Shown: positions 1 through 64,000 of the stretch, piece by piece
Layout of the letters: every line of letters starts with the position of its first letter
Numbering within the stretch: position 1 is the first letter of the stretch
NCBI GenBank assembly: GCA_036172245.1
Contig: JAYWIR010000029.1
Coordinates: 2,790,001-2,854,000, forward strand
DNA from: Raillietiella orientalis
Taxonomy: Eukaryota
Length of the DNA stretch: 64,000 nt
Direction: 5' to 3'
The notes under the pieces: model-generated
Told to the model about the DNA's origin: nothing
The model's database searches: none
Seen by the model: only the letters and a program-made list of their open reading frames with translations
Position numbers and translations under genes: made by a program

Positions 1-370
1 GATGTGGTTCTCTATGAAGTTTGAGGGAAGGGTTGAATGCACGTGTGAAATAAGTGGCGGAGAATTTTTTGTCACAAAAATTAGTGTCAACCCTTGTAAA
101 CTTCTTGAGAGCGAGTTAGCAAATATAGGGAAAGTGGTTCCGTAGGAATACCTTTTTTTTTCATCTTGAATGAGAATTCTCGGAGATGGATTTCCAAGTA
201 AGGCCTCTGTTTTCATTCTTTTTCCTTGATTCTTTCCAAATCTTGCCTATACAGATTCTGTCGATCGTGTATAGTTATTAAGAACCGGATATTGGAGATT
301 ATCAGTAGGGTATACTGACGGACGAATGTTATCATCTGTATTTGCAAAGATGGATGAATAGCTTGACCAG
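1..370 (-). mobile_element. Degenerate non-LTR retrotransposon RT fragment (L1/Tx1-like)
   Basis: Frameshifted minus-strand peptides 'IFANTDDN' (YADD-like) then 'KTEALLG' in RT motif order; multiple stops. Confidence 0.3.
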
Positions 371-1319
371 CTGCCACCATGCATAACGGAGTCTTTCATG
401 ATCCATTCATTTCGAATTTTCTCTTCAGGCCACAAACGCCGGCGGCAACCTCTCATTCCGGTGGTTCGCTGCTGCCACTCGCTTCCCTCAGGAAAGAAGG
501 CTTACCGTTAACTTGGCCCACGCGGTATCCTGGGGGTTGGCGATGCTCTCCTGCAACGTCAGACGGGCGTTCCTGCCTCGTCGAAGGCACATTCCACGGA
601 ACAGGCCGAGGGCCAACTCTGACCCCTGCAGGCGGTCCGACGTGTCTTCGGTTCGCTGCGCGGAAGGGTTTTCCGAGTCGGTGACCCGGACGAGCTGTGC
701 TCGAAGGGGTCGTTGCCTCTCAGGTGCGGCGCATCTTTCAATTGCTTTTTTTTTACTGATTTTTTTTTCCCGTGATGTGGTTGTGCTGCGCCTAGTGTGG
801 TTTGCTGACATGGGCAAGAGGCCAGTGTCAGCAAAGATCCCGCCCGCCACCGTCCTGGAGGCGAGGCAGGACGCTTCGGAATAGGAAATCCAGGAAAGTC
901 TCTATGGGAGAATCGGGCAAGGGGAAACGAGCCAAAGTGGCAGTCTGGGCGTTCGAAAAACGCTCCCGTCTCGGCTCTTTCGCACGTTTCCGTGCATCAC
1001 TGTGCACAGCTCCAGGACGAACTTGGACTCGCCAAATGCATTGCTTCAGCGTCTGCGCAGTCGATTGTGTGACGTCAGCACGGCCACCTCCCTGTTCGGC
1101 AACCATTCTCGTTGCTTGGCAAAGAAGATTTTTCCTGACGGAAGAAACGTGTGCTGCTTGCGAATTCGGTTGGGTCGACTCGCGGATTTCGTGGAGCAGA
1201 TCGCAACTCGGAGTATCGTACTGCTGCTGAATCCAGTCCTCATCTGCCTGTGCATTGCTTGTGAATTCGCAACTTGGTAGCAGAGAGCGAACCCCAACCG
1301 GAAGTAATCCGCGTCTCTG

Positions 1320-2150
1320 CGAATGCGTAGCTGCGGATTCGCTTCCGAAACCAATCGGAAAGCGAGTCTTATCGCTTGTGGCCCCGAAAAAACACATCTC
1401 GCATATCCTGCCATCGATGTATTCCTGAAGGATTACCGTACCGTCAACTTGATACCCCAGTTGCTCCAAGGTAGCAGGACAGCTGCTCTACAAGCAAAGC
1501 TGAGCATCGGTAAGATGAATGCAAGGTCCGTAAGAATGTCTGAAATCCTGTGTTGTACATGTGATGCAGATAGTGATTCATGGCTTGTGTATGACTTCCA
1601 GGTCGAGTACCTCGTAATTGGGAAATGTGCTCAGCTTGGATTGGCATATCGTCAAGGCTCATGGTCCTGCGTTTGGGGAAGGAGGAATTCGATTCCCCGA
1701 AGCACAAAGCTTCAAATCGGACACAGGAAAACCATCTGCTGTTACCGTGCCTTCTCAGAAACGCCAAAAGGGAACCAAAGAGGAGTGGCCACCGGCGAGA
1801 AGCGAGCCTTTCTGGATGGAACCAAAGTCGGAAAGATCGCATTCGTTCACTTCGAAGGGAGGCAAGAGCAAGCTGAACGGCGCGCAGGAAACGGGGAACA
1901 GTGAAACCGAGCCTGAACCTGTGGGGGACGGCTTGCTGACTATTGACAAAAGTTCCAAGAAGCCCGAAAAAGCTACCTTGTTCTCCAAAAGTAAGCTCAC
2001 TCCCGAAGAAATGGGAATGCAGAGAGAAAGAGGAAAACACCAGCAAGGAAGCAAGAAGGCTATTCAAGAAACTAGAACATGAACAGAAGAAGAAAGGAGA
2101 CCAGGAGGAAACACAGAAAGCGAAAGAGAAACAGAAGGACGATCCGGAAA
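1320..2150 (+). mobile_element. Possible decayed ORF1 (gag-like) of a Tx1-type LINE
   Basis: Composite reading 'VYDFQVEYL..GNVLSLDW..FGEG..IPRSTKLQIG..CY' followed by a K/E-rich low-complexity tail; frameshifted. Confidence 0.25.
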
Positions 2151-2349
2151 GCCGTCCACTGATAGTGAGAGTGTTCGAATCACTCAAAATATGAGATTGG
2201 GACTCACCTCGTGGTTTCTGCCTGACTGTCCTATTCACTGTTGCACCCAGCATCAACCTGCTCACTGAATTCGCTTGAGTTGCCATGATCTTAACTCAAG
2301 CCGTGGTCGAAATACTCACATGAACCAAAACTTGACTGGCTCCCGGATT

Positions 2350-4000
2350 CCTGCACGGTACTGATTCTCATTCGACCCCTGGAGGACCCCAAGAACAACT
2401 GTGTCTAAATTACCATGCACTCTTCCTTGGCCGATGCTCACTTCGTAGTATACTTCCATCGCTTTCCCAACGGAAGTCCCATTTGAAGAATGAACCATCA
2501 CTCATTACCCACCAACACCGTCTCCTTGCTGTGTGCAACAAAGTGAAGGTTTCCGAACACAGCATATGAGAATACTCACACTCGGCTTTTGAAATGAGGG
2601 TCCATCTTTATTGCATAGAATACCTTTAATCTCTACATATGCATTTGCCCACATCAGTAGAGACGTCTGTCAACAATCTTCCAGTAAGCTTAAATTCACC
2701 AGAATGATAATCCAACTCTATTTTCTGGGTTCATTCATCCCTGAACTCCAATCATCCTTACAATGTGTAACCTTCGTGCATTCCACTTTCATTTTACATT
2801 CCACATTATTTATACGATTCTTTTCCAAAATTTCTATTCCCCACTCAATTGGACCTTGTATTTCTCGGTGGTACCTTTTTCCCTCACCACTTTTCGACAC
2901 GAAACATTCTCCTTCTCGTTCATTCATCATTCACAAGTTCTCCTGAACTCTCCAACCCGTTTCACGAATGGTTGCAACCAGAAAAAGCTCTGCATTCCGA
3001 AAAGATGAATTCACCAACCAAACTCCCCAGTTTCAAATGCAACCAAGTTTGGCATCATCAACTCTCTTCAAGATGAACACGTCTGCTTTGCCTGATTTTC
3101 CGTGTAGCAAAAAACAGCTGATCCGCACTCGATCCTGCTATCGAACTCACTACCGGTTCCTCTTTTGCCTCGAGATTTTCCGATTCTTCCCTTACAACAA
3201 GAGTGCGTGATTGCTTGCCTTGGAGTTGTATGCAAAAGAAGATACAAAAATCAGTCTCCGCTTCCTTCACCCATTTGTGGCATACCGAAGGCAGCCACTG
3301 TGGCAGCCTTCTTGCACCCGAATTCTTTCCCTATTTCACATAGAGGAATAATGAAATCGAATGCATTTTGAAAACGAGGAATTTTCGAAGCATTTCAAGC
3401 TTGGGAATATTTGGGCTATTGTCTCGAGTGCCTGGACACTGTGGACAAACTACTTGCAGTGGTGGTTTGCATTTCGGGAACAGTCAAGGAGATGAAGGAA
3501 TCAGATTGTATGAACACAAAAGAATGACGTCCACATGTACAATAGGAAACCGCCTGGGGTCACAGAGAGCACTATAAGGAGGCAGTACTTTGATGCCAAC
3601 TCACAGAAACCCAGTTTAGCATCTTACACAAGGTCTATTTCGCAGGCATCGGAAACTGATATTTGTCACCGTTTGGGAACCAAAAAGATGGTAGTCGATT
3701 CATAATCCACTCAGCTGCTAAATGTGAGAATATTACCACTGCTTACAATCTATGGGGTGTTTTTCCCCTGCGGATTTAAGGCATTATGAAATACCAACAC
3801 CCTTGCTGGTTGGGAATTCGTTTCTTTGATGGTATTATTTTCTGAGAATTAGACTCGGCTGTTGTTGCAGGCGATCTGGTGCAGTCAGCTTCTCGCATCC
3901 TGGTTTCGTCTGAGAGAATGCCTTGCATTGAATGCATACTTCCAGCTGTCACACGGTAAGGGCATCCAGTAGATGCGTGGGCGTAGTTCAAACTGTTTCG
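2350..4000 (-). mobile_element. Decayed BEL/Pao-like LTR retrotransposon pol remnant
   Basis: Collinear degenerate motifs: 'IIPSKKRIP' (LxSKxRxAP), 'RRVHLE' (RAVHLE), 'IFSEC..FSG' (IYSDNxTNFVG), 'VGKAMEVY..GRV' (C-terminal GRIxEVxPGxDG); many stops. Confidence 0.4.
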
Positions 4001-5872
4001 AGATCATCTGAAAGCGGAAGTCTAGAGAAATTTCTATGAAATCATTTGTATCAACGCTGCAAATTAAAATTTCTAATCAAATCTGAGGATTCATTCTTTG
4101 ATGCTCATTTATCGGATATTCCATTACATTAAAAAAGTGTTCCATTTTTTATGAAAACTGATTTTCCCTGAATCAGCATTCAAAATTTGAGACTTGACTC
4201 ACAAAGTTTATAATAAAGCGATCAGTATTTTCCTATCCAGACATTATGACCACTTTCTTTAGCTTGATAAAAGTCTTTATCATGCCTTTTTCTAGCAAAT
4301 AACGAAAATGAACATTGACTTTCATTGTATTTGTGTACTTAAGTGGATCTGGAAGCTAATTAATGAACTTTTCAAACGAATTCTATTCCAAATAGAAGAG
4401 TTGGTGATAAAGACTGGAATATGAATTTGGAGGATACTATTAATGGTCACGTTACATTACTATAAAATCTTTCTGCATTTTTGATAATACAAATTATTTG
4501 TGCTTATTGTCACAGAAGCTTTCCTTTACGTGACTTTGAAACATAATTTGCAGCACTAATTCGCTTCATGGTATCACAAATTTTAGGGGTACTTATTCTC
4601 CATTCAAACGAAATGCTACTGTTTTTGTCACTCAAGGTCACATTAAATCCCCTTTGGATATTTACATACCGTTTTTGAACGTTACTTGCATTCGTAGTTT
4701 CCTATTCGAAGAGCCAACCACATGCATGTTTCTCCAACCGTTATTTTGTTTTCATCCTTGTTATGCATCACATCTGCTTTCTTTTCTCCTCTAATGATTT
4801 AGTTCCAACAACGACAGGTGGATGACATGCTTTCGTTTAATAAAATAAATTTATCTTCAGGTGAAGCACTCTGCATTTTCAAAGGCTCCCTTCTGTTGAT
4901 TCAATCTAAATCTTGGTTTATGTTTTAATTATGGCTTTTTAATTATGGTTTAAGATTGGGTTGTGATTTGCTTGCCCTTGATTATACGTTAACGAATACA
5001 TCACGTATTCATGCTGGTAGATTTCATATTGAACTTTTAACTATAAACAGACTCGATTAGTACGTTAAAATTCAGTTAGTGATTAAGTTTGTCTATTTTT
5101 CCATTACCTAATTGATTGTACCTTCCTCCAGAGATTTTTCCAGAGGAAGATTTCTATTTGCCCTTTTGGAAATCATCTGCTTGTAATATTGTTTATCTAT
5201 TGTGGGGACTTTGTTTTCTGTTCTTCAGTTTGCTCTGCAATTCTACTTTCTGATGCAATTTTTTTAACTCCCACATTTAAAAACGAAAATTCTCATCTTT
5301 TCTGTTTACATAAACAGAGCAAAGACACAAAAGGGCAAACAGACAAAACTTAAACATGAATTCAGAAGGTAATGAACAGAATACCGTGTGCAAAGGTTAA
5401 TTACACGATTTTACTGTCTTTACTGCACTGCACTACTGTACTTTATGGTTACAAGTAAAATCACACAAAAATGAAATTTTTGAAGACCAAAACAGACTGT
5501 TTAATATGAAGTTAATCAAAATATAACAACATTACAAACTAGAAAGCAATTATGTAATGATGACATTGTATAATTAACCAAATCATGGATTTCTTAGAGA
5601 AAACATTTATGGGAAATATAACAGGGACAAGAAAACTTGGAGACTCATCAAAACTTATTTTACATCAAATAATTAGTATTGTGGTCTACATACTGTAATT
5701 TGGGACTACTTGGAAGATAATTCTACACATTAACAAAAGTAACGATGTATTTTTCAATATTTTAATTTTCATGTATAAACTACAATTGTTGATTACAAGG
5801 TATTGTAGTCTTACAATGAAACTATAGTGCCCTCTTTGTTACAAAGCTATATGTAACAAAGCAATAAAATGT

Positions 5873-7255
5873 TTAGAATTCTGTATTCCTTCTTACAAAT
5901 GATCTTTTAGGCCCTGGTTCCACAACACATCCATAATAGTCTATTATTTTCAACCATGGAGATTTTTGAACTTCTATTTCAAGCAAACTATCATCCACAT
6001 TATTGCACTGTTCCAAAGTAAGAAATTCTAAATCTGGTACATGTTCTGTGATGTTTTTAAATGCATTTCCTTTTAAGCTATGTAATCCAATCAAATGTAA
6101 GGCTTTTAATTGTTTACAAGTTGAGAGGATGGCACTAATTCCAGCATCAGATATTTCCAGACACCAATTCAGAGCAAGAAATTGTAACCTACAATTTTTT
6201 TTCGACAACACTTTGAGATTTTCATTTGTTATATAGTGACATTCAGAAAAGTTCAAGTAATGCAATTCATCAAGCATAGCATGGGTGAAAAAATTATGGA
6301 ATGCTTCAGAAGTTAGATCTACACCTCTTCTAATCTGCAACCACTTCAAACACTTAATTTTAGCAATAGCATTCAAGCCAACAGATGTCAACTGATATGC
6401 AAATGAAATCCCAAGTACTGTCAGCTGTTCACAATAACTTAGTTCACAATATGATTCATCAGTCAAATGTTCACCATCCAATATTAATTCTCTCAGAGTT
6501 TTACAGCGTTTTCGTAAAAGACACTGCACAGAAATATCGCTGATATGAGCAATTCCATCAATGTTTAATTCTTCCAGTAATTCACATTTTTCAGAAATAT
6601 CCATAAGTATGTGATCTTCAAGGTGGAAGCAATGGGACAAGTTTAATTTTTTCAATAGTTTGAAATTGCCCAACATTATCAAGCAGTTAGCATCTTTTAA
6701 TCTAGTACCCTCAAAATCAAAATGCATTAATCTAGGACATCTGGGAAGAAGCAAATCAAGAGAATCAGAAGTCAAATCTGTTGAAAACCTAACTTGAACT
6801 GATTCTAAGTATGGGCACTCAAAAGCTGCATTTTTCAAAATAACATCAACATTTCCAATACCTTCCAGCACTATCTGTTTCAGCAAAGGCATTCTTCTAA
6901 AAATATTTCTGGTATTGATACGTTTGCTAAATTTATAAAACTTCACTTCTTTCCATAAGGTTGAATCAAAACATAATCTAAACCAATCTTTGCATACCAA
7001 ACTGAGCACACAACAAAGTTCTTTATTTGTAAAGTAAGAGAAAATTTTCAGCTTTAATTCTTCAGGTAATAATGCAAATTTGCATTCAGGAAATGATTTT
7101 GCAAATGATAAATTTTCTACATTTTCATTATTCTCTGAAAAAGTCAACATGTTATTCCTAAAAAGTGAACAACTTTTGAATGCCAAATCTTGTCTTAAAA
7201 TGCAAGCTGGTATTTCTAATGAATCATTACTTCCTGAGGATTCAACTGGAAGCAT
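5873..7255 (-). CDS. F-box / leucine-rich-repeat (cysteine-containing LRR) protein, FBXL family, single coding exon, about 460 aa from first ATG
   Basis: F-box 'LLPEELKLKIFSYFTNKELCCVLSLVCKDWFRLCFDSTLW' followed by about 10 LRRs (e.g. LKKLNLSHC, LHYLNFSEC, LQFLALNWC, LEFLTLEQC). The frame stays open upstream to a candidate splice acceptor (aacag) at 7364-7368, so the exon may begin at 7363. Confidence 0.9.
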   Translation of the reverse strand: MLPVESSGSNDSLEIPACILRQDLAFKSCSLFRNNMLTFSENNENVENLSFAKSFPECKFALLPEELKLKIFSYFTNKELCCVLSLVCKDWFRLCFDSTLWKEVKFYKFSKRINTRNIFRRMPLLKQIVLEGIGNVDVILKNAAFECPYLESVQVRFSTDLTSDSLDLLLPRCPRLMHFDFEGTRLKDANCLIMLGNFKLLKKLNLSHCFHLEDHILMDISEKCELLEELNIDGIAHISDISVQCLLRKRCKTLRELILDGEHLTDESYCELSYCEQLTVLGISFAYQLTSVGLNAIAKIKCLKWLQIRRGVDLTSEAFHNFFTHAMLDELHYLNFSECHYITNENLKVLSKKNCRLQFLALNWCLEISDAGISAILSTCKQLKALHLIGLHSLKGNAFKNITEHVPDLEFLTLEQCNNVDDSLLEIEVQKSPWLKIIDYYGCVVEPGPKRSFVRRNTEF

Positions 7256-9349
7256 AATTTTGGCTAAGGAATTTGCTGTCCCAAGAATTTCTTTCAAATA
7301 TTCCTGGCTAATACTTGTAGTTTCATTCCATTTGTTCCTACTGATCAAACAGGCTGTCAATTTCTGTTAACATCAAAGAACCAAATTAAACATATCCGAA
7401 CTGAATCCAAACTACTCATTCTTAAAACTTTAAAACATAATCTGCTTCCCATCTTTAAATGCATTAGATGGAGTACGGTATAAAGTCTGACAAAAGCAAA
7501 ATTCCATTGCGAGTTGCACTTTCGAATTCAACATTTTATGCTCACTTGAATCACTAATCTGTTTTTGAAGATTCAAGAGATAAACCATACGCAGACTGAA
7601 ATAAAAAATTTACGCTTGAATATGACCAACATTTACATCACATCAACTTTCCAAATTTATTTTCACCAATTCATAAGCTGTGGCATAACGCTACAAACTT
7701 CGGCAAATCGGAATTATTGCAAGTACTTTATAGTTTACCAAACAGGCTCAAATGATATCATGCAAAAAGAACATATATGTTTACTCTACAAGCGATACCA
7801 TGTAAAAAGAAATTTGTGAAGACTCAGAAGGAAGAAATCACACTTTTGGGCCAATGTAAAACTATTTCTGGATTTATTGCTTTCTTCCAGTCTGCTTCTC
7901 AAAGTCAGGCTTTCGAAACGGATTCATCGCTAGTTTCTTCAAATTTGTCGCATTAGTTTCGGATTGAGTCAAACAAGGTAATGGCTTTAGTAAATTGTGC
8001 TTAGGTTTGCATCCTTCGAATAATTCCAGTTTTGTTAACATGCGAAGATCCTTACCAACTGTTTTAGGAATGCCAACATCACAGTTTGTGGATTGCATTA
8101 GATTGCAATTTAGAAGGCACTGTTGCTCAAAAGTGCTCAAATAGACAAATTCAAGAGAAGGAAAAAACACAAATTGCAAATTTTACATCGAATTCAGATT
8201 TTCGATACAAAGGCAAAGGAGGAACGCTCTATACTCAACCGTGGTATGTGGCGTTTCGTACTTTTATGAACCACGGAATTCTACCCATTTCAAGTTATCA
8301 TGAGGAAAAAACGATTAGCTTATAATCCAGAACACTCTTTTTTTACCGATCTGCAAATGCAAGGATTTTTTTTTTTAGTCTCAACTTTTTGCTTGCTAAG
8401 TGTAAGATGCACAATACTCTTTCAGTAAAAGCTCATTTCTCACGCAGTTATTTCACAAGACATCGTATCCTTTTTAAAAACTCGAGCTCCGGAGCTGCTT
8501 TTGTTCATCTCAGAACTTCGCTACGGTTTCTGCGTGCAATGAAAGATGCTTGCAGAAAGTTTCCTCAAGTGCTCTTATCTTGTATGGTCAGTACTAACTT
8601 GCTGAAAGATGCCGGCATCTTTTCAAGCAGATCTATTTGCCTCAATGCAAGCTCATGTTCAAACAAGACTCTTGCGGTTTTCCTTTAATGATTCCAAAAA
8701 GGTAACAAATGATAAAATCCACTTGAGACATCGAAGAATCATTGGCTTCTCGTTTTCTCCTGCAGTTGCTACACTCATATTCCAAATGCTCAAAGAGACT
8801 TCATGTAATGTTAATGTATACGGAGTGTAAGAACATGATATTATCCAGAAACGCAGGTTGAGTATGAGCTAAGTAATTTAACTTTGGAATTATAAATTAC
8901 ATGGAACTCAAATTCTATCTGTTTTTCACAATGATTTGCTTGTACTTTTAATCTCTTGTCACTGAAAACTATTTTGTAATTGGCAAACTAGCGCCAACTG
9001 AAACATCGGAGCATAGAAAGAGAACTGGATACCTGATTTCAAGAAATGCATCGATTGCTTGAGAGACCTTGTTCTATAAAATTTCAAAATTGCAAACGTA
9101 CAGGAAAAAAATAATTTCCGACTCAAGAATGAGTCGAAATCTACGCTGCTGAAGTCCATGAATCTTAGAATCCAGTTTTGATCTGAAGAATCTGCAGGGT
9201 CCGCTTTAAAAGCAAGGAGTGCCTTGCTTATTTTTTGTGTTGCTTTTTCAAGACAGAAGAATTCCATTTCGAACCTTTAAATCACAAAACAAGTTGCAAT
9301 TAAAATTACGGGAAATTAAATGCGACTCATTTCTGAATGGGTCACGTTT

Positions 9350-10060
9350 TTGAAGGGTATATACAGAACTTCCTGATAATATCTCAAAGGAGATCATTTG
9401 GATGTGTAGGTTTAAACTAGGAACTGTTACACATGAAAAATGTGAATTCTGATGTGAAAGAGAATTTACAGTTTGAATACTTATGATATACAGACAGTGA
9501 AAATTTAATGGACCCACACTAAATATCGATGGCTGAATCCTTATAAGTGACGAAACTCTTAGTTTGCTCATCTGATTATCATGGAAATCAATGTGCATCA
9601 GAGGAAACAGTCCAACAGATGTCTTGAGTCCAGTTTGCACTTTTCCATTGACTGAAGCGATACATGATTCTAAAGGGAAAAAGTGCAAACGATAGTTTCA
9701 GAAAGAGCACTGCGAAAGGTTAATTGAATGCAGTTTCATCACTGAATCATAAACATTAGTCGATTCTTAAGATCTTACAAAAGCACTTCCAGTCGATTGC
9801 TGTTTACATTATGACCAGATAGAACCAAGACAAGAATTCCTCTGGAAATCACTCTTGTCAATTATCACTTTTGACCTCTGGATCTGTCTTTCTAGTGATC
9901 AGTAGATCTGCATGGATAGGTGATTATAAGTTATCAATTTTGGTTGCAAGTCTTCAAACTTAGAAGGATCCCTTTCTTCTTTTTGGTTTTCCAAAATCAT
10001 TGAATGGAATGCTAATGAGATATAAGAATCTATTTGCAGATAACAAGTTTATGCTCCTCA
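9350..10060 (+). mobile_element. Decayed LINE reverse transcriptase (CR1/L2/Jockey-like)
   Basis: Collinear motifs 'PDNIS' (~9371), 'DLTKA' (~9771, DLxKAFD) and 'LFADN' (~10030, LFADD), with stops and frameshifts. Confidence 0.5.
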
Positions 10061-11097
10061 CTCAAAAACCGGTAGCAAGAAAAACTTCGCCGATAATCGC
10101 AGGAATGTAATCATATTCGGGAACACGATTCGTGTTTCAAACTGGTGAAGAGCTTTTTATTCCACTGATCTGAAAGTTCAGTATCTACCATTAAAAAAAA
10201 ATAAAAACAATGCATAAAATGCAATCCATCTCGACAGCTGTTTGCACTATTTACCGGTTGTCACGGTGCTCATGTGCAGTCACGAACGAGAGTCACATCT
10301 TAGTGAATTTTGCTCCAAATCGAAAATGATTTTGGAGTCTAAATTCGATTTTCCTTCCGCATTCAAGAATTTCGCTCCATTCATAGATTTATCAAGATTT
10401 AATATAAATATATTTATATTTAAAATCAGGTATAAAATTAATATTATTATATAATGAATAAATTATGGACCAAGCTGCAACTACATGAACATGGTTCACT
10501 TTTCTGGCCAAAAAAAAAAAAAAATGCAGCATAGGTGTATTTGGTCACAATCCACAACTTTGAAAAGTATCGCTTTTCGCTACTTAAGAAAGGACGTGTG
10601 AAATGATGATATTTTTTAGTGAAATCACAAGGAAATCCATAAAGCTAACGCTCGTGCCATACATGAAAAGCGTGGACTTATGCAACAGCTGTAGAAATGT
10701 GTTGGAATGTATCTCCATGGTGTTCAAAGATGGGTTTGAAGGCCTGGTATCCAGGAGAAATTGGGAAAGGAAAACCGAACACACCATGAACTTAAGCTGC
10801 TAAAATGTCAAAGCCTTGCTTTATGTACAGTCCTGATCAAAGAACAACATATTAATGCATTTATGCATTATATTTAGAATTGTTGCAATATTGTGATCTA
10901 AATGTAAGGTTCAGAACCTCAAAGCAGTTCCAAAACGCATTGGTGAAGGTGCCGTAGAGATATTGTCTATCTATTGGCCCCATAGGCCTTCATTGTATTT
11001 AAGATAGAATAAATAGGCAATAATGAATTCTTAATGTTCAAACTCCGAGAAAATTGTACTGAAAATCAGCAGAAAATCCTTCGTATATTTGAGAGTT

Positions 11098-11103
11098 TTT
11101 ATT
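11098..11103 (-). terminator. Candidate polyadenylation signal for ZIP copy 1
   Basis: AATAAA on the minus strand about 190 nt after the stop codon. Confidence 0.4.
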
Positions 11104-11294
11104 TCTTACAATTATTTAAGAAACAAAGTTGGGTGCAAATTTTCAAGGAAGGATTTTTCCATTTTTCTCATACAAACCTCATGTCTGGCTGTGAAAGGTA
11201 TTAACAGGTATCCGCTCGGACGCCGAGAAAAAGAAAAAAGGGAAAGAGGTTGCATTGATAACAGGAAAAAGAATGCAGTAAAAATAACATATTT

Positions 11295-12407
11295 TCAGTC
11301 ATCATCATGAATAAATCCTGTGAGGAGACACATGAGCACAAATCCAAGTACGGTGGAGAACAGTTTGAGTAGTCCAGAAGTACATTTGTTACGCTCACTT
11401 TCTAAAACTTCGAAGAATGTCACATACATAAGAGTTCCTGAAGCAATGCCCTGAAGAAAAGTCAAGACTATGGGTTGTGTTGCTTGATATGAAGTTAAGT
11501 ATGACATCAGACCGATTCCAATGCCTGCACCTAAAGGACTCATGAGAGCAAAAGTGCACATGTAGATCACCAAGGTTCTTATTTTGCATCCTTTGGTAAT
11601 AATCTCCAGTCCAACGCAAAACGCTATCACAAACTTGTGGACGCATACGGCCAAGAACAGGTACCAGACTCCCGCCACGGTCTCCTGAAGACCCAATGCC
11701 ATCCCTTCAAAAATAGAATGGAAAGACAGGGCTAGTATCACGAGCAGGGAACGCAGGCTTGTGATCGTCGTAGGAATGTGATGTCCATAAGTGTGGGATA
11801 ATTCGTCATTTCTCTCCAATTCTCGTTGCACTATGGTTTGGGGTAAAGCTCTTTGAGAAAGAGGGGGAGAGAACTCAACGGCAGAATCGAAAGAGGCGGC
11901 TGAAACGTATTTTGTAGGCACCACACTTTGTGTGGGATCTTTAGGTATCTCATTCCGAGGTTGGGACATGCACTCCGGCGTAGTTACATCTGAGTTCGGT
12001 CCAGTGATCGGCTGGGTTCCCTTATGCTTCCTCTGCTTCCTGATCATACCGTGCACGAGCTCTTCGATGAAGTACGTGAAGAAAAAACCGAAGCACATGA
12101 TCAGTTCCGCGAGAGGAAAGTCATTGAAAAAACTGAGGTTCGGATCCTGGATGGCCAGGAGGGAGGATTCCCTCACCTCGGGGAGCATGTGGATAAAGCA
12201 AGTCGACAGCAGGACCCCTCCTCCGAAACATAACAAACAGGAAATGATGGTATCGTACTGTCTCTTACGATTCCGCTTTACGCTACCATCGAGGCTTGCA
12301 GGTTCCGCACGCAGCAGCCTAGCAACTTTGATGGGGAGCAGGCCGAAGAGCAGCGTCAACAAAAGCATCAACACCAGTGCTATGATTTTCGCAGAGATGG
12401 GATCCAT
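11295..12407 (-). CDS. ZIP/SLC39 metal (zinc) transporter, ZIP1-3-like, copy 1, 370 aa, intronless CDS
   Basis: About 8 hydrophobic segments; 'CFGGGVLLSTCFIHMLPE', TM4 'LSFHSIFEGMALG', TM5 'HKF', 'GTLMYVTFFEVL', His-containing loop. ATG at 12407 (MDPISAK) preferred to the track start at 12500 because TM1 follows directly. Confidence 0.95.
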   Translation of the reverse strand: MDPISAKIIALVLMLLLTLLFGLLPIKVARLLRAEPASLDGSVKRNRKRQYDTIISCLLCFGGGVLLSTCFIHMLPEVRESSLLAIQDPNLSFFNDFPLAELIMCFGFFFTYFIEELVHGMIRKQRKHKGTQPITGPNSDVTTPECMSQPRNEIPKDPTQSVVPTKYVSAASFDSAVEFSPPLSQRALPQTIVQRELERNDELSHTYGHHIPTTITSLRSLLVILALSFHSIFEGMALGLQETVAGVWYLFLAVCVHKFVIAFCVGLEIITKGCKIRTLVIYMCTFALMSPLGAGIGIGLMSYLTSYQATQPIVLTFLQGIASGTLMYVTFFEVLESERNKCTSGLLKLFSTVLGFVLMCLLTGFIHDDD

Positions 12408-12479
12408 GCTGCCTCTCACGCCACCACGAACACCTGCAAGCCTCCGCAGGTCTCGCTCACCGCTCGCACACTGACAGTG

Positions 12480-13287
12480 ACTTCCTCGTGTTTTCGACAT
12501 GGGGAGAAGATCACATGATCCGCACCATTAGTGGTTTTCGCAGGACGGGGTCGGCGATTAGCAGAATTCGGTCCTCTGCCTCCCGTGCTTGCGACATCGA
12601 CGGTTCTCGTTCTGCTCTGCTTTGTTTGTTTTCGCAAATCGGCTGCAAAACCCTTGCGCAGGGCGAGGCGGGCGGGCGGGCGGGTGCGCGCGCGATCGCG
12701 TTCCCGGATCGCACGGCTTGCTCGCCGAGCGAACGCGCCACCGGCCGCGCTGGAGACTGCGAGCGGCGTACGCACGTGCCGAAGCCGGTCGATGGTGGAT
12801 CGACCACGGGCCGTTTGGCTCGCCCGCGCCCGCGCGGGTGGTCCCGTCCTCTCGAAGCAGCGGGCGATGGCTTCACGAAGGGTGGCATTTCCGGGTCGAA
12901 GGTGCCTTGTCCACGCACGCTTGCCTCTCTCTCGGCCTGCCGCCTGGTCGTTCGCCCTGGCGACGCCGGTGCTGCCCGGCGTGCTTCCCCGTTTGCTCCG
13001 TGCGCTGGCAGCCGATCCCAAACCTCGCAAAGCCTGGGCTGGGCACTCGAGCGGCGTGGCACGTGATGAACGCGACGCACGCTGCCTCCTTTCGAACCGA
13101 GAAAGCGGTTCCCGAAGAGATTGGGGAAGAAGAGGTTCTTCTGCTCGTACGTTTTCCTGCTCGGCTGGCGTCCGAACGGGCCGGTTGCTCTTCTCGGAGA
13201 GCACCTACCGCCGCTGCTTTGCCTTGTCTTCGAGAAAGAGCACACTCATGTGTAGCCACGCGCCCGGTCCGCTTTCGGCAGCCCTGC

Positions 13288-13336
<49 letters not shown>

Positions 13337-14300
13337 ACTGCTCGTGTTGAGCAGCGCGCGAACGGACGCTGAGAGCTGCGTGGCCGCGGTCGTTGGGAAG
13401 CGCCACGGGCGCGTGCGGCGGAGCTGCCCGCAAGTGGCTCGGAGCGATGGCAACGGGGAGGAAGAGGAGGAGGGACTCGTCCCCGTGGACAGGAAGGAAC
13501 CCGTGACGACAACGCGCCACGCTTTCTCGGCGAGCTCAAAGAACAGCACTCCTTGGAACACGCGCACACGCAAAAAAACGTCCGAGTTGGTGCGCGTGCA
13601 AGCGTTTCCGTTTCCGTTACTTTGGTACGGTGGCGCCCCACGGCGCGCGGTGCTCGGGATGCATTCCCGGAGAATAGGCCGTCGTACACGCGTTGCACCA
13701 GGCGGCGGCCTCCTCTCATCATCACGCACCTGAATTCACGAGCGACTCGCGTTCAGGCTGCAAGTCTTTTGCGCGTGTCCGTCTCGAGCTGCCATTGGTT
13801 GCGTCCGTCCCGCTGCAGGTTCAGGATGAGGGAGGGATGGGAGCGAGGTGCACGGTGCTAGATGGAACCATTCCCCACAGGTATCTTGAGGAATGGTTCC
13901 GCTGGTCGATGCCGGGGCTGTTGCCGCCATATGCTGCGCAGAGACGCCTCTTTGCAAGGCGTCCTCTCGACAGTTGCCGTGGAAGGCACGCCGATGCCAG
14001 GTGGGTCGGGTCCACGGGGTCCCAAGCGTGTTCGGATCTCACGCTTCGAGCTGGGAGCGTCCACGCACGCGATGCTAAGACTTGCGTCGACGTCCTCTTG
14101 AGCCGGCCTCCGATTTCCCGAGTCGAGCGGCGCGGTGGGTTTCGGGGTGTCTGACCAAGCTGCGCAGCCGTCGGGACTCCGAGGTCGGGCGGAACAGGTT
14201 TCTTGCACGGAGGAGGTGGGAAGACTTCGGCTCGGCTTAGGTGGAAGGGGTCCGTATTTCTGGAGAGCCCTTTGCTTCCACGAAAGCACCGATGAGTGGG
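12480..14300 (-). promoter_or_regulatory. CpG-island-like upstream/5'UTR region of ZIP copy 1
   Basis: GC- and CpG-rich island flanked by AT-rich DNA; (GGGC)n GC boxes at 12661-12684, GA repeat, CCAAT on minus strand near 13794. Confidence 0.5.
13293..13334. repeat. (AG)21 microsatellite
   Basis: Read directly from the sequence. Confidence 0.98.
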
Positions 14301-17300
14301 AACGGCGAGGGCGAGGAGGTTTAGGCAGACGATGCTGTGATCCGACGCAAGCGGCTGTTCTTGCTCTTCTTGAGACAAGTCGGAGGTGGATGAGTGCACG
14401 CAAAGAGCGGAGTGGCTTTGGAATGGAAGGTCTGCTCTCTGAGCTGTCGCGTTGGTGGTTTCTTTCGCTTCTGGCAAAGCGTGCGGAGGTTTCGTTGCCG
14501 TTCCTCGTGAAGCATCTTGTAAGTTCGTGATACTCGGCGCAGGAGTTGTGGAAACTGGAAAGGGGCAATGCATGGGCTCGTCACTCGTAATTGTATTGGT
14601 CTTGTGGATAGCTGCCTCCATAGCAGCACGCACGCTATGAGTTACACTATTCACTGTTCTAGTTGTTAGCAGTAGCATATCCTGTTGATACAGTGAAAAA
14701 AAGGCGATACCTAGAAATGAACCGTTTTGCTTCCTGTTTACAAACGATCTTTTCTAAAGTATTTCAGTGGTTTTGGTAATGTGCGTTTAAGTGCTTGAAG
14801 AAAGCGAAGGAGAACATTCTCCAGATTGTCAGGGCAACAAATGCCTCGTAAGTGTGTTCATTATGATCATGGCTGTGTTGCTCTAAAACTCCCACTCTGC
14901 TTTCTGTAGAGAGCCACTTCGTTGGGCACTGGCAACGAGAAAGAGTGAACCCTTAAAAACGTGTCCCCGGACTCGCTTGTTTTCAGAGATGCGGAAATGG
15001 TGTTTTTCGTTCTTTCTTCCGTACGAGGCAGATCGGATATGCGTTTGCGTTTATCGTTGAGGAAATCATTAAATGAAGAAACAACCTCATTATTGAGATG
15101 GAATGTTGTAATTGACTGTTCTTCAGGATGCAACGCTGCTTACTGCTAGGAAATAGTGCATCTAAATTGGTTGGTTAGAAGAGCAGAGATCAAAGAAGGG
15201 TCACCTCCAAATGAAGTTCGTAATGGGATGCAGAACGAGAAATTGCAAGTACTTTCCTCCTGGTACTGTCCTAAAAACAGGCAGATAATATTTTTTATCT
15301 CTCTGATATCCAGTTTTGTCATCTGATACAAGTAAGGGTGTTTAGGTTTGAAAGTGTACTTTTGTATCTTTCAAAATGTGAGTACATAAAGGAAAAAAAT
15401 ATGTATCGAATGGATTTTGGCTAGAGTGTTACCAAGAGTAGGTTTACTGATATGGCGCTTGTCTCACCAGCTCCACAGCAAAGTTTGTGTAGCTGAATAA
15501 ACAGTTTGCATTTCTTATCAGTTTTTCCCCCTGAATCTGGGAACCTGCTTGTGTTTTATTTTAAGATAATGCGCGCAATACGCCTTCAGTTATTAGGGAT
15601 CCATACATGGAGTGCAAGCCAAGGATGAGATAGGATCCCATGTCACAAGCGCAGCTCCTTCTAGGTTTCTTTTGAGTAGTCTGCAAAATTTGCTGGAGGA
15701 AGAAATCATGCACTGGACCATAATCCTGCTTCATTTAAGAGTATGCTCAGAGGCCTATGGGAGTGATGGCTTCTTTAAGACCTCTTAGATGATCGACAAT
15801 GAAGCTGCTTAGCCGAGTGATTCCTGTCGATCATCAAATGTTCTACGTAATTGTCAAGGATGACTCAGAAGTTCGAAGTACTTGGCCTTTTCGTCGCCAC
15901 AGGAAAAGCAATCCATCTTGAAGCGCTTTCATTCTGCCTTCCTACGAGAATGGTCCGTTAAGTTAATCCAGAAATGCGATGCCTGTTATCCCATGTACGA
16001 TAAAGTAGCAAAAAATCTAAATGGATTTAGAACCGAATTCTTCACAATATACTTGGAATTCTTCCTCGTAGACTGAAGTCAGAGAAGTCATCCAAGTGCT
16101 TCTACATGTTGCGCCTTTTAACACAGCGTGGTCTTGCACTGCAATGCCAGGGTACCATTGGTGCCACCTGGAGTGAAATGGGAATAAGAATGCTTTGGGG
16201 GAATCTTCCGGGGATTTTCGTGATGCTTCTGTTAATGCCCAGATCTGACATCTCAGGCATACACTATGACCACCTGTTTTACCAGCCTTACTCCCTTTGA
16301 CAAACGTCGCCATCTTGCGCACAGAGGTTTCTTTGTGACTTCTTGAGCTGAAATCTATTCTTGCCCTTTCCGAATTTCAATTTGGGACCTTCTTTCGGCT
16401 ACACTCTCGAAAGCCAGCAGCTGGATACTCAGGTCAATTGATTTTCAGGAATTTTCAACGGTTTTCGAAGTTTGGCACAACAGCTCCTCAGATGCGCCAG
16501 GGTCTCCTTTTTCTTTTTTATTGGGTGTTCAGCATCTGACATGGCGTGGCGACACTTTCCGAGATCATCAACCGTAGTATTTTCTACGCCTCTCTTTAGA
16601 CCTTGATCCTAACCCATGAAGTGCTAGAGTTTCTTGCAGTCTTCAATCACATCAGGATACATGATCATACGGTGCATGAGACTAGAAGCTTCCCAGGTTT
16701 GCTCCTGTCAAAGACAGATAAGTGGAAAAGTGGAACTAGGTATAATTTTTTTCTTTGCTAAATGCCGAAGACTGGAAGATGCTGGTCATCATGAACTGGC
16801 ATCTCAGTGGATGGAAACTGTCACAGTCCGAACTTGAATTCGAAAATATCCATGCCTGTCTAGCCGCAAAAGGAGAGGAAAAACGTTTCCATAGATTTCC
16901 AATGTTGGATTTCTGAAGATCATAGGTCCAGTTCTCGCAAAATGGATCCATCCAGAGAAGAATCAGTTGACATACTCAGTGAGTTCTTGTCCAGGGAGTT
17001 CATGCTTCAGCGATAACAGTTTGTGAGTTTGTGAGAAATTATAAAAGTAGATAATGCAGAAGTGCTCGAAAGAGCTAATCTAACATTAATGCTTTCCTTG
17101 TTGAAAACACGATATAAATGAGAAATACTTATCAGAAGGTATGGTAGTTCATTGGTGTTCTAATGTGTGTACCGCAGAGCAAACTCTGCTTTCGCAAGTT
17201 TCAACTGAGCAGAAAGGTCTGAAGTCCACAACGTTCCCGTTTCATCTCCCTGAAAAAGAAATCTTCATTTGCCCTCATTTCTGTGCAGTGATCTGATCCG

Positions 17301-17949
17301 ATAAACTTGTACACATGCAGGGAATTATGTGCACACAATGAATTTCATCCACGGTTAATCAGTGGATCAATTGATTAGTTTTTTTTTCATCCCAGAAGAG
17401 CCTGAAAGATAATGGTTGCATCGATAATGGCTGCGTCCCATTATTTCCCATAGGTTTCTCCCAAAACTGGGAAGCATAAGTTTCAAAACAGCCAAACTAG
17501 GATATTTTTTGAAGACAGACTCTGAAAGGTTGCACCTATGGTTGCATTCGTATGAAGAGGGCAACATCTGCAGCTCAAAAAATTCCTCGAAGAAGCATGA
17601 ATGTGACTCGTTTCCACTGGACGCGATCCTATTGTCTCTTGGGAGAAGCGCAGCAGTAGCATCCTTGCTGCCTACTCAAGGTCTTCCTTCTCACGGACTC
17701 ATTTCGATGAACGCTAAGTGTGTCTTCCTCTGTAATCGCTTTGCAGAGATCGATTCCCGAGAAAAGCGGCGTGTTTTTTTTTTACGCACCTCATGCTGAT
17801 ATGGCATTGAAAGACTGCTCAGAGGTTAGCGTGCTTCATCTCAAACACTCAAGCAAGTGCAGAGTGCTGGTCACCTGAGGCTCCCTCTAGCACGGGCCGA
17901 GCGGTTTCCGTCATGGGCTTCCAAACTTTTCTTGGTGGCCGGTCTCCGC

Positions 17950-18300
17950 GACTCGCAGCCAGCGACCGATTCGAAAATCAGTCACAACCCACCCTTGTTT
18001 CGAATTCAAGGATGGACAGCTGTCGTTCGACACGACTGTCAACAGGACTTGGTTCTTATAAAATGGGAATTGCAGCAGCTAGGAATCATCTTGAGAACCC
18101 GGAGCCTTCGACTGAAGCTGAAGGCAATCTTCGATCACCTATCGCATCTGGAAGACCGTATCCAGTGCGTGGGAAAAAGGATGCCGCAGCTATAAGGGAA
18201 GTAATTTTGAAGGCAGTTCCGGTTGACAGGAGACTAACAGCATGGTTCATTCAGCGACACAGCTCGCCCTATCCGAATATTTCCGATGAAAAAATTTCCG
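17950..18300 (+). mobile_element. Possible LINE AP-endonuclease remnant
   Basis: 'LFRIQGWTAVVRHDC' resembles the APE segment FxIxGYxxxRxDR; heavily degenerate. Confidence 0.25.
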
Positions 18301-19559
18301 CTTAGCAGTCCATCATTGTGTTTTTTCCATCTCCCTCAGAGATCGTATCAAAACATCTCAAGTCCAAGTTAAGAAATTTAATTGAAAGATAAATCCAATC
18401 AATTGGTGTCCGCACGCCGGGAGAGTTTGCAAGCACCTGCACTTGAAGCTTGCATAAACAGTGTGGTGCATACGCACGCGACATTGAGACGGCTCCTGGG
18501 AAACTCATTTAGATGGTGGACGCCTGTTTCAGCCTTTTTCCTCCCTCCCTCTCCATTTTTTCCTTCCCTTCCCGTAGATTCCCAGGTCACTCCATATCAG
18601 ATCTCACGTTTCCGATATATTTTAGAGATGCGGAAACTATGTGTCCGGTGGCGGAGGAGCCACGGTCGACTGCGGGAAGTCCATCATTAAATTAGTCCAT
18701 TTGTCGTGTGTTTTGCCTGAGGAAGAGAGTGGTGTTGGACGCCAATGGTGGCGTCGTTTGCGCGTTTCGGAAAACCAGGAGTCAATACGAACTGCAAGGA
18801 TCCTGGAGCTGCTCTTGTACGCGCTGGAGTTTTGGTGGTGGTTACTGCCCTTCTCTATCCCCATCTTTGTGTATGGTGAGGCTCGCCGGTTTATTCCCAG
18901 GCATAATCCAGGTGGTTGGATAGTATGTGAGGCTTATTATTGATCATGTGTATTTTGAAATCTGAGCGCTCTCCCTGAAAAGCCGCCCCAATATGCTGCC
19001 ATTGTCTGTTGTCGTATTAATCATCTCTCGTATTTCGCTAGAACGTTCCACTGAGCACATCCAGCAACTGGTGCTCAGCGCTGGCTCATGTTTTCATGCA
19101 GACTGTTTTGCAGTGCCTCTTCCTCCCTCTGATTCAGTACCAACTCCGGTTCATTTTGCAGCGAAGTGAGTTGCTGCAGCCACTGTTTCTAATTCACTAG
19201 CCAGCATTAGCAGTGCTAATGATCCATCTTTAGATTCGGAGGATTTAGATTTCAATGTTTTTTTTTTGTCCGCTCTCATTTCCATTGCAATCAAGCAGGA
19301 TCCTGAGGTGTGAGAGAGAGAGAGCTGAGGTGTTTCGTTTTCTATCTGACTTCTTCGGCGTCCACCTGTTGCCGAATGAGAACAAGGATGCTCTCTTGGG
19401 ACGGAGTTGCTCTCAAGCAACGTTTCTAATTCGACGATTTCTCAGACTAGTGGGAAAAGACAGGCTGTTCCCTGATCGCCATCTATAAGCAGCTCAGCTC
19501 GGTTCGTCAAAGCAGAGCTCTTTTGAGTAGGTGTGTCACCACTTCTTCCGGAGTCGATC

Positions 19560-19990
19560 ATCCCGGATCAATTTCTGTTTTTTTTTTTTCATTTCTTTTC
19601 CTCTTTCCTTTTCGGTTTATTGCCTGGTTCTCTCTTCCGCTGGAAGGGTTCATGACCACGCCTCTGACCTCTTGGATGCTGTGGTATTGAGAGACGAGTG
19701 CTCTTCGCAGTAACACGCCAAAACTTCTCGATGACGGAGGAAACTTGCCAAAATACAACCCCAGGTTGAGGGTGTCCGTCGCCTCCTCCATCCGGGACAC
19801 CCTTCTAAGGAGCATCAAGCCCCTGAGGGGTGTACAGGTAGCAGGACCTCCCGATAGGATTGCTGAGCAAAGAGACTGGGGCACGCAAATCTGCTGTAGG
19901 GTCCCTGCGCGGATCCACCACTACATCTATAAAGGAATCCAGGAAGCTGATCAACAGTGTACTCGCCACGCCCCGAGTGTGAACTCAGTG
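19560..19990 (-). mobile_element. Decayed LINE RT C-terminal part
   Basis: 'EYTVDQL' (YADD-like) followed by 'MEEATDTLNLGLYF' (ExVxxxKYLG-like). Confidence 0.3.
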
Positions 19991-22494
19991 TCGAGAGAAC
20001 TGACCCGTGAGGATCGAACGGGGTGAACGCGCGTTTTTTGCTGTGTGTTCCCCTTTTTTTTTGGCTTCTTGCATTATTAGACCAGCCCGCCTCTAGTCGG
20101 ACTGGGGAGTAACAGTAGAAAGACAGGGAAACGAACGCTGGAAGCAGTCGATGGTTCCCGTTCAGGTCAAAAGAGCGTCCAGAGAGTGCGTGGGGGACTC
20201 CTGAGGAAACCCGGGCTTCCGAACTTCCCTGTCTGTCTTTAACAGTGCGCGCCCGCAAGCAGCGCAAGGTCTGCGCTCCGACGCCTCGCTTCCGTGGCAG
20301 CGAGCTCCATGCGAAGAGCAACGCCTGCGGCAAGGAGCAGGTGGAAGAAGGGTTGATGAGTGGTGGGCGGCTTGCCTTTTCCTTTTCGTATGCTGGTCGC
20401 TCCGGCGTCACCCGCCGCGTGTGGCCGTGCCTCGCGCGATGCGGCCCGCGACAAACGTCCTCCCCCCCCCCCGTTTCCAGGGTACTTCTACTCCAGGGCG
20501 TGGGCGTTATCTGCGCTCCAAAAATAAAAGAGCCAGATGACAACAAGAACGCGTTTCTGAACTACGTCGGAGGGTGAAGATTACTGTTACGTCGGACACG
20601 TGTTTGCCGCATGACCTATCCTGCTGATATCTGAGCAGCCTGGACTTCGTCGGCAGTGGACTCCCGAGTCCGACGCACGCGATCGATTTTGGGATCTTGC
20701 CCATCCCGGGGGCCGTAAGCGGCACGATAGCGTGTCCGGATATGGACTCTCAGGAAAGATAAGAAGCTGCTTGGCAGTCTGAGTCCTCCAGGCACTGACC
20801 GATTCGGAGACGTCGATTCCGGCGATTCGAGGTCTCCGGACAACGAGTTGTTAGTGGCTCAACTGGTTGAACGAAAAGTTTGAGTGCCAATGGCGGGAGT
20901 CACGTAGGGTACGAAATGAGCGGGATGATAACGTTACGATGAGAGGCGAAGGAGTCGAATAGCAAGAAGTCCGTCATGATCATTCTGTTACTGGATCGAT
21001 GGCAGTATTTGTGGTGATAGAAAGATGGCTGCAAGACAACTAATGATGGCAAAGTAGAGGAGAGTAATTAGTCAGTATGTGGGGGTATTAAGAGTACAAC
21101 TGAACCGGTCGTTCTTGAATTTTCTATAGTAATTGTAACCTGACAATTTGTTGTTGTTGTTGAACTAAAATTCTAGTGCCTGATTACTGTAATTAAGTCG
21201 TGGAGGTTGATGGAATTGGGTTGGATAGGTACTTCGCATCCAGAGTCTCAAACATTGATGCAGCACAGTCGAGAAGAGGGAGGAGAAAGAGTTGAAGGCG
21301 ATCACAGTTCTGCTTCTCCACGAGTCGTCGAGGCCGCGTTCAAGGGTAGGACTGCTTTTCTGTGACTTCTTCGCTCGCTTAGGTCATCAGCTGCCGCTTC
21401 GAGGCGCAGCAGCTGGCTGCCGCTCTCGAAATCGGAAAGTGGAGAGGGGAAACGAAGATGGTTTCCATGGTGAGGGAGCAAGGCTGTTTCCGAGACTCGG
21501 CGGCGAGGCTCCCCGCTCGAGACGGAGAGGCAGCATCTCACCGGCGCCATCCTTTCACCCACGTGCGCGCACCCGCGTCAGCGAAAAGACTGAACCGGGA
21601 GGCGGTCACACCTTTTTTCGAGGCATTTTCACTGCTTCTCGAAGGCAACGCGCGTAGGGACCTCCGCGTCCGGTGGTTCCCATCCCTTCAGCGTGCTGTT
21701 CGCAGCACGGTGCAACAGGTGGGGAACGCGAGATGCTTTGGCCGTTTAGCTCGACACCGAGGACAATTCCGTCCCGGTTCGGGCACAGGATAGGAGGAGG
21801 AGAAGAAGACAGGCAGAAAATCGGCGCTTTTTGGTCCCCGAAACCGCCGCGGCTCCAGGATTACGTGCTATCAGACGAGACTACCACTTTGAAGAGGCTC
21901 CTGGTAAATGGGTGCACCGGTTGCCATCTTGGTCCGGTATATTCGTCGTTGCTGTTATCAGCTTATCAGAGCACTTCAGGACGCGGGTGCTGAAAGGCAC
22001 CTGGCATTCGGATGACCATTTCTTAAACCTCATCGATGTGCGTTCCACGTTTCCTACCAGAATTTCTGTGATACTGGTTCAAGAATTAAAAGGATAGAGG
22101 TTGACTGGATGATTCTGGCTGATTCAAGAGGGACTGCGAGTGAACTGTCGAGCAGCTTCTCCTGACATGGCTGCAGTTTGGATAAGAAGAACGCTCGCCC
22201 TTGGAACCGCCGTTAGCAAATATTCAGGAGCTGCTGGCTATTGCAAGAATAAATCTCGAGCCAGACCCGATCCAGGTATCATTCCGGCAGGTAGTTGCCT
22301 TGACAATTGGTTTCCGGGTAAGGGGCTTTCCGGTCCAGCCACTGTTGGCAAGTTCTCTATTCTCAAGCACATTCCTCTGACTACGGCAACTCCTCGATAA
22401 TGAAGACGGATTTCCAAGAAAAAAACCATTCCCTAGGATGATGAGAATCCTTTTGAATTCTTCTGTTTTCCTTCCAGCTGTTGATCCCAGGTTT

Positions 22495-23236
22495 TCCATT
22501 CGCCAAGTGGTGAAGAAACGCTCGCCTCCTTGCGAGGGATACACGAAACTCTTTGACACGTGAATATGCCACCCTAAGATGTGTGCAGCTCTTTATCAAG
22601 TTATAGGGGGTACCCCGGAAGGGGAACACCCTATGAATTCCGGAGGTTACCGGAGGAAGGAGTCATTTCCCTATCTTACGCTTGGGAGGACGGAACCTCT
22701 TCCTTGTTCTTTGTTCCCTCTGGAGGGACTCCCCAGAGGAAGCCTCTCCTCGTTCCTTCTTCGGAGGGACCCTAAAAAAAGATTCGCTCCTAGCTTCCAC
22801 CTCTGTAGGGAACCCCGAAGGGACACTTCTCAATTTTCTTCGAAGGGTCGCTCCCAAGGGGAGCAGCTCACTTCTTCATACTCTGGAGAGGCAACATTCC
22901 ACCAGCTCCACGGCACGCCATGGAGGATCCCCCCAAGGGTGGACAGCTCCATTGAACAACCGAAGGGAAAACTCGAAGGTAAGCGGCTCCTTGGTTTCCG
23001 AAATGACCCTGGAGAGCCAACTTCCCATCCCGGCCACTCAACGGAGGCATCCGGGAGGTCCCAAACTCCAACGGTGCTGCATCCGAAGCCGAAAGGCTAA
23101 CCAGCGTCCTCTTGCGGAGGAGACTCGAAGCCCACGATGCACTCATTTCTTGGAGTCGCTCCATCCCCGTACGGGACTCGAACCCGCGACGCTCGGTGCC
23201 GCGCGCGCGGAGACCGCAGCCACGCGGCCTCCAACG
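22495..23236 (-). mobile_element. Long tRNA-headed SINE-like element, copy A (near full length)
   Basis: Minus strand has A-box-like TGGCTGCGGT and a perfect B-box GGTTCGAGTCC; body collinear with 35905-37085 and 63214-63985. Confidence 0.8.
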
Positions 23237-23869
23237 TGGGGCTTCATTTCCACTGCTGCAGGAGCTCCCCGCTTCCAGCCGAACGAAGGGATGCTTCGTT
23301 CCGATGCCTTTGCTCACCGATCTCTCGGGAGGGAAAAAAAGAAAATGAAACCACCGAGTGCCTTTTTTCCTCCTGCATTCGAGACCGACGGGATCTCCCT
23401 GTCGGGAGCTCTCACGCCTTCACTCACGGGAAGATTTATATCCCCTTATCCGATACGGCGAGGGGAGAGAGCGAGCGAAGCGTAGAGAGAGAGAGAGAAA
23501 GGAACAGAATCCTCCTAGCAAGATTTTTGAGCTTCCACCTTCCCTCAATGCAGCAGGAAGCGCACCTGAGATTGGCTCGTGCAGACAGCGGGAACGACCC
23601 GTCCTGAATGGGGCCCAAAGATTCGCGCAACCCCCTCGTCGGAGCACCCGTTTCCCCCCTAACTCCCTTACGTCGCACGTCGCGGTCACCTTCCCACCCG
23701 CCCGTCGCCTACGCACGCGCTCTTCCAATCCGTTCAGGGAGGAGAAGCCGACCCGGTAGGTGCGGAGGGCGCGTGGAAATGCTGCTGGTCCCGCGGATAG
23801 CCATCCGAGAACCCCACGCACTTTCCCAGGAAAAGCCGACAATCACCTTCGCCCGCAGTTCCAGATGGC

Positions 23870-24600
23870 GGAGCTTTATCGTCCTGTTGTATCGGGGCGT
23901 TTCCGGGCAACCAGAAACCTGCACAAATCAGTAGCCATCCTGCCACGTGCACATTCACCAGGGAGCACGCTAAGACGCAGACTGGTGACAACAAACGGAT
24001 GGGGTGGGATGGAGGAGGAGAAACAAAAACAAATAAAATAAAGAATAAATAAGTAAATGTGAAAACTCTTAGAAAGAGGGGTTCGGAAAGAGATCATGGG
24101 CCGCCGCGGAGGGCCCTTCGCATTCCCTGAAGGATGCCGTCTGCATGGCTCCCGGATGGGACCACCTCGTTGCGATTCGCAAGGAGAGAATGGGAAATTG
24201 GGCGATGTTCCGGTCGTCCTGGTACCTTCCGGCGGCGCTCCGGACCGGCACGACAGACTCGTGAAGACAGCAAGGAACTGCTGGAGACGTGGCCGGTGGG
24301 AGGGCATCCCGCACAGAGAGGCGCTCGGGACCGTGTGCGAAACCGTCCGCCAAGGTCTGGGAAGCCGTTCCAAGATGCCCCCGAAGGCGTCGGAGAACGT
24401 CAGCACTGTCCACATGTGGGCGAAGGAAGGACTCCCTTTCTCCGCGCCTGCGGCACTTCGCGCCAACCCTGACCCCTGGATCGACGGGCATTGCATGGGT
24501 GGCTCCAGAGCAACGTCGGAAGCGCCACCCTCTGCCCTTTTTAAGAAAGGGCACGACCTGTCCCACAAGAACGCAGACAGCACTGCATCTCCTGGAGGAA
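23870..24600 (-). mobile_element. Tx1/L1-like LINE 3' end
   Basis: zf-RVT-like 'AKCRRRGERESF..H', then T-rich 3'UTR and degenerate family terminal motif (aaacgccccgatacaacagg). Confidence 0.6.
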
Positions 24601-25599
24601 TCCTCGGGAGCTACGGAGCAGTCCTTTCGGTTGGGACGCTCGGGATCGCAGCCTCCGTGAATTCACGGGTGAACCATCCAAAGAAAGGTTCGCTTTCCCC
24701 GCAGTGCTGCAGCTAATCCGCCCGCTTTTCCGGTGCGTTTCAAATAAGGCTGAATTAGTTAGAGGGAGAATAGGGCCCGTCCGGGACTCCCCCGAAGGCG
24801 GAAGGCTCTCGAAGACTTCGCGGTTTTCGCAGGACTCCTCGGCATCTCCTCCGACGTGCAACGAGCACTCTTGGGGTGTCGCGGGCCCGGCAGCTGCTCC
24901 GTGCTCGCGGCGCCAGGACTCCGGCACGCGGGACGCAGGCACGCTTCCTGGAACCAGGCACTGCGGTCCACGAGCAGGCAGGAGATCCATTCTCGGGCGT
25001 CTGCCAAGGCAACCATCTGCCGCTCAAATACCCGGATTCGAGACACGCTCGGAGGCTGTTCAGAGTCAGGGGAGACGACGGTAGCAGCCGGCCGCTCTCT
25101 TGGCACGGACGCGTTCAGGAGTGCACCAGCGAGCGTTCCACCACTTCGCCTCCGCTTAAAGTCTTCTGCACGACAACGCCCTCTCCAATCGCTCCAACGT
25201 CACGAGTCCGAGTCTGCCATCCCGACGTGCAGTCTCCAAGTCCTTCGGACGGGCGCGTCACCCCCCTTTGTTCCACAAGATCTCCCTCAGGCAGGAGCTT
25301 CTTTCTTCACTTTGCTGGGGAAGGGAAGGACGAAAAGATGGAGTGGGGGAGAGAGGAGCCGCGAACGGGTTGCTTCCCGACGAGAGAAAAACTCGTCATC
25401 CAGGAACGAGCCGAGAGTCGACTCGGTCTTTCAGAGGCGTTGGTCCAGGCGTCCGCTTAGCAGAAGGCCCCCAGCAAACGACCAAAGGTATTCGAAGTCC
25501 GTGCGGGTTCCCGTACCGATCCAGTCGAGACTTGCTGGTCTCGCGGTGCTTTCCGTTGCGTCGTCCGGTAGCGTTGACGTTCCTCCGTCGTCAGCGTTG

Positions 25600-26500
25600 G
25601 CTCCACCGTCGCACTGGAAACAGCTCCATCTCCTGCTGCTCTGCTTGAGAGCTCGAATCGGCCAAGAAGTGTGCTCCACTTCTTTTTCCTCCTCTTATTC
25701 TTGTTCCTCTTGTTGCTGTTGTTGTTGGCGCGCTCCGTCCTGCTGCTGCCTGCTCTTCCTGCACCGCTCTTCCGTCCTTTGCTCTCAGCAAAAGTGTGCG
25801 ATGATCGTCCAGGTGGAATGTCTGTGGAACATTTTCTCTTTGTTTGGGGGCGCGCTTCCTTTGTCTTCTTCCATGGGATGCAGAACATCGGAGTCTGATT
25901 GACTGCCGGTGGCAAATTTGCAAATTCTACGCTGAAGAAAGATAAGACAAAGAGTAAATTTGCATTAGTAAAAGCCACCTTTTCTCTTCAGATATCTTTG
26001 GAAGACTAGGGCAGCTCTTACGAACACTGTAGCTTGTATGCATTGTGTCCCTCTGTTCTTAACACTGGACGGTCTTGCGATAGGTTCCCGTCTACTTCTC
26101 GAGTGCGGGTCGGACAACTGTTTTCCGAGCATTTTGGTGCTGTCGCATCTTTCAGAAGAGGCCACAGGAAAGACCAGGACTTCCTAAAGTTCTTACTCTT
26201 GCAGATGAATTGTGACTTTTGACTTCGGCCTCTCAGGTCCCAATATCTATCCTTTCTCCTACTCCTCGTTCTGGATCCTCTTCTCACAACATCTCTTTCT
26301 GCGGTTTTTCCTTCCTCTTTCGCATGACGAAAGGTTGCTCCTGTAGTCCCCGGCAGTCTGTGTGCTTCTGTCATTGCCACGTGACGTGCTTGCAATGCAC
26401 TTGAACTGGGAGAAGCCCGAATGTCCATGGGAACCGCTCCCGAAAGCGGGTTTTCCGCTTGCACTTAGTGCGATGGACTTGGATTCGTTGCACATGGTCT
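25600..26500 (-). mobile_element. Possible decayed LINE ORF1 (zinc knuckle plus low-complexity tail)
   Basis: Frameshifted Cys/His cluster near 25880-25925 and a Q/K/N-rich tail; lies upstream of, and on the same strand as, the 23870-24600 LINE end. Confidence 0.2.
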
Positions 26501-27210
26501 TCGCGCTCGAGGTTGCCTCATGGCGAAGCCTGAACACAAAAATCTGGTTGTGCTTTTATGTGCCTTGAGCATCTGGCGACCGTACATCCAGGTCGACAAA
26601 GCCGAAAGCCAAGTTACTTCCGTAAAGTTCCATTTTCATCCTTCTCGCAACGATGCTGCCTAGCAAGATCATGACTAACCACCTGCTTGCAAAGTGGTTC
26701 CAGGGGGACTCTACTAGCCGAAGCGGTTCCGAAGGGACTTTTTTGGAGCGCTGAACACCAGACCGTGCAGTGCACGGTCGCTGCTGCTTCCTCGTTTATG
26801 CCCTCTTATCCTCAGCCATCCAGAGTCATTCCGATCTCAACTGGCATCTAAATTTCATCTCAGTGGGTACCATCTGAAAACCCGCTTCCAGATGGCATGA
26901 CTTTTTCAAAATATACATTCTCCCTGTACCAACTGCGGATCCCATTTTAAGAGCGAGAGGCCACACCTCACCGTCCCTCTTGAGAACAGACCCATCTTTA
27001 TTCTCGATTTCCAACATGAAACTCTTTGACTCTTCGGGCTGCCGATCGGTTCCCACACTTGCCTATCTCAGGTTCTGCTCTTCTGCATCTTTTCTTTGAT
27101 CCGTTAATGGATGTCTCCATTCGAACTCCGGTCACCTCGGAGATAGTAGGTAACTGCAAAGAATGAAGCTCTTCTTTTCATCCCGCCTCTCCTGCATGTG
27201 TAACATGTGA

Positions 27211-27925
27211 CAGATGGTGAACCGTGCCTGGACAAGACGTAGCCAGGGGCGACTCTGATGGAGGTCCAAAGAGTCTGAAAAGGCCATGAGAACTGGATGT
27301 GGGACGGAAGATGAATGGAATCATCTGATAGCTGGTCTCCTTCGGGACAGCTAGCGCTCGTCGAAGCAGAAGGGGTATAGGGAGTCCCATCGGGTGAAAC
27401 GAATGATCAGAAAAGCCTTGGGACCGAAATGACCTTGAGCTGTTTAAAATGGGTATGGAATCCGGCTTCTTCTAGAGCTGAAGCTCAGACGAGCATCGAC
27501 TTCTCCCAGTGGTTCTTTGGTAACCAGGATGAACCAAACACGTTGGGTTATGGCTCCCGATGCGATGCTCATCAGCTCCCATGAGAGGTGTCGGTTGTTA
27601 TGGGCAGCAGGACAGTGGCCGTGGAAGTCGGAATCCGGCAAGGAGTGCGTAGCCACAGCCTGCCGAGGCAACCGTTCCTGCCGATGGGCGGCGTCGAAAA
27701 ATCAAAAGCGCTCCCAACTGCCCAACCGAGCCCCATCACTACTCTGAAGTTCCGCAGTCAGGGGAAGGGGAACAGCGTAAGACGCTTCGGAGGGTGTATG
27801 GGTAACGGCGGCGCAAATGCAGCAGAGTGGTCTGGGAGCGACTTCCCAGACCACCCTGCTGCACGGGCACCATTCGGCAGCAGACCTCGCCTCCGCTGGA
27901 GCAGAACTTGGTGGCAGACACTCTA
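27211..27925 (+). pseudogene. Degenerate 28S rRNA fragment
   Basis: Collinear blocks matching conserved LSU rRNA: AGATGGTGAACCGTGCCTGG, CATCTGATAGCTGG, GAATGATCAG, GGATGAACCAAAC, GCTCATCAG, CAGCAGGACAGTGGCCGTGGAAGTCGGAATCCG..AAGGAGTGCGTA, GCAGAACTTGGTGG; many substitutions and deletions. Confidence 0.9.
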
Positions 27926-28059
27926 GCGGGGATCCTGGAGGTCTGACGTTCAGGAGGGTTGACGCCAGCTATGACGCCAGCTTCTGAGAATAATTCAGTC
28001 TGCTCCAAGTTCAGGCTGCAGAGTGTTCGAGACAGAGTGTTCACGATGTGACGTCAAGA

Positions 28060-28560
28060 TGCTTGTCATTGGCGTTTTCTTCTTCTTCTTCTCAACTCTA
28101 TAGTCCTCGTGGCCGTAGGGACTTTCACAACAAACCCGTCAGCTGCTGGGAGGAGTCCTCGGCAGCCGGTCGATGATCTCGACTTCTCCGTGAGAGGACA
28201 GATCCTTCTGGTTGTGGACCATGAACTTACGGTGCCTCTTTCCGCGGACAGTAGACGGAGAAGGCGTGCAGACACATTAGCACGGAGCCTGAGCTCGAGG
28301 TGACCAGCATCGCATTCGTCTTCCCCGTCGCCAGGGCATTCTGAAAGTATCTCAGAGAGTGTCCGCGCGTTCCATTCCCCTTTCACCATTCGGTTAAAAC
28401 AGCCTCTTCGTTGTGCGGTTGTCCGGTTCCCGGAAGTTCTTGTGCTGAGGGAATTCTCGTTTTGGATGGGGAGTTGCTTTCGGTAGGCGGGCTCCGTCCC
28501 TCTCTGGGAAGGCGCGGACACTAGCGTCGCGCCGCCCAAGACCGGGGGAGATCGCCTCAC
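28060..28560 (-). mobile_element. Possible RTE-like LINE 5' region
   Basis: 'MVKGEWNARTL' resembles the RTE endonuclease N-terminal motif xxGTWNVRTL. Confidence 0.3.
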
Positions 28561-30279
28561 GGTCGACTGTAAAAGGCACTGCCACCTTGTTTCTTGACCC
28601 CTCTTGGGATTTGATCCCTGGTCCACGGATTCACTCTTATCTGACCTCTGGGCTATCCCGCTTTCATCTGGTATTCCTCGGATGGTTTACTCTGATCTTC
28701 CTTCAACGTATCGGGTTTGGCCCTTCCTGGCTTCCCTCCGGTGTCGAGTTTGGTCCGCTCTGGTCCTGCGTCGGCTTTCGTCCGGTGCCTTGGCGGATTG
28801 GTCAATTCCCCTCTTCTGGGTCTTCGAGGTCAGCCTTCCCTGACTTCCGTCCGATTCCGAGACTGATCGCTCACGGCTTTCGTCGTCGAGGCTGGCCTGC
28901 TTTGACCTCGGCTCCCTCCCTCAGTCTCGGATTTTCCGGGAGATTCACCTTATGAGAGGTCGCAGATGCTTTCTTCCCAGCTATCCGAACACCCTGACAG
29001 CAGTTCAAATCCTGGAGCAGCGGGGATGTGAAGTTTCCGAATGGATGCTCGTCTTCACTTGAAACAGCGGTCCCTGCTTTAGCGAGAGAGAGGATGCCTG
29101 TCCGAAGGACAAATCTCCCTTTGAAAATGGAGCCATCGGGAACCTGGGGATACGGGAGCAGCTCGGATGAGTGAGGCAGCAAAGGCCGAGGAGCGCCCAT
29201 GCGTGCTCTTTGGCCATCATCCTGAGGACAGCTCATGAGACGAGCACCTCCAAGGGCTCCTGTGAGCCTCCACATGGATGGAGAGGAAAGGAATCAGATC
29301 CCGGTTTCCCACCGCGGACACTCTTGACCCTTTCCTGGCCAGCTTTCTCCCCGGGTCCCTGCTTAGTGGATTCTTTCCCTTCCTTCCCCCGCTTCCACGA
29401 CGCTGGAAGGAGGAGAGACGGAACCCTCATCAGGGATCCTCATTTTTCGCGGAGGTTCAACCTGTGCGTCTTCCCGAGGCTCAGGGCTTCCTCACTAAGG
29501 TCCTCTCCTACCCTGAAGGCGAGCGTGACTGCCTCAGATGAGGAATCCCTGCTTTGGTCCGTTCTCCACACAAGGGAGAAGGGAAAAGGGCTCTGGCTCT
29601 TTTCGTCTGCGATTCCCCGGAGCGCCATCGAAGCTCCGAGGTCGTGTTCGTCGGATTTCTTCTTTGTGTGGAGTCTCCTCGCATGCCGGTGGCTTCTTTG
29701 CAGAGGCCAGCGTCATCTTGGAGCACCAGTGCGGTTCGGGAGGAAGAAGTCAAGGATCAGATCTAGTCTGCGGAATGTGAGCTGAACTTGGCTCCTGAGA
29801 AACCAGGATGTAGGATTCCTTGTCAGTTAAAAGGATTCGAGATCGCACGAAAAAATGCGTGGGTATTGCTTCTTACAGCTTCTGCGGTTTCCCGAAACGT
29901 CCAGCTTCTCTCCCTCAGCTGTCAGAGGGATGTGGACGTCGCCTGTGGAGGCGACGGCTTTGCCAAAAAGGATCACATTATCCCTGTAAAGATTCCTAGT
30001 CCTTGATACTGTGATCCCTCCGCTCGTGTGAGTTCTTGTCATTCCCAGCCCTTGCAGGACGCCGATCATTCCTGGAACGACAGGATCCCGGAGACTCTAC
30101 AATGGGGAAGCGGGCTGCAGCTTGGGTTTCTGAGGTTCAAAGGGGAAGAGCTTAGTTCAAGTGTTTCTTCTTCCTCTGACCTTCTTGAACCCTGCTTTGA
30201 AGATGCTGGTTTTCCAGTAGGCGGCTCATGTGGCTCAGTGGGACGATGCAGTTCCGCCTTTCTGTTTACCAGCCGCAGG

Positions 30280-31080
30280 GTCGCGGAAACACCATACGCT
30301 GGTTGGACCACGAGCCAGCTCACAGGCTCTGCTACCCCAAGTGCTCCGCTGAAAGGACTATTGCGCTGGGGCAAGCTGCTGGGAATCCCACAGGAAGACC
30401 TCGACGTGGCAGGAGTCGTCACTTCTACTGTTGCACTGGGGTCTCCCGTGCAACGCCCGCTTGTCTCACTGGACCTGGGAGGCCTTAAACCTTAACTGTT
30501 GCAGTTGTGAGAAACGGGGATCCCAGTTTCCCCACCTGCTTGTAGGCTGTGTTGCCCTCCTGTCCCTGTGGTTGCGTTACTGCAACGGCCCTTATTGCAC
30601 CAACGGACAATCCAGGGACACAATGAAGTACCTTTTCGTGCGCTATGTCCTTCCGCCTGCCGCATCCTTAGCAGCTCTTTGCTGCCTACGTGGGATTGTG
30701 GTTGTCTGCAGTTATGCGAGAGGAGGACGGCGCGATAGGGACACCATATGCTTCGCCCTGAGCTTCCTGCGGACGGTAGCGAGATGGTCTCAACTGGGGA
30801 TACTCGGATGGAACTTTCCCGCACTCTGGAAAGGATGCAGAGGACGCCCTCCAGCGGGCAGTGATCCTTTTCCTAACCTTCCCAATTTTTTGCATGCATT
30901 TTTTTGTTTTATCTTTATTTCTGTTTGCTCCCTCCTCCTCCGCTGCCGAAGAGAAACTCTCTGACTTGCGTGCCGGTTACTCGTCAGGTTCTGAGCATTT
31001 TCGGACAATATAGGGTCGATGGCTCTACACATGTCTGTTTATTTTTTATAATAAACGTCCCGGTGTGACCAGGTGATAAA
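30280..31080 (+). mobile_element. Tx1/L1-like LINE 3' end
   Basis: 'LHWGLPCNARL...CCSCEKRGSQFPHLLVGCVALLSLW' (zf-RVT CCHC), T-rich UTR, then AATAAACGTCCCGGTGTGACCAGG. Confidence 0.75.
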
Positions 31081-31149
31081 CCATGCACTTTCTTGATTAC
31101 TGTCCAGGATCTCTCGTCGTCTCAGCGCCGCTCGATCGAACTGCTGCCC

Positions 31150-32370
31150 TTCTGTTGAGGAGCTGGAGGTGCCGCACGCGTGATTGAGAGCGTGCAGCAT
31201 CCTCATCAATCACTGGGGGCTGTCAAAGAGCCACAGGAGTGGCTGTGTCGCTTCCGGATCCCAACCGAAGCAACAAGAGAAACGGTTCCTCAAAGTTTCC
31301 GGACGAGCTTCTTCTGGTCGCGTTCTTCCTTGTCCTCAAGGTCTTTTCTTTTTCCTCGTTGCCTTCTGCAGCAGGAGTTTTCCCTCCAGCGTCGTCCATC
31401 CGGGTCCTTCAGTCAAAGAATCGCTCGCCCTACTTCACATTCCACCTCTTCCCTGAGAAAGCGTAGGCCAGGAAGCACGATTCCTCTTTGTCAAAGGACG
31501 TCCCAAAAACATTGACCATCGTCGTCCTTCCATAACCTGCCTTCCTGCTATCCCGAATGCCTACGAGAAGACGAGACTGGAGCTGCGAGTGTTGCCGCGG
31601 TCCACGAGCGCTCGGGCGATTGTTGCGATTCCTCTCCTGAAACCACAGTGGCGATCCGTCCACATGTTTCTGAACTCTTAGCGAAGATCGGAAAGTTGGA
31701 GCTCTGAGGCGAGCAGTCTTAACCCCGGGCGGAAATGGTCCTCTTCCGATTAGATTCCGTCTTGTCCGGAGGGCAAACGAGGGCCAAAGTTCTCCAAACG
31801 AGGCGACGAATGAGAAAAACCCGGGACACGATTTCCGTTCCCAGCGTCACACCAAGTGCTGGACGGAGAGAGGAGAAAGGCAGCTCTTCCCTTATGGCCT
31901 CTGATGGAACTTGGCTGCAGCCGTGGGAAGAAGCGTGGCTATAGGGATCATGAAAGCCTCGAAAAGCGTCTGGTGCTGTATCTCAGGCGCCAAGTTCGAG
32001 GAAGCGGTTTTCCTCCTTCGGAAGACGACGGTATCGGGGAGAAAGACGAGGAAGGCAAGGCCGAGGAAGTGTACTGACTCCCGATGGCGAATTTCGTCCG
32101 CGGAGTACGGAATCCACGACGCATATGCATCGTAGCGTGCCTCGCCTCGAGATGGCGCTACCCGCCGGGTTCGCACCGCGGAGAATGGCACACAGCGACA
32201 TCTTCCCGCAAGGACGGGACCCTTTCCCAAATCTACCTGGAGCTCGTACCTCTCATCTCAGACTCCAGAAATTCGCGTCCCTTCTGGGGTGGAGCAGCAT
32301 AGCGACACGATATCATTCGCGGTCTGCGGCGCGACGTGGGGAATGTGGAAAGGAAAAGTGTTCGTGCATT
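31150..32370 (-). mobile_element. Decayed L1/Tx1-like AP-endonuclease and linker region
   Basis: Collinear degenerate motifs 'DIVSL', 'CAIL', 'DAFRGFHDP', 'QSRL', 'WNVK'. Confidence 0.4.
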
Positions 32371-32479
32371 TCAATTTGGATGCAGCGGCAACAGGAGCAG
32401 AGAGAAATATGATGGAAATCCTTTTGGGGTTCTTCTGTTGCCTTCCAGCTTTTCCCTTTTTCTGGTTTTCTTTTTTTGG

Positions 32480-33290
32480 CTCTCTAAGTGCTGAAGAACA
32501 GTTCGCCAAATTACAGGGTGCCCACGAAGCTCTTTAACGCTGAAGAATCCGCTCCACCAGAGGGTGCGCGTAATTCTTCTTCGAGTTATAGAGAGCATTC
32601 CGGGAGGGGGATCACCCTATGAAACCAGAAAGGCTCCGAAAGAAGGAGTCCTTTCCTCTGAGGGGCTACACAGTCCACAGTCCTAACACAGTCCCCTATT
32701 AGGTATGGGAGAGATTCCCGTTCCCCGCATTCTGCGACAGTCCGGGCTCGCCCTCTCCAGCGTCCAGTGATGTCGGCGTGCACTGCAAGGAAGAACCCAG
32801 CTTAACAGCAGCAGAAGTGCCAGCCCCTGCCACTCCATGAGGAGAGCGTTGCTGTTCCTGAGCACTGGGAGGCACTCCAGTTCTCCTTTAGGAATACCCG
32901 GCAGCTCGTCCCAGCGCTGTAGTCCTCGTGGATGGGCACTCGGGGTCGCTGCCCCAGGCATGGTTGGTTGGTTGTCTCCGAAGGGAACCTTGAATGGAAC
33001 CTCTTCATTATTCTATCCGGAGGGACTTCCGGAGGTGGCCACTCCTCTTCTCCGAAGGGAACCAGGAAAGGCTACACTCCTTGTTCCCTCCTCGGAAAAA
33101 AAACCACGAAGGGACGCTCCCAAGGTTCCCTGGAAGGAGACTCCCGAAGGAAACAGTGCACTTCTTGACACTCCCGAGAGGCAAACGCCGAGGAAGGTAT
33201 CAACCAGCTTCATGGTACCTCCTCTCCCTCTTCGCAGCCGGAGGGGAACCCCGAAGGGAACCAGCGCTCCTTGGTTTGTGGAAAAAACCT
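32480..33290 (-). mobile_element. SINE-like element copy D (no clear head), interrupted by a LINE fragment
   Basis: 32500-32665 is the reverse complement of the family 3' end with an A-rich tail; 32976-33290 matches the body. Confidence 0.75.
32666..32975 (-). mobile_element. Internal Tx1-like fragment nested in SINE copy D
   Basis: Encodes 'AECGERESLPYLIGDCV'; nucleotide similarity to 30300-30560 and 58000-58290. Confidence 0.7.
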
Positions 33291-33419
33291 CGGAGGAGGA
33301 AAGTCTCCACGGATCTCTTGAAGACTTTCCTTCTGTTGAGGACGAGGAATAAGAGAATCCTCGGCAACCGACGAACGGACGTGAAGACGCTGCGTTCCCA
33401 GACCACAGTCGAGGGGATT

Positions 33420-34930
33420 AGGGGAGTCATCCGGGAAGCTTCGCTCCCTCGCTTCAAGAGCTCTTCCACCTAGTTGGCCCACGGAAGCTTTTGCCTAGCA
33501 CCGGAGTGGAGCAAACGGGGTTCTGCTGCACGGGTAGAATGACCCTCGGCCCTGCTGACTGCCGAGCACTACCGCTGCTCCACTTTCTAGCCAGTGTCGC
33601 TTGAAGAGTGCTAGGAAACTGGGCATTTGTGGCTCCCCAGGAATCTTCGAGAGCCAAGAGGTGCCCCTTCCTAATCTCTCGGTTCCAGGACGTGGTTTCC
33701 GTATTGGAGAGAAAGGATAAGCGGGAGCTACGGCATCAAAGCATTTTTGCCTCGTGGGCACCACTTCCCCTTCAAGGTTTCCTGCCAAAAGCTTCAGACG
33801 GGTTTTCCGGTTCCTCCGGGACGTCCATCCCACCCCACCACCCGCTGCTCACAGAACGGCATTCCTCCGGATCGCGCGAGTAAGCAAAGGGCAGGAACAA
33901 CGGACCGGAGAGTTTCTTCCGGACCAGATGATTTTTTATTTATTCTTTTATTTTCTTTTTGTTTTCTCCCAGTCCCTTTCCGGGAGCTAGAAGACGGGAA
34001 ATCATGGGGCCGCAGGAGCAGGGACATTCTCGATTTCTTCTTTCCTTGGGACCGGCCGGAAGTGGAAGTCGGTCCTCCAAAGTGCTTCCAGGGATCAAGG
34101 AGCTGTCCATCGAGTACCATGAACCCGGTTTATACCCCCCTCTGAGGGTCGCCTCTTACAAGGTGATCCGCAGTCCTAGATTTTCCTGCCCTCACATTAA
34201 CCCTCGGGGCACGGCGGCGATCCGTCTGGAGTCCGTCTTCCTCCCGCGCACGTGCCAACTTCAGCAGGACAGCCCTCGAGTTTGCTACCCTTCCTCATCT
34301 TCCTCAATCCTGGAACCTATCAAAGATCCGGGGGATGCTGGAGGGGGGGGGGGCAGTCCTGGCAGAGTGAGGGGAACGGGAATCCCTCCCACACCTGATA
34401 GGGGACTGTGTTGCCCTCCGGCCCCCATGAGAACGTTTTGGAACGACCCTTTCGATCCCAGCTGGCAACTCCAGGGACGTTTTACGGCTCCTCTTTGTGC
34501 GGGACGCCCTGCGGCCAGCCGCAGCTCAAGCAGCACTATGCAGCATTTGCGGGATTGCGGCGGCCTGGAGCAAAACCGACAGGGGGGAACGCCGTCCAGA
34601 GCGCAGTTCGCTTTCTGCGGATGGCGTCCGGATGGCCCCAATCGGGACCTATTCGGATGGACCCAGCTGGCATCCTGGAAAGGATGCAGACTCCCTCCAG
34701 TGGGACAGTGGTCCCTTCCTGACCCTCCCAAAGATTTTTATTTATTCTTTTATTTTCTTTTTGTTTTCTCCCAGTCCCTTTCGCTGCCGAGGTGACCCCT
34801 GCCGGTCTGTGCACCGGCGACCCGGCAGGTCCAAGGACAAACGGAGTGTGGTGGGAAGGACCACGTGTCCTGACGCAATTTATAAGTTTCTTTTCAATTT
34901 TAAAAAACGCCCCGGCGTGTCCGGGTGGAA
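33420..34930 (+). mobile_element. Tx1/L1-like LINE 3' portion
   Basis: 'GERESLPHLIGDCVALRP' at about 34371-34424; 3'UTR homologous to 30830-31080; terminal CGCCCCGGCGTGTCCGGG. The 5' boundary is uncertain. Confidence 0.7.
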
Positions 34931-35610
34931 ATCGAAGGTTCCTGGGATCGGGTTTGTTTACATGTTTGTTAAAAGCAGGATGCACGGGAACGCCGTGCCG
35001 CGACTGTTCTCTGGAGACTGAGCTTCCGGCACGATTGTTGCGAGCGGAAGTGGGGAGAAGGTGCAGCCCGCGGGAGGGCATCCCACTACAAGACTTTCCT
35101 CTCAAAGGAAGTCTTTCACACAAGTGCGGATTCACTCCCGCTTAGGTCAATGGCTCGATAACGGACAGGTCTGCAGGGCAAGTCTCACCACTGCACGGGG
35201 AAATCTTCTGTCCATCCCGTCCATCTCGGAGCAAGGCCACCTTCTAGATCTGTGGGTAGTCGCGACAACTTCCAGGAGGGGCACCCGTCGCGACCCTAAG
35301 CATTCTCGCCAACACGGTCGTCGCGTGGACACCTCCAGGTCTCTCTTGAGGTGGGTGAGAGAACTCTGCAAGCGATGGACCATAGGGCGTCTTCAGCGGC
35401 AATCTGAGCTACAGAAGAAAAGAGCCTCTTCTCGTTCCGAGGACTGGAGGTTGTGTCTCTGTCGGGATGCTTTCCTTCCTGTCCGGAGCAAGGACGCGTC
35501 AGGTACTAACGTGCAAGAAGAAAATCGCGCTCATTATACGGAGCAGGTCCCCCCTTCTTAGGGATATCGTACGGCCGTGGATTACCATGGTGAATTCGCT
35601 TCCTGCCTTG

Positions 35611-35890
35611 CGTTGACGGCCGAGTGGCTGCGGTCCGTGCGCGCTACCCAGCGTTGAAGGTTCGAATCCCGACGTGAGGAATCGACGTCGGGAAATGGGT
35701 ACGTCGTGAGTTCCAGTTCCCGCCGCAAGATGACGCTGGTTCGGCCATGGGCTTCGCTCGCGGCACTGCTGGAAGCCGGAAATCCCTGAACGGCCCGTTG
35801 ACTGACCGGGATTGCCTCCAGGGTCCTTCCAAGAATCGAGGAGTCCTTCGAGGCTCCCCTCCGGTTGTGAAGAGGGAGCTGCACCAAGAA
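35611..35890 (+). mobile_element. SINE-like element copy B (5' part only)
   Basis: CGTTGACGGCCGAGTGGCTGCGGTC..GGTTCGAATCCC head plus first ~200 nt of the body. Confidence 0.75.
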
Positions 35891-35904
35891 TCTGGTGCAG
35901 CCCG

Positions 35905-37085
35905 CGTCGGAGGCCTTGTGGTTAAGGCTTCCGGGTGTGGCACCATGCGTCGCGGGTTCGAATACTTCGGCAGAAACTCTGACGGCACTGCGTCGTCGAG
36001 TTCCGAGTTTCTCCTGCAATGGCGCTGGTTGGCCGAGACATTCGGGCGTGGCACCGGAGGTGGATTAAGCCAGAGGCCCCCGATGAAGGCCGGAACAATG
36101 GAAAATTGACCTTCGGGTCTTCCCAGGAATAAAGGAGTGGGGATTTCCCCTCCGGTCGTACAACGGAGAGCGGAACCCTCCCCCCCAGGGACCCCTCCGG
36201 TTTCAAGATGGAGAAGGAGCCCTCACGGGCACCTCTCCAGTTGTTCAAAGGAGCGGACACTCCCCGTTGCGGGGGGGGACCTCCGAGTCGTCGCCTCTTC
36301 ACAGAGTGCACAAGGAAGCAAGCGAGAGCGATTCCCTGCGGGAAGCTACAGCGCCCCTTCTGAGTTTCGGAAGCGTCCCTTCGGGGTTCTCTTCAGAGGA
36401 GTGAACAAGGAGTGGTTCCCTTGAGGGTTCCCTCCGGAGAAGAAATTCCTACAAGCGGATCCTTTCCGGGTTCCCTTCGGAGAAGAAAAAATGGAGAGGA
36501 CCACCCTCCTCCCAGGGGGTGTCCCTCCGGAGAGAATGAGGAAGGAGATTCCCTTCGGGGTTACCCTTCGGAGACAACTAGGGTTTTTAAAGAAATAAAA
36601 AAAAAAAAAAAAAAATCTGGTCGACACCCTCTTCGGGGCTGCTTCTTCGTAGTATCAGGAAGTGAGCCGCTCCCTTCGCGAAGCTCCCTTCAGGGAAACT
36701 TGGAAGTGCCCCTCCAGATTCTCTTCAGAGGAGTGACAAGGAGCGGTTCCTTTCCGGGGGGTCCCTCAGGAGAAGAAATGAGTTCCTTCCTCCACTCTGG
36801 AGAGTCCTCCGGAAAGATCAAGGAAGAGGTTCCGTTCGGGGTTCGCTCCCAAGCGTGAGAGAGGAACGGAATCCTTTCTCCCAAGCCTTCCTGGATTCAT
36901 TGGGTGGTCCCCGAAAGGGGAATGCCCCATGAACGTTCCCTCCCAGTGGTCCCCTCCCTATAACTTGAAGGAGAGTTACTCGCACCCTCGGGTGGCGTGG
37001 GCAACGTCAAAGAGCTTCGTGAGTCCCCCGAAAGGAGGCAAACGGATCTTCGGTACTGGAAGGAAAAAAAAAAAAAAAAAAAAAA
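35905..37085 (+). mobile_element. SINE-like element copy C with internal duplication and poly(A) tail
   Basis: Head with GGTTCGAATAC; body with TTCTCTTCAGAGGAGTGA repeated at ~36387 and ~36719; family 3' end followed by an A-run at about 37064-37085. Confidence 0.8.
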
Positions 37086-37399
37086 GAAAAGAACACTGGA
37101 AAAAAAAAAAACCGTAAGCGACAGCGAGACGGAAAAGAACTCCGAAAGGTTTCCATCAGCCTTTCCACGGTGCCCGGTCGAATATTCGGGTTCCAGGGAG
37201 AGAAGGGGGAACCTGCGGTGCTCCGATCGGCTGCTGGAGCTCAAGGACACCCGTGTTCACCCCACAGTCGGTCGGCCGGCGTGTCCGCTGCCGACTTCGA
37301 GCCTTGGTTTTCGGAAAAACCGGACGCCCGAGGCCCGAGCGGGCAAGGCGGCGGCAGCTGGTGCGGAAGGAACCGAAATTCTTAAGCGATTGGGAAGGA

Positions 37400-38020
37400 T
37401 AGCGCACGAGAGCACCGGCGAAGAACGAAGTCTCTGTCTTGTCCCTGGACGTGTCTTATGGACGGCGCCCGCGTTGGCGAAGTGGATGGCTCTGAGGCCT
37501 CCTTCACGGACCATATCCGGGCGGGGCTTTCCGGTCCTCGCAGGGCTGACGGTGGTACTGGCACTTGCAATTATTGATGGCCAGCCGCAACAGTAAATGT
37601 AGTTATTAGGAGGCGTGGGTGAAGGCCCCGCATCTTTGAGGTCGTCGAGGACCTCGGCGGATTTGCAAGCTTTGGAGAGGCCCTGGAATATCCGTCTTGC
37701 TCACCTCTTTGGAGGATAGGTGAGACCACCTTGAGCAGCAGCTTATCTGCGCTGTACATATCCGAAAGGAAAAGGAGGAGGAGGAGCCTCCAACGCGAGG
37801 AGCTTGCTCTTTCTCAATCCACGGAATCGCTCGAAAGGACGGCGATGCCACCAAGACGACGGCGATGCCACCCTCCACATCACGGGAAAAGCCTCTTAAT
37901 GAAGGGTTTCCTCCACGTGACGAAATTCGAACGTCTCTATCGTCGCGTGCATTTTGTCTCAATATGATGGTCGGCGTCCGCAGGAGCCAATCAGGGGCAG
38001 CACGCCCGAACCCACGACTC
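37400..38020 (-). mobile_element. Decayed LINE AP-endonuclease remnant
   Basis: Collinear 'IETK' (QETK), 'GGIAV', 'CGAFT' (GDFN), 'DRDFVL' (RIDxxL). Confidence 0.45.
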
Positions 38021-38875
38021 TTCACGCTCCTCTGGTATTAGCGACCGTCCGGCCCACGTGACTCTTGTTGCAACATTCCTTCTCCCGCGCTCTCGTCGCC
38101 AGGTTTCAGGTTCCTCCTCCTTTGTTCCTCTCTTTGCGTTTTCCCGGATCGAGCGCGGATGGGATTCGTGGAGGCGCCTGACCACTCCGATGCACTTCCG
38201 CAGATGGCGCTTCGGATAAGGAAGACGCTGATCCGACCCCGCACGGGAAGCGGAACGCCATTGCAAAGGCGTAGCGCCACCGCGCCGAACCCGTGGGGGA
38301 CTGGGAGGGCGCGTAGGGTGCGCGTCGCCGAAGACGGGGAAGACGCGCTTTAAGGAGACGCGCGTCGCTCCCGAAGACGGAAGGATCGACGACGCGGTGG
38401 CTGGACAGCGAAGAACACCCAGGTGCTCTCCTCCAGCATGACAGGGAAGAGGGACGCGAAAGGATGGAAACAGGCGGGTCAGCTGCAGCCTCGCAGAGGA
38501 GTCCCGCTGCTTTCGCTTCTTTCTTCCCTTTTTTTCTTTGGCATTCTGCTCCTCTCCGACCGCGCGTCATCGTCCTGCCGAACGAACGGAGAGGCTGAGG
38601 GGATCCCGTGGAAAGGCCGCGAACTCGGACGGCTTCATCCGGCGCGGACGCAACGGGGCCTCAGACAGGGAGGAAGGGCAGCACGCTGCCGTCCTGCCCG
38701 CCGGCGGGGCGCTCCCCAGACCGAGGGAAACCTCCACCCTTCCGTCTTCGTTGATCTCCACCCCCGCCAGATGAGAGCACACAGGCGCCTGCAACTGCAT
38801 AAGCCGGGTCCGGCTCGAAATCCCGAAAAATCATGGGAAACAAGAACGTGCGCTCATCTCGCGTAGGTTAACGTG

Positions 38876-39965
38876 CAGATCTGTTTTGTACAAAATAAAT
38901 TACTCTACTCGGGAACCAATTTATTTTATCCACACAGTTATCCACATCTGCCAACAAACATGCTACTGACAGTAATGTTGTTGGCAGCAGGCATGTACAT
39001 TAAGGTTCACTGACACGCATTTGATTAATAGAATCGGTAGGTAGTTGATAATATCGTTGATATGTATATATTAAATATTATAATTAATAAATAAACACGT
39101 GCCTATTATATACATTAGATGAATTTATAAGTATCGAATTTTTAAAAATAAAAAACAGTTGTGGGGAAAACAGTGGAAAAAACAAAACAAAAAGTGGAAG
39201 CAAATCAAATGAAGGAAAACGAAAATTGACATTCATCTTTTCATCGAAATTCGATATTCATGTATTCATTAAATACCTATTCCTTATATATATAAACATA
39301 TCTGTTTACATAGAAATACATATTTGTCTCTATATGTATATGCATGTATCTACATTTTTCTATATATTTATTCACATATCTGTATATATTAAATGAATAT
39401 ATAAATATCGAATTTTCAAAAAAGAAAATTATAACGAAAGTATACACACATACTTATATACATATGTTTACGGGATCACATATGGAAGTCTATATTATAT
39501 ACGTATATATATATATATAGAGAGAGAGGAATACATATATATGTATTTCTCTTTATATGTGTATGTATCCACATAGATTAATGTGCAAAAAAGAAAACTA
39601 CACATAGCCACACACACACGAAAGAACACACACATATATATGTGTGTTCCTATATATATGTATATAGTATACACTTCTTACATATATACATATGTTTGTG
39701 TGTGTGCATGTACTTTACCTACATAAATATATATACATATTATCCATAAATATCGATGTATATAATGAGCATAGATTGATTATATTTTGTAATCTTCAAT
39801 GCATACATCAGCAACAGTTATCGATTTTATTAATCAAATGCACGTCAGTCAATCTTAATAAACACATAGGTACTAATAATTACTGTTAGTAGCATGCATG
39901 TCGATAGATCGGAGTCACCACGTAAAGGACAATGAATGTGTACACATTCATTGTACATTAATCTG
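38876..39965. mobile_element. AT-rich foldback/MITE-like element with long diverged terminal inverted repeats
   Basis: 38945-39130 aligns with the reverse complement of 39745-39909 (CATGCTACTRACAGTAAT; CATTTGATTAATARAATCG; ATTATATACAT); TA-rich core; sharp GC boundaries. Confidence 0.7.
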
Positions 39966-40038
39966 AGCATTCGTATTCGTGGCTGATGATCTTTCGGTAT
40001 GTTGATCGGTACGGGCAAAAGACCAATCTCGAGTGACT

Positions 40039-40089
40039 TGTGTGTGTGTGTGTGTGTGTTTTGGGGGAGGGGGGAAGGGGGTTAAGGGG
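40039..40089 (+). repeat. (TG)10 microsatellite followed by four G-tracts (G-quadruplex-forming motif)
   Basis: Read directly: G5-A-G6-AA-G5-TTAA-G4 at 40063-40089. Confidence 0.8.
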
Positions 40090-42949
40090 TCGGCTTTTCC
40101 GGTCCTCGCGAGAGGCTCCAAAGAGACCTAAAAATAGACCCATGTTTACCATGCGGAGATAATCATCAGTACGCGAGACTGGTTGCAGCTGATCCTGATC
40201 TCGGAGGATCTTGTTTACGGGCGGCGGAGGCAGGGCCTCTTCCGAAGTGTTTACCAGTTCTCAGTTGACAAGGCAATGCGGAAGGAGGGGATCTCGCGAC
40301 TCTGAATGGCACTTCTCCCCTTCCCCACCCACCCTTGCAGTTGCAGAGCGAGACCTGCTGCAAGTGGGGAAAAACACCTCGCCTGCTCTTTTTGCGGGCG
40401 GATGCATCTCAAGAGGGCGGATGGGAGCACTCGGGGCCTCGTTTCCGAAAGACCAGGAGGCACTTTGGGGCTGGTGCTCCCGGTTCTTTTCCGGTGAGGA
40501 TTCCTCCACACAGCTCGCTCAGCACAGCGTCCTCTCTGAGCAGAAGAGAGAGAGGGAAGGGAGGGGGGAGGGAAAATGGAAGTCTCGCTACTGCATCGGT
40601 CACGTAAGGAGCGAGTCTAGCCCGGAAAAAAAATTTCACCGAGGAAAGAGAAAAGAGAAATGACTCCGTAACGAACACCCCAAAAAAAAAAAAAAAATTT
40701 CCGTGTTGAGGACCAATCGAGACAGCCGCTTTCCTTATCTTCGCTCTCACTTTCTGCAACCCCACTGATTTGCTGCTATTCTGGTCAGGAGCACGGATGC
40801 GACCCTGAGCAGTGTGACCGAGCGGTTCGGGTTGCTGAGGAGGAGGCGCTTTCCACCCCCCGGGAAGGCAGACGTGTGCCCCCCTCCACAGCGTAGCGGC
40901 GGTGCCGCTCTCTTCGCGTTTCGGTAACCGGCTCATCCGGCTTGCTTTCGCATGGTTGCCGGACGGCCAGTGTGCTCCCGACCGGTAGAGACCGGAGAGA
41001 GAGGGAAGGATGAGGATTAGAAAGTCAACTGGAACCTCTTCCAGTTCGAGAGAGGGTGATGACTTCAAACAAACAAGAGCTGAAAAAGCAAACGCAGCGC
41101 GGATCATCTTCCTTCACTCGCTGAGGTCACGATAGTGGCGAGCAGCCTGATAAAGAAGACCTTCACGGTGTTTTTTTTTGGGGGGGGGAGGGGAGAGGGG
41201 GAGCATGCTTTCCGATGGAGACGCCTGGTGGTGAGGCAAGAAAATATCTCAAAAGCACAGAAGATACCTTGAGATTGCTTCACTTACATTTGGGAACGCG
41301 AGATAAGTTGTTTTTGCATCCGAGATTCGAATTCAGTACTTGGTACGGCAGAATTTATCCAGAAGAGATCAAAAGTTCTGGAGTACTCACCCCCTTCCCC
41401 TGCTCCTCTTATTCCCCCCTTGCCTTCTTCTGCTTATGGAGACAGTTGGTTTTCTTCCCGTCTCATAGCCACACTGATCTTTCGGCCTTCATTCGCGGAG
41501 TATTCCTTCCGTCCGCAAGGAGTGGTCCTTCTCGTTCCGCTTGAAAGTTGCTGCGTTACGTCTCGAGAGAAAGAAAAGCATCAGCGGAGTGCTCTTCGGT
41601 GCTGGTTCGGTCCTTCCAAAGCCCTCTGTTCCTTCTCCGTCGACTTGGCATCCGTGTGGAAGGGGGCTGGAGGCGTCCAGAAGGCAGGTTTCCTTCGTAA
41701 GAGCGACAACCGCGAGCGCTCTCCACGCAAGTCTCCGTGGCTTCCACAGATCTCCTGGGAGGCTGAAAGTCTGGGGTTTAGAGAGGAAGGAAGACAGATA
41801 TTTCCCGCGCTGTAGCTTCTCTCTCCAACTTTCGCGCCTTGCTTCGAGTTTGTGGGCGGCAGACGCACTCTGGCGGAGGAGGCGGAATCCGAAAAATGAC
41901 GTCTGGCCGGTCCCTACGGCAGAATCGAAGGGAGGATGCGTCTTCCCGTGCGAGCTCCTGAGATCATCGTGTTGCACCGACAAACCTTCGAGGAGACCTG
42001 GGCTCACGGCAAGAGCCGAGGCTCTTCAACTTCCAAATGGACCTGCGGAACTCGGTTCTGGAGGGAGTTTCCGGACGCAGGCTCCTTCGGTGCGACGGAA
42101 GCAGCGACTCCTTCGAAGCGATTGAAACGGAGGGAGACTATTAGGTTAGAAAGGATGGAACAGTCTCCGGAGGCTGGTGCTCTTTCAAGCGATGACGCAC
42201 GTAAATCGATAGGTGCACTCCGATGCAAACGAATTGGAGGATTCACTTTGATGCCTCGCAGAAATAACCTGATATTTCATCATCAGGAAGAAAAGCAGCG
42301 GAATCTTCTGTGGTTGGGCATCTTCAAGTTGAATTGCAATCATTTTTTATTTATATGGAACGATGGATCCAGCATCCCGTAGGAATAAAGATCACGCGAG
42401 AGTTAGCGGCGCGGACTCATCAGGGTCTTCTCACTATGAACTACTGAAGCGCAGAATTCTCGAGGAGTTGAGCTGATGGACTCCGTGATCTTCCTCGATA
42501 TTGGATTTCCGAGATGGAGGCAAGAGCTTTTGATTCTTCCCTGGATTTGCGCCTCGCTGAGCACGGAATGAGTGCTCATTCGACCCAGTCGAGAATGGCT
42601 CGAACCAAACTCTCGTCCTCTTGAATCCAAGAGAAGAAGAGCTTGAATCTTCACACCGAATCTCGGATGTTACCAGCACAGGATGTTCATTTCACCCGAC
42701 GGATCTCCTGCTGCCCGACGAACGGTGGCAGCAGAAGGCTGCTGAGCACTAGGCTGCATTCCAGGGAATGCGATCTGAAGATCTTCACCCCTTGCGACAT
42801 CTGCTGCCACGACCCCTGTAAGTGGTGATGCAGGACGAAGTGAAGTGGTCGACCCTGGCCACCACACCCCTCTCCGCAACGCCGTCTACCTCAGGGCGAG
42901 AGACAACATAGCCGACCGGAGAGGTGGGAGTTTTCCTTCACCATCGCGG

Positions 42950-43860
42950 GAAAAACAGAACTCTTCGGTGCCTGGAAGACGCGTGAGTTGATGGATGCGT
43001 TCTGTGGCGAAGGGACTCCTTCGGTGGGGCGAAATTTAAAGTGTTGTCCCCGCAGAACTTGTCCCTCCCCATTGTGTACACGGTTCGTTGTTCCCCCTCG
43101 CCCCGTACTGCTCTTCTTCCACTGGGGATTCCAGCGGAACGAGCGACGGCATCGAGTTTCCGGAGGGATTGCATTCGCGAACTGTGCCAGGTTCGGGTCG
43201 ACGGAGTCGATTCCACCGCACCTGCTTTTTGATTGCGGCACCCTTAAGAAACTGTGACGGAGGCTGGCAACAGCACTCCTGCACCAGGAAGACACCGCCC
43301 GAGACGTGCTGAGGTGGTTCTTCGCACCGAGGGACCTCTCGACGGGCGCAGTTATTGCAACCGTGGGTTGCATTCGTTCCATTGCCGGGGCCCGACTGGT
43401 ACTGGAAACCACACGCAGAGAAGGAAGGTCATCAGAATGGCAGCCGTCTACATCAGGGCGGCTGCGAGGTAGCCTCACCTGGAAGAGGAAGCCAAGGAGA
43501 TCACTGGCATCCTCCACCGGTTGATGGACGGCTTGGAACAGCTGAGCCGGTGATCCTTGTCCCTCTCTCCCTTTTTCATTTATTTTTCTCCCTTAATCCC
43601 CGTCCCCATTCGCTCCCTCATTTTCTTGGTGCTTTTTTTTTTATTCCGATGAATACGGAGTGACACCAAAGATCCCTGTCTCTCTCACCCAATTTGCTTT
43701 TTTTTTTTGTTGTCCCCCTGGTTCTTCCTCCGTTCCGGACTTTCCGTTTTCCCTGCCCACGTGCCGGTGGACCCTCCCTTTTGTTTTTTGTTGAGCTGGT
43801 TGGGAACTTTGTTATTAACTGGTTTATTTTTAATAAACGCCCCGGCATGATTGAGTGTGG
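42950..43860 (+). mobile_element. Tx1/L1-like LINE 3' end
   Basis: 'HWGFQRNERRHR..ANCARFGSTESIPPHLLFDCGTLKKL', T-rich UTR, then AATAAACGCCCCGGCATGA. Confidence 0.75.
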
Positions 43861-43949
43861 GAAAGATCAGTTCCACGGGGTAAAAAATTTCACCCCATGG
43901 AATTGATCTTGTCTGTCGTCTGTCCGGTCCAGCAGCGAGCGAGAGGTCT

Positions 43950-45040
43950 CATTTGCTGCTCGCTCAGGAGTGGGTGGAACAGCAGGTGGCGTGCTGATGT
44001 TTCTTAAGCGGAAGGTTTTTGGGATGATCCCATGAAAAGGTTCTTTGAAAAATGTGCTCTGGAATCTTGCGTCAGCTCCGCATTTACAATTATTTAAGAG
44101 TTCGACGGGGAATCCCGTTCCATACTTAACCATTTAATGTCCCTATCCTCCCATTCGGCAAAGTATCTTCATTCCGATTCTTCATCGCTTACCAAAAGGA
44201 AGCTGAAGGTCTGTCGAGTAAGACTCCAGAGAAGTCAGTTGACTCCGGTAAACTCCATCTGGCTTTCGGACCACGACATGGAGTCCTTCCTTCCCGTGAT
44301 TTGCAAGTGAAAAGGCATGTTACCCAAGGTTTTTTGCACGGGGTGCATTCTTCAATCATATTTTCCGGATTAAATCAGCACGTCACTTCTTGTTCCTCTA
44401 AGCAAGTAACGAGCGGCATGACAATTCTTTAGCTTGGAGCGAGAGAGAAAAAAAAAGGAAAAATATATATATTTTTTTACTCTTCCTCCAGCGCATGAGT
44501 GAGTTTATGGAAGCTAGCTGGAGATGCAGAATTACAGAGACACGGAACCTCGTTGCTGCAACGGGAAGCTGGGTTTTGAACGAGCATTCTTTGGATAGAG
44601 ATGTGGACTTTGACGGTCCTCTCTTCACGGATTTACAGGAGCACCGTTGAGGTTCCTTCACGGACGCAAAGGACCCTGTACATTTTTGCTGGCCAGTAAC
44701 GAGATGTAAGGTTACCCGATCGCAAATATCAAAATCCTGACCATATAGGGCCGTTTTCTTAAGGAATCTGTTTTGGGGTCAAATTCATCGAATCTTGCAC
44801 CTGACGGATGACACGAGGCACGGATCGTTCAATTCGTTCTTTCCCGCCACCTTCTTGCTGAAGTGATGGCGTGCCAAATCTTGAGGAGGTTGCCTCTTCC
44901 CCAGCAGCAGAATCCTGTTCCGCAAAAGAGAGACATTGGCCGTGAACTGCAAAACGGCAACCTTCTCGCGACAGCACCTATTCCCGCTCGAGAGACGAAG
45001 TGGAAGATTCGATTTGGGTACATTGGACTGCGCATTCGTT
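43950..45040 (-). mobile_element. Decayed L2/CR1-like RT and C-terminal region
   Basis: Collinear 'SNVPKSNL' (GVPQGS), 'QFTANV' (YADD), 'MNLTPK', 'RNLNG..VKVHI', 'VWNGIP' (WNxLP). Confidence 0.5.
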
Positions 45041-45149
45041 CTGATTGCAGCTGTCGTTGCCCTTTTTTTAGAGGAGTTCATCTGCTGATTCAGAGAGAAA
45101 CACATTCCATCGGCTGCACCCTGCCTCATTGCTGGAGTCTCAATGAATG

Positions 45150-45559
45150 TGTCTTCCGTTTTTCTCTCTCTTTCTCTCTCTGAAGGGAGCTCCTCGGGGG
45201 CAGCGCTCCTCTTGACATTCCGGAGAGGCAACCCACCGAGGGGGGCATCAATCAGCTACGCGATAGAGGGTCTTCCCCCGCGAGCGATGAGACGGCTCCT
45301 TTGCCCAACCGGAGGGGAATCCCTAAGGGGACCGGCTCCGTGGTTCCTGAACCCCAGAGGGTGGTTGGCTTCCCATCCCGGCTAGTCAGCAAGGGCATCC
45401 GGCTTCCAGCAGCGTGCCGCACCCAGAGCCTGCAGGCCATCCAGGCCTCATTCTGCAGGGAGGACTCGAAACCCACGACGCACCCATTTCTCGGACCCGT
45501 TTCTTTTCCAGTGTGATTCGAACCCGCGACGCTTGACCGCAGCCACAAAGCCGCCGACG
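45150..45559 (-). mobile_element. SINE-like element copy F (5' half)
   Basis: Minus strand GTGGCTGCGGTC..AGCGTCGCGGGTTCGAATCAC head; body collinear with copies A and E. Confidence 0.75.
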
Positions 45560-48500
45560 TGGTCCGCGGACACCGCCTGCTTCGGCGTGCCTCTCACGAT
45601 CCTTGCTCATGGAAGTCGAGTCCCTCTCCAAATCCGCAAGATTCTTAGCAGCCATCCTCAAGGGACGGTGGAACACGTGGACGTAAGAGAGGTCAGACCG
45701 ATCGGATCGTTACATCCTGATCACCGTGGATTCGAAGCCGCTGGAAAAGCGCGTGAAGGTTAAAACGGAGAACCCGGTTCTCTTCTGGTTTGCACGAACG
45801 TGCGGGACTGTAAACACCATGAGCTCAACGTTTGTTTGTTAACAGCTCGTGATTCAATGCGCAGCGAGGATTCTTCTTCTTCCCTGCTTCGCAGAAAACA
45901 ACGAATCGGTGGCAAGGAAGTGCTCCGCGGAATGCAAGTTTTATGATTTCACCGCGTTTCCGTGGGAATTGTTTCGTCTTGACCTGCTGCTGGAAGGTCT
46001 GATGGCTGCCTGAAGAACAGAAGTTCAATTAGGAGACAAAAGAAGACTCGCTGGCTTGAAGAAAAGAGAAAAGAATTTCTGGGTCATTAAAAAAAAAAAA
46101 AGAAAAAAAGAAAGTGCGCTCCTCACGACACGAGAAGCTGGATTGGTGATTGGGAGCCGCCACTCCGGACGCGCAGCGTAAATACAACCGAAGCTTCAGC
46201 AGCGCATCTTTCGGTGTATCAGTTTCGCGTGGGTGCTGGCTGCTATGCGTCCAAGGGCAACCGCCGGGACTACCTGGAAGCTGGTTTCAGAAGCGGAAGA
46301 AAGTTCCGTAGGTTCGTCGCCTTGTCATACGTGGGTGAGCTTTCCTGCGGACGCCCATATCGGTCGGTGGTGTCCGAGTGTCAACATCGCCTCCGCTTTC
46401 ACTTTGCCCCTTCGCGCGATTTCCAGAGAAATGGAAGAAGCCATTTTCACGGGCTGCGGTGGGAGCCGCGACAAATTTTCTCCCCGAGCGCCACGCGCGC
46501 AAGCTGGCCGGCGTCGCCCGCGACGTTGCGTCACGACGGCGACGGCTGGATGTGACTGATCTGGCGGGCCAGGAGAAAACAACTTTCGTTGCTTGGAGAG
46601 GCAGGGAAAACGTTCGGGCGAGAGGAGCGGGTGTGAAGAAGAAGAGGAAGAAGGAGAAATAGACTCGAGAGCGCCACCTGCAGAAGTCGCACGTCTCTCG
46701 AATGCCTCTTTGGCTTCCACCGCCCTCTACTCAAAGACACGGAGGAAGGATGCTGCCGCTGACGCTCGTCATCCCCTGCAAGAAGACTTTTTCTCTTCAT
46801 GGAGCTTTTTCTCCGGATGCAGGAGGATAGAGAACGGGCAAACACACACACAAAAAAAACCGCGATGCAGTTGCTCCTGAGGAAAGTGAATTCGCGCCTC
46901 TTCCTGGAAGGGGCATTCCGAAAAGGAGCCGTAACGATAGAGCAAAGCAGGCGTGCTACCGATGTGATCTTCGAACGAGTCCCGATTGCCCCCAGTGGAG
47001 CCGAGAGCGACCATCTTTCCAGAGTCCCGGCCGGCCTGCTCCTCGGAATCGTGGAAGACGTAAGCGAGGCACTTCTTTCCGGTGCCGGCAGCGTCTGATG
47101 GTGCTCTTGCGCGCTCGCTCTCAGTCCTGGGAAACCCTGATGGCATTCCCCGCGATGTTCGACATTCTCCTTCCTATTCCGTCCGCTTCTCTGCTTGTTT
47201 TCTCCCCGTCCTCTCGCCTTCCTTTTTACGTTCCGAAGGCGCGTCCAGCCCGAGGTCTCCGCAGGTCTCGGAGACCAAGAGGAAGACGTCGTACTCGACT
47301 GCAGCTGGCATCGCGCGCGCGTTCTTATTGGATTCTCCACGGCTGCTCAAGCGCGGATGCCAACAAATTCGCTTGAGGAGATGGATGAGCCTTTTCAGGA
47401 AGAAAAAAAAAAAAAAAAGATGTTTCGAGAATGTCGGGGGATTTTCCTTCCGAGATCGCGGAAGAGCTATCAAGAGGAGCCCGCCGGCATGTGAGTCAGT
47501 CCGGTCGCGCCACGAGATTGTGAATCGGTCGGGGAGAGGCGGGATCTTCCGCTCTCCGTGCTCCATGCGAGATTCATCATCCATTTTTCTAGCATCCAGT
47601 TTTCCGCGTCATATGCTCTCCTATCGTACTCTCTGGCAACAGTTGGCTCACTTTTCAAGGTCGCCCAGTTTTCCCTTCCCCGTTTCGTGCGGGAGTCAGC
47701 TGCCATCTTTTAGTATCTGCACAGTCGAGGGGGATGATTCGTGTAACAGCAAAGAGTGCCTTGCCTTCTCTTGAGAGCCTGGACCAGACTGAATTGCTTT
47801 GGAAGAACGGGAGGAGACGGAATCGCAGCATCCGAGAGGTTTCTCGGAAGGAAGGATCCAGGATACCTCTCGGAAGTTTCGGCGGCGGCAGCTCTGGCTC
47901 TGGCAGATGTGCCTGTTCCTCTAAGTGACCTCCCTCTTTCCCCCTTTGCCCACGTGACTGCTCCGGAGGGAACTTCTCCAGCGTCTGGTTACCGTTGTTG
48001 TTTTTTTTTTTTTTCCACGGCCGGCGAGAACGCTCTCCAGGCGGACCGGCGTGCAGCATCGTGGAGCGTCGGAGGAGCCGAGCAACCGACTGCCCCATGG
48101 TGCGGCAGCTTATCTCCCTCGCGTCTCGCATCCAGCATCCCATCTACGATCGTGCATCCTCGAGCGAAGCCGGTGGCGAGCCATCGATATTTGAGGCACG
48201 CGGGTAGAGGCCTGGGCCCCTCTCGATAGCAGCTCGTACTGAGCGACCCAACTCCCTTTTATCAGCACACCGGGATCATCCTGAGATTAACCCGGTCTCC
48301 AAGCGGACACTTCATCTCTCTTTTCCTCTTTTTTTTTTTTCGTTTTCCTTTTAGAGTAAACCCTGGAGACTTGCGAAATGCCGCGGGGTAATTGAAATTC
48401 TCCCTGCGCGCCCGATTAAGAAATGCTGAGGGACGTGAGGTCGGAGCGCGGTCGAGCAGCTGAGGAGCGTGCATGAGACCGCATCCTTCCCGGAGATCCT

Positions 48501-50663
48501 CCTGAAGGATTTTTCCCGAGACGTCCATTCTTTCGTCAGATTCTTCAAGAGAACCACTCGCTCTGGTTCCATTCTGGCGTTTCCTCCCCCCCCTCTTGCC
48601 TCCCCATGCTGGATCTTCCGAGCTGCACATGATGAAGGGGCGGCGGCTATTCTCAGCGGCAGGGGAGCACCACCTGGAAGATTGCTTTCTGCCGAGGAAT
48701 TGCTGAGCAGAAGATGTGCTCGGGAAGTCATTTGCGGCATGCCGAAGGCAACCGGATGCAGCAGCTTTCCCCTTCGACGGCGCCTACATAGGAGCTAAGG
48801 AGCCCCCCTTCGTGGACCGGCAGTCTGACTCGGACCAACCAATCGGGCATCTGGGTTTCGAGGGAAGGAAGGGAGAGGGGGGCGGTGGCTCTACTCCGCG
48901 TCGCCCGCGATCCCTTCGCGCCGGGCTTCGCGATCCCCTCGAGGGTTTCCCGTCTCTTCGGCTACGGCGAGGACGCACTCCTCGTGAACCCCTCTTCCTC
49001 CTGGACTCCGCCCCATGCCGCAGTCCGTGGGATGCTTCGTCCCTCCCACGGACGAGGCCACCTCGGGACTCACGCCCTAGTGCGCCGCTGGCAGCGTTCC
49101 CGTCGTAGTCCTCCACCGAAAGCAGATCCCACCGGGTCTGCGTTCTCTCGCATCCCCCCCCCCGCCGCCTCCCCCTTCCTCCCTGCCTGTTTTCCGGGTG
49201 TCCTCGCCTCCCTCTCCTCCTTCCGGCATCGTCCTGGCGGGAAGGAGACTCGTTCGCTCCCGCGGCAAAGAACCCGGAAGCAAAGAAGAAACGCCGCCAC
49301 TGGCGTCAAGCAATCCCCCTCCCCTTCTTAACAAAACGGTTGACTGGGAGTTTCGTAGCTCGGTGACGGAGACCGCGGCTGCGCAGTTCCAGTCCCTGCG
49401 ATCCGTCAGTCTGCCGGATCACCGAAGCCACGAATCCCCCAGCCAATCCTCGCATCCGGAACGCCATCTGCAGATCGTTTTCCCTCCCGCCCCCGAGGTC
49501 TGCGACCGGCGCAGCCATTTCTGCTGCAAGAAAAGGAAGGAGGAGAACTCCCGACTCCTCTCACACGCGCACACAGCCTCCGGAACCGTGGCTGACGGAC
49601 TGCTGACGCTGCGGACTGCGCGTTCCCTACCCGCATCTCTCGAGGGATTTCGCAGGCCTTCCAAGGGAGTTCCCATGAGCCCCTTTCTTCCTGGCTTCGA
49701 GGTGGGTGCGTTCTCGAGAGAGAGAGAGGGAGGGAAAAGCGGAGGAGCGGCGCGCACGGGCGTGCCTGAGGCGTCTTCCCGACATCTCCCGCATCAAGAT
49801 CCACCTGTGTCCTTCTCCCCTTAGCTTCCTTCTGCGACCTTTCCTCAGAAAAGGAAAGGCGCCTCCCTTTCCGAAAGAAGGGAAGCAAGGAACGCTTCTC
49901 TTCTCCCGGAAGGGCCTCGGCGGGAACGCTAAGTCCCGGGGTGAGGCTGAAGAGGTCTGCCACTCGTCTCCGCCGAGGCAGAGGCGGCGCCCACGGGTTT
50001 CCTCCATCGGCTCGCTCCTCCGCTTTCGTAGGCAACCGGATCCCGGCGCGCGTCCCTAATCCAAGCTGGTGCACGGGCGCCGCAGTGCCTCGGAATCCCC
50101 GCGTGCAGGAGCGCCACTTGTGAACGCAGGTGCTCCTGCATCCCCCCCCCCTCTCTCTCTTAAGGGGAGGCGCTCCTCTCGAGTTCAGATGAAAGGGAGA
50201 GAAGAGGGAGGAGGAAGGGAAGGAAGGAAGGCAAAAACCAGGGAAAAGGAAAGGAAGTGACCCTTTCCCCATCTGCGGCCTTCCTCCACCTCCCACGAAC
50301 TTCGGGTCGGGACAGCCACGACAAGAAGCAGATCTTCGGGGACCCCAAATGGAACCGAAACAGCGCCCCGCTAAGGAGGAGTGGGGTCCCTTGCTCCTCG
50401 CAGCCTCCCCCCCCCCCCCGAGGTCTGAGCATCTGGACGATCTCTCCGGGTAGGCAGTCCTAGAGAGGAATAACCGAAAAGGCAAGTAGCATTGCTGGCT
50501 GCTTACTCGCTGTCGTACGAACCCCAGCCTCGGGGCTGACCCCCCTGAGAGGGCAGGAAGGGCCGAGAGGGATGCAGTAGCAGCTCCACGGGACGATTGC
50601 ATGGATGAGAGAGTCCCTTGACCCCGCTGTGGAAAGGGGAAAGACCCATCCATAAATTTCGTT

Positions 50664-50669
50664 TTTATT
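50664..50669 (-). terminator. Candidate polyadenylation signal for ZIP copy 2
   Basis: AATAAA on the minus strand in a short AT-rich patch about 240 nt after the stop codon. Confidence 0.4.
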
Positions 50670-50909
50670 TTTTTAATTTTTTTGCCGCCTCCACTCAGCA
50701 GCCGGGGTAGTTCTCGGGGCTCGTCGGAAGAGACGTTTCCGGAGCACGGAAGAAGACTTTTCGCGGCAGGCATTTTCTCCTGGGTGGCGCGCGAGGTTCC
50801 CCCTAGGCAAAGACTCGCCACGTGTCTGCTGCTGCTGCTCTTTCTCCTCTGCCGCCCCTCTTCTTCGACGTCCCCGCTACACATGGCCGGAGGGGCAGAG
50901 GGTTCTTTC

Positions 50910-52082
50910 TCACGCCAGCCCGTGTCCATGGTCGTCTGCGCGGAGGCTCTCGTGAGCTAGGTGGCTCCCATGATCTTCGTGGATGAACCCTCTCAGGAGG
51001 CACATGAGCACGAAACCGACGAAGGTTGCCAGGAGCTTCAGCAGCCCGGAGACGGGCTTGTTCCTCTCGCTCTCCAGAATTTCGAAGAAGGTAACATAAA
51101 TCAGCGTCCCCGAGGCGGTGCCTTGGAGGAAAGTCAGGGTCATGGAATGCGTCGACCGGTCCGAGAACAGGGACGTCGTCAGGAGCATTGCGAGGCCGAC
51201 GCCTGCGGGACACATGCTCGCGAAGGTGCACATGTACACCATTAGGGTTCTCATCCTGCATCCTTTAGCGCTGATCTCCAGTCCGACACACAGGGCTATC
51301 ACAAACTTGTGGACGCACACGGCCAAGAACAGGTACCAGACTCCCGCCACGGACTCCTGGAGACCCATCGCCATCCCCTCGAAAACGGAATGGAAGGACA
51401 GGGCCAGTATCACGAGCAGGGAACGCAGGCTCGTGATCGCCGCGGGCACATAGTGCCCGTGGCTGTGGGTCGCCTCCTCGCTCCTATCCAGGTCTTCCTC
51501 CATGATGGTCCTGGGCAATGCCCTCTGGGAAAGAGGAGGGGAGAACTCCTCCACGGAGTCGAGGGACGAGAAAGGGTGGAAGGTGAGGGGCAAGACCTTC
51601 TTCCCGCAGTCGGTGATTATCGCATCCTTGGATTGGGACATGCAGTCCACTGCAGTCATGTTCAGGTTGGAGACCACGGACAGTTGCTGCTTCTCCTTGC
51701 GCTTCCTCTGCTTCCTGACCATACCGTGCACGAGCTCTTCGATGAAGTACGTGAAGAAAAAACCGAAGCACATGATCAGTTCCGCGAGAGGAAAGTCATT
51801 GAAAAAACTGAGGTTCGGATCCTGGATGGCCAGGAGGGAGGATTCCCTCACCTCGGGGAGCATGTGGATAAAGCAAGTCGACAGCAGGACCCCTCCTCCG
51901 AAACATAACAAACAGGAAATGATGGTATCGTACTGTCTCTTACGATTCCGCTTTACGCTACCATCGAGGCTTGCAGGTTCCGCACGCAGCAGCCTAGCAA
52001 CTTTGATGGGGAGCAGGCCGAAGAGCAGCGTCAACAAAAGCATCAACACCAGTGCTATGGTTTTCGCAGCGATGAGATTCAT
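50910..52082 (-). CDS. ZIP/SLC39 metal (zinc) transporter, ZIP1-3-like, copy 2, 390 aa, with His-rich C-terminal extension
   Basis: Same motifs as copy 1 (HSVFEG, HKF, GTLIYVTFFEIL), loop 'HSHGH', tail 'HEDHGSHLAHESLRADDHGHGLA'; ATG at 52082. Confidence 0.95.
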   Translation of the reverse strand: MNLIAAKTIALVLMLLLTLLFGLLPIKVARLLRAEPASLDGSVKRNRKRQYDTIISCLLCFGGGVLLSTCFIHMLPEVRESSLLAIQDPNLSFFNDFPLAELIMCFGFFFTYFIEELVHGMVRKQRKRKEKQQLSVVSNLNMTAVDCMSQSKDAIITDCGKKVLPLTFHPFSSLDSVEEFSPPLSQRALPRTIMEEDLDRSEEATHSHGHYVPAAITSLRSLLVILALSFHSVFEGMAMGLQESVAGVWYLFLAVCVHKFVIALCVGLEISAKGCRMRTLMVYMCTFASMCPAGVGLAMLLTTSLFSDRSTHSMTLTFLQGTASGTLIYVTFFEILESERNKPVSGLLKLLATFVGFVLMCLLRGFIHEDHGSHLAHESLRADDHGHGLA

Positions 52083-52962
52083 GCTGCCTCTCACGCCACC
52101 ACGAACACCTGCAAGCCTCCGCAGGCCTCGCTCACCGCTCGCACACTGACAGTGACTTCCTCGTGTTTTCGACATGGGGAGAAGATCACATGATCCGCAC
52201 CATTAGTGGTTTTCGCAGGACGGGGTCGGCGATTAGCAGAATTCGGTCCTCTGCCTCCCGTGCTTGCGACATCGACGGTTCTCGTTCTGCTCTGCTTTGT
52301 TTGTTTTCGCAAATCGGCTGCAAAACCCTTGCGCAGGGCGAGGCGGGCGGGCGGGCGGGTGCGCGCGCGATCGCGTTCCCGGATCGCACGGCTTGCTCGC
52401 CGAGCGAACGCGCCACCGGCCGCGCTGGAGACTGCGAGCGGCGTACGCACGTGCCGAAGCCGGTCGATGGTGGATCGACCACGGGCCGTTTGGCTCGCCC
52501 GCGCCCGCGCGGGTGGTCCCGTCCTCTCGAAGCAGCGGGCGATGGCTTCACGAAGGGTGGCATTTCCGGGTCGAAGGTGCCTTGTCCACGCACGCTTGCC
52601 TCTCTCTCGGCCTGCCGCCTGGTCGTTCGCCCTGGCGACGCCGGTGCTGCCCGGCGTGCTTCCCCGTTTGCTCCGTGCGCTGGCAGCCGATCCCAAACCT
52701 CGCAAAGCCTGGGCTGGGCACTCGAGCGGCGTGGCACGTGATGAACGCGACGCACGCTGCCTCCTTTCGAACCGAGAAAGCGGTTCCCGAAGAGATTGGG
52801 GAAGAAGAGGTTCTTCTGCTCGTACGTTTTCCTGCTCGGCTGGCGTCCGAACGGGCCGGTTGCTCTTCTCGGAGAGCACCTACCGCCGCTGCTTTGCCTT
52901 GTCTTCGAGAAAGAGCACACTCATGTGTAGCCACGCGCCCGGTCCGCTTTCGGCAGCCCTGC

Positions 52963-53011
<49 letters not shown>

Positions 53012-54300
53012 ACTGCTCGTGTTGAGCAGCGCGCGAACGGACGCTGAGAGCTGCGTGGCCGCGGTCGTTGGGAAGCGCCACGGGCGCGTGCGGCGGAGCT
53101 GCCCGCAAGTGGCTCGGAGCGATGGCAACGGGGAGGAAGAGGAGGAGGGACTCGTCCCCGTGGACAGGAAGGAACCCGTGACGACAACGCGCCACGCTTT
53201 CTCGGCGAGCTCAAAGAACAGCACTCCTTGGAACACGCGCACACGCAAAAAAACGTCCGAGTTGGTGCGCGTGCAAGCGTTTCCGTTTCCGTTACTTTGG
53301 TACGGTGGCGCCCCACGGCGCGCGGTGCTCGGGATGCATTCCCGGAGAATAGGCCGTCGTACACGCGTTGCACCAGGCGGCGGCCTCCTCTCATCATCAC
53401 GCACCTGAATTCACGAGCGACTCGCGTTCAGGCTGCAAGTCTTTTGCGCGTGTCCGTCTCGAGCTGCCATTGGTTGCGTCCGTCCCGCTGCAGGTTCAGG
53501 ATGAGGGAGGGATGGGAGCGAGGTGCACGGTGCTAGATGGAACCATTCCCCACAGGTATCTTGAGGAATGGTTCCGCTGGTCGATGCCGGGGCTGTTGCC
53601 GCCATATGCTGCGCAGAGACGCCTCTTTGCAAGGCGTCCCCTCGACAGTTGCCGTGGAAGGCACGCCGATGCCAGGTGGGTCGGGTCCACGGGGTCCCAA
53701 GCGTGTTCGGATCTCACGCTTCGAGCTGGGAGCGTCCACGCACGCGATGCTAAGACTTGCGTCGACGTCCTCTTGAGCCGGCCTCCGATTTCCCGAGTGG
53801 AGCGGCGCGGTGGGTTTCGGGGTGTCTGACCAAGCTGCGCAGCCGTCGGGACTCCGAGGTCGGGCGGAACAGGTTTCTTGCACGGAGGAGGTGGGAAGAC
53901 TTCGGCTCGGCTTAGGTGGAAGGGGTCCGTATTTCTGGAGAGCCCTTTGCTTCCACGAAAGCACCGATGAGTGGGAACGGCGAGGGCGAGGAGGTTTAGG
54001 CAGACGATGCTGTGATCCGACGCAAGCGGCTGTTCTTGCTCTTCTTGAGACAAGTCGGAGGTGGATGAGTGCACGCAAAGAGCGGAGTGGCTTTGGAATG
54101 GAAGGTCTGCTCTCTGAGCTGTCGCGTTGGTGGTTTCTTTCGCTTCTGGCAAAGCGTGCGGAGGTTTCGTTGCCGTTCCTCGTGAAGCATCTTGTAAGTT
54201 CGTGATACTCGGCGCAGGAGTTGTGGAAACTGGAAAGGGGCAATGCATGGGCTCGTCACTCGTAATTGTATTGGTCTTGTAGATAGCTGCCTCCATAGCA
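51701..54300. repeat. 2.6 kb near-identical direct repeat, copy 2 (partner 12026-14625)
   Basis: Direct comparison with copy 1. Confidence 0.98.
52968..53009. repeat. (AG)21 microsatellite, same length as at 13293
   Basis: Read directly from the sequence. Confidence 0.98.
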
Positions 54301-55999
54301 ACATGCGCATCCTTGATCAAATCAGCGTTTTTCATCCGTCCCTGAACTTTTTAAGTATACAAAAGTTTCAATTGGAGTTTGTGCGACCTTGTCGAACGAG
54401 AAGGAAGGACTGCCAATGTGGAATATATGAATCTGTTGTGAAAGGATTCCTTGATGCTTCTAGAATTGATTTTCTTCTTGCCGATTCGGTAGCAATCTGT
54501 AAGGACTGTGCTTTTAGTCTCGTTCTCATTGTGGAGTCTGGCAGGTGCTCGAGTCTGTGCTTTCGGGATTGAAGTGAATGCATGGGAGTGAAATACAAAT
54601 TACAAGCAGCCTCTAATATTCTGGTGCTGCTCCCTACTACTGCAATTTTTTATTCAACTCCCTCTCTACATCGCGACCGTGAAAGCCAAACAACAACACA
54701 TGCTGTGTATCAAGGGGATCGCTGAGTTCTGCGGATGTGTTTTCTTTCGTGCTTTCGGCATTCTTCTGAAAGCCTCTCCAGTGGCACACTTTTTCTGAAA
54801 CGGATGCTCCAAGTATTCACAGAGGGTATCCACATCTTCGATGCATTGAATATTTGACGGGCATCGGAAATTCTACTGGAATTCAGATTTATTGGCTGCT
54901 ACTTCCTCTAGGCATGGCATGGATGTTGTCTTAGAAAGAGTAGCCGCATCCTCTGTCGTGATGACATAAATGACCAACGGTTTCCAGGATGTTCACGAAG
55001 ACAAGATTAAGTACTATAACCTTTGCCTCGAAGGTCACGCGCGAAAGACGATATCAACTCAACACTGAAGTATCACAACAAACTCTCGCTCGCAGACTCG
55101 TTCCTGTGAATCGCTAAGTTGTATTTGGAGTTGTATTTGGTGAAGATCGAGAGTCTGCAAAAAGGGTCTGCAAAAGTTTTTTTTCTTTCCTTCCTTCTTT
55201 GACTTTTGACTTCGTACGTACACATTATGTACATACCAGGCTGAAAGTTTATGCGGGGCCTTGAAGTAACATTGCTAGGGGATCGTCGACAAGTGCATCA
55301 CCACGCTGGGTGAAACCGTGCTCTCTTCTGCGTTGCTCTGCAGTCAGTGTTGCCAGTCGTTCTTGGTTGAATAGGAGAAGCATCTGGAGAACGCGGAAAA
55401 TCGGCAGTCACAGATCAGATGCAGCGGAGATTACGGACTGCTCCCAAGCTCCTTCCTCTTGCCGAGGTCCTCTTTTGCCAAGAGAGGACAGCACTCTACG
55501 ATCTCCGGCATTCCATCACTTCGATTCTACTTCGTTCCCCCTCGAGGCTCGCACTTCCTCCCCTTTTCTCCCACTGCTTTCCCCTATGCAGATTGCGTAA
55601 AACTGCCGGCAGCATGCGCCACCCCCCTCCCCCCAAGCGGACACGGAAAATGGATTCCCTCAGTTCCGCAGGTCATGGTTTGCTGCGTCGTATCGTGGAA
55701 AGGAGGCAGATTCCGATTCTCCAGGGGCCTTCCTGCCAAACAGAAATGAACAACTCGACAACGCAGGAAGAAAGAAAGGGAACAACGTGTTGAGAAGAAT
55801 GCCGGCTTCAAAGTTACGAAATCTTCAAGAAAGGAAATTCTTCGATATCTTGAAATTCTGGTGTAGCTGGGGGGTAACATGAGATATCGACTGGCAGAAG
55901 GGGGGTCATTTTCGAACAGATGCCCCAATGAGCCTGCAGACCTAAAAGGGGCATCGTAAGGAAGCGGCCGCTACGCTAACGAGAGTCACACTCCTAGAG

Positions 56000-56450
56000 G
56001 CAGGCCATCCGGTTCAAAGGTCGTCGAGTTGCACCAAGTAGAAAAGGCACCGGAAGGCGAGCTTCGGACGGCAGAGAAGACTGATCACGTAGCAGACTCC
56101 GAGGCTGACACGCAGGTTCGGCGGGCAAAGGAAGGGAAACCGCTTCGTTGGACTCCCCACTGGCTGGGAGACAACACGAGTTTCGCTCAGCATCCCTTGG
56201 AGCGTACCGAAACGAATTTGGCTTCCTCGGTACGTTGCCCGGCATTAGAGAAATGCCGGTCATGATGTAATCCACTGAAAATGAGAAATCAAAAATAACT
56301 CTGCACCACCAGCAGCCCTATCCATAGGCAAAAGCTCACTCTCAGTCATCAGGGTAGGAAAAGGTCCTGCGTGGCATCCGAAATCCCTTTGCCAAGCACT
56401 GGGAGGACGCTCGAAATCAAAAGCTCTGAGCAGGGTCACCTTGTTGAAGC
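56000..56450 (-). mobile_element. Decayed LINE RT core remnant
   Basis: 'AFDFE' (xDFEKAFD), 'WGVQRSGFP' (GVxQGxP), 'LDDL' (YADDL) in order, frameshifted. Confidence 0.35.
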
Positions 56451-57469
56451 ACCTTTTCCCTCTCCTGCCTACTTCGCACTTCGCAGTCACCTTCCCATCT
56501 GTCTGCCGCTCCCGCACGCGTGCTTCGGTGCTGCTCGGGGAGGAGAAGCCGTCCCAGGAGTTCTGGGGGACGCGCGGAGTGGCTGCTGGTCCGTCAGCGC
56601 GCCGCCATCACCCGCTCTTGGCTGGGGCTGAGCGGGCGCGGTCTGCCTGGCGGCGAGGAACCGCCGGTGCGCTCCTCTTCCGGGTTCTGTGTGCAGCCGT
56701 CCGGCCCGTCCGCCGCCGCCTTTGCGGTCCACACCGTTACTTGCGGGCAGACGCGCGCGTCGTTGCGGTGCGCGCTCTCTTGCCGGGTCGCGTGTCACGC
56801 GAGCGAGTGGACCGGGCGCGGCGGCACGCACGCTGTTTCGGAGAGAAGAAGGAGCTGGATCGCGGTCTCGCTGGACCTCCGTCCGATGTCCGCGCCGCGC
56901 CCTCTCCTCTGAGACGGCCGTCGCTGAAGGCTATCTTGCCTTCATCCGAAGGGGGTGCCTCGAACCCTCTCTCAATGTCGCTGCTGCCATCGCGGAGGGG
57001 GGGAAGGGGGGTCTTCGCGTTCCCGCACGGACCGGCAGATGGCATCCTCCGCGCCATGCCCGTTGGTTGCGTTTGGAGGGTTCCGCTTTCCTGTGGTGAC
57101 GGCTTCTTGTCAGAGTTTCGCTGCCGATGCACAACTCCCGTCGCCTTTGATGACGATGCCTCGCTTCTCCGAGGAGCTTCCCGGAAGAGTACCCGGGTAG
57201 GGATTCTCGGTTTTTCCTCAGTGCATCCGTCCCAACAGTGCAGTCTCGGAAGCACTTCTCGTCCCTCGAAGTTCCACTCTGCTTCCCTGCGCAGGAGCTG
57301 AAGTTCCAGGATTCAGAACGTGCCCAGGATTTCGTCTGAAGCGATGCGGCACCCAGATACCAAGGGACCCGTGATAGTTCGTTGCGAAATTTCAAAAGTT
57401 TCTATAGAAGAGATGCTCTTCAAAACCTGATCCTGGACGCTGCTCCCGGAGTGATGATGCGACCGTGAT

Positions 57470-60200
57470 CCCTCGAGTTGATACCCGGTCATGCCGGGGA
57501 CTTTATTTATAAAATAAACATACATGTCTGTGTCAGGACGTTTGATCGTGCCTTGTTACTTATAACTACGAGAAGGAACCTGCCGGGAACTGGCATGCAG
57601 GTAAGAAAGGTTCGCCTCGGCAGCACAGGGAAAGCGGGGACAAACAAAAATAAAAAAATAAAACAAGAAACAATAATCAAAAAATGGAGGGGGGTTTGGG
57701 GAGAGATCATTGTGTGCTGGAGAACGCCCTCTGAATCCTTGTACAGACGCCGGCAAGTTCCTGTTTTATGGTTCCCAGATGGGACAATCTTGACGGTGTC
57801 CTCACCTAGATAGAGTTCCTGTCGTTCTAGTCTCCTCTGGCATTGCTCCATGCAGCCACGCTCCCGCGTAGACAGCAAAGTGCTGCTAGAGGTGCGGCCT
57901 GCCTGAGTGAGGGCGTTGCGCAGGAAGAGGCGCTTTCAAACGTCTCTAGAGTGCCGCCGGGGGTTCCAAGGGTCGCGGGAAACCGCCCTCAAAGGGGCTG
58001 GAGGGCAATACAGTCCACTAGGAGGTGTGGGAGTGATTTGAGCTCCCCGCGCCTTGCACAGTTCGGGTCCACCCCTCCCTTCCGTGTACACTAACGCCAG
58101 CGGGAGTTGCACGGGAGGCCCCAGTGCAGCAACAACTCCTATCACATTAAGGGGAGGGTGCGGGTGTTCATGAGCACCAAGATCCACTGCAGGTCTTCCT
58201 TCGGAATACCCAGTAGCACGCTTCAGTGCAAAAGTCCACAAGGTCGAGCACTCAGGATTGCAGAGTCGGTGAGCTGGCTTGTCGTCCACTCGTCCAGTTC
58301 TTTCCTCCTTCCGGAGGTTTCCACAGGAACTTCCCATCTAGCCGCGACGTTGATGCCCATGTGTTCCCTAAGGGAGGGCAGAGCGTCGGCGAGGGAGGTT
58401 CTGCTTGCCCACGCACTCTTCACGAGACTTTCCAGGATTTCCCGGATCGTGCAGTTGTCGTTACGCGCGTACAGGAAACATCGCCCCGTTCCCAGCTTGG
58501 CTCCTGGATCCTCGCCCACGTGTGGACGGTTCCTTTTAACCGGGCGCTACCGTTCGCGGGGCTCCATGAGATTCATCCGCTTTTCCTGGCTAGCGTGCCC
58601 ACCTGCCTCAGGTGCAGTCCGCCGTGGATAAGACTGCGTGGACTGAGGGCAAAGACACGATTCTCATGCTGCCGGTGAATTGCTGGACGAGAAGATGTGC
58701 AGGCTGGCATCAGCTGGTGCTTTTTCACAGGGTTGCCACGAGGGCAAGGATTCGAAACTGGAGCTGCACCTCCGTTCCAGCGTCAGGAGGTGGCCTAGGC
58801 AGTCGTCCCGGCGCGGATCACACAAGTCCTTTAGGAGGACTTGGGGATCCCTTCGTCCTAGAGGGTGACTCGGAAGAGTTCTTTTAAGATTTCTCTTCTC
58901 AATCAGTACTCTCGATAGTTTGAGGGTCTCGGCGGCTATCAGTGGGAGCGGAATACGGCTCTTTTTCTGGGGCATACCATCTTGCTCTTGCACCACTGTC
59001 ATAAAAGACTTATTCTCAACATTTTTATTTTTCTCCTTCAATAAAGAGAAAGCACTCGTGCTTTCAGTACCCAACACAACTGATTCTTCGATCCTAGACT
59101 GAAACATCGGTGAAGGCGTGACAACACCTTAACGGAGATCGAGTTCCCCCGCTTTGGATTTTAGCTCGATCGCTGATCTGTGGTGGGCACCATCAGCAGC
59201 GTCGTAGTAGACGCTGCTGATGGGTGAAGCACCTCTCGAGAACGCGTAGCGGTTGCTACTGAAAGGGTCCATCGATCTCCAACACTGCCGACGGCGGACC
59301 GTCGTAGGGCCTTCCGTCTTCGCTCTCTCATGGATTTGCCTTCCAAGAAAGGCTCTCCGGACACAAAAGTGGACGTCCGCCATGCCTTACGTGGGGGCAA
59401 ACGCGAATTCACCCCGGGTACAGAACGCCCTCTTGTTGGAAAAAGGAAACTCTGCGAGCTGTCTTCGTCCTTCGGTCAGCTGAGTGAGTGAGCAGCATGC
59501 CTCTGAGAGGGGAAATCGAAATTTTCTGGAACTCGCAGCAGTGCGACGGTGCGCATCAGAGGCCTGATGCAGACTTCTCCTCCGAAGGTCTGGAGCAACA
59601 AGATGTCTTGTCACAAGTCCAAAATCTCGAGGCGGGCTGCCGGTCGCTCCATCGTTGCAAGAATTTGACTCGAGGGGACGATCAGTAGTTTCATAAGGTT
59701 CCGTAGTTGATCTTTCTTATGAAGCATGCAGGGAGTTAATCCCTGGTAAACCCAGTCTTCAGAAAAAAGTCTTCCCGGGTTCCAAGTCACCGTAATCCAT
59801 TCGACTTGCTGGACGAGAAGACGACATGCATTCGATGTTCACGCACTGGAGCGGCTAAATGCCTGCAAGAATGCCGATTAACACACGGAAGTAGGATGCT
59901 GGTTCCCTGGGGATGTGAGTCTCGTTAAATAGTCAACAGGCTATCTGTGGACTCTCGAGTCTACGGGATTCTGAGGACTCGTTTTCGCCAACAATTGAGT
60001 TCCCTGATCCAGATTTCGAATCTGCACTCCATGATGAGTTCTGCTGCGGTTCATGATCGTTGAGGTCACCATCAGGTGCCCGTTGTTTTCGCCAACGGAA
60101 GGCGTAGGAGCCTGAAGAAGCATGAGAGATTGGGGAAAATCATTTAGATTGCCTTCCTGTGGATCCGAGCGCTGTTGATATCTGGACGAGGATTGGACGT
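57470..60200 (-). mobile_element. Degenerate Tx1/L1-like LINE material: APE remnant, linker, zf-RVT and 3' end (may be more than one insertion)
   Basis: 'GDLND', 'ASRMDY', 'FQSRIEE..GTESTSAFSLLKEK', 'LLHWGLPCNSR..DPNCARRGELKSLPHLLVDCIALQPL', then AATAAAGTCCCCGGCATGACCGGG. Confidence 0.65.
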
Positions 60201-60599
60201 CAGAGAGTCATCACACTCGAATACAATGAGGTGTTTTGAAAAGCTGGTCTTTGGCTTCCTCTTGCACGTGACTTTCTTTTTCTGATGACTAACAACCAGA
60301 ACATTTTCGAAGCTAATTCATCTGTGCTTAAGTGCTATCGGGATCCAGGGGGATGGAGGAATACTCCGGAATAGGGAGAGGGCGAACTGGAAAGGAAATA
60401 GTAGGGAAATGGAACAGCGACGCAGCACCCAAAATGGTCAGAGCAGTGGTGCTGCAGACGAAATGTGAAGAGATGCTTCAACACTCCTGTGTGAGGAGTC
60501 GTTTTGTTCGTAAGGCGGACTTTTTCTGAAGAATCAGTCTAACACAACGAGCGCTCCCGATATTTGATGGGACAAGTCCCATCCCAAGCGAATCTCATC

Positions 60600-61240
60600 A
60601 TTGGTTCGGATGCCGAAGGCGCGCTCGGACTGTCTGTCTGTCTCCTTCGATACAGGATATTCGAGCTCCAGCAAATCGCAGTTCCGGTAGGTCAATGTGA
60701 CATTGGTTTACGAATGCTGATAGAAGATGAGCTCCGCGCTGCACAAGTGCGCACGCGTCTTGTCTTTCCGCGGTGATCCTGACCTTTGGTTTCAATTTCT
60801 TCAACATGACCCGAACGATATCACGAGCTACCTGTCTCTCAGGAGACCCCGATCGCTTCCAAGACGGAACAAAATCGCCGCACACGAAAAATGCTCCATA
60901 AGGTGGTGGTGTCATCAAAAGAACACCTTCTTCCTCTTCCCTCCTGGATTTCGATCCTTTGGAAACATTCCTTGTCTCAACTTCTTCCGCCACAGAAGCA
61001 TTGCATTGATCGGGAAGGAAACTGAACACATTTTGCGTGAGATCCTGCCCATCTCCGGGAAGAATCACAAAGCCCCTGCAGAAAGGCTGCAGAGAAGAGT
61101 TCCCTTGAGCAGAACCCGTCGCACATCCTCTTCTTGTGAGAATTACGAAGTTCCAGGCCAGCAACCAGGTTGGTGCCTGAAGTTTTTACTCCCATTACTG
61201 CCTTCTCGTCCCTAAATGCACCTAGTGTCAACAAGGTTTT
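60600..61240 (-). mobile_element. LINE AP-endonuclease remnant
   Basis: 'FFVCGDF' and 'QCHID' (SRID-like) in the 60598-61164 frame. Confidence 0.4.
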
Positions 61241-61657
61241 TCAGGACCCTCAGCTTCACGAAAGTTTTCTGATCTTTGAAAAATCCGTAGAGCCATCAAC
61301 AAAGGCGTGTCTCCAGGAAAGTTACAGTTTGATGTGCAGCTGGAACTCCACTGCAAATCGCTGGAAGTTTCAGGCGATGAGCTTTTAGACCAACCACTAG
61401 CCTTCTTGGATGGGTAGAGTGTGCTGTGCTGCACAGAAGCAATCGGCTATTCTCTATTCAACTTCCACAATCTCCCCTCTGCAGAGAAACTGCGTCCGAT
61501 GAGAGAGGCCGTTGGATCAAACCGCTGAACAGACGCAGCTAGAAAAGGCATTCGCAGTGGCCCAGCCAAGTAAAGGTTTCTCTGAGACGGTTTCTTCGTC
61601 TTCCCGAAAATTTGCTTTCCCGTTCGCTGTTCTATTTTTTCATCATTTCTTTTCCCG

Positions 61658-61755
61658 CGCTGCCGGCCATGTAGCCACGGTCTCCCCGAGGAAACAAAGC
61701 GTTCCGGGTTCGAATCCCACCCGGTGAAGGGTCGACGCCTAGAAATGGGCACGTT
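61658..61755 (+). mobile_element. SINE-like element head only (copy G)
   Basis: GGCCATGTAGCCACGGTC..GGGTTCGAATCCC..GGTCGACGCCTAGAAATGGGCACGT matches the family head. Confidence 0.65.
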
Positions 61756-61899
61756 ATGAAGAAGACAAGTCGTTTTCGGTACACCCCCATCGCGGAAGAG
61801 GTTTTGGAAACAGAGAAAGCATCCTGGAAGCAAAGTTGTTTCCTTAGTGGCATGTGGATGACGACGAGATTCTATTTTCCCCAATTCCCACAAGGAGTG

Positions 61900-62500
61900 G
61901 GGTAAGTTTATTTTCTTTTAAAACATTCACACTACAATCTCATTCATACAAGTTCATACTAACTTAACTACACTGCACTGGTGTTCATTGAAGTTCACTT
62001 CTTGGCGTCTCTGAAAAAGTTCACTGCATTGATTTACCTTGGGGTCGTTTGGGCCTAGATGCTGCCTTCAATCCTTAGAATGTGACGGTAGTTCCAGGCC
62101 TGCACTCGCCCGCAGTTTCGAATGCCGATCTCCTTCTGGATGAGCCCTTTCAGGATGTCCAGTGGAGATACGGTAGCCCTGGTGGTCTTCATCTTCCACC
62201 ATCGCCCAAGAATGGTGGTGATGAAAAGGGCGATGGTCACTCTTACCATGGGGTTATAGCAGGGAACAGTTCCATTTCCTTGGAACATGCCTGCCAAAAC
62301 CGCCATGGTCGAGGCGTTGGTCAGCCCGATGACCCTTTTCAGAGTATGCCACTCGGTTTGCAATGTGGGGCAGATCAAGACGTGAAGACGACGACATTCT
62401 ATCGTATTTCTCAAGTACAGCTAACCCACTGTGATGGGAATTATTGGGGTCGAGTGAGCAAATCATTTTCTCTTGCCTCTCGAAACTTCAGCACGCTTCT
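61900..62500 (-). mobile_element. 3' end of a second L1/Tx1-like family
   Basis: 'NTIECRRLHVLICPTLQTEW' zinc-finger-like motif, ORF stop at 62055, different UTR ending in AATAAA near 61907-61912. Confidence 0.45.
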
Positions 62501-63213
62501 TGCCTTAGAGTGGATGCTGCAGATGGCTCCAAGTGCTTTCGTCCCACCAAATTACAAAACCGACCTGCTCCATGAGAGAGCACGGTGGGGTTTGTCAACC
62601 CGTCGCTGTACCAAGCTCCTGCTCGTTTTCGGATCCAAGGGGGAGGAAGTGCCCTATTCTTTGTGGCTTGACGTAAGTGAGCCCTCTTTCAAGTCCCCGG
62701 CAGAGGGGAGAGCCTACCCCGTGACTCGGTTGCGTGAAGGAACGCAACCGAGTCACTTTTCTGCTGCTGCGCTCAGGCCGGTTCACAGCTGGTTCTCTGT
62801 CGATAGAAGGTCATCGGATATCTCAATCACTGCGAGGGTACTGAGCAATGGTTCCAGCTTGGAAGCCTCAGACATTCGTGGTAACATGAGCACATCACTT
62901 TCATCTGAAAGAAAAGCTTCTCATCCTCAGCATTCCCGGATTATTACCGGCCCTTCAACCATCATCACTTAATTTCTGGAATATCTTCTGCGGATTTTAT
63001 CTCGCAAATTTCCATTTCAACTCTGCATTTTGTTTTTGTTTTTTATTTCTGAAGGATTTCCCTGGTTTTCATGCAATCGCTGACTCCTCATCTCACATCC
63101 GTACTTCCTTCTTACTTTGTAGTGAACTTTTTCAGCCGTCGGTAATGCGATTTCCCCATAGTGCTGGCTTATCCGACTCTTCGGTCTGGTCCTTTTACGA
63201 CTCCTGAAGCCCA

Positions 63214-63985
63214 CTTTGGCGGTCCTGTGGCTGCAGTCCCCGCGCGCGTGGCGCCAAGCGTCGCGAGTTCGAATACTCGTAAAGGATCGACCCCGATTCT
63301 CGGGGTCGATCCTTTACCCGATCCCCGAGAATCGGGGATACGTCATGGGTTTTGAGTCCCCCTACAAGATGACGCTGGTTGACCTCTATTCATTAGGGTG
63401 CGGCACCGGTGGCTGCTGAAACCGGATGCCTCTGATAAACAGTCGGGATTGGGATTGAATGAAGGAGTCCGGTTCCCTTCGGGGTCACCCTCCACTTGTG
63501 TGAAGGAGTGGACCCTAACTCCAGGAGGGACCCTTCATCTCATACCATGGAGCTGGTGAATTGGTGCCTCTCCAGAGTGCAAAGAAGCATGCTGCTCCCT
63601 TCGAGGCGCGACCCTTCAGAGAAATTTTGGAAGCATCCCTTCGGAGTTCTCTTGAGAGGAGTAAACCAAGAGCGAATGCATTCCGGGGATGCCTCCAAAG
63701 AAAAACCGAGGAAAGACTCCCTCTGAGGGTCCCTCCAGAGAGGACAAGGAACAAGTCTTTCCCCTCCCTTACTCTTGGGAGGGAATCCCAAGCGTAAGGG
63801 GGGGGGGGGAAGAAGAAGGCTACGGAGCTTCCTCCGTAGCCTTCCTGGATTCATAGGGTGGTCATCCCTCCCTGGGTGCCCCTATACCTTGAAGAAGAGT
63901 TGCACGCACCCTCGGGTGGCGTGTTCAAATGTTAAAGAGCTTCGTGAGTCCTCCGCAAAGAGGTGAACCGTTCTTTGATTTTTGA
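63214..63985 (+). mobile_element. SINE-like element copy E (near full length)
   Basis: Head GTGGCTGCAGTC..GAGTTCGAATAC; body and 3' end collinear with copies A, C and D. Confidence 0.8.
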
Positions 63986-64000
63986 CGAGTACGGCGCGGA

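Follow-up and report, generated by a model that had tools for sequence, protein, structure and literature searches.

Three of the 138 open reading frames (12 + 126) of 120 aa or more in the eukaryotic 64-kb window, which is the whole stretch of DNA analysed, belong to Pfam families—two ZIP zinc transporters and one F-box protein—and no reverse-transcriptase domain is found among the frames of this length. The window also harbors a family of repeats, of which homologous copies or fragments were recovered at seven places (Table 1) by blastn with positions 35611-37120, by a comparison of the whole window with itself, and by an nhmmer profile made from four copies. The E-values across these copies range from 1e-255 to 3e-12, and beyond the seven places nothing else convincing was detected in the window by these searches. 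All seven had been listed in a first-pass annotation of this DNA and indeed prove homologous, with boundaries that shift slightly. The copies are dispersed over both strands, their 5' flanks are unrelated from copy to copy, and the frames of at least 120 aa that overlap them carry no Pfam family—as in the non-autonomous, non-coding elements classed as SINEs. Pairwise identities between the copies amount to 66–81%, and hence the family is old.

Table 1. Repeat copies, their target-site duplications, and recognizable genes in the 64-kb window
Feature	Position	Strand	Evidence or remark
Outer A-type copy "A", 829 nt	35605-35896 + 36622-37158	+	Interrupted by copy B
Copy A, 5' part	35605-35896	+	nhmmer E 2e-78; collinear with C1, C5, C7
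Copy A, 3' part	36622-37158	+	blastn, self-comparison, copy alignment
Inner B-type copy "B", 717 nt	35897-36613	+	Three nhmmer segments, E 5e-24, 1e-29, 3e-13
Target-site duplication AATCTGGT, 5' copy	35889-35896	+	Direct reading
Target-site duplication AATCTGGT, 3' copy	36614-36621	+	Direct reading
C1, full-length A-type copy, 808 nt	22438-23245	-	nhmmer E 1e-255; alignment
C2, 5'-truncated copy	32409-33295	-	Alignment, self-comparison, nhmmer
C5, head and proximal body only	45177-45562	-	nhmmer E 4.5e-54
F6, head-only fragment	61649-61759	+	nhmmer E 3.4e-12; head alignment
C7, A-type copy, cut by window end	63206-63991	+	nhmmer E 2e-214
ZIP zinc transporter	11298-12527	-	Pfam
ZIP zinc transporter	50913-52202	-	Pfam
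F-box ORF	5876-7366	-	Pfam

A nested pair of copies

The interval 35905-37085 had been read as a single element of 1.18 kb. This reading fails: the interval represents a 717-nt B-type copy (copy B) that has retroposed into an 829-nt A-type copy (copy A), and the length given earlier is too great because the two were merged. In blastn, C1 aligns to 35611-35881 and then to 36640-37051, skipping 35897-36621, and the skipped piece opens with a head of its own. At its 3' end, copy B bears a T5 run at 36584-36588, an AATAAA-like sequence, and a pure poly(A) tract (A17) at 36597-36613. A perfect 8-bp target-site duplication, AATCTGGT, brackets the copy, and when B and one of the duplicates are deleted in silico, A aligns gap-free to C2 across the junction. 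Retroposition of B into A follows from these features taken together.

Among public runs, a single one was found for the stretch, labelled 'DNA?' (share 0.04; here referred to as X1), and no RNA run. Its contigs span 35890-36604, and upstream of 35900 their sequence diverges or is unrelated—which fits an element boundary at this point. In total, 111 X1 contigs lie on the stretch at a likeness of at least 80%, with at most 13 distinct contigs at one position; they show that many copies exist and do not amount to a copy count.

A clear target duplication is found for copy B only. For the A-type copies none is convincing, the best candidate of C1 being a 7-mer located 21 nt off the end of homology and that of A a 5-mer. 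The 5' part of copy A comprises a tRNA-like head, a second T-arm-like motif, and the beginning of a motif-rich body, whereas in its 3' part lie the motif-rich body, an insertion of 30 nt that is private to the copy, the best-conserved 3' domain, A-rich tracts, and a tail of ~50 nt. The 5' truncation of C2 is a hallmark of retroposons. Between its body (33295-32977) and its 3' domain and tail (32681-32409) lie ~295 nt of unrelated sequence that in part is similar to 34333-34412. A palindromic insertion at about 63280-63340 is private to C7.

Promoter-like head and 3' modules

A Pol III-type head with boxes A and B, followed ~50 nt on by a second box B-like motif, had been described before and is visible in the head alignment. 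In all five copies with an intact 5' end, the head with its two boxes lies exactly at this end, which reads G[A/C]AGCCC in B, C1, and C7. Copy A displays a box A-like GGCCGAGTGG at 35618-35627 and the box B GGTTCGAATCC at 35659-35669—a canonical box B/T-arm. The 31 nt between them correspond to a tRNA-like spacing, and equivalents of both boxes are present in the other heads, for copy B at 35910-35921 (box A-like) and 35954-35965 (box B). The second T-arm-like motif (GGGTTTCGAGTCC, GTCGTGGGTTTCGAGTCC) follows ~50 nt downstream in five of the six heads. In the SINE definition, the internal Pol III promoter is formed by these two boxes in 5'-terminal position; the SINEBase paper (PMC3531059) counts them as an indication and not as proof. 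For the head itself, the same paper asks for an identity of 60% or more to tRNA, 5S, or 7SL RNA along a stretch of no less than 60 nt.

ARAGORN at default settings reports no tRNA in the whole window, in the six heads, or in the head consensus, and with -ps likewise nothing in the heads or their consensus. With -ps85, two of the six heads are called versus 27 of 600 shuffles, and with -ps75 a sense-strand tRNA appears at the 5' end of all six versus 179 of 600 shuffles—whereby in both cases the heads are related and do not represent independent trials. Compared with Rfam, the head of C1 reaches 14.3 bits for tRNA-Sec (E 1.5) and 13.4 bits for mascRNA, with an end-to-end alignment and a perfect T-arm, yet below threshold; the heads of A and B give no tRNA match at E ≤ 10. 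Judged from sequence, a tRNA ancestry of the head is plausible but not demonstrated, and the head would presumably be transcribed by Pol III. Runs of four or more T are found neither at consensus positions nor in the 829 nt of copy A, and B bears its terminal T5 alone. A depletion of such runs was considered as a Pol III signature and is uninformative, as chance alone would give each copy about one such run.

The best-conserved part of the element is the 3' domain at 36937-37050, with 80.9% identity to C7 over 115 nt compared with ~68% elsewhere. Copy A has A-rich tracts at 37064-37085 and 37100-37111. In all three A-type copies with an intact 3' end (C1, C2, and A), homology continues for ~50 nt beyond the A-rich tract. 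Hence, this tract is internal, and poly(A) is terminal in B only; the A-rich tail that had been ascribed to the family as a whole stands for copy B and does not for the A-type. The A-type tail terminates in ..AAAAGGATTYCCATCA and that of copy A in ..GGTTTCCATCA, and away from the family copies the tail motif is absent within the window. The 3' ends are modular, as X1 contigs join a B-like body straight to the A-type 3' domain (joints 36500>36976 and 36556>36972).

The eel elements UnaSINE1 and UnaL2 form a 'stringent' SINE–LINE pair that shares its 3' end. Similarly, the part of the A-type that is conserved best lies at the 3' end, together with a specific tail that is not poly(A). However, no LINE with the A-type tail lies in the window, and the predicted 3' stem-loop shows no exceptional stability (z-scores of the 3' hairpin on the sense strand: +1.21, -0.17, -2.41, and +0.54). 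A partner LINE with a common 3' end, as stringent SINEs have it, was found for neither type of copy within the window, in agreement with the first-pass annotation. For copy B, poly(A) and the 8-bp duplication fit poly(A)-primed reverse transcription, and the poly(A)-dependent mobilisation suggested earlier is in line with this copy; the internal position of the A-rich tract makes it doubtful for the A-type.

Tetraloop motifs and the reiterated body

Hairpins with C(UUCG)G and GNRA loops on the sense strand had led to the proposal of a highly structured RNA or a captured structured ncRNA. The body would accordingly be a functional RNA, either captured or with its cUUCGg and GNRA hairpins under selection in master genes, and its fold would serve to make a long Pol III transcript more stable or to recruit the reverse transcriptase. 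The strand asymmetry on which this proposal draws is borne out. Over nine pieces with 4297 nt in total, the sense strand carries 17 CTTCGG and the antisense strand a single one, compared with a mean of 2.40 (sd 1.51) in dinucleotide shuffles, none of which reaches 17 in 1000; the motif hence tracks the orientation of the element. Within the copies, the sense strand holds 3.74 CTTCGG per kb, versus 0.46/kb per strand in the other 59.5 kb of the window. TTCG loops closed by at least 3 bp are likewise in excess on the sense strand (9 versus 1.64 expected, reached by 0 of 1000 shuffles), with 3 versus 2.01 expected on the antisense strand. Of the hairpins named individually, those at 36108, ~36377, ~36551, ~63475, and 36908 are present, whereas the one at ~63637 is imperfect (CCC-TTCG-GAG).

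The nine UUCG hairpins fall on seven alignment sites. Two of these sites are common to two copies each, with decayed forms that differ at CpG, which suggests that the ancestor probably had several CCC-TTCG-GGG hairpins; the other five are private to one copy and argue against a selected structure. So does the GNRA part of the proposal, which is not upheld: such stem-loops occur at chance frequency, with 12 on the sense strand versus 12.7 expected (619 of 1000 shuffles reach 12) and 10 versus 11.1 on the antisense strand, and nine of their ten sites are private to one copy. The leading example among them, TCCCC-GAAA-GGGGA at 36908-36921, sits within ~30 nt that are found in copy A alone and in a region that X1 contigs skip as well.

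The strand-specific CTTCGG excess is best accounted for by the reiteration of a short motif. With one mismatch allowed, CCCTYCGG occurs on the sense versus the antisense strand 12 versus 1 times in C1, 9 versus 4 in A, 11 versus 2 in B, 6 versus 1 in C7, and 8 versus 0 in the body of C2—46 versus 8 in these five copies. The spacings cluster at 13, about 25, and 40–54 nt. Alignment of 44 non-overlapping sites leaves no more than 0.5 bit in the flanks, where 8 columns exceed the control's 99th percentile; owing to this weak flank information, the repeated entity is a core of ~14–16 nt, (GGTT)CCCTYCGG(RG). Most copies of the motif read CCCTYCGGAG, which cannot close a 3-bp stem and hence no stable tetraloop stem.

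Larger units are duplicated as well. Copy B has three tandem units of 40–45 nt at 36147-36279 where the A-type has one, and the alignment scores of the unit pairs beat shuffles in two of three cases (2/500, 0/500, and 50/500). Elsewhere the number of units varies too, as X1 contigs skip 53, 56, 59, 90, or 115 nt within 36399-36522. Tandem Repeats Finder (minimum score 30) yields no clean tandem array in 35000-38000, and a BLAST comparison of single copies with themselves returns almost nothing, as the units are too short and too degenerate; they were therefore analysed by anchoring on CCCTYCGG. The first-pass annotation had allowed for the CTTCGG counts being explained by one reiterated CCT/GAG-rich unit, and this is largely what is found. 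We infer that CTTCGG became frequent through motif reiteration, as a side effect, and not through selection for tetraloop hairpins. Nevertheless, some selection for cUUCGg hairpins may have acted in master copies, as well-formed hairpins on the sense strand are five-fold more frequent than in shuffles (9 versus 1.6).

Folding statistics do not favor a structured RNA either. The z-scores of the minimum free energy for sense/antisense are -2.7/-1.8 for C1, -1.0/-1.6 for A, -2.2/-2.6 for B, and -10.4/-7.8 for C7, and are rough values, based on 20 shuffles each and calculated without control stretches from outside the element. The exceptional value belongs to the copy with the private palindromic insert; the others are small, with the sense strand no better than the antisense strand. 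The covariation terms of RNAalifold are positive, that is unfavourable, for the 3' domain (+1.44, four sequences) as well as for the body (+3.04, five sequences), and the consensus structure leaves out the tetraloop hairpins. For the 3' domain, the pair statistics stay within the range of shuffles: 88.7% versus 86.8% paired cells (25/500), 6 versus 3.6 pairs with double changes (49/500), and a covariation score of 0.245 versus 0.218 (64/500). With only four to five decayed copies the power of these tests is low, because the differences between copies are mostly neutral decay after insertion.

One series of changes does look compensatory: in alignment A2, columns 232/246 pair as C-G, U-G, and U-A across the copies. 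The series lies, however, in CCGG/CCGG arms, where CpG decay on both strands could produce exactly these letters without selection. A search of the copies with Rfam 15 at gathering score gave no match to a family or ribozyme, and scans of the copies by E-value returned noise. An rRNA origin of the body was also considered and dropped, since the copies show no LSU or SSU match; a degenerate eukaryotic LSU rRNA fragment at 27134-28000 is the sole Rfam match at gathering level in the window. With modest z-scores on both strands, unfavourable covariation, and no Rfam match, the description as a highly structured or captured RNA is not supported. No result positively indicates a selected RNA fold, and we regard a functional structured body as improbable.

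Assignment of the family

The copies most probably constitute an old family of long, quasi-oligomeric, tRNA-related SINE-type non-LTR retroposons, non-coding and non-autonomous, in a probably arthropod genome. With 717–829 nt they are shorter than 1 kb, and they are interspersed over seven dispersed places and non-tandem. The hallmarks of retroposition are displayed by B (A17+ and AATCTGGT), while the A-type copies are without a convincing duplication. Hereby, the earlier description of a dispersed, non-coding retroposed family that is oriented by its head and has a Pol III-type 5' end is supported.

According to the arrangement proposed here, an element would start with a tRNA-related head with Pol III boxes A and B and an intact T-arm, followed by the second T-arm-like motif and by a quasi-oligomeric body of ~350 nt, in which (GGTT)CCCTYCGG(RG) recurs 6–12 times on the sense strand and units of 40–55 nt vary in number. 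The 3' module consists of the conserved ~115-nt domain, the internal A-rich tract, and the specific ~50-nt tail in the A-type, and of T5, the AATAAA-like sequence, and poly(A) in the B-type. Copy B would have entered copy A by target-primed reverse transcription, leaving the 8-bp duplication behind. A LINE enzyme is the presumed source of reverse transcription—poly(A)-primed for the B-type and possibly specific to the 3' tail ('stringent') for the A-type. Several observations speak against a SINE: C5 and F6 are without 3' parts and show an unusual polarity of truncation, no tRNA-model score is significant, the length lies above the SINEBase range, and the target duplication is clear for B only.

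The SINE Twin of Culex is reportedly dimeric and tRNA-related. The second T-arm/box B motif ~50 nt downstream of the first is reminiscent of such an organization; however, the resemblance between the two units is limited to ~22 nt of the second, and neither a second box A nor a second cloverleaf is seen. The family also shares features with tRNA-derived SINEs in general: these elements are likewise interspersed, shorter than 1 kb, and non-coding, with a head of box A, box B, and T-arm and a body whose origin is unknown, and here, too, one of the subtypes bears poly(A) together with a target duplication, and subfamilies differ by internal duplications and 3' modules. On the other hand, the present heads score below the thresholds of tRNA models, and the tail that ends the A-type is a specific one and not made of simple repeats. 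In the SINEBase paper (PMC3531059), 175 consensus sequences are listed that span 75–662 nt with a mean of 253, so that 717–829 nt exceeds all of them. The family is ordinary in kind and unusual chiefly by its length.

A precedent for the body may be seen in CHRS, which the SINEBase paper (PMC3531059) calls a quasi-oligomer: a degenerate motif of ~20 nt recurs in it more than 10 times. As in CHRS/CHR-2 by these descriptions, many repeats of a short degenerate motif make up the body, and the repeat number distinguishes variants; yet the motif is centred on CCCTYCGG, the spacing is irregular (13–54 nt), and the host is apparently an arthropod and not a mammal, the two being likened by description only.

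An undescribed arthropod class between SINEs and VNTR composites—longer than 0.7 kb and than any family in the SINEBase table of 2012, with a Pol III head, a functional and expandable array of cUUCGg mini-hairpins, and a 3' module switchable between tail-specific and poly(A) forms—would be a more far-reaching assignment and is unlikely. If it were true, the cUUCGg array in master copies might protect a very long Pol III transcript or load proteins of the partner LINE.

Also improbable is a Pol II-transcribed composite non-autonomous retroposon similar to SVA or LAVA, in which the head would be a passenger and the central array a VNTR. A length above 0.7 kb, the variable number of units in the central region, the modular 3' ends of the X1 contigs, and the AATAAA-like signal directly before the poly(A) of B would all suit such an element, and SVA/LAVA are likewise non-autonomous and modular, with a GC-rich central array of variable unit number and, as in the B-type, poly(A) and a target duplication. 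However, the head with boxes A and B is exactly 5'-terminal in five of five copies, as for an internal Pol III promoter. The lack of T4+ runs at consensus positions points the same way, albeit weakly, with about one per copy expected by chance. The motif of ~14–16 nt with its weak flanks, for which Tandem Repeats Finder detects no array in 35000-38000, does not form a clean VNTR and is far more degenerate than the arrays of SVA/LAVA. SVA and LAVA are Pol II-type elements that contain Alu-like modules as well as SINE-R or L1 modules, and PMC4432496 describes VNTR composites as hominoid-specific. The present family, with its Pol III-type head, does not match the SVA/LAVA build of a clean tandem array with Alu-like 5' and SINE-R/L1 3' modules, and the host proteins point, as a lead only, to Arthropoda and not to a hominoid.

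A DNA-level repeat—a fragment of a DNA transposon or Helitron, or a segmental duplicate—with a chance tRNA pseudogene might be considered in view of the A-type copies without clear target duplications, the copies truncated at the 3' end, and a 3.3-kb segmental duplication in the window, but is very improbable given the full retroposition signature of B (poly(A) and the 8-bp duplication), the unrelated 5' flanks, the lack of terminal inverted repeats (A and B have no inverted self-matches), and the 111 X1 contigs that cover the element only and diverge at its 5' boundary.

For the SINE-type family, two metagenome scans, one for a 30-mer of the B-type and one for a gapped pattern of the A-type 3' domain, gave 0 matches each. 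Word searches of the literature returned general SINE papers, none of them matching the family—whereby a word search cannot find a sequence family. If no catalogue proves to list the family, tRNA-related SINEs would reach a greater maximum length than recorded so far. There would then also be an invertebrate case of a SINE whose quasi-oligomeric body can expand and whose 3' modules can be exchanged, a useful setting for work on how SINEs switch between LINE partners. For annotation, a merged call is corrected to a nested pair, and the locus illustrates that a striking excess of tetraloop motifs can arise from motif reiteration inside a repeat.

Regarding the genes of the window, a 516-aa ORF at 49409-50956 without a Pfam match has no usable match in the Protein Atlas. 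The two ZIP ORFs sit in the 3.3-kb segmental duplication, whose halves are 92.6% identical by self-comparison, and, as a lead only, the ZIP protein resembles the animal ZIP1-3 type. The F-box ORF encodes an F-box/LRR protein whose nearest Protein Atlas cluster is mostly Arthropoda, which is likewise to be taken as a lead only.

Combinations of body and 3' end

In the X1 contigs—assembled from a public sequencing run—that align to 36445–36982, a body resembling that of B, the 717-nt poly(A)-ended copy nested in copy A, runs straight into the A-type 3' domain, with joints at 36500>36976, 36556>36972, and 36445>36886. Hence, the B-like body with an A-type 3' end seems to be the commoner full-length form in the X1 data, and B itself may be a shortened variant.

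An insertion and an unrelated spacer within single copies

The head of C7—an A-type copy cut by the window end—carries a palindromic insertion private to this copy, whose self-complementary match spans 39 nt at 92%. This insertion alone accounts for the C7 folding-energy (MFE) z-score of −10. The two segments of C2, a 5'-truncated copy, are split by ~295 nt foreign to the SINE-like family. An 81-nt piece of this spacer matches 34333–34412 in inverted orientation with 80% identity, so a different repeat family is either inserted in C2 or serves as an alternative module.

Other repeats and reading frames of the window

The four additional repeat pairs represent old dispersed families of 63–73% identity, and none contains an ORF with a Pfam match. 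The direct segmental duplication bears one unbroken ZIP zinc-transporter ORF of ~410 aa per copy, in DNA that is very GC-rich (~61%) and has several frames open. The unbroken F-box/LRR ORF, whose closest Atlas cluster is for the most part arthropod, lies within an AT-rich island of 31–33% GC, against 52–63% in the repeat-rich remainder. An isolated degenerate match to eukaryotic LSU rRNA, with repeats around it, compresses model positions 665–1888 to 867 nt and could be an rRNA pseudogene or repeat material of rDNA origin.

Coordinates of insertions, repeats, and other features in the window
Feature	Position	Partner	Strand	Detail
Dispersed repeat pair	30304–30991	57576–58288
Dispersed repeat pair	30513–30949	34375–34790
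Dispersed repeat pair	34381–34573	57843–58038
Dispersed repeat pair	23634–23791	56439–56592
Direct segmental duplication	11301–14631	50973–54306		3.3 kb, 92.6% identity
F-box/LRR ORF	5876–7366		−	497 aa
LSU rRNA-like fragment	27134–28000		+	115.8 bits
C7 insertion	~63280–63340
C2 spacer	32682–32976
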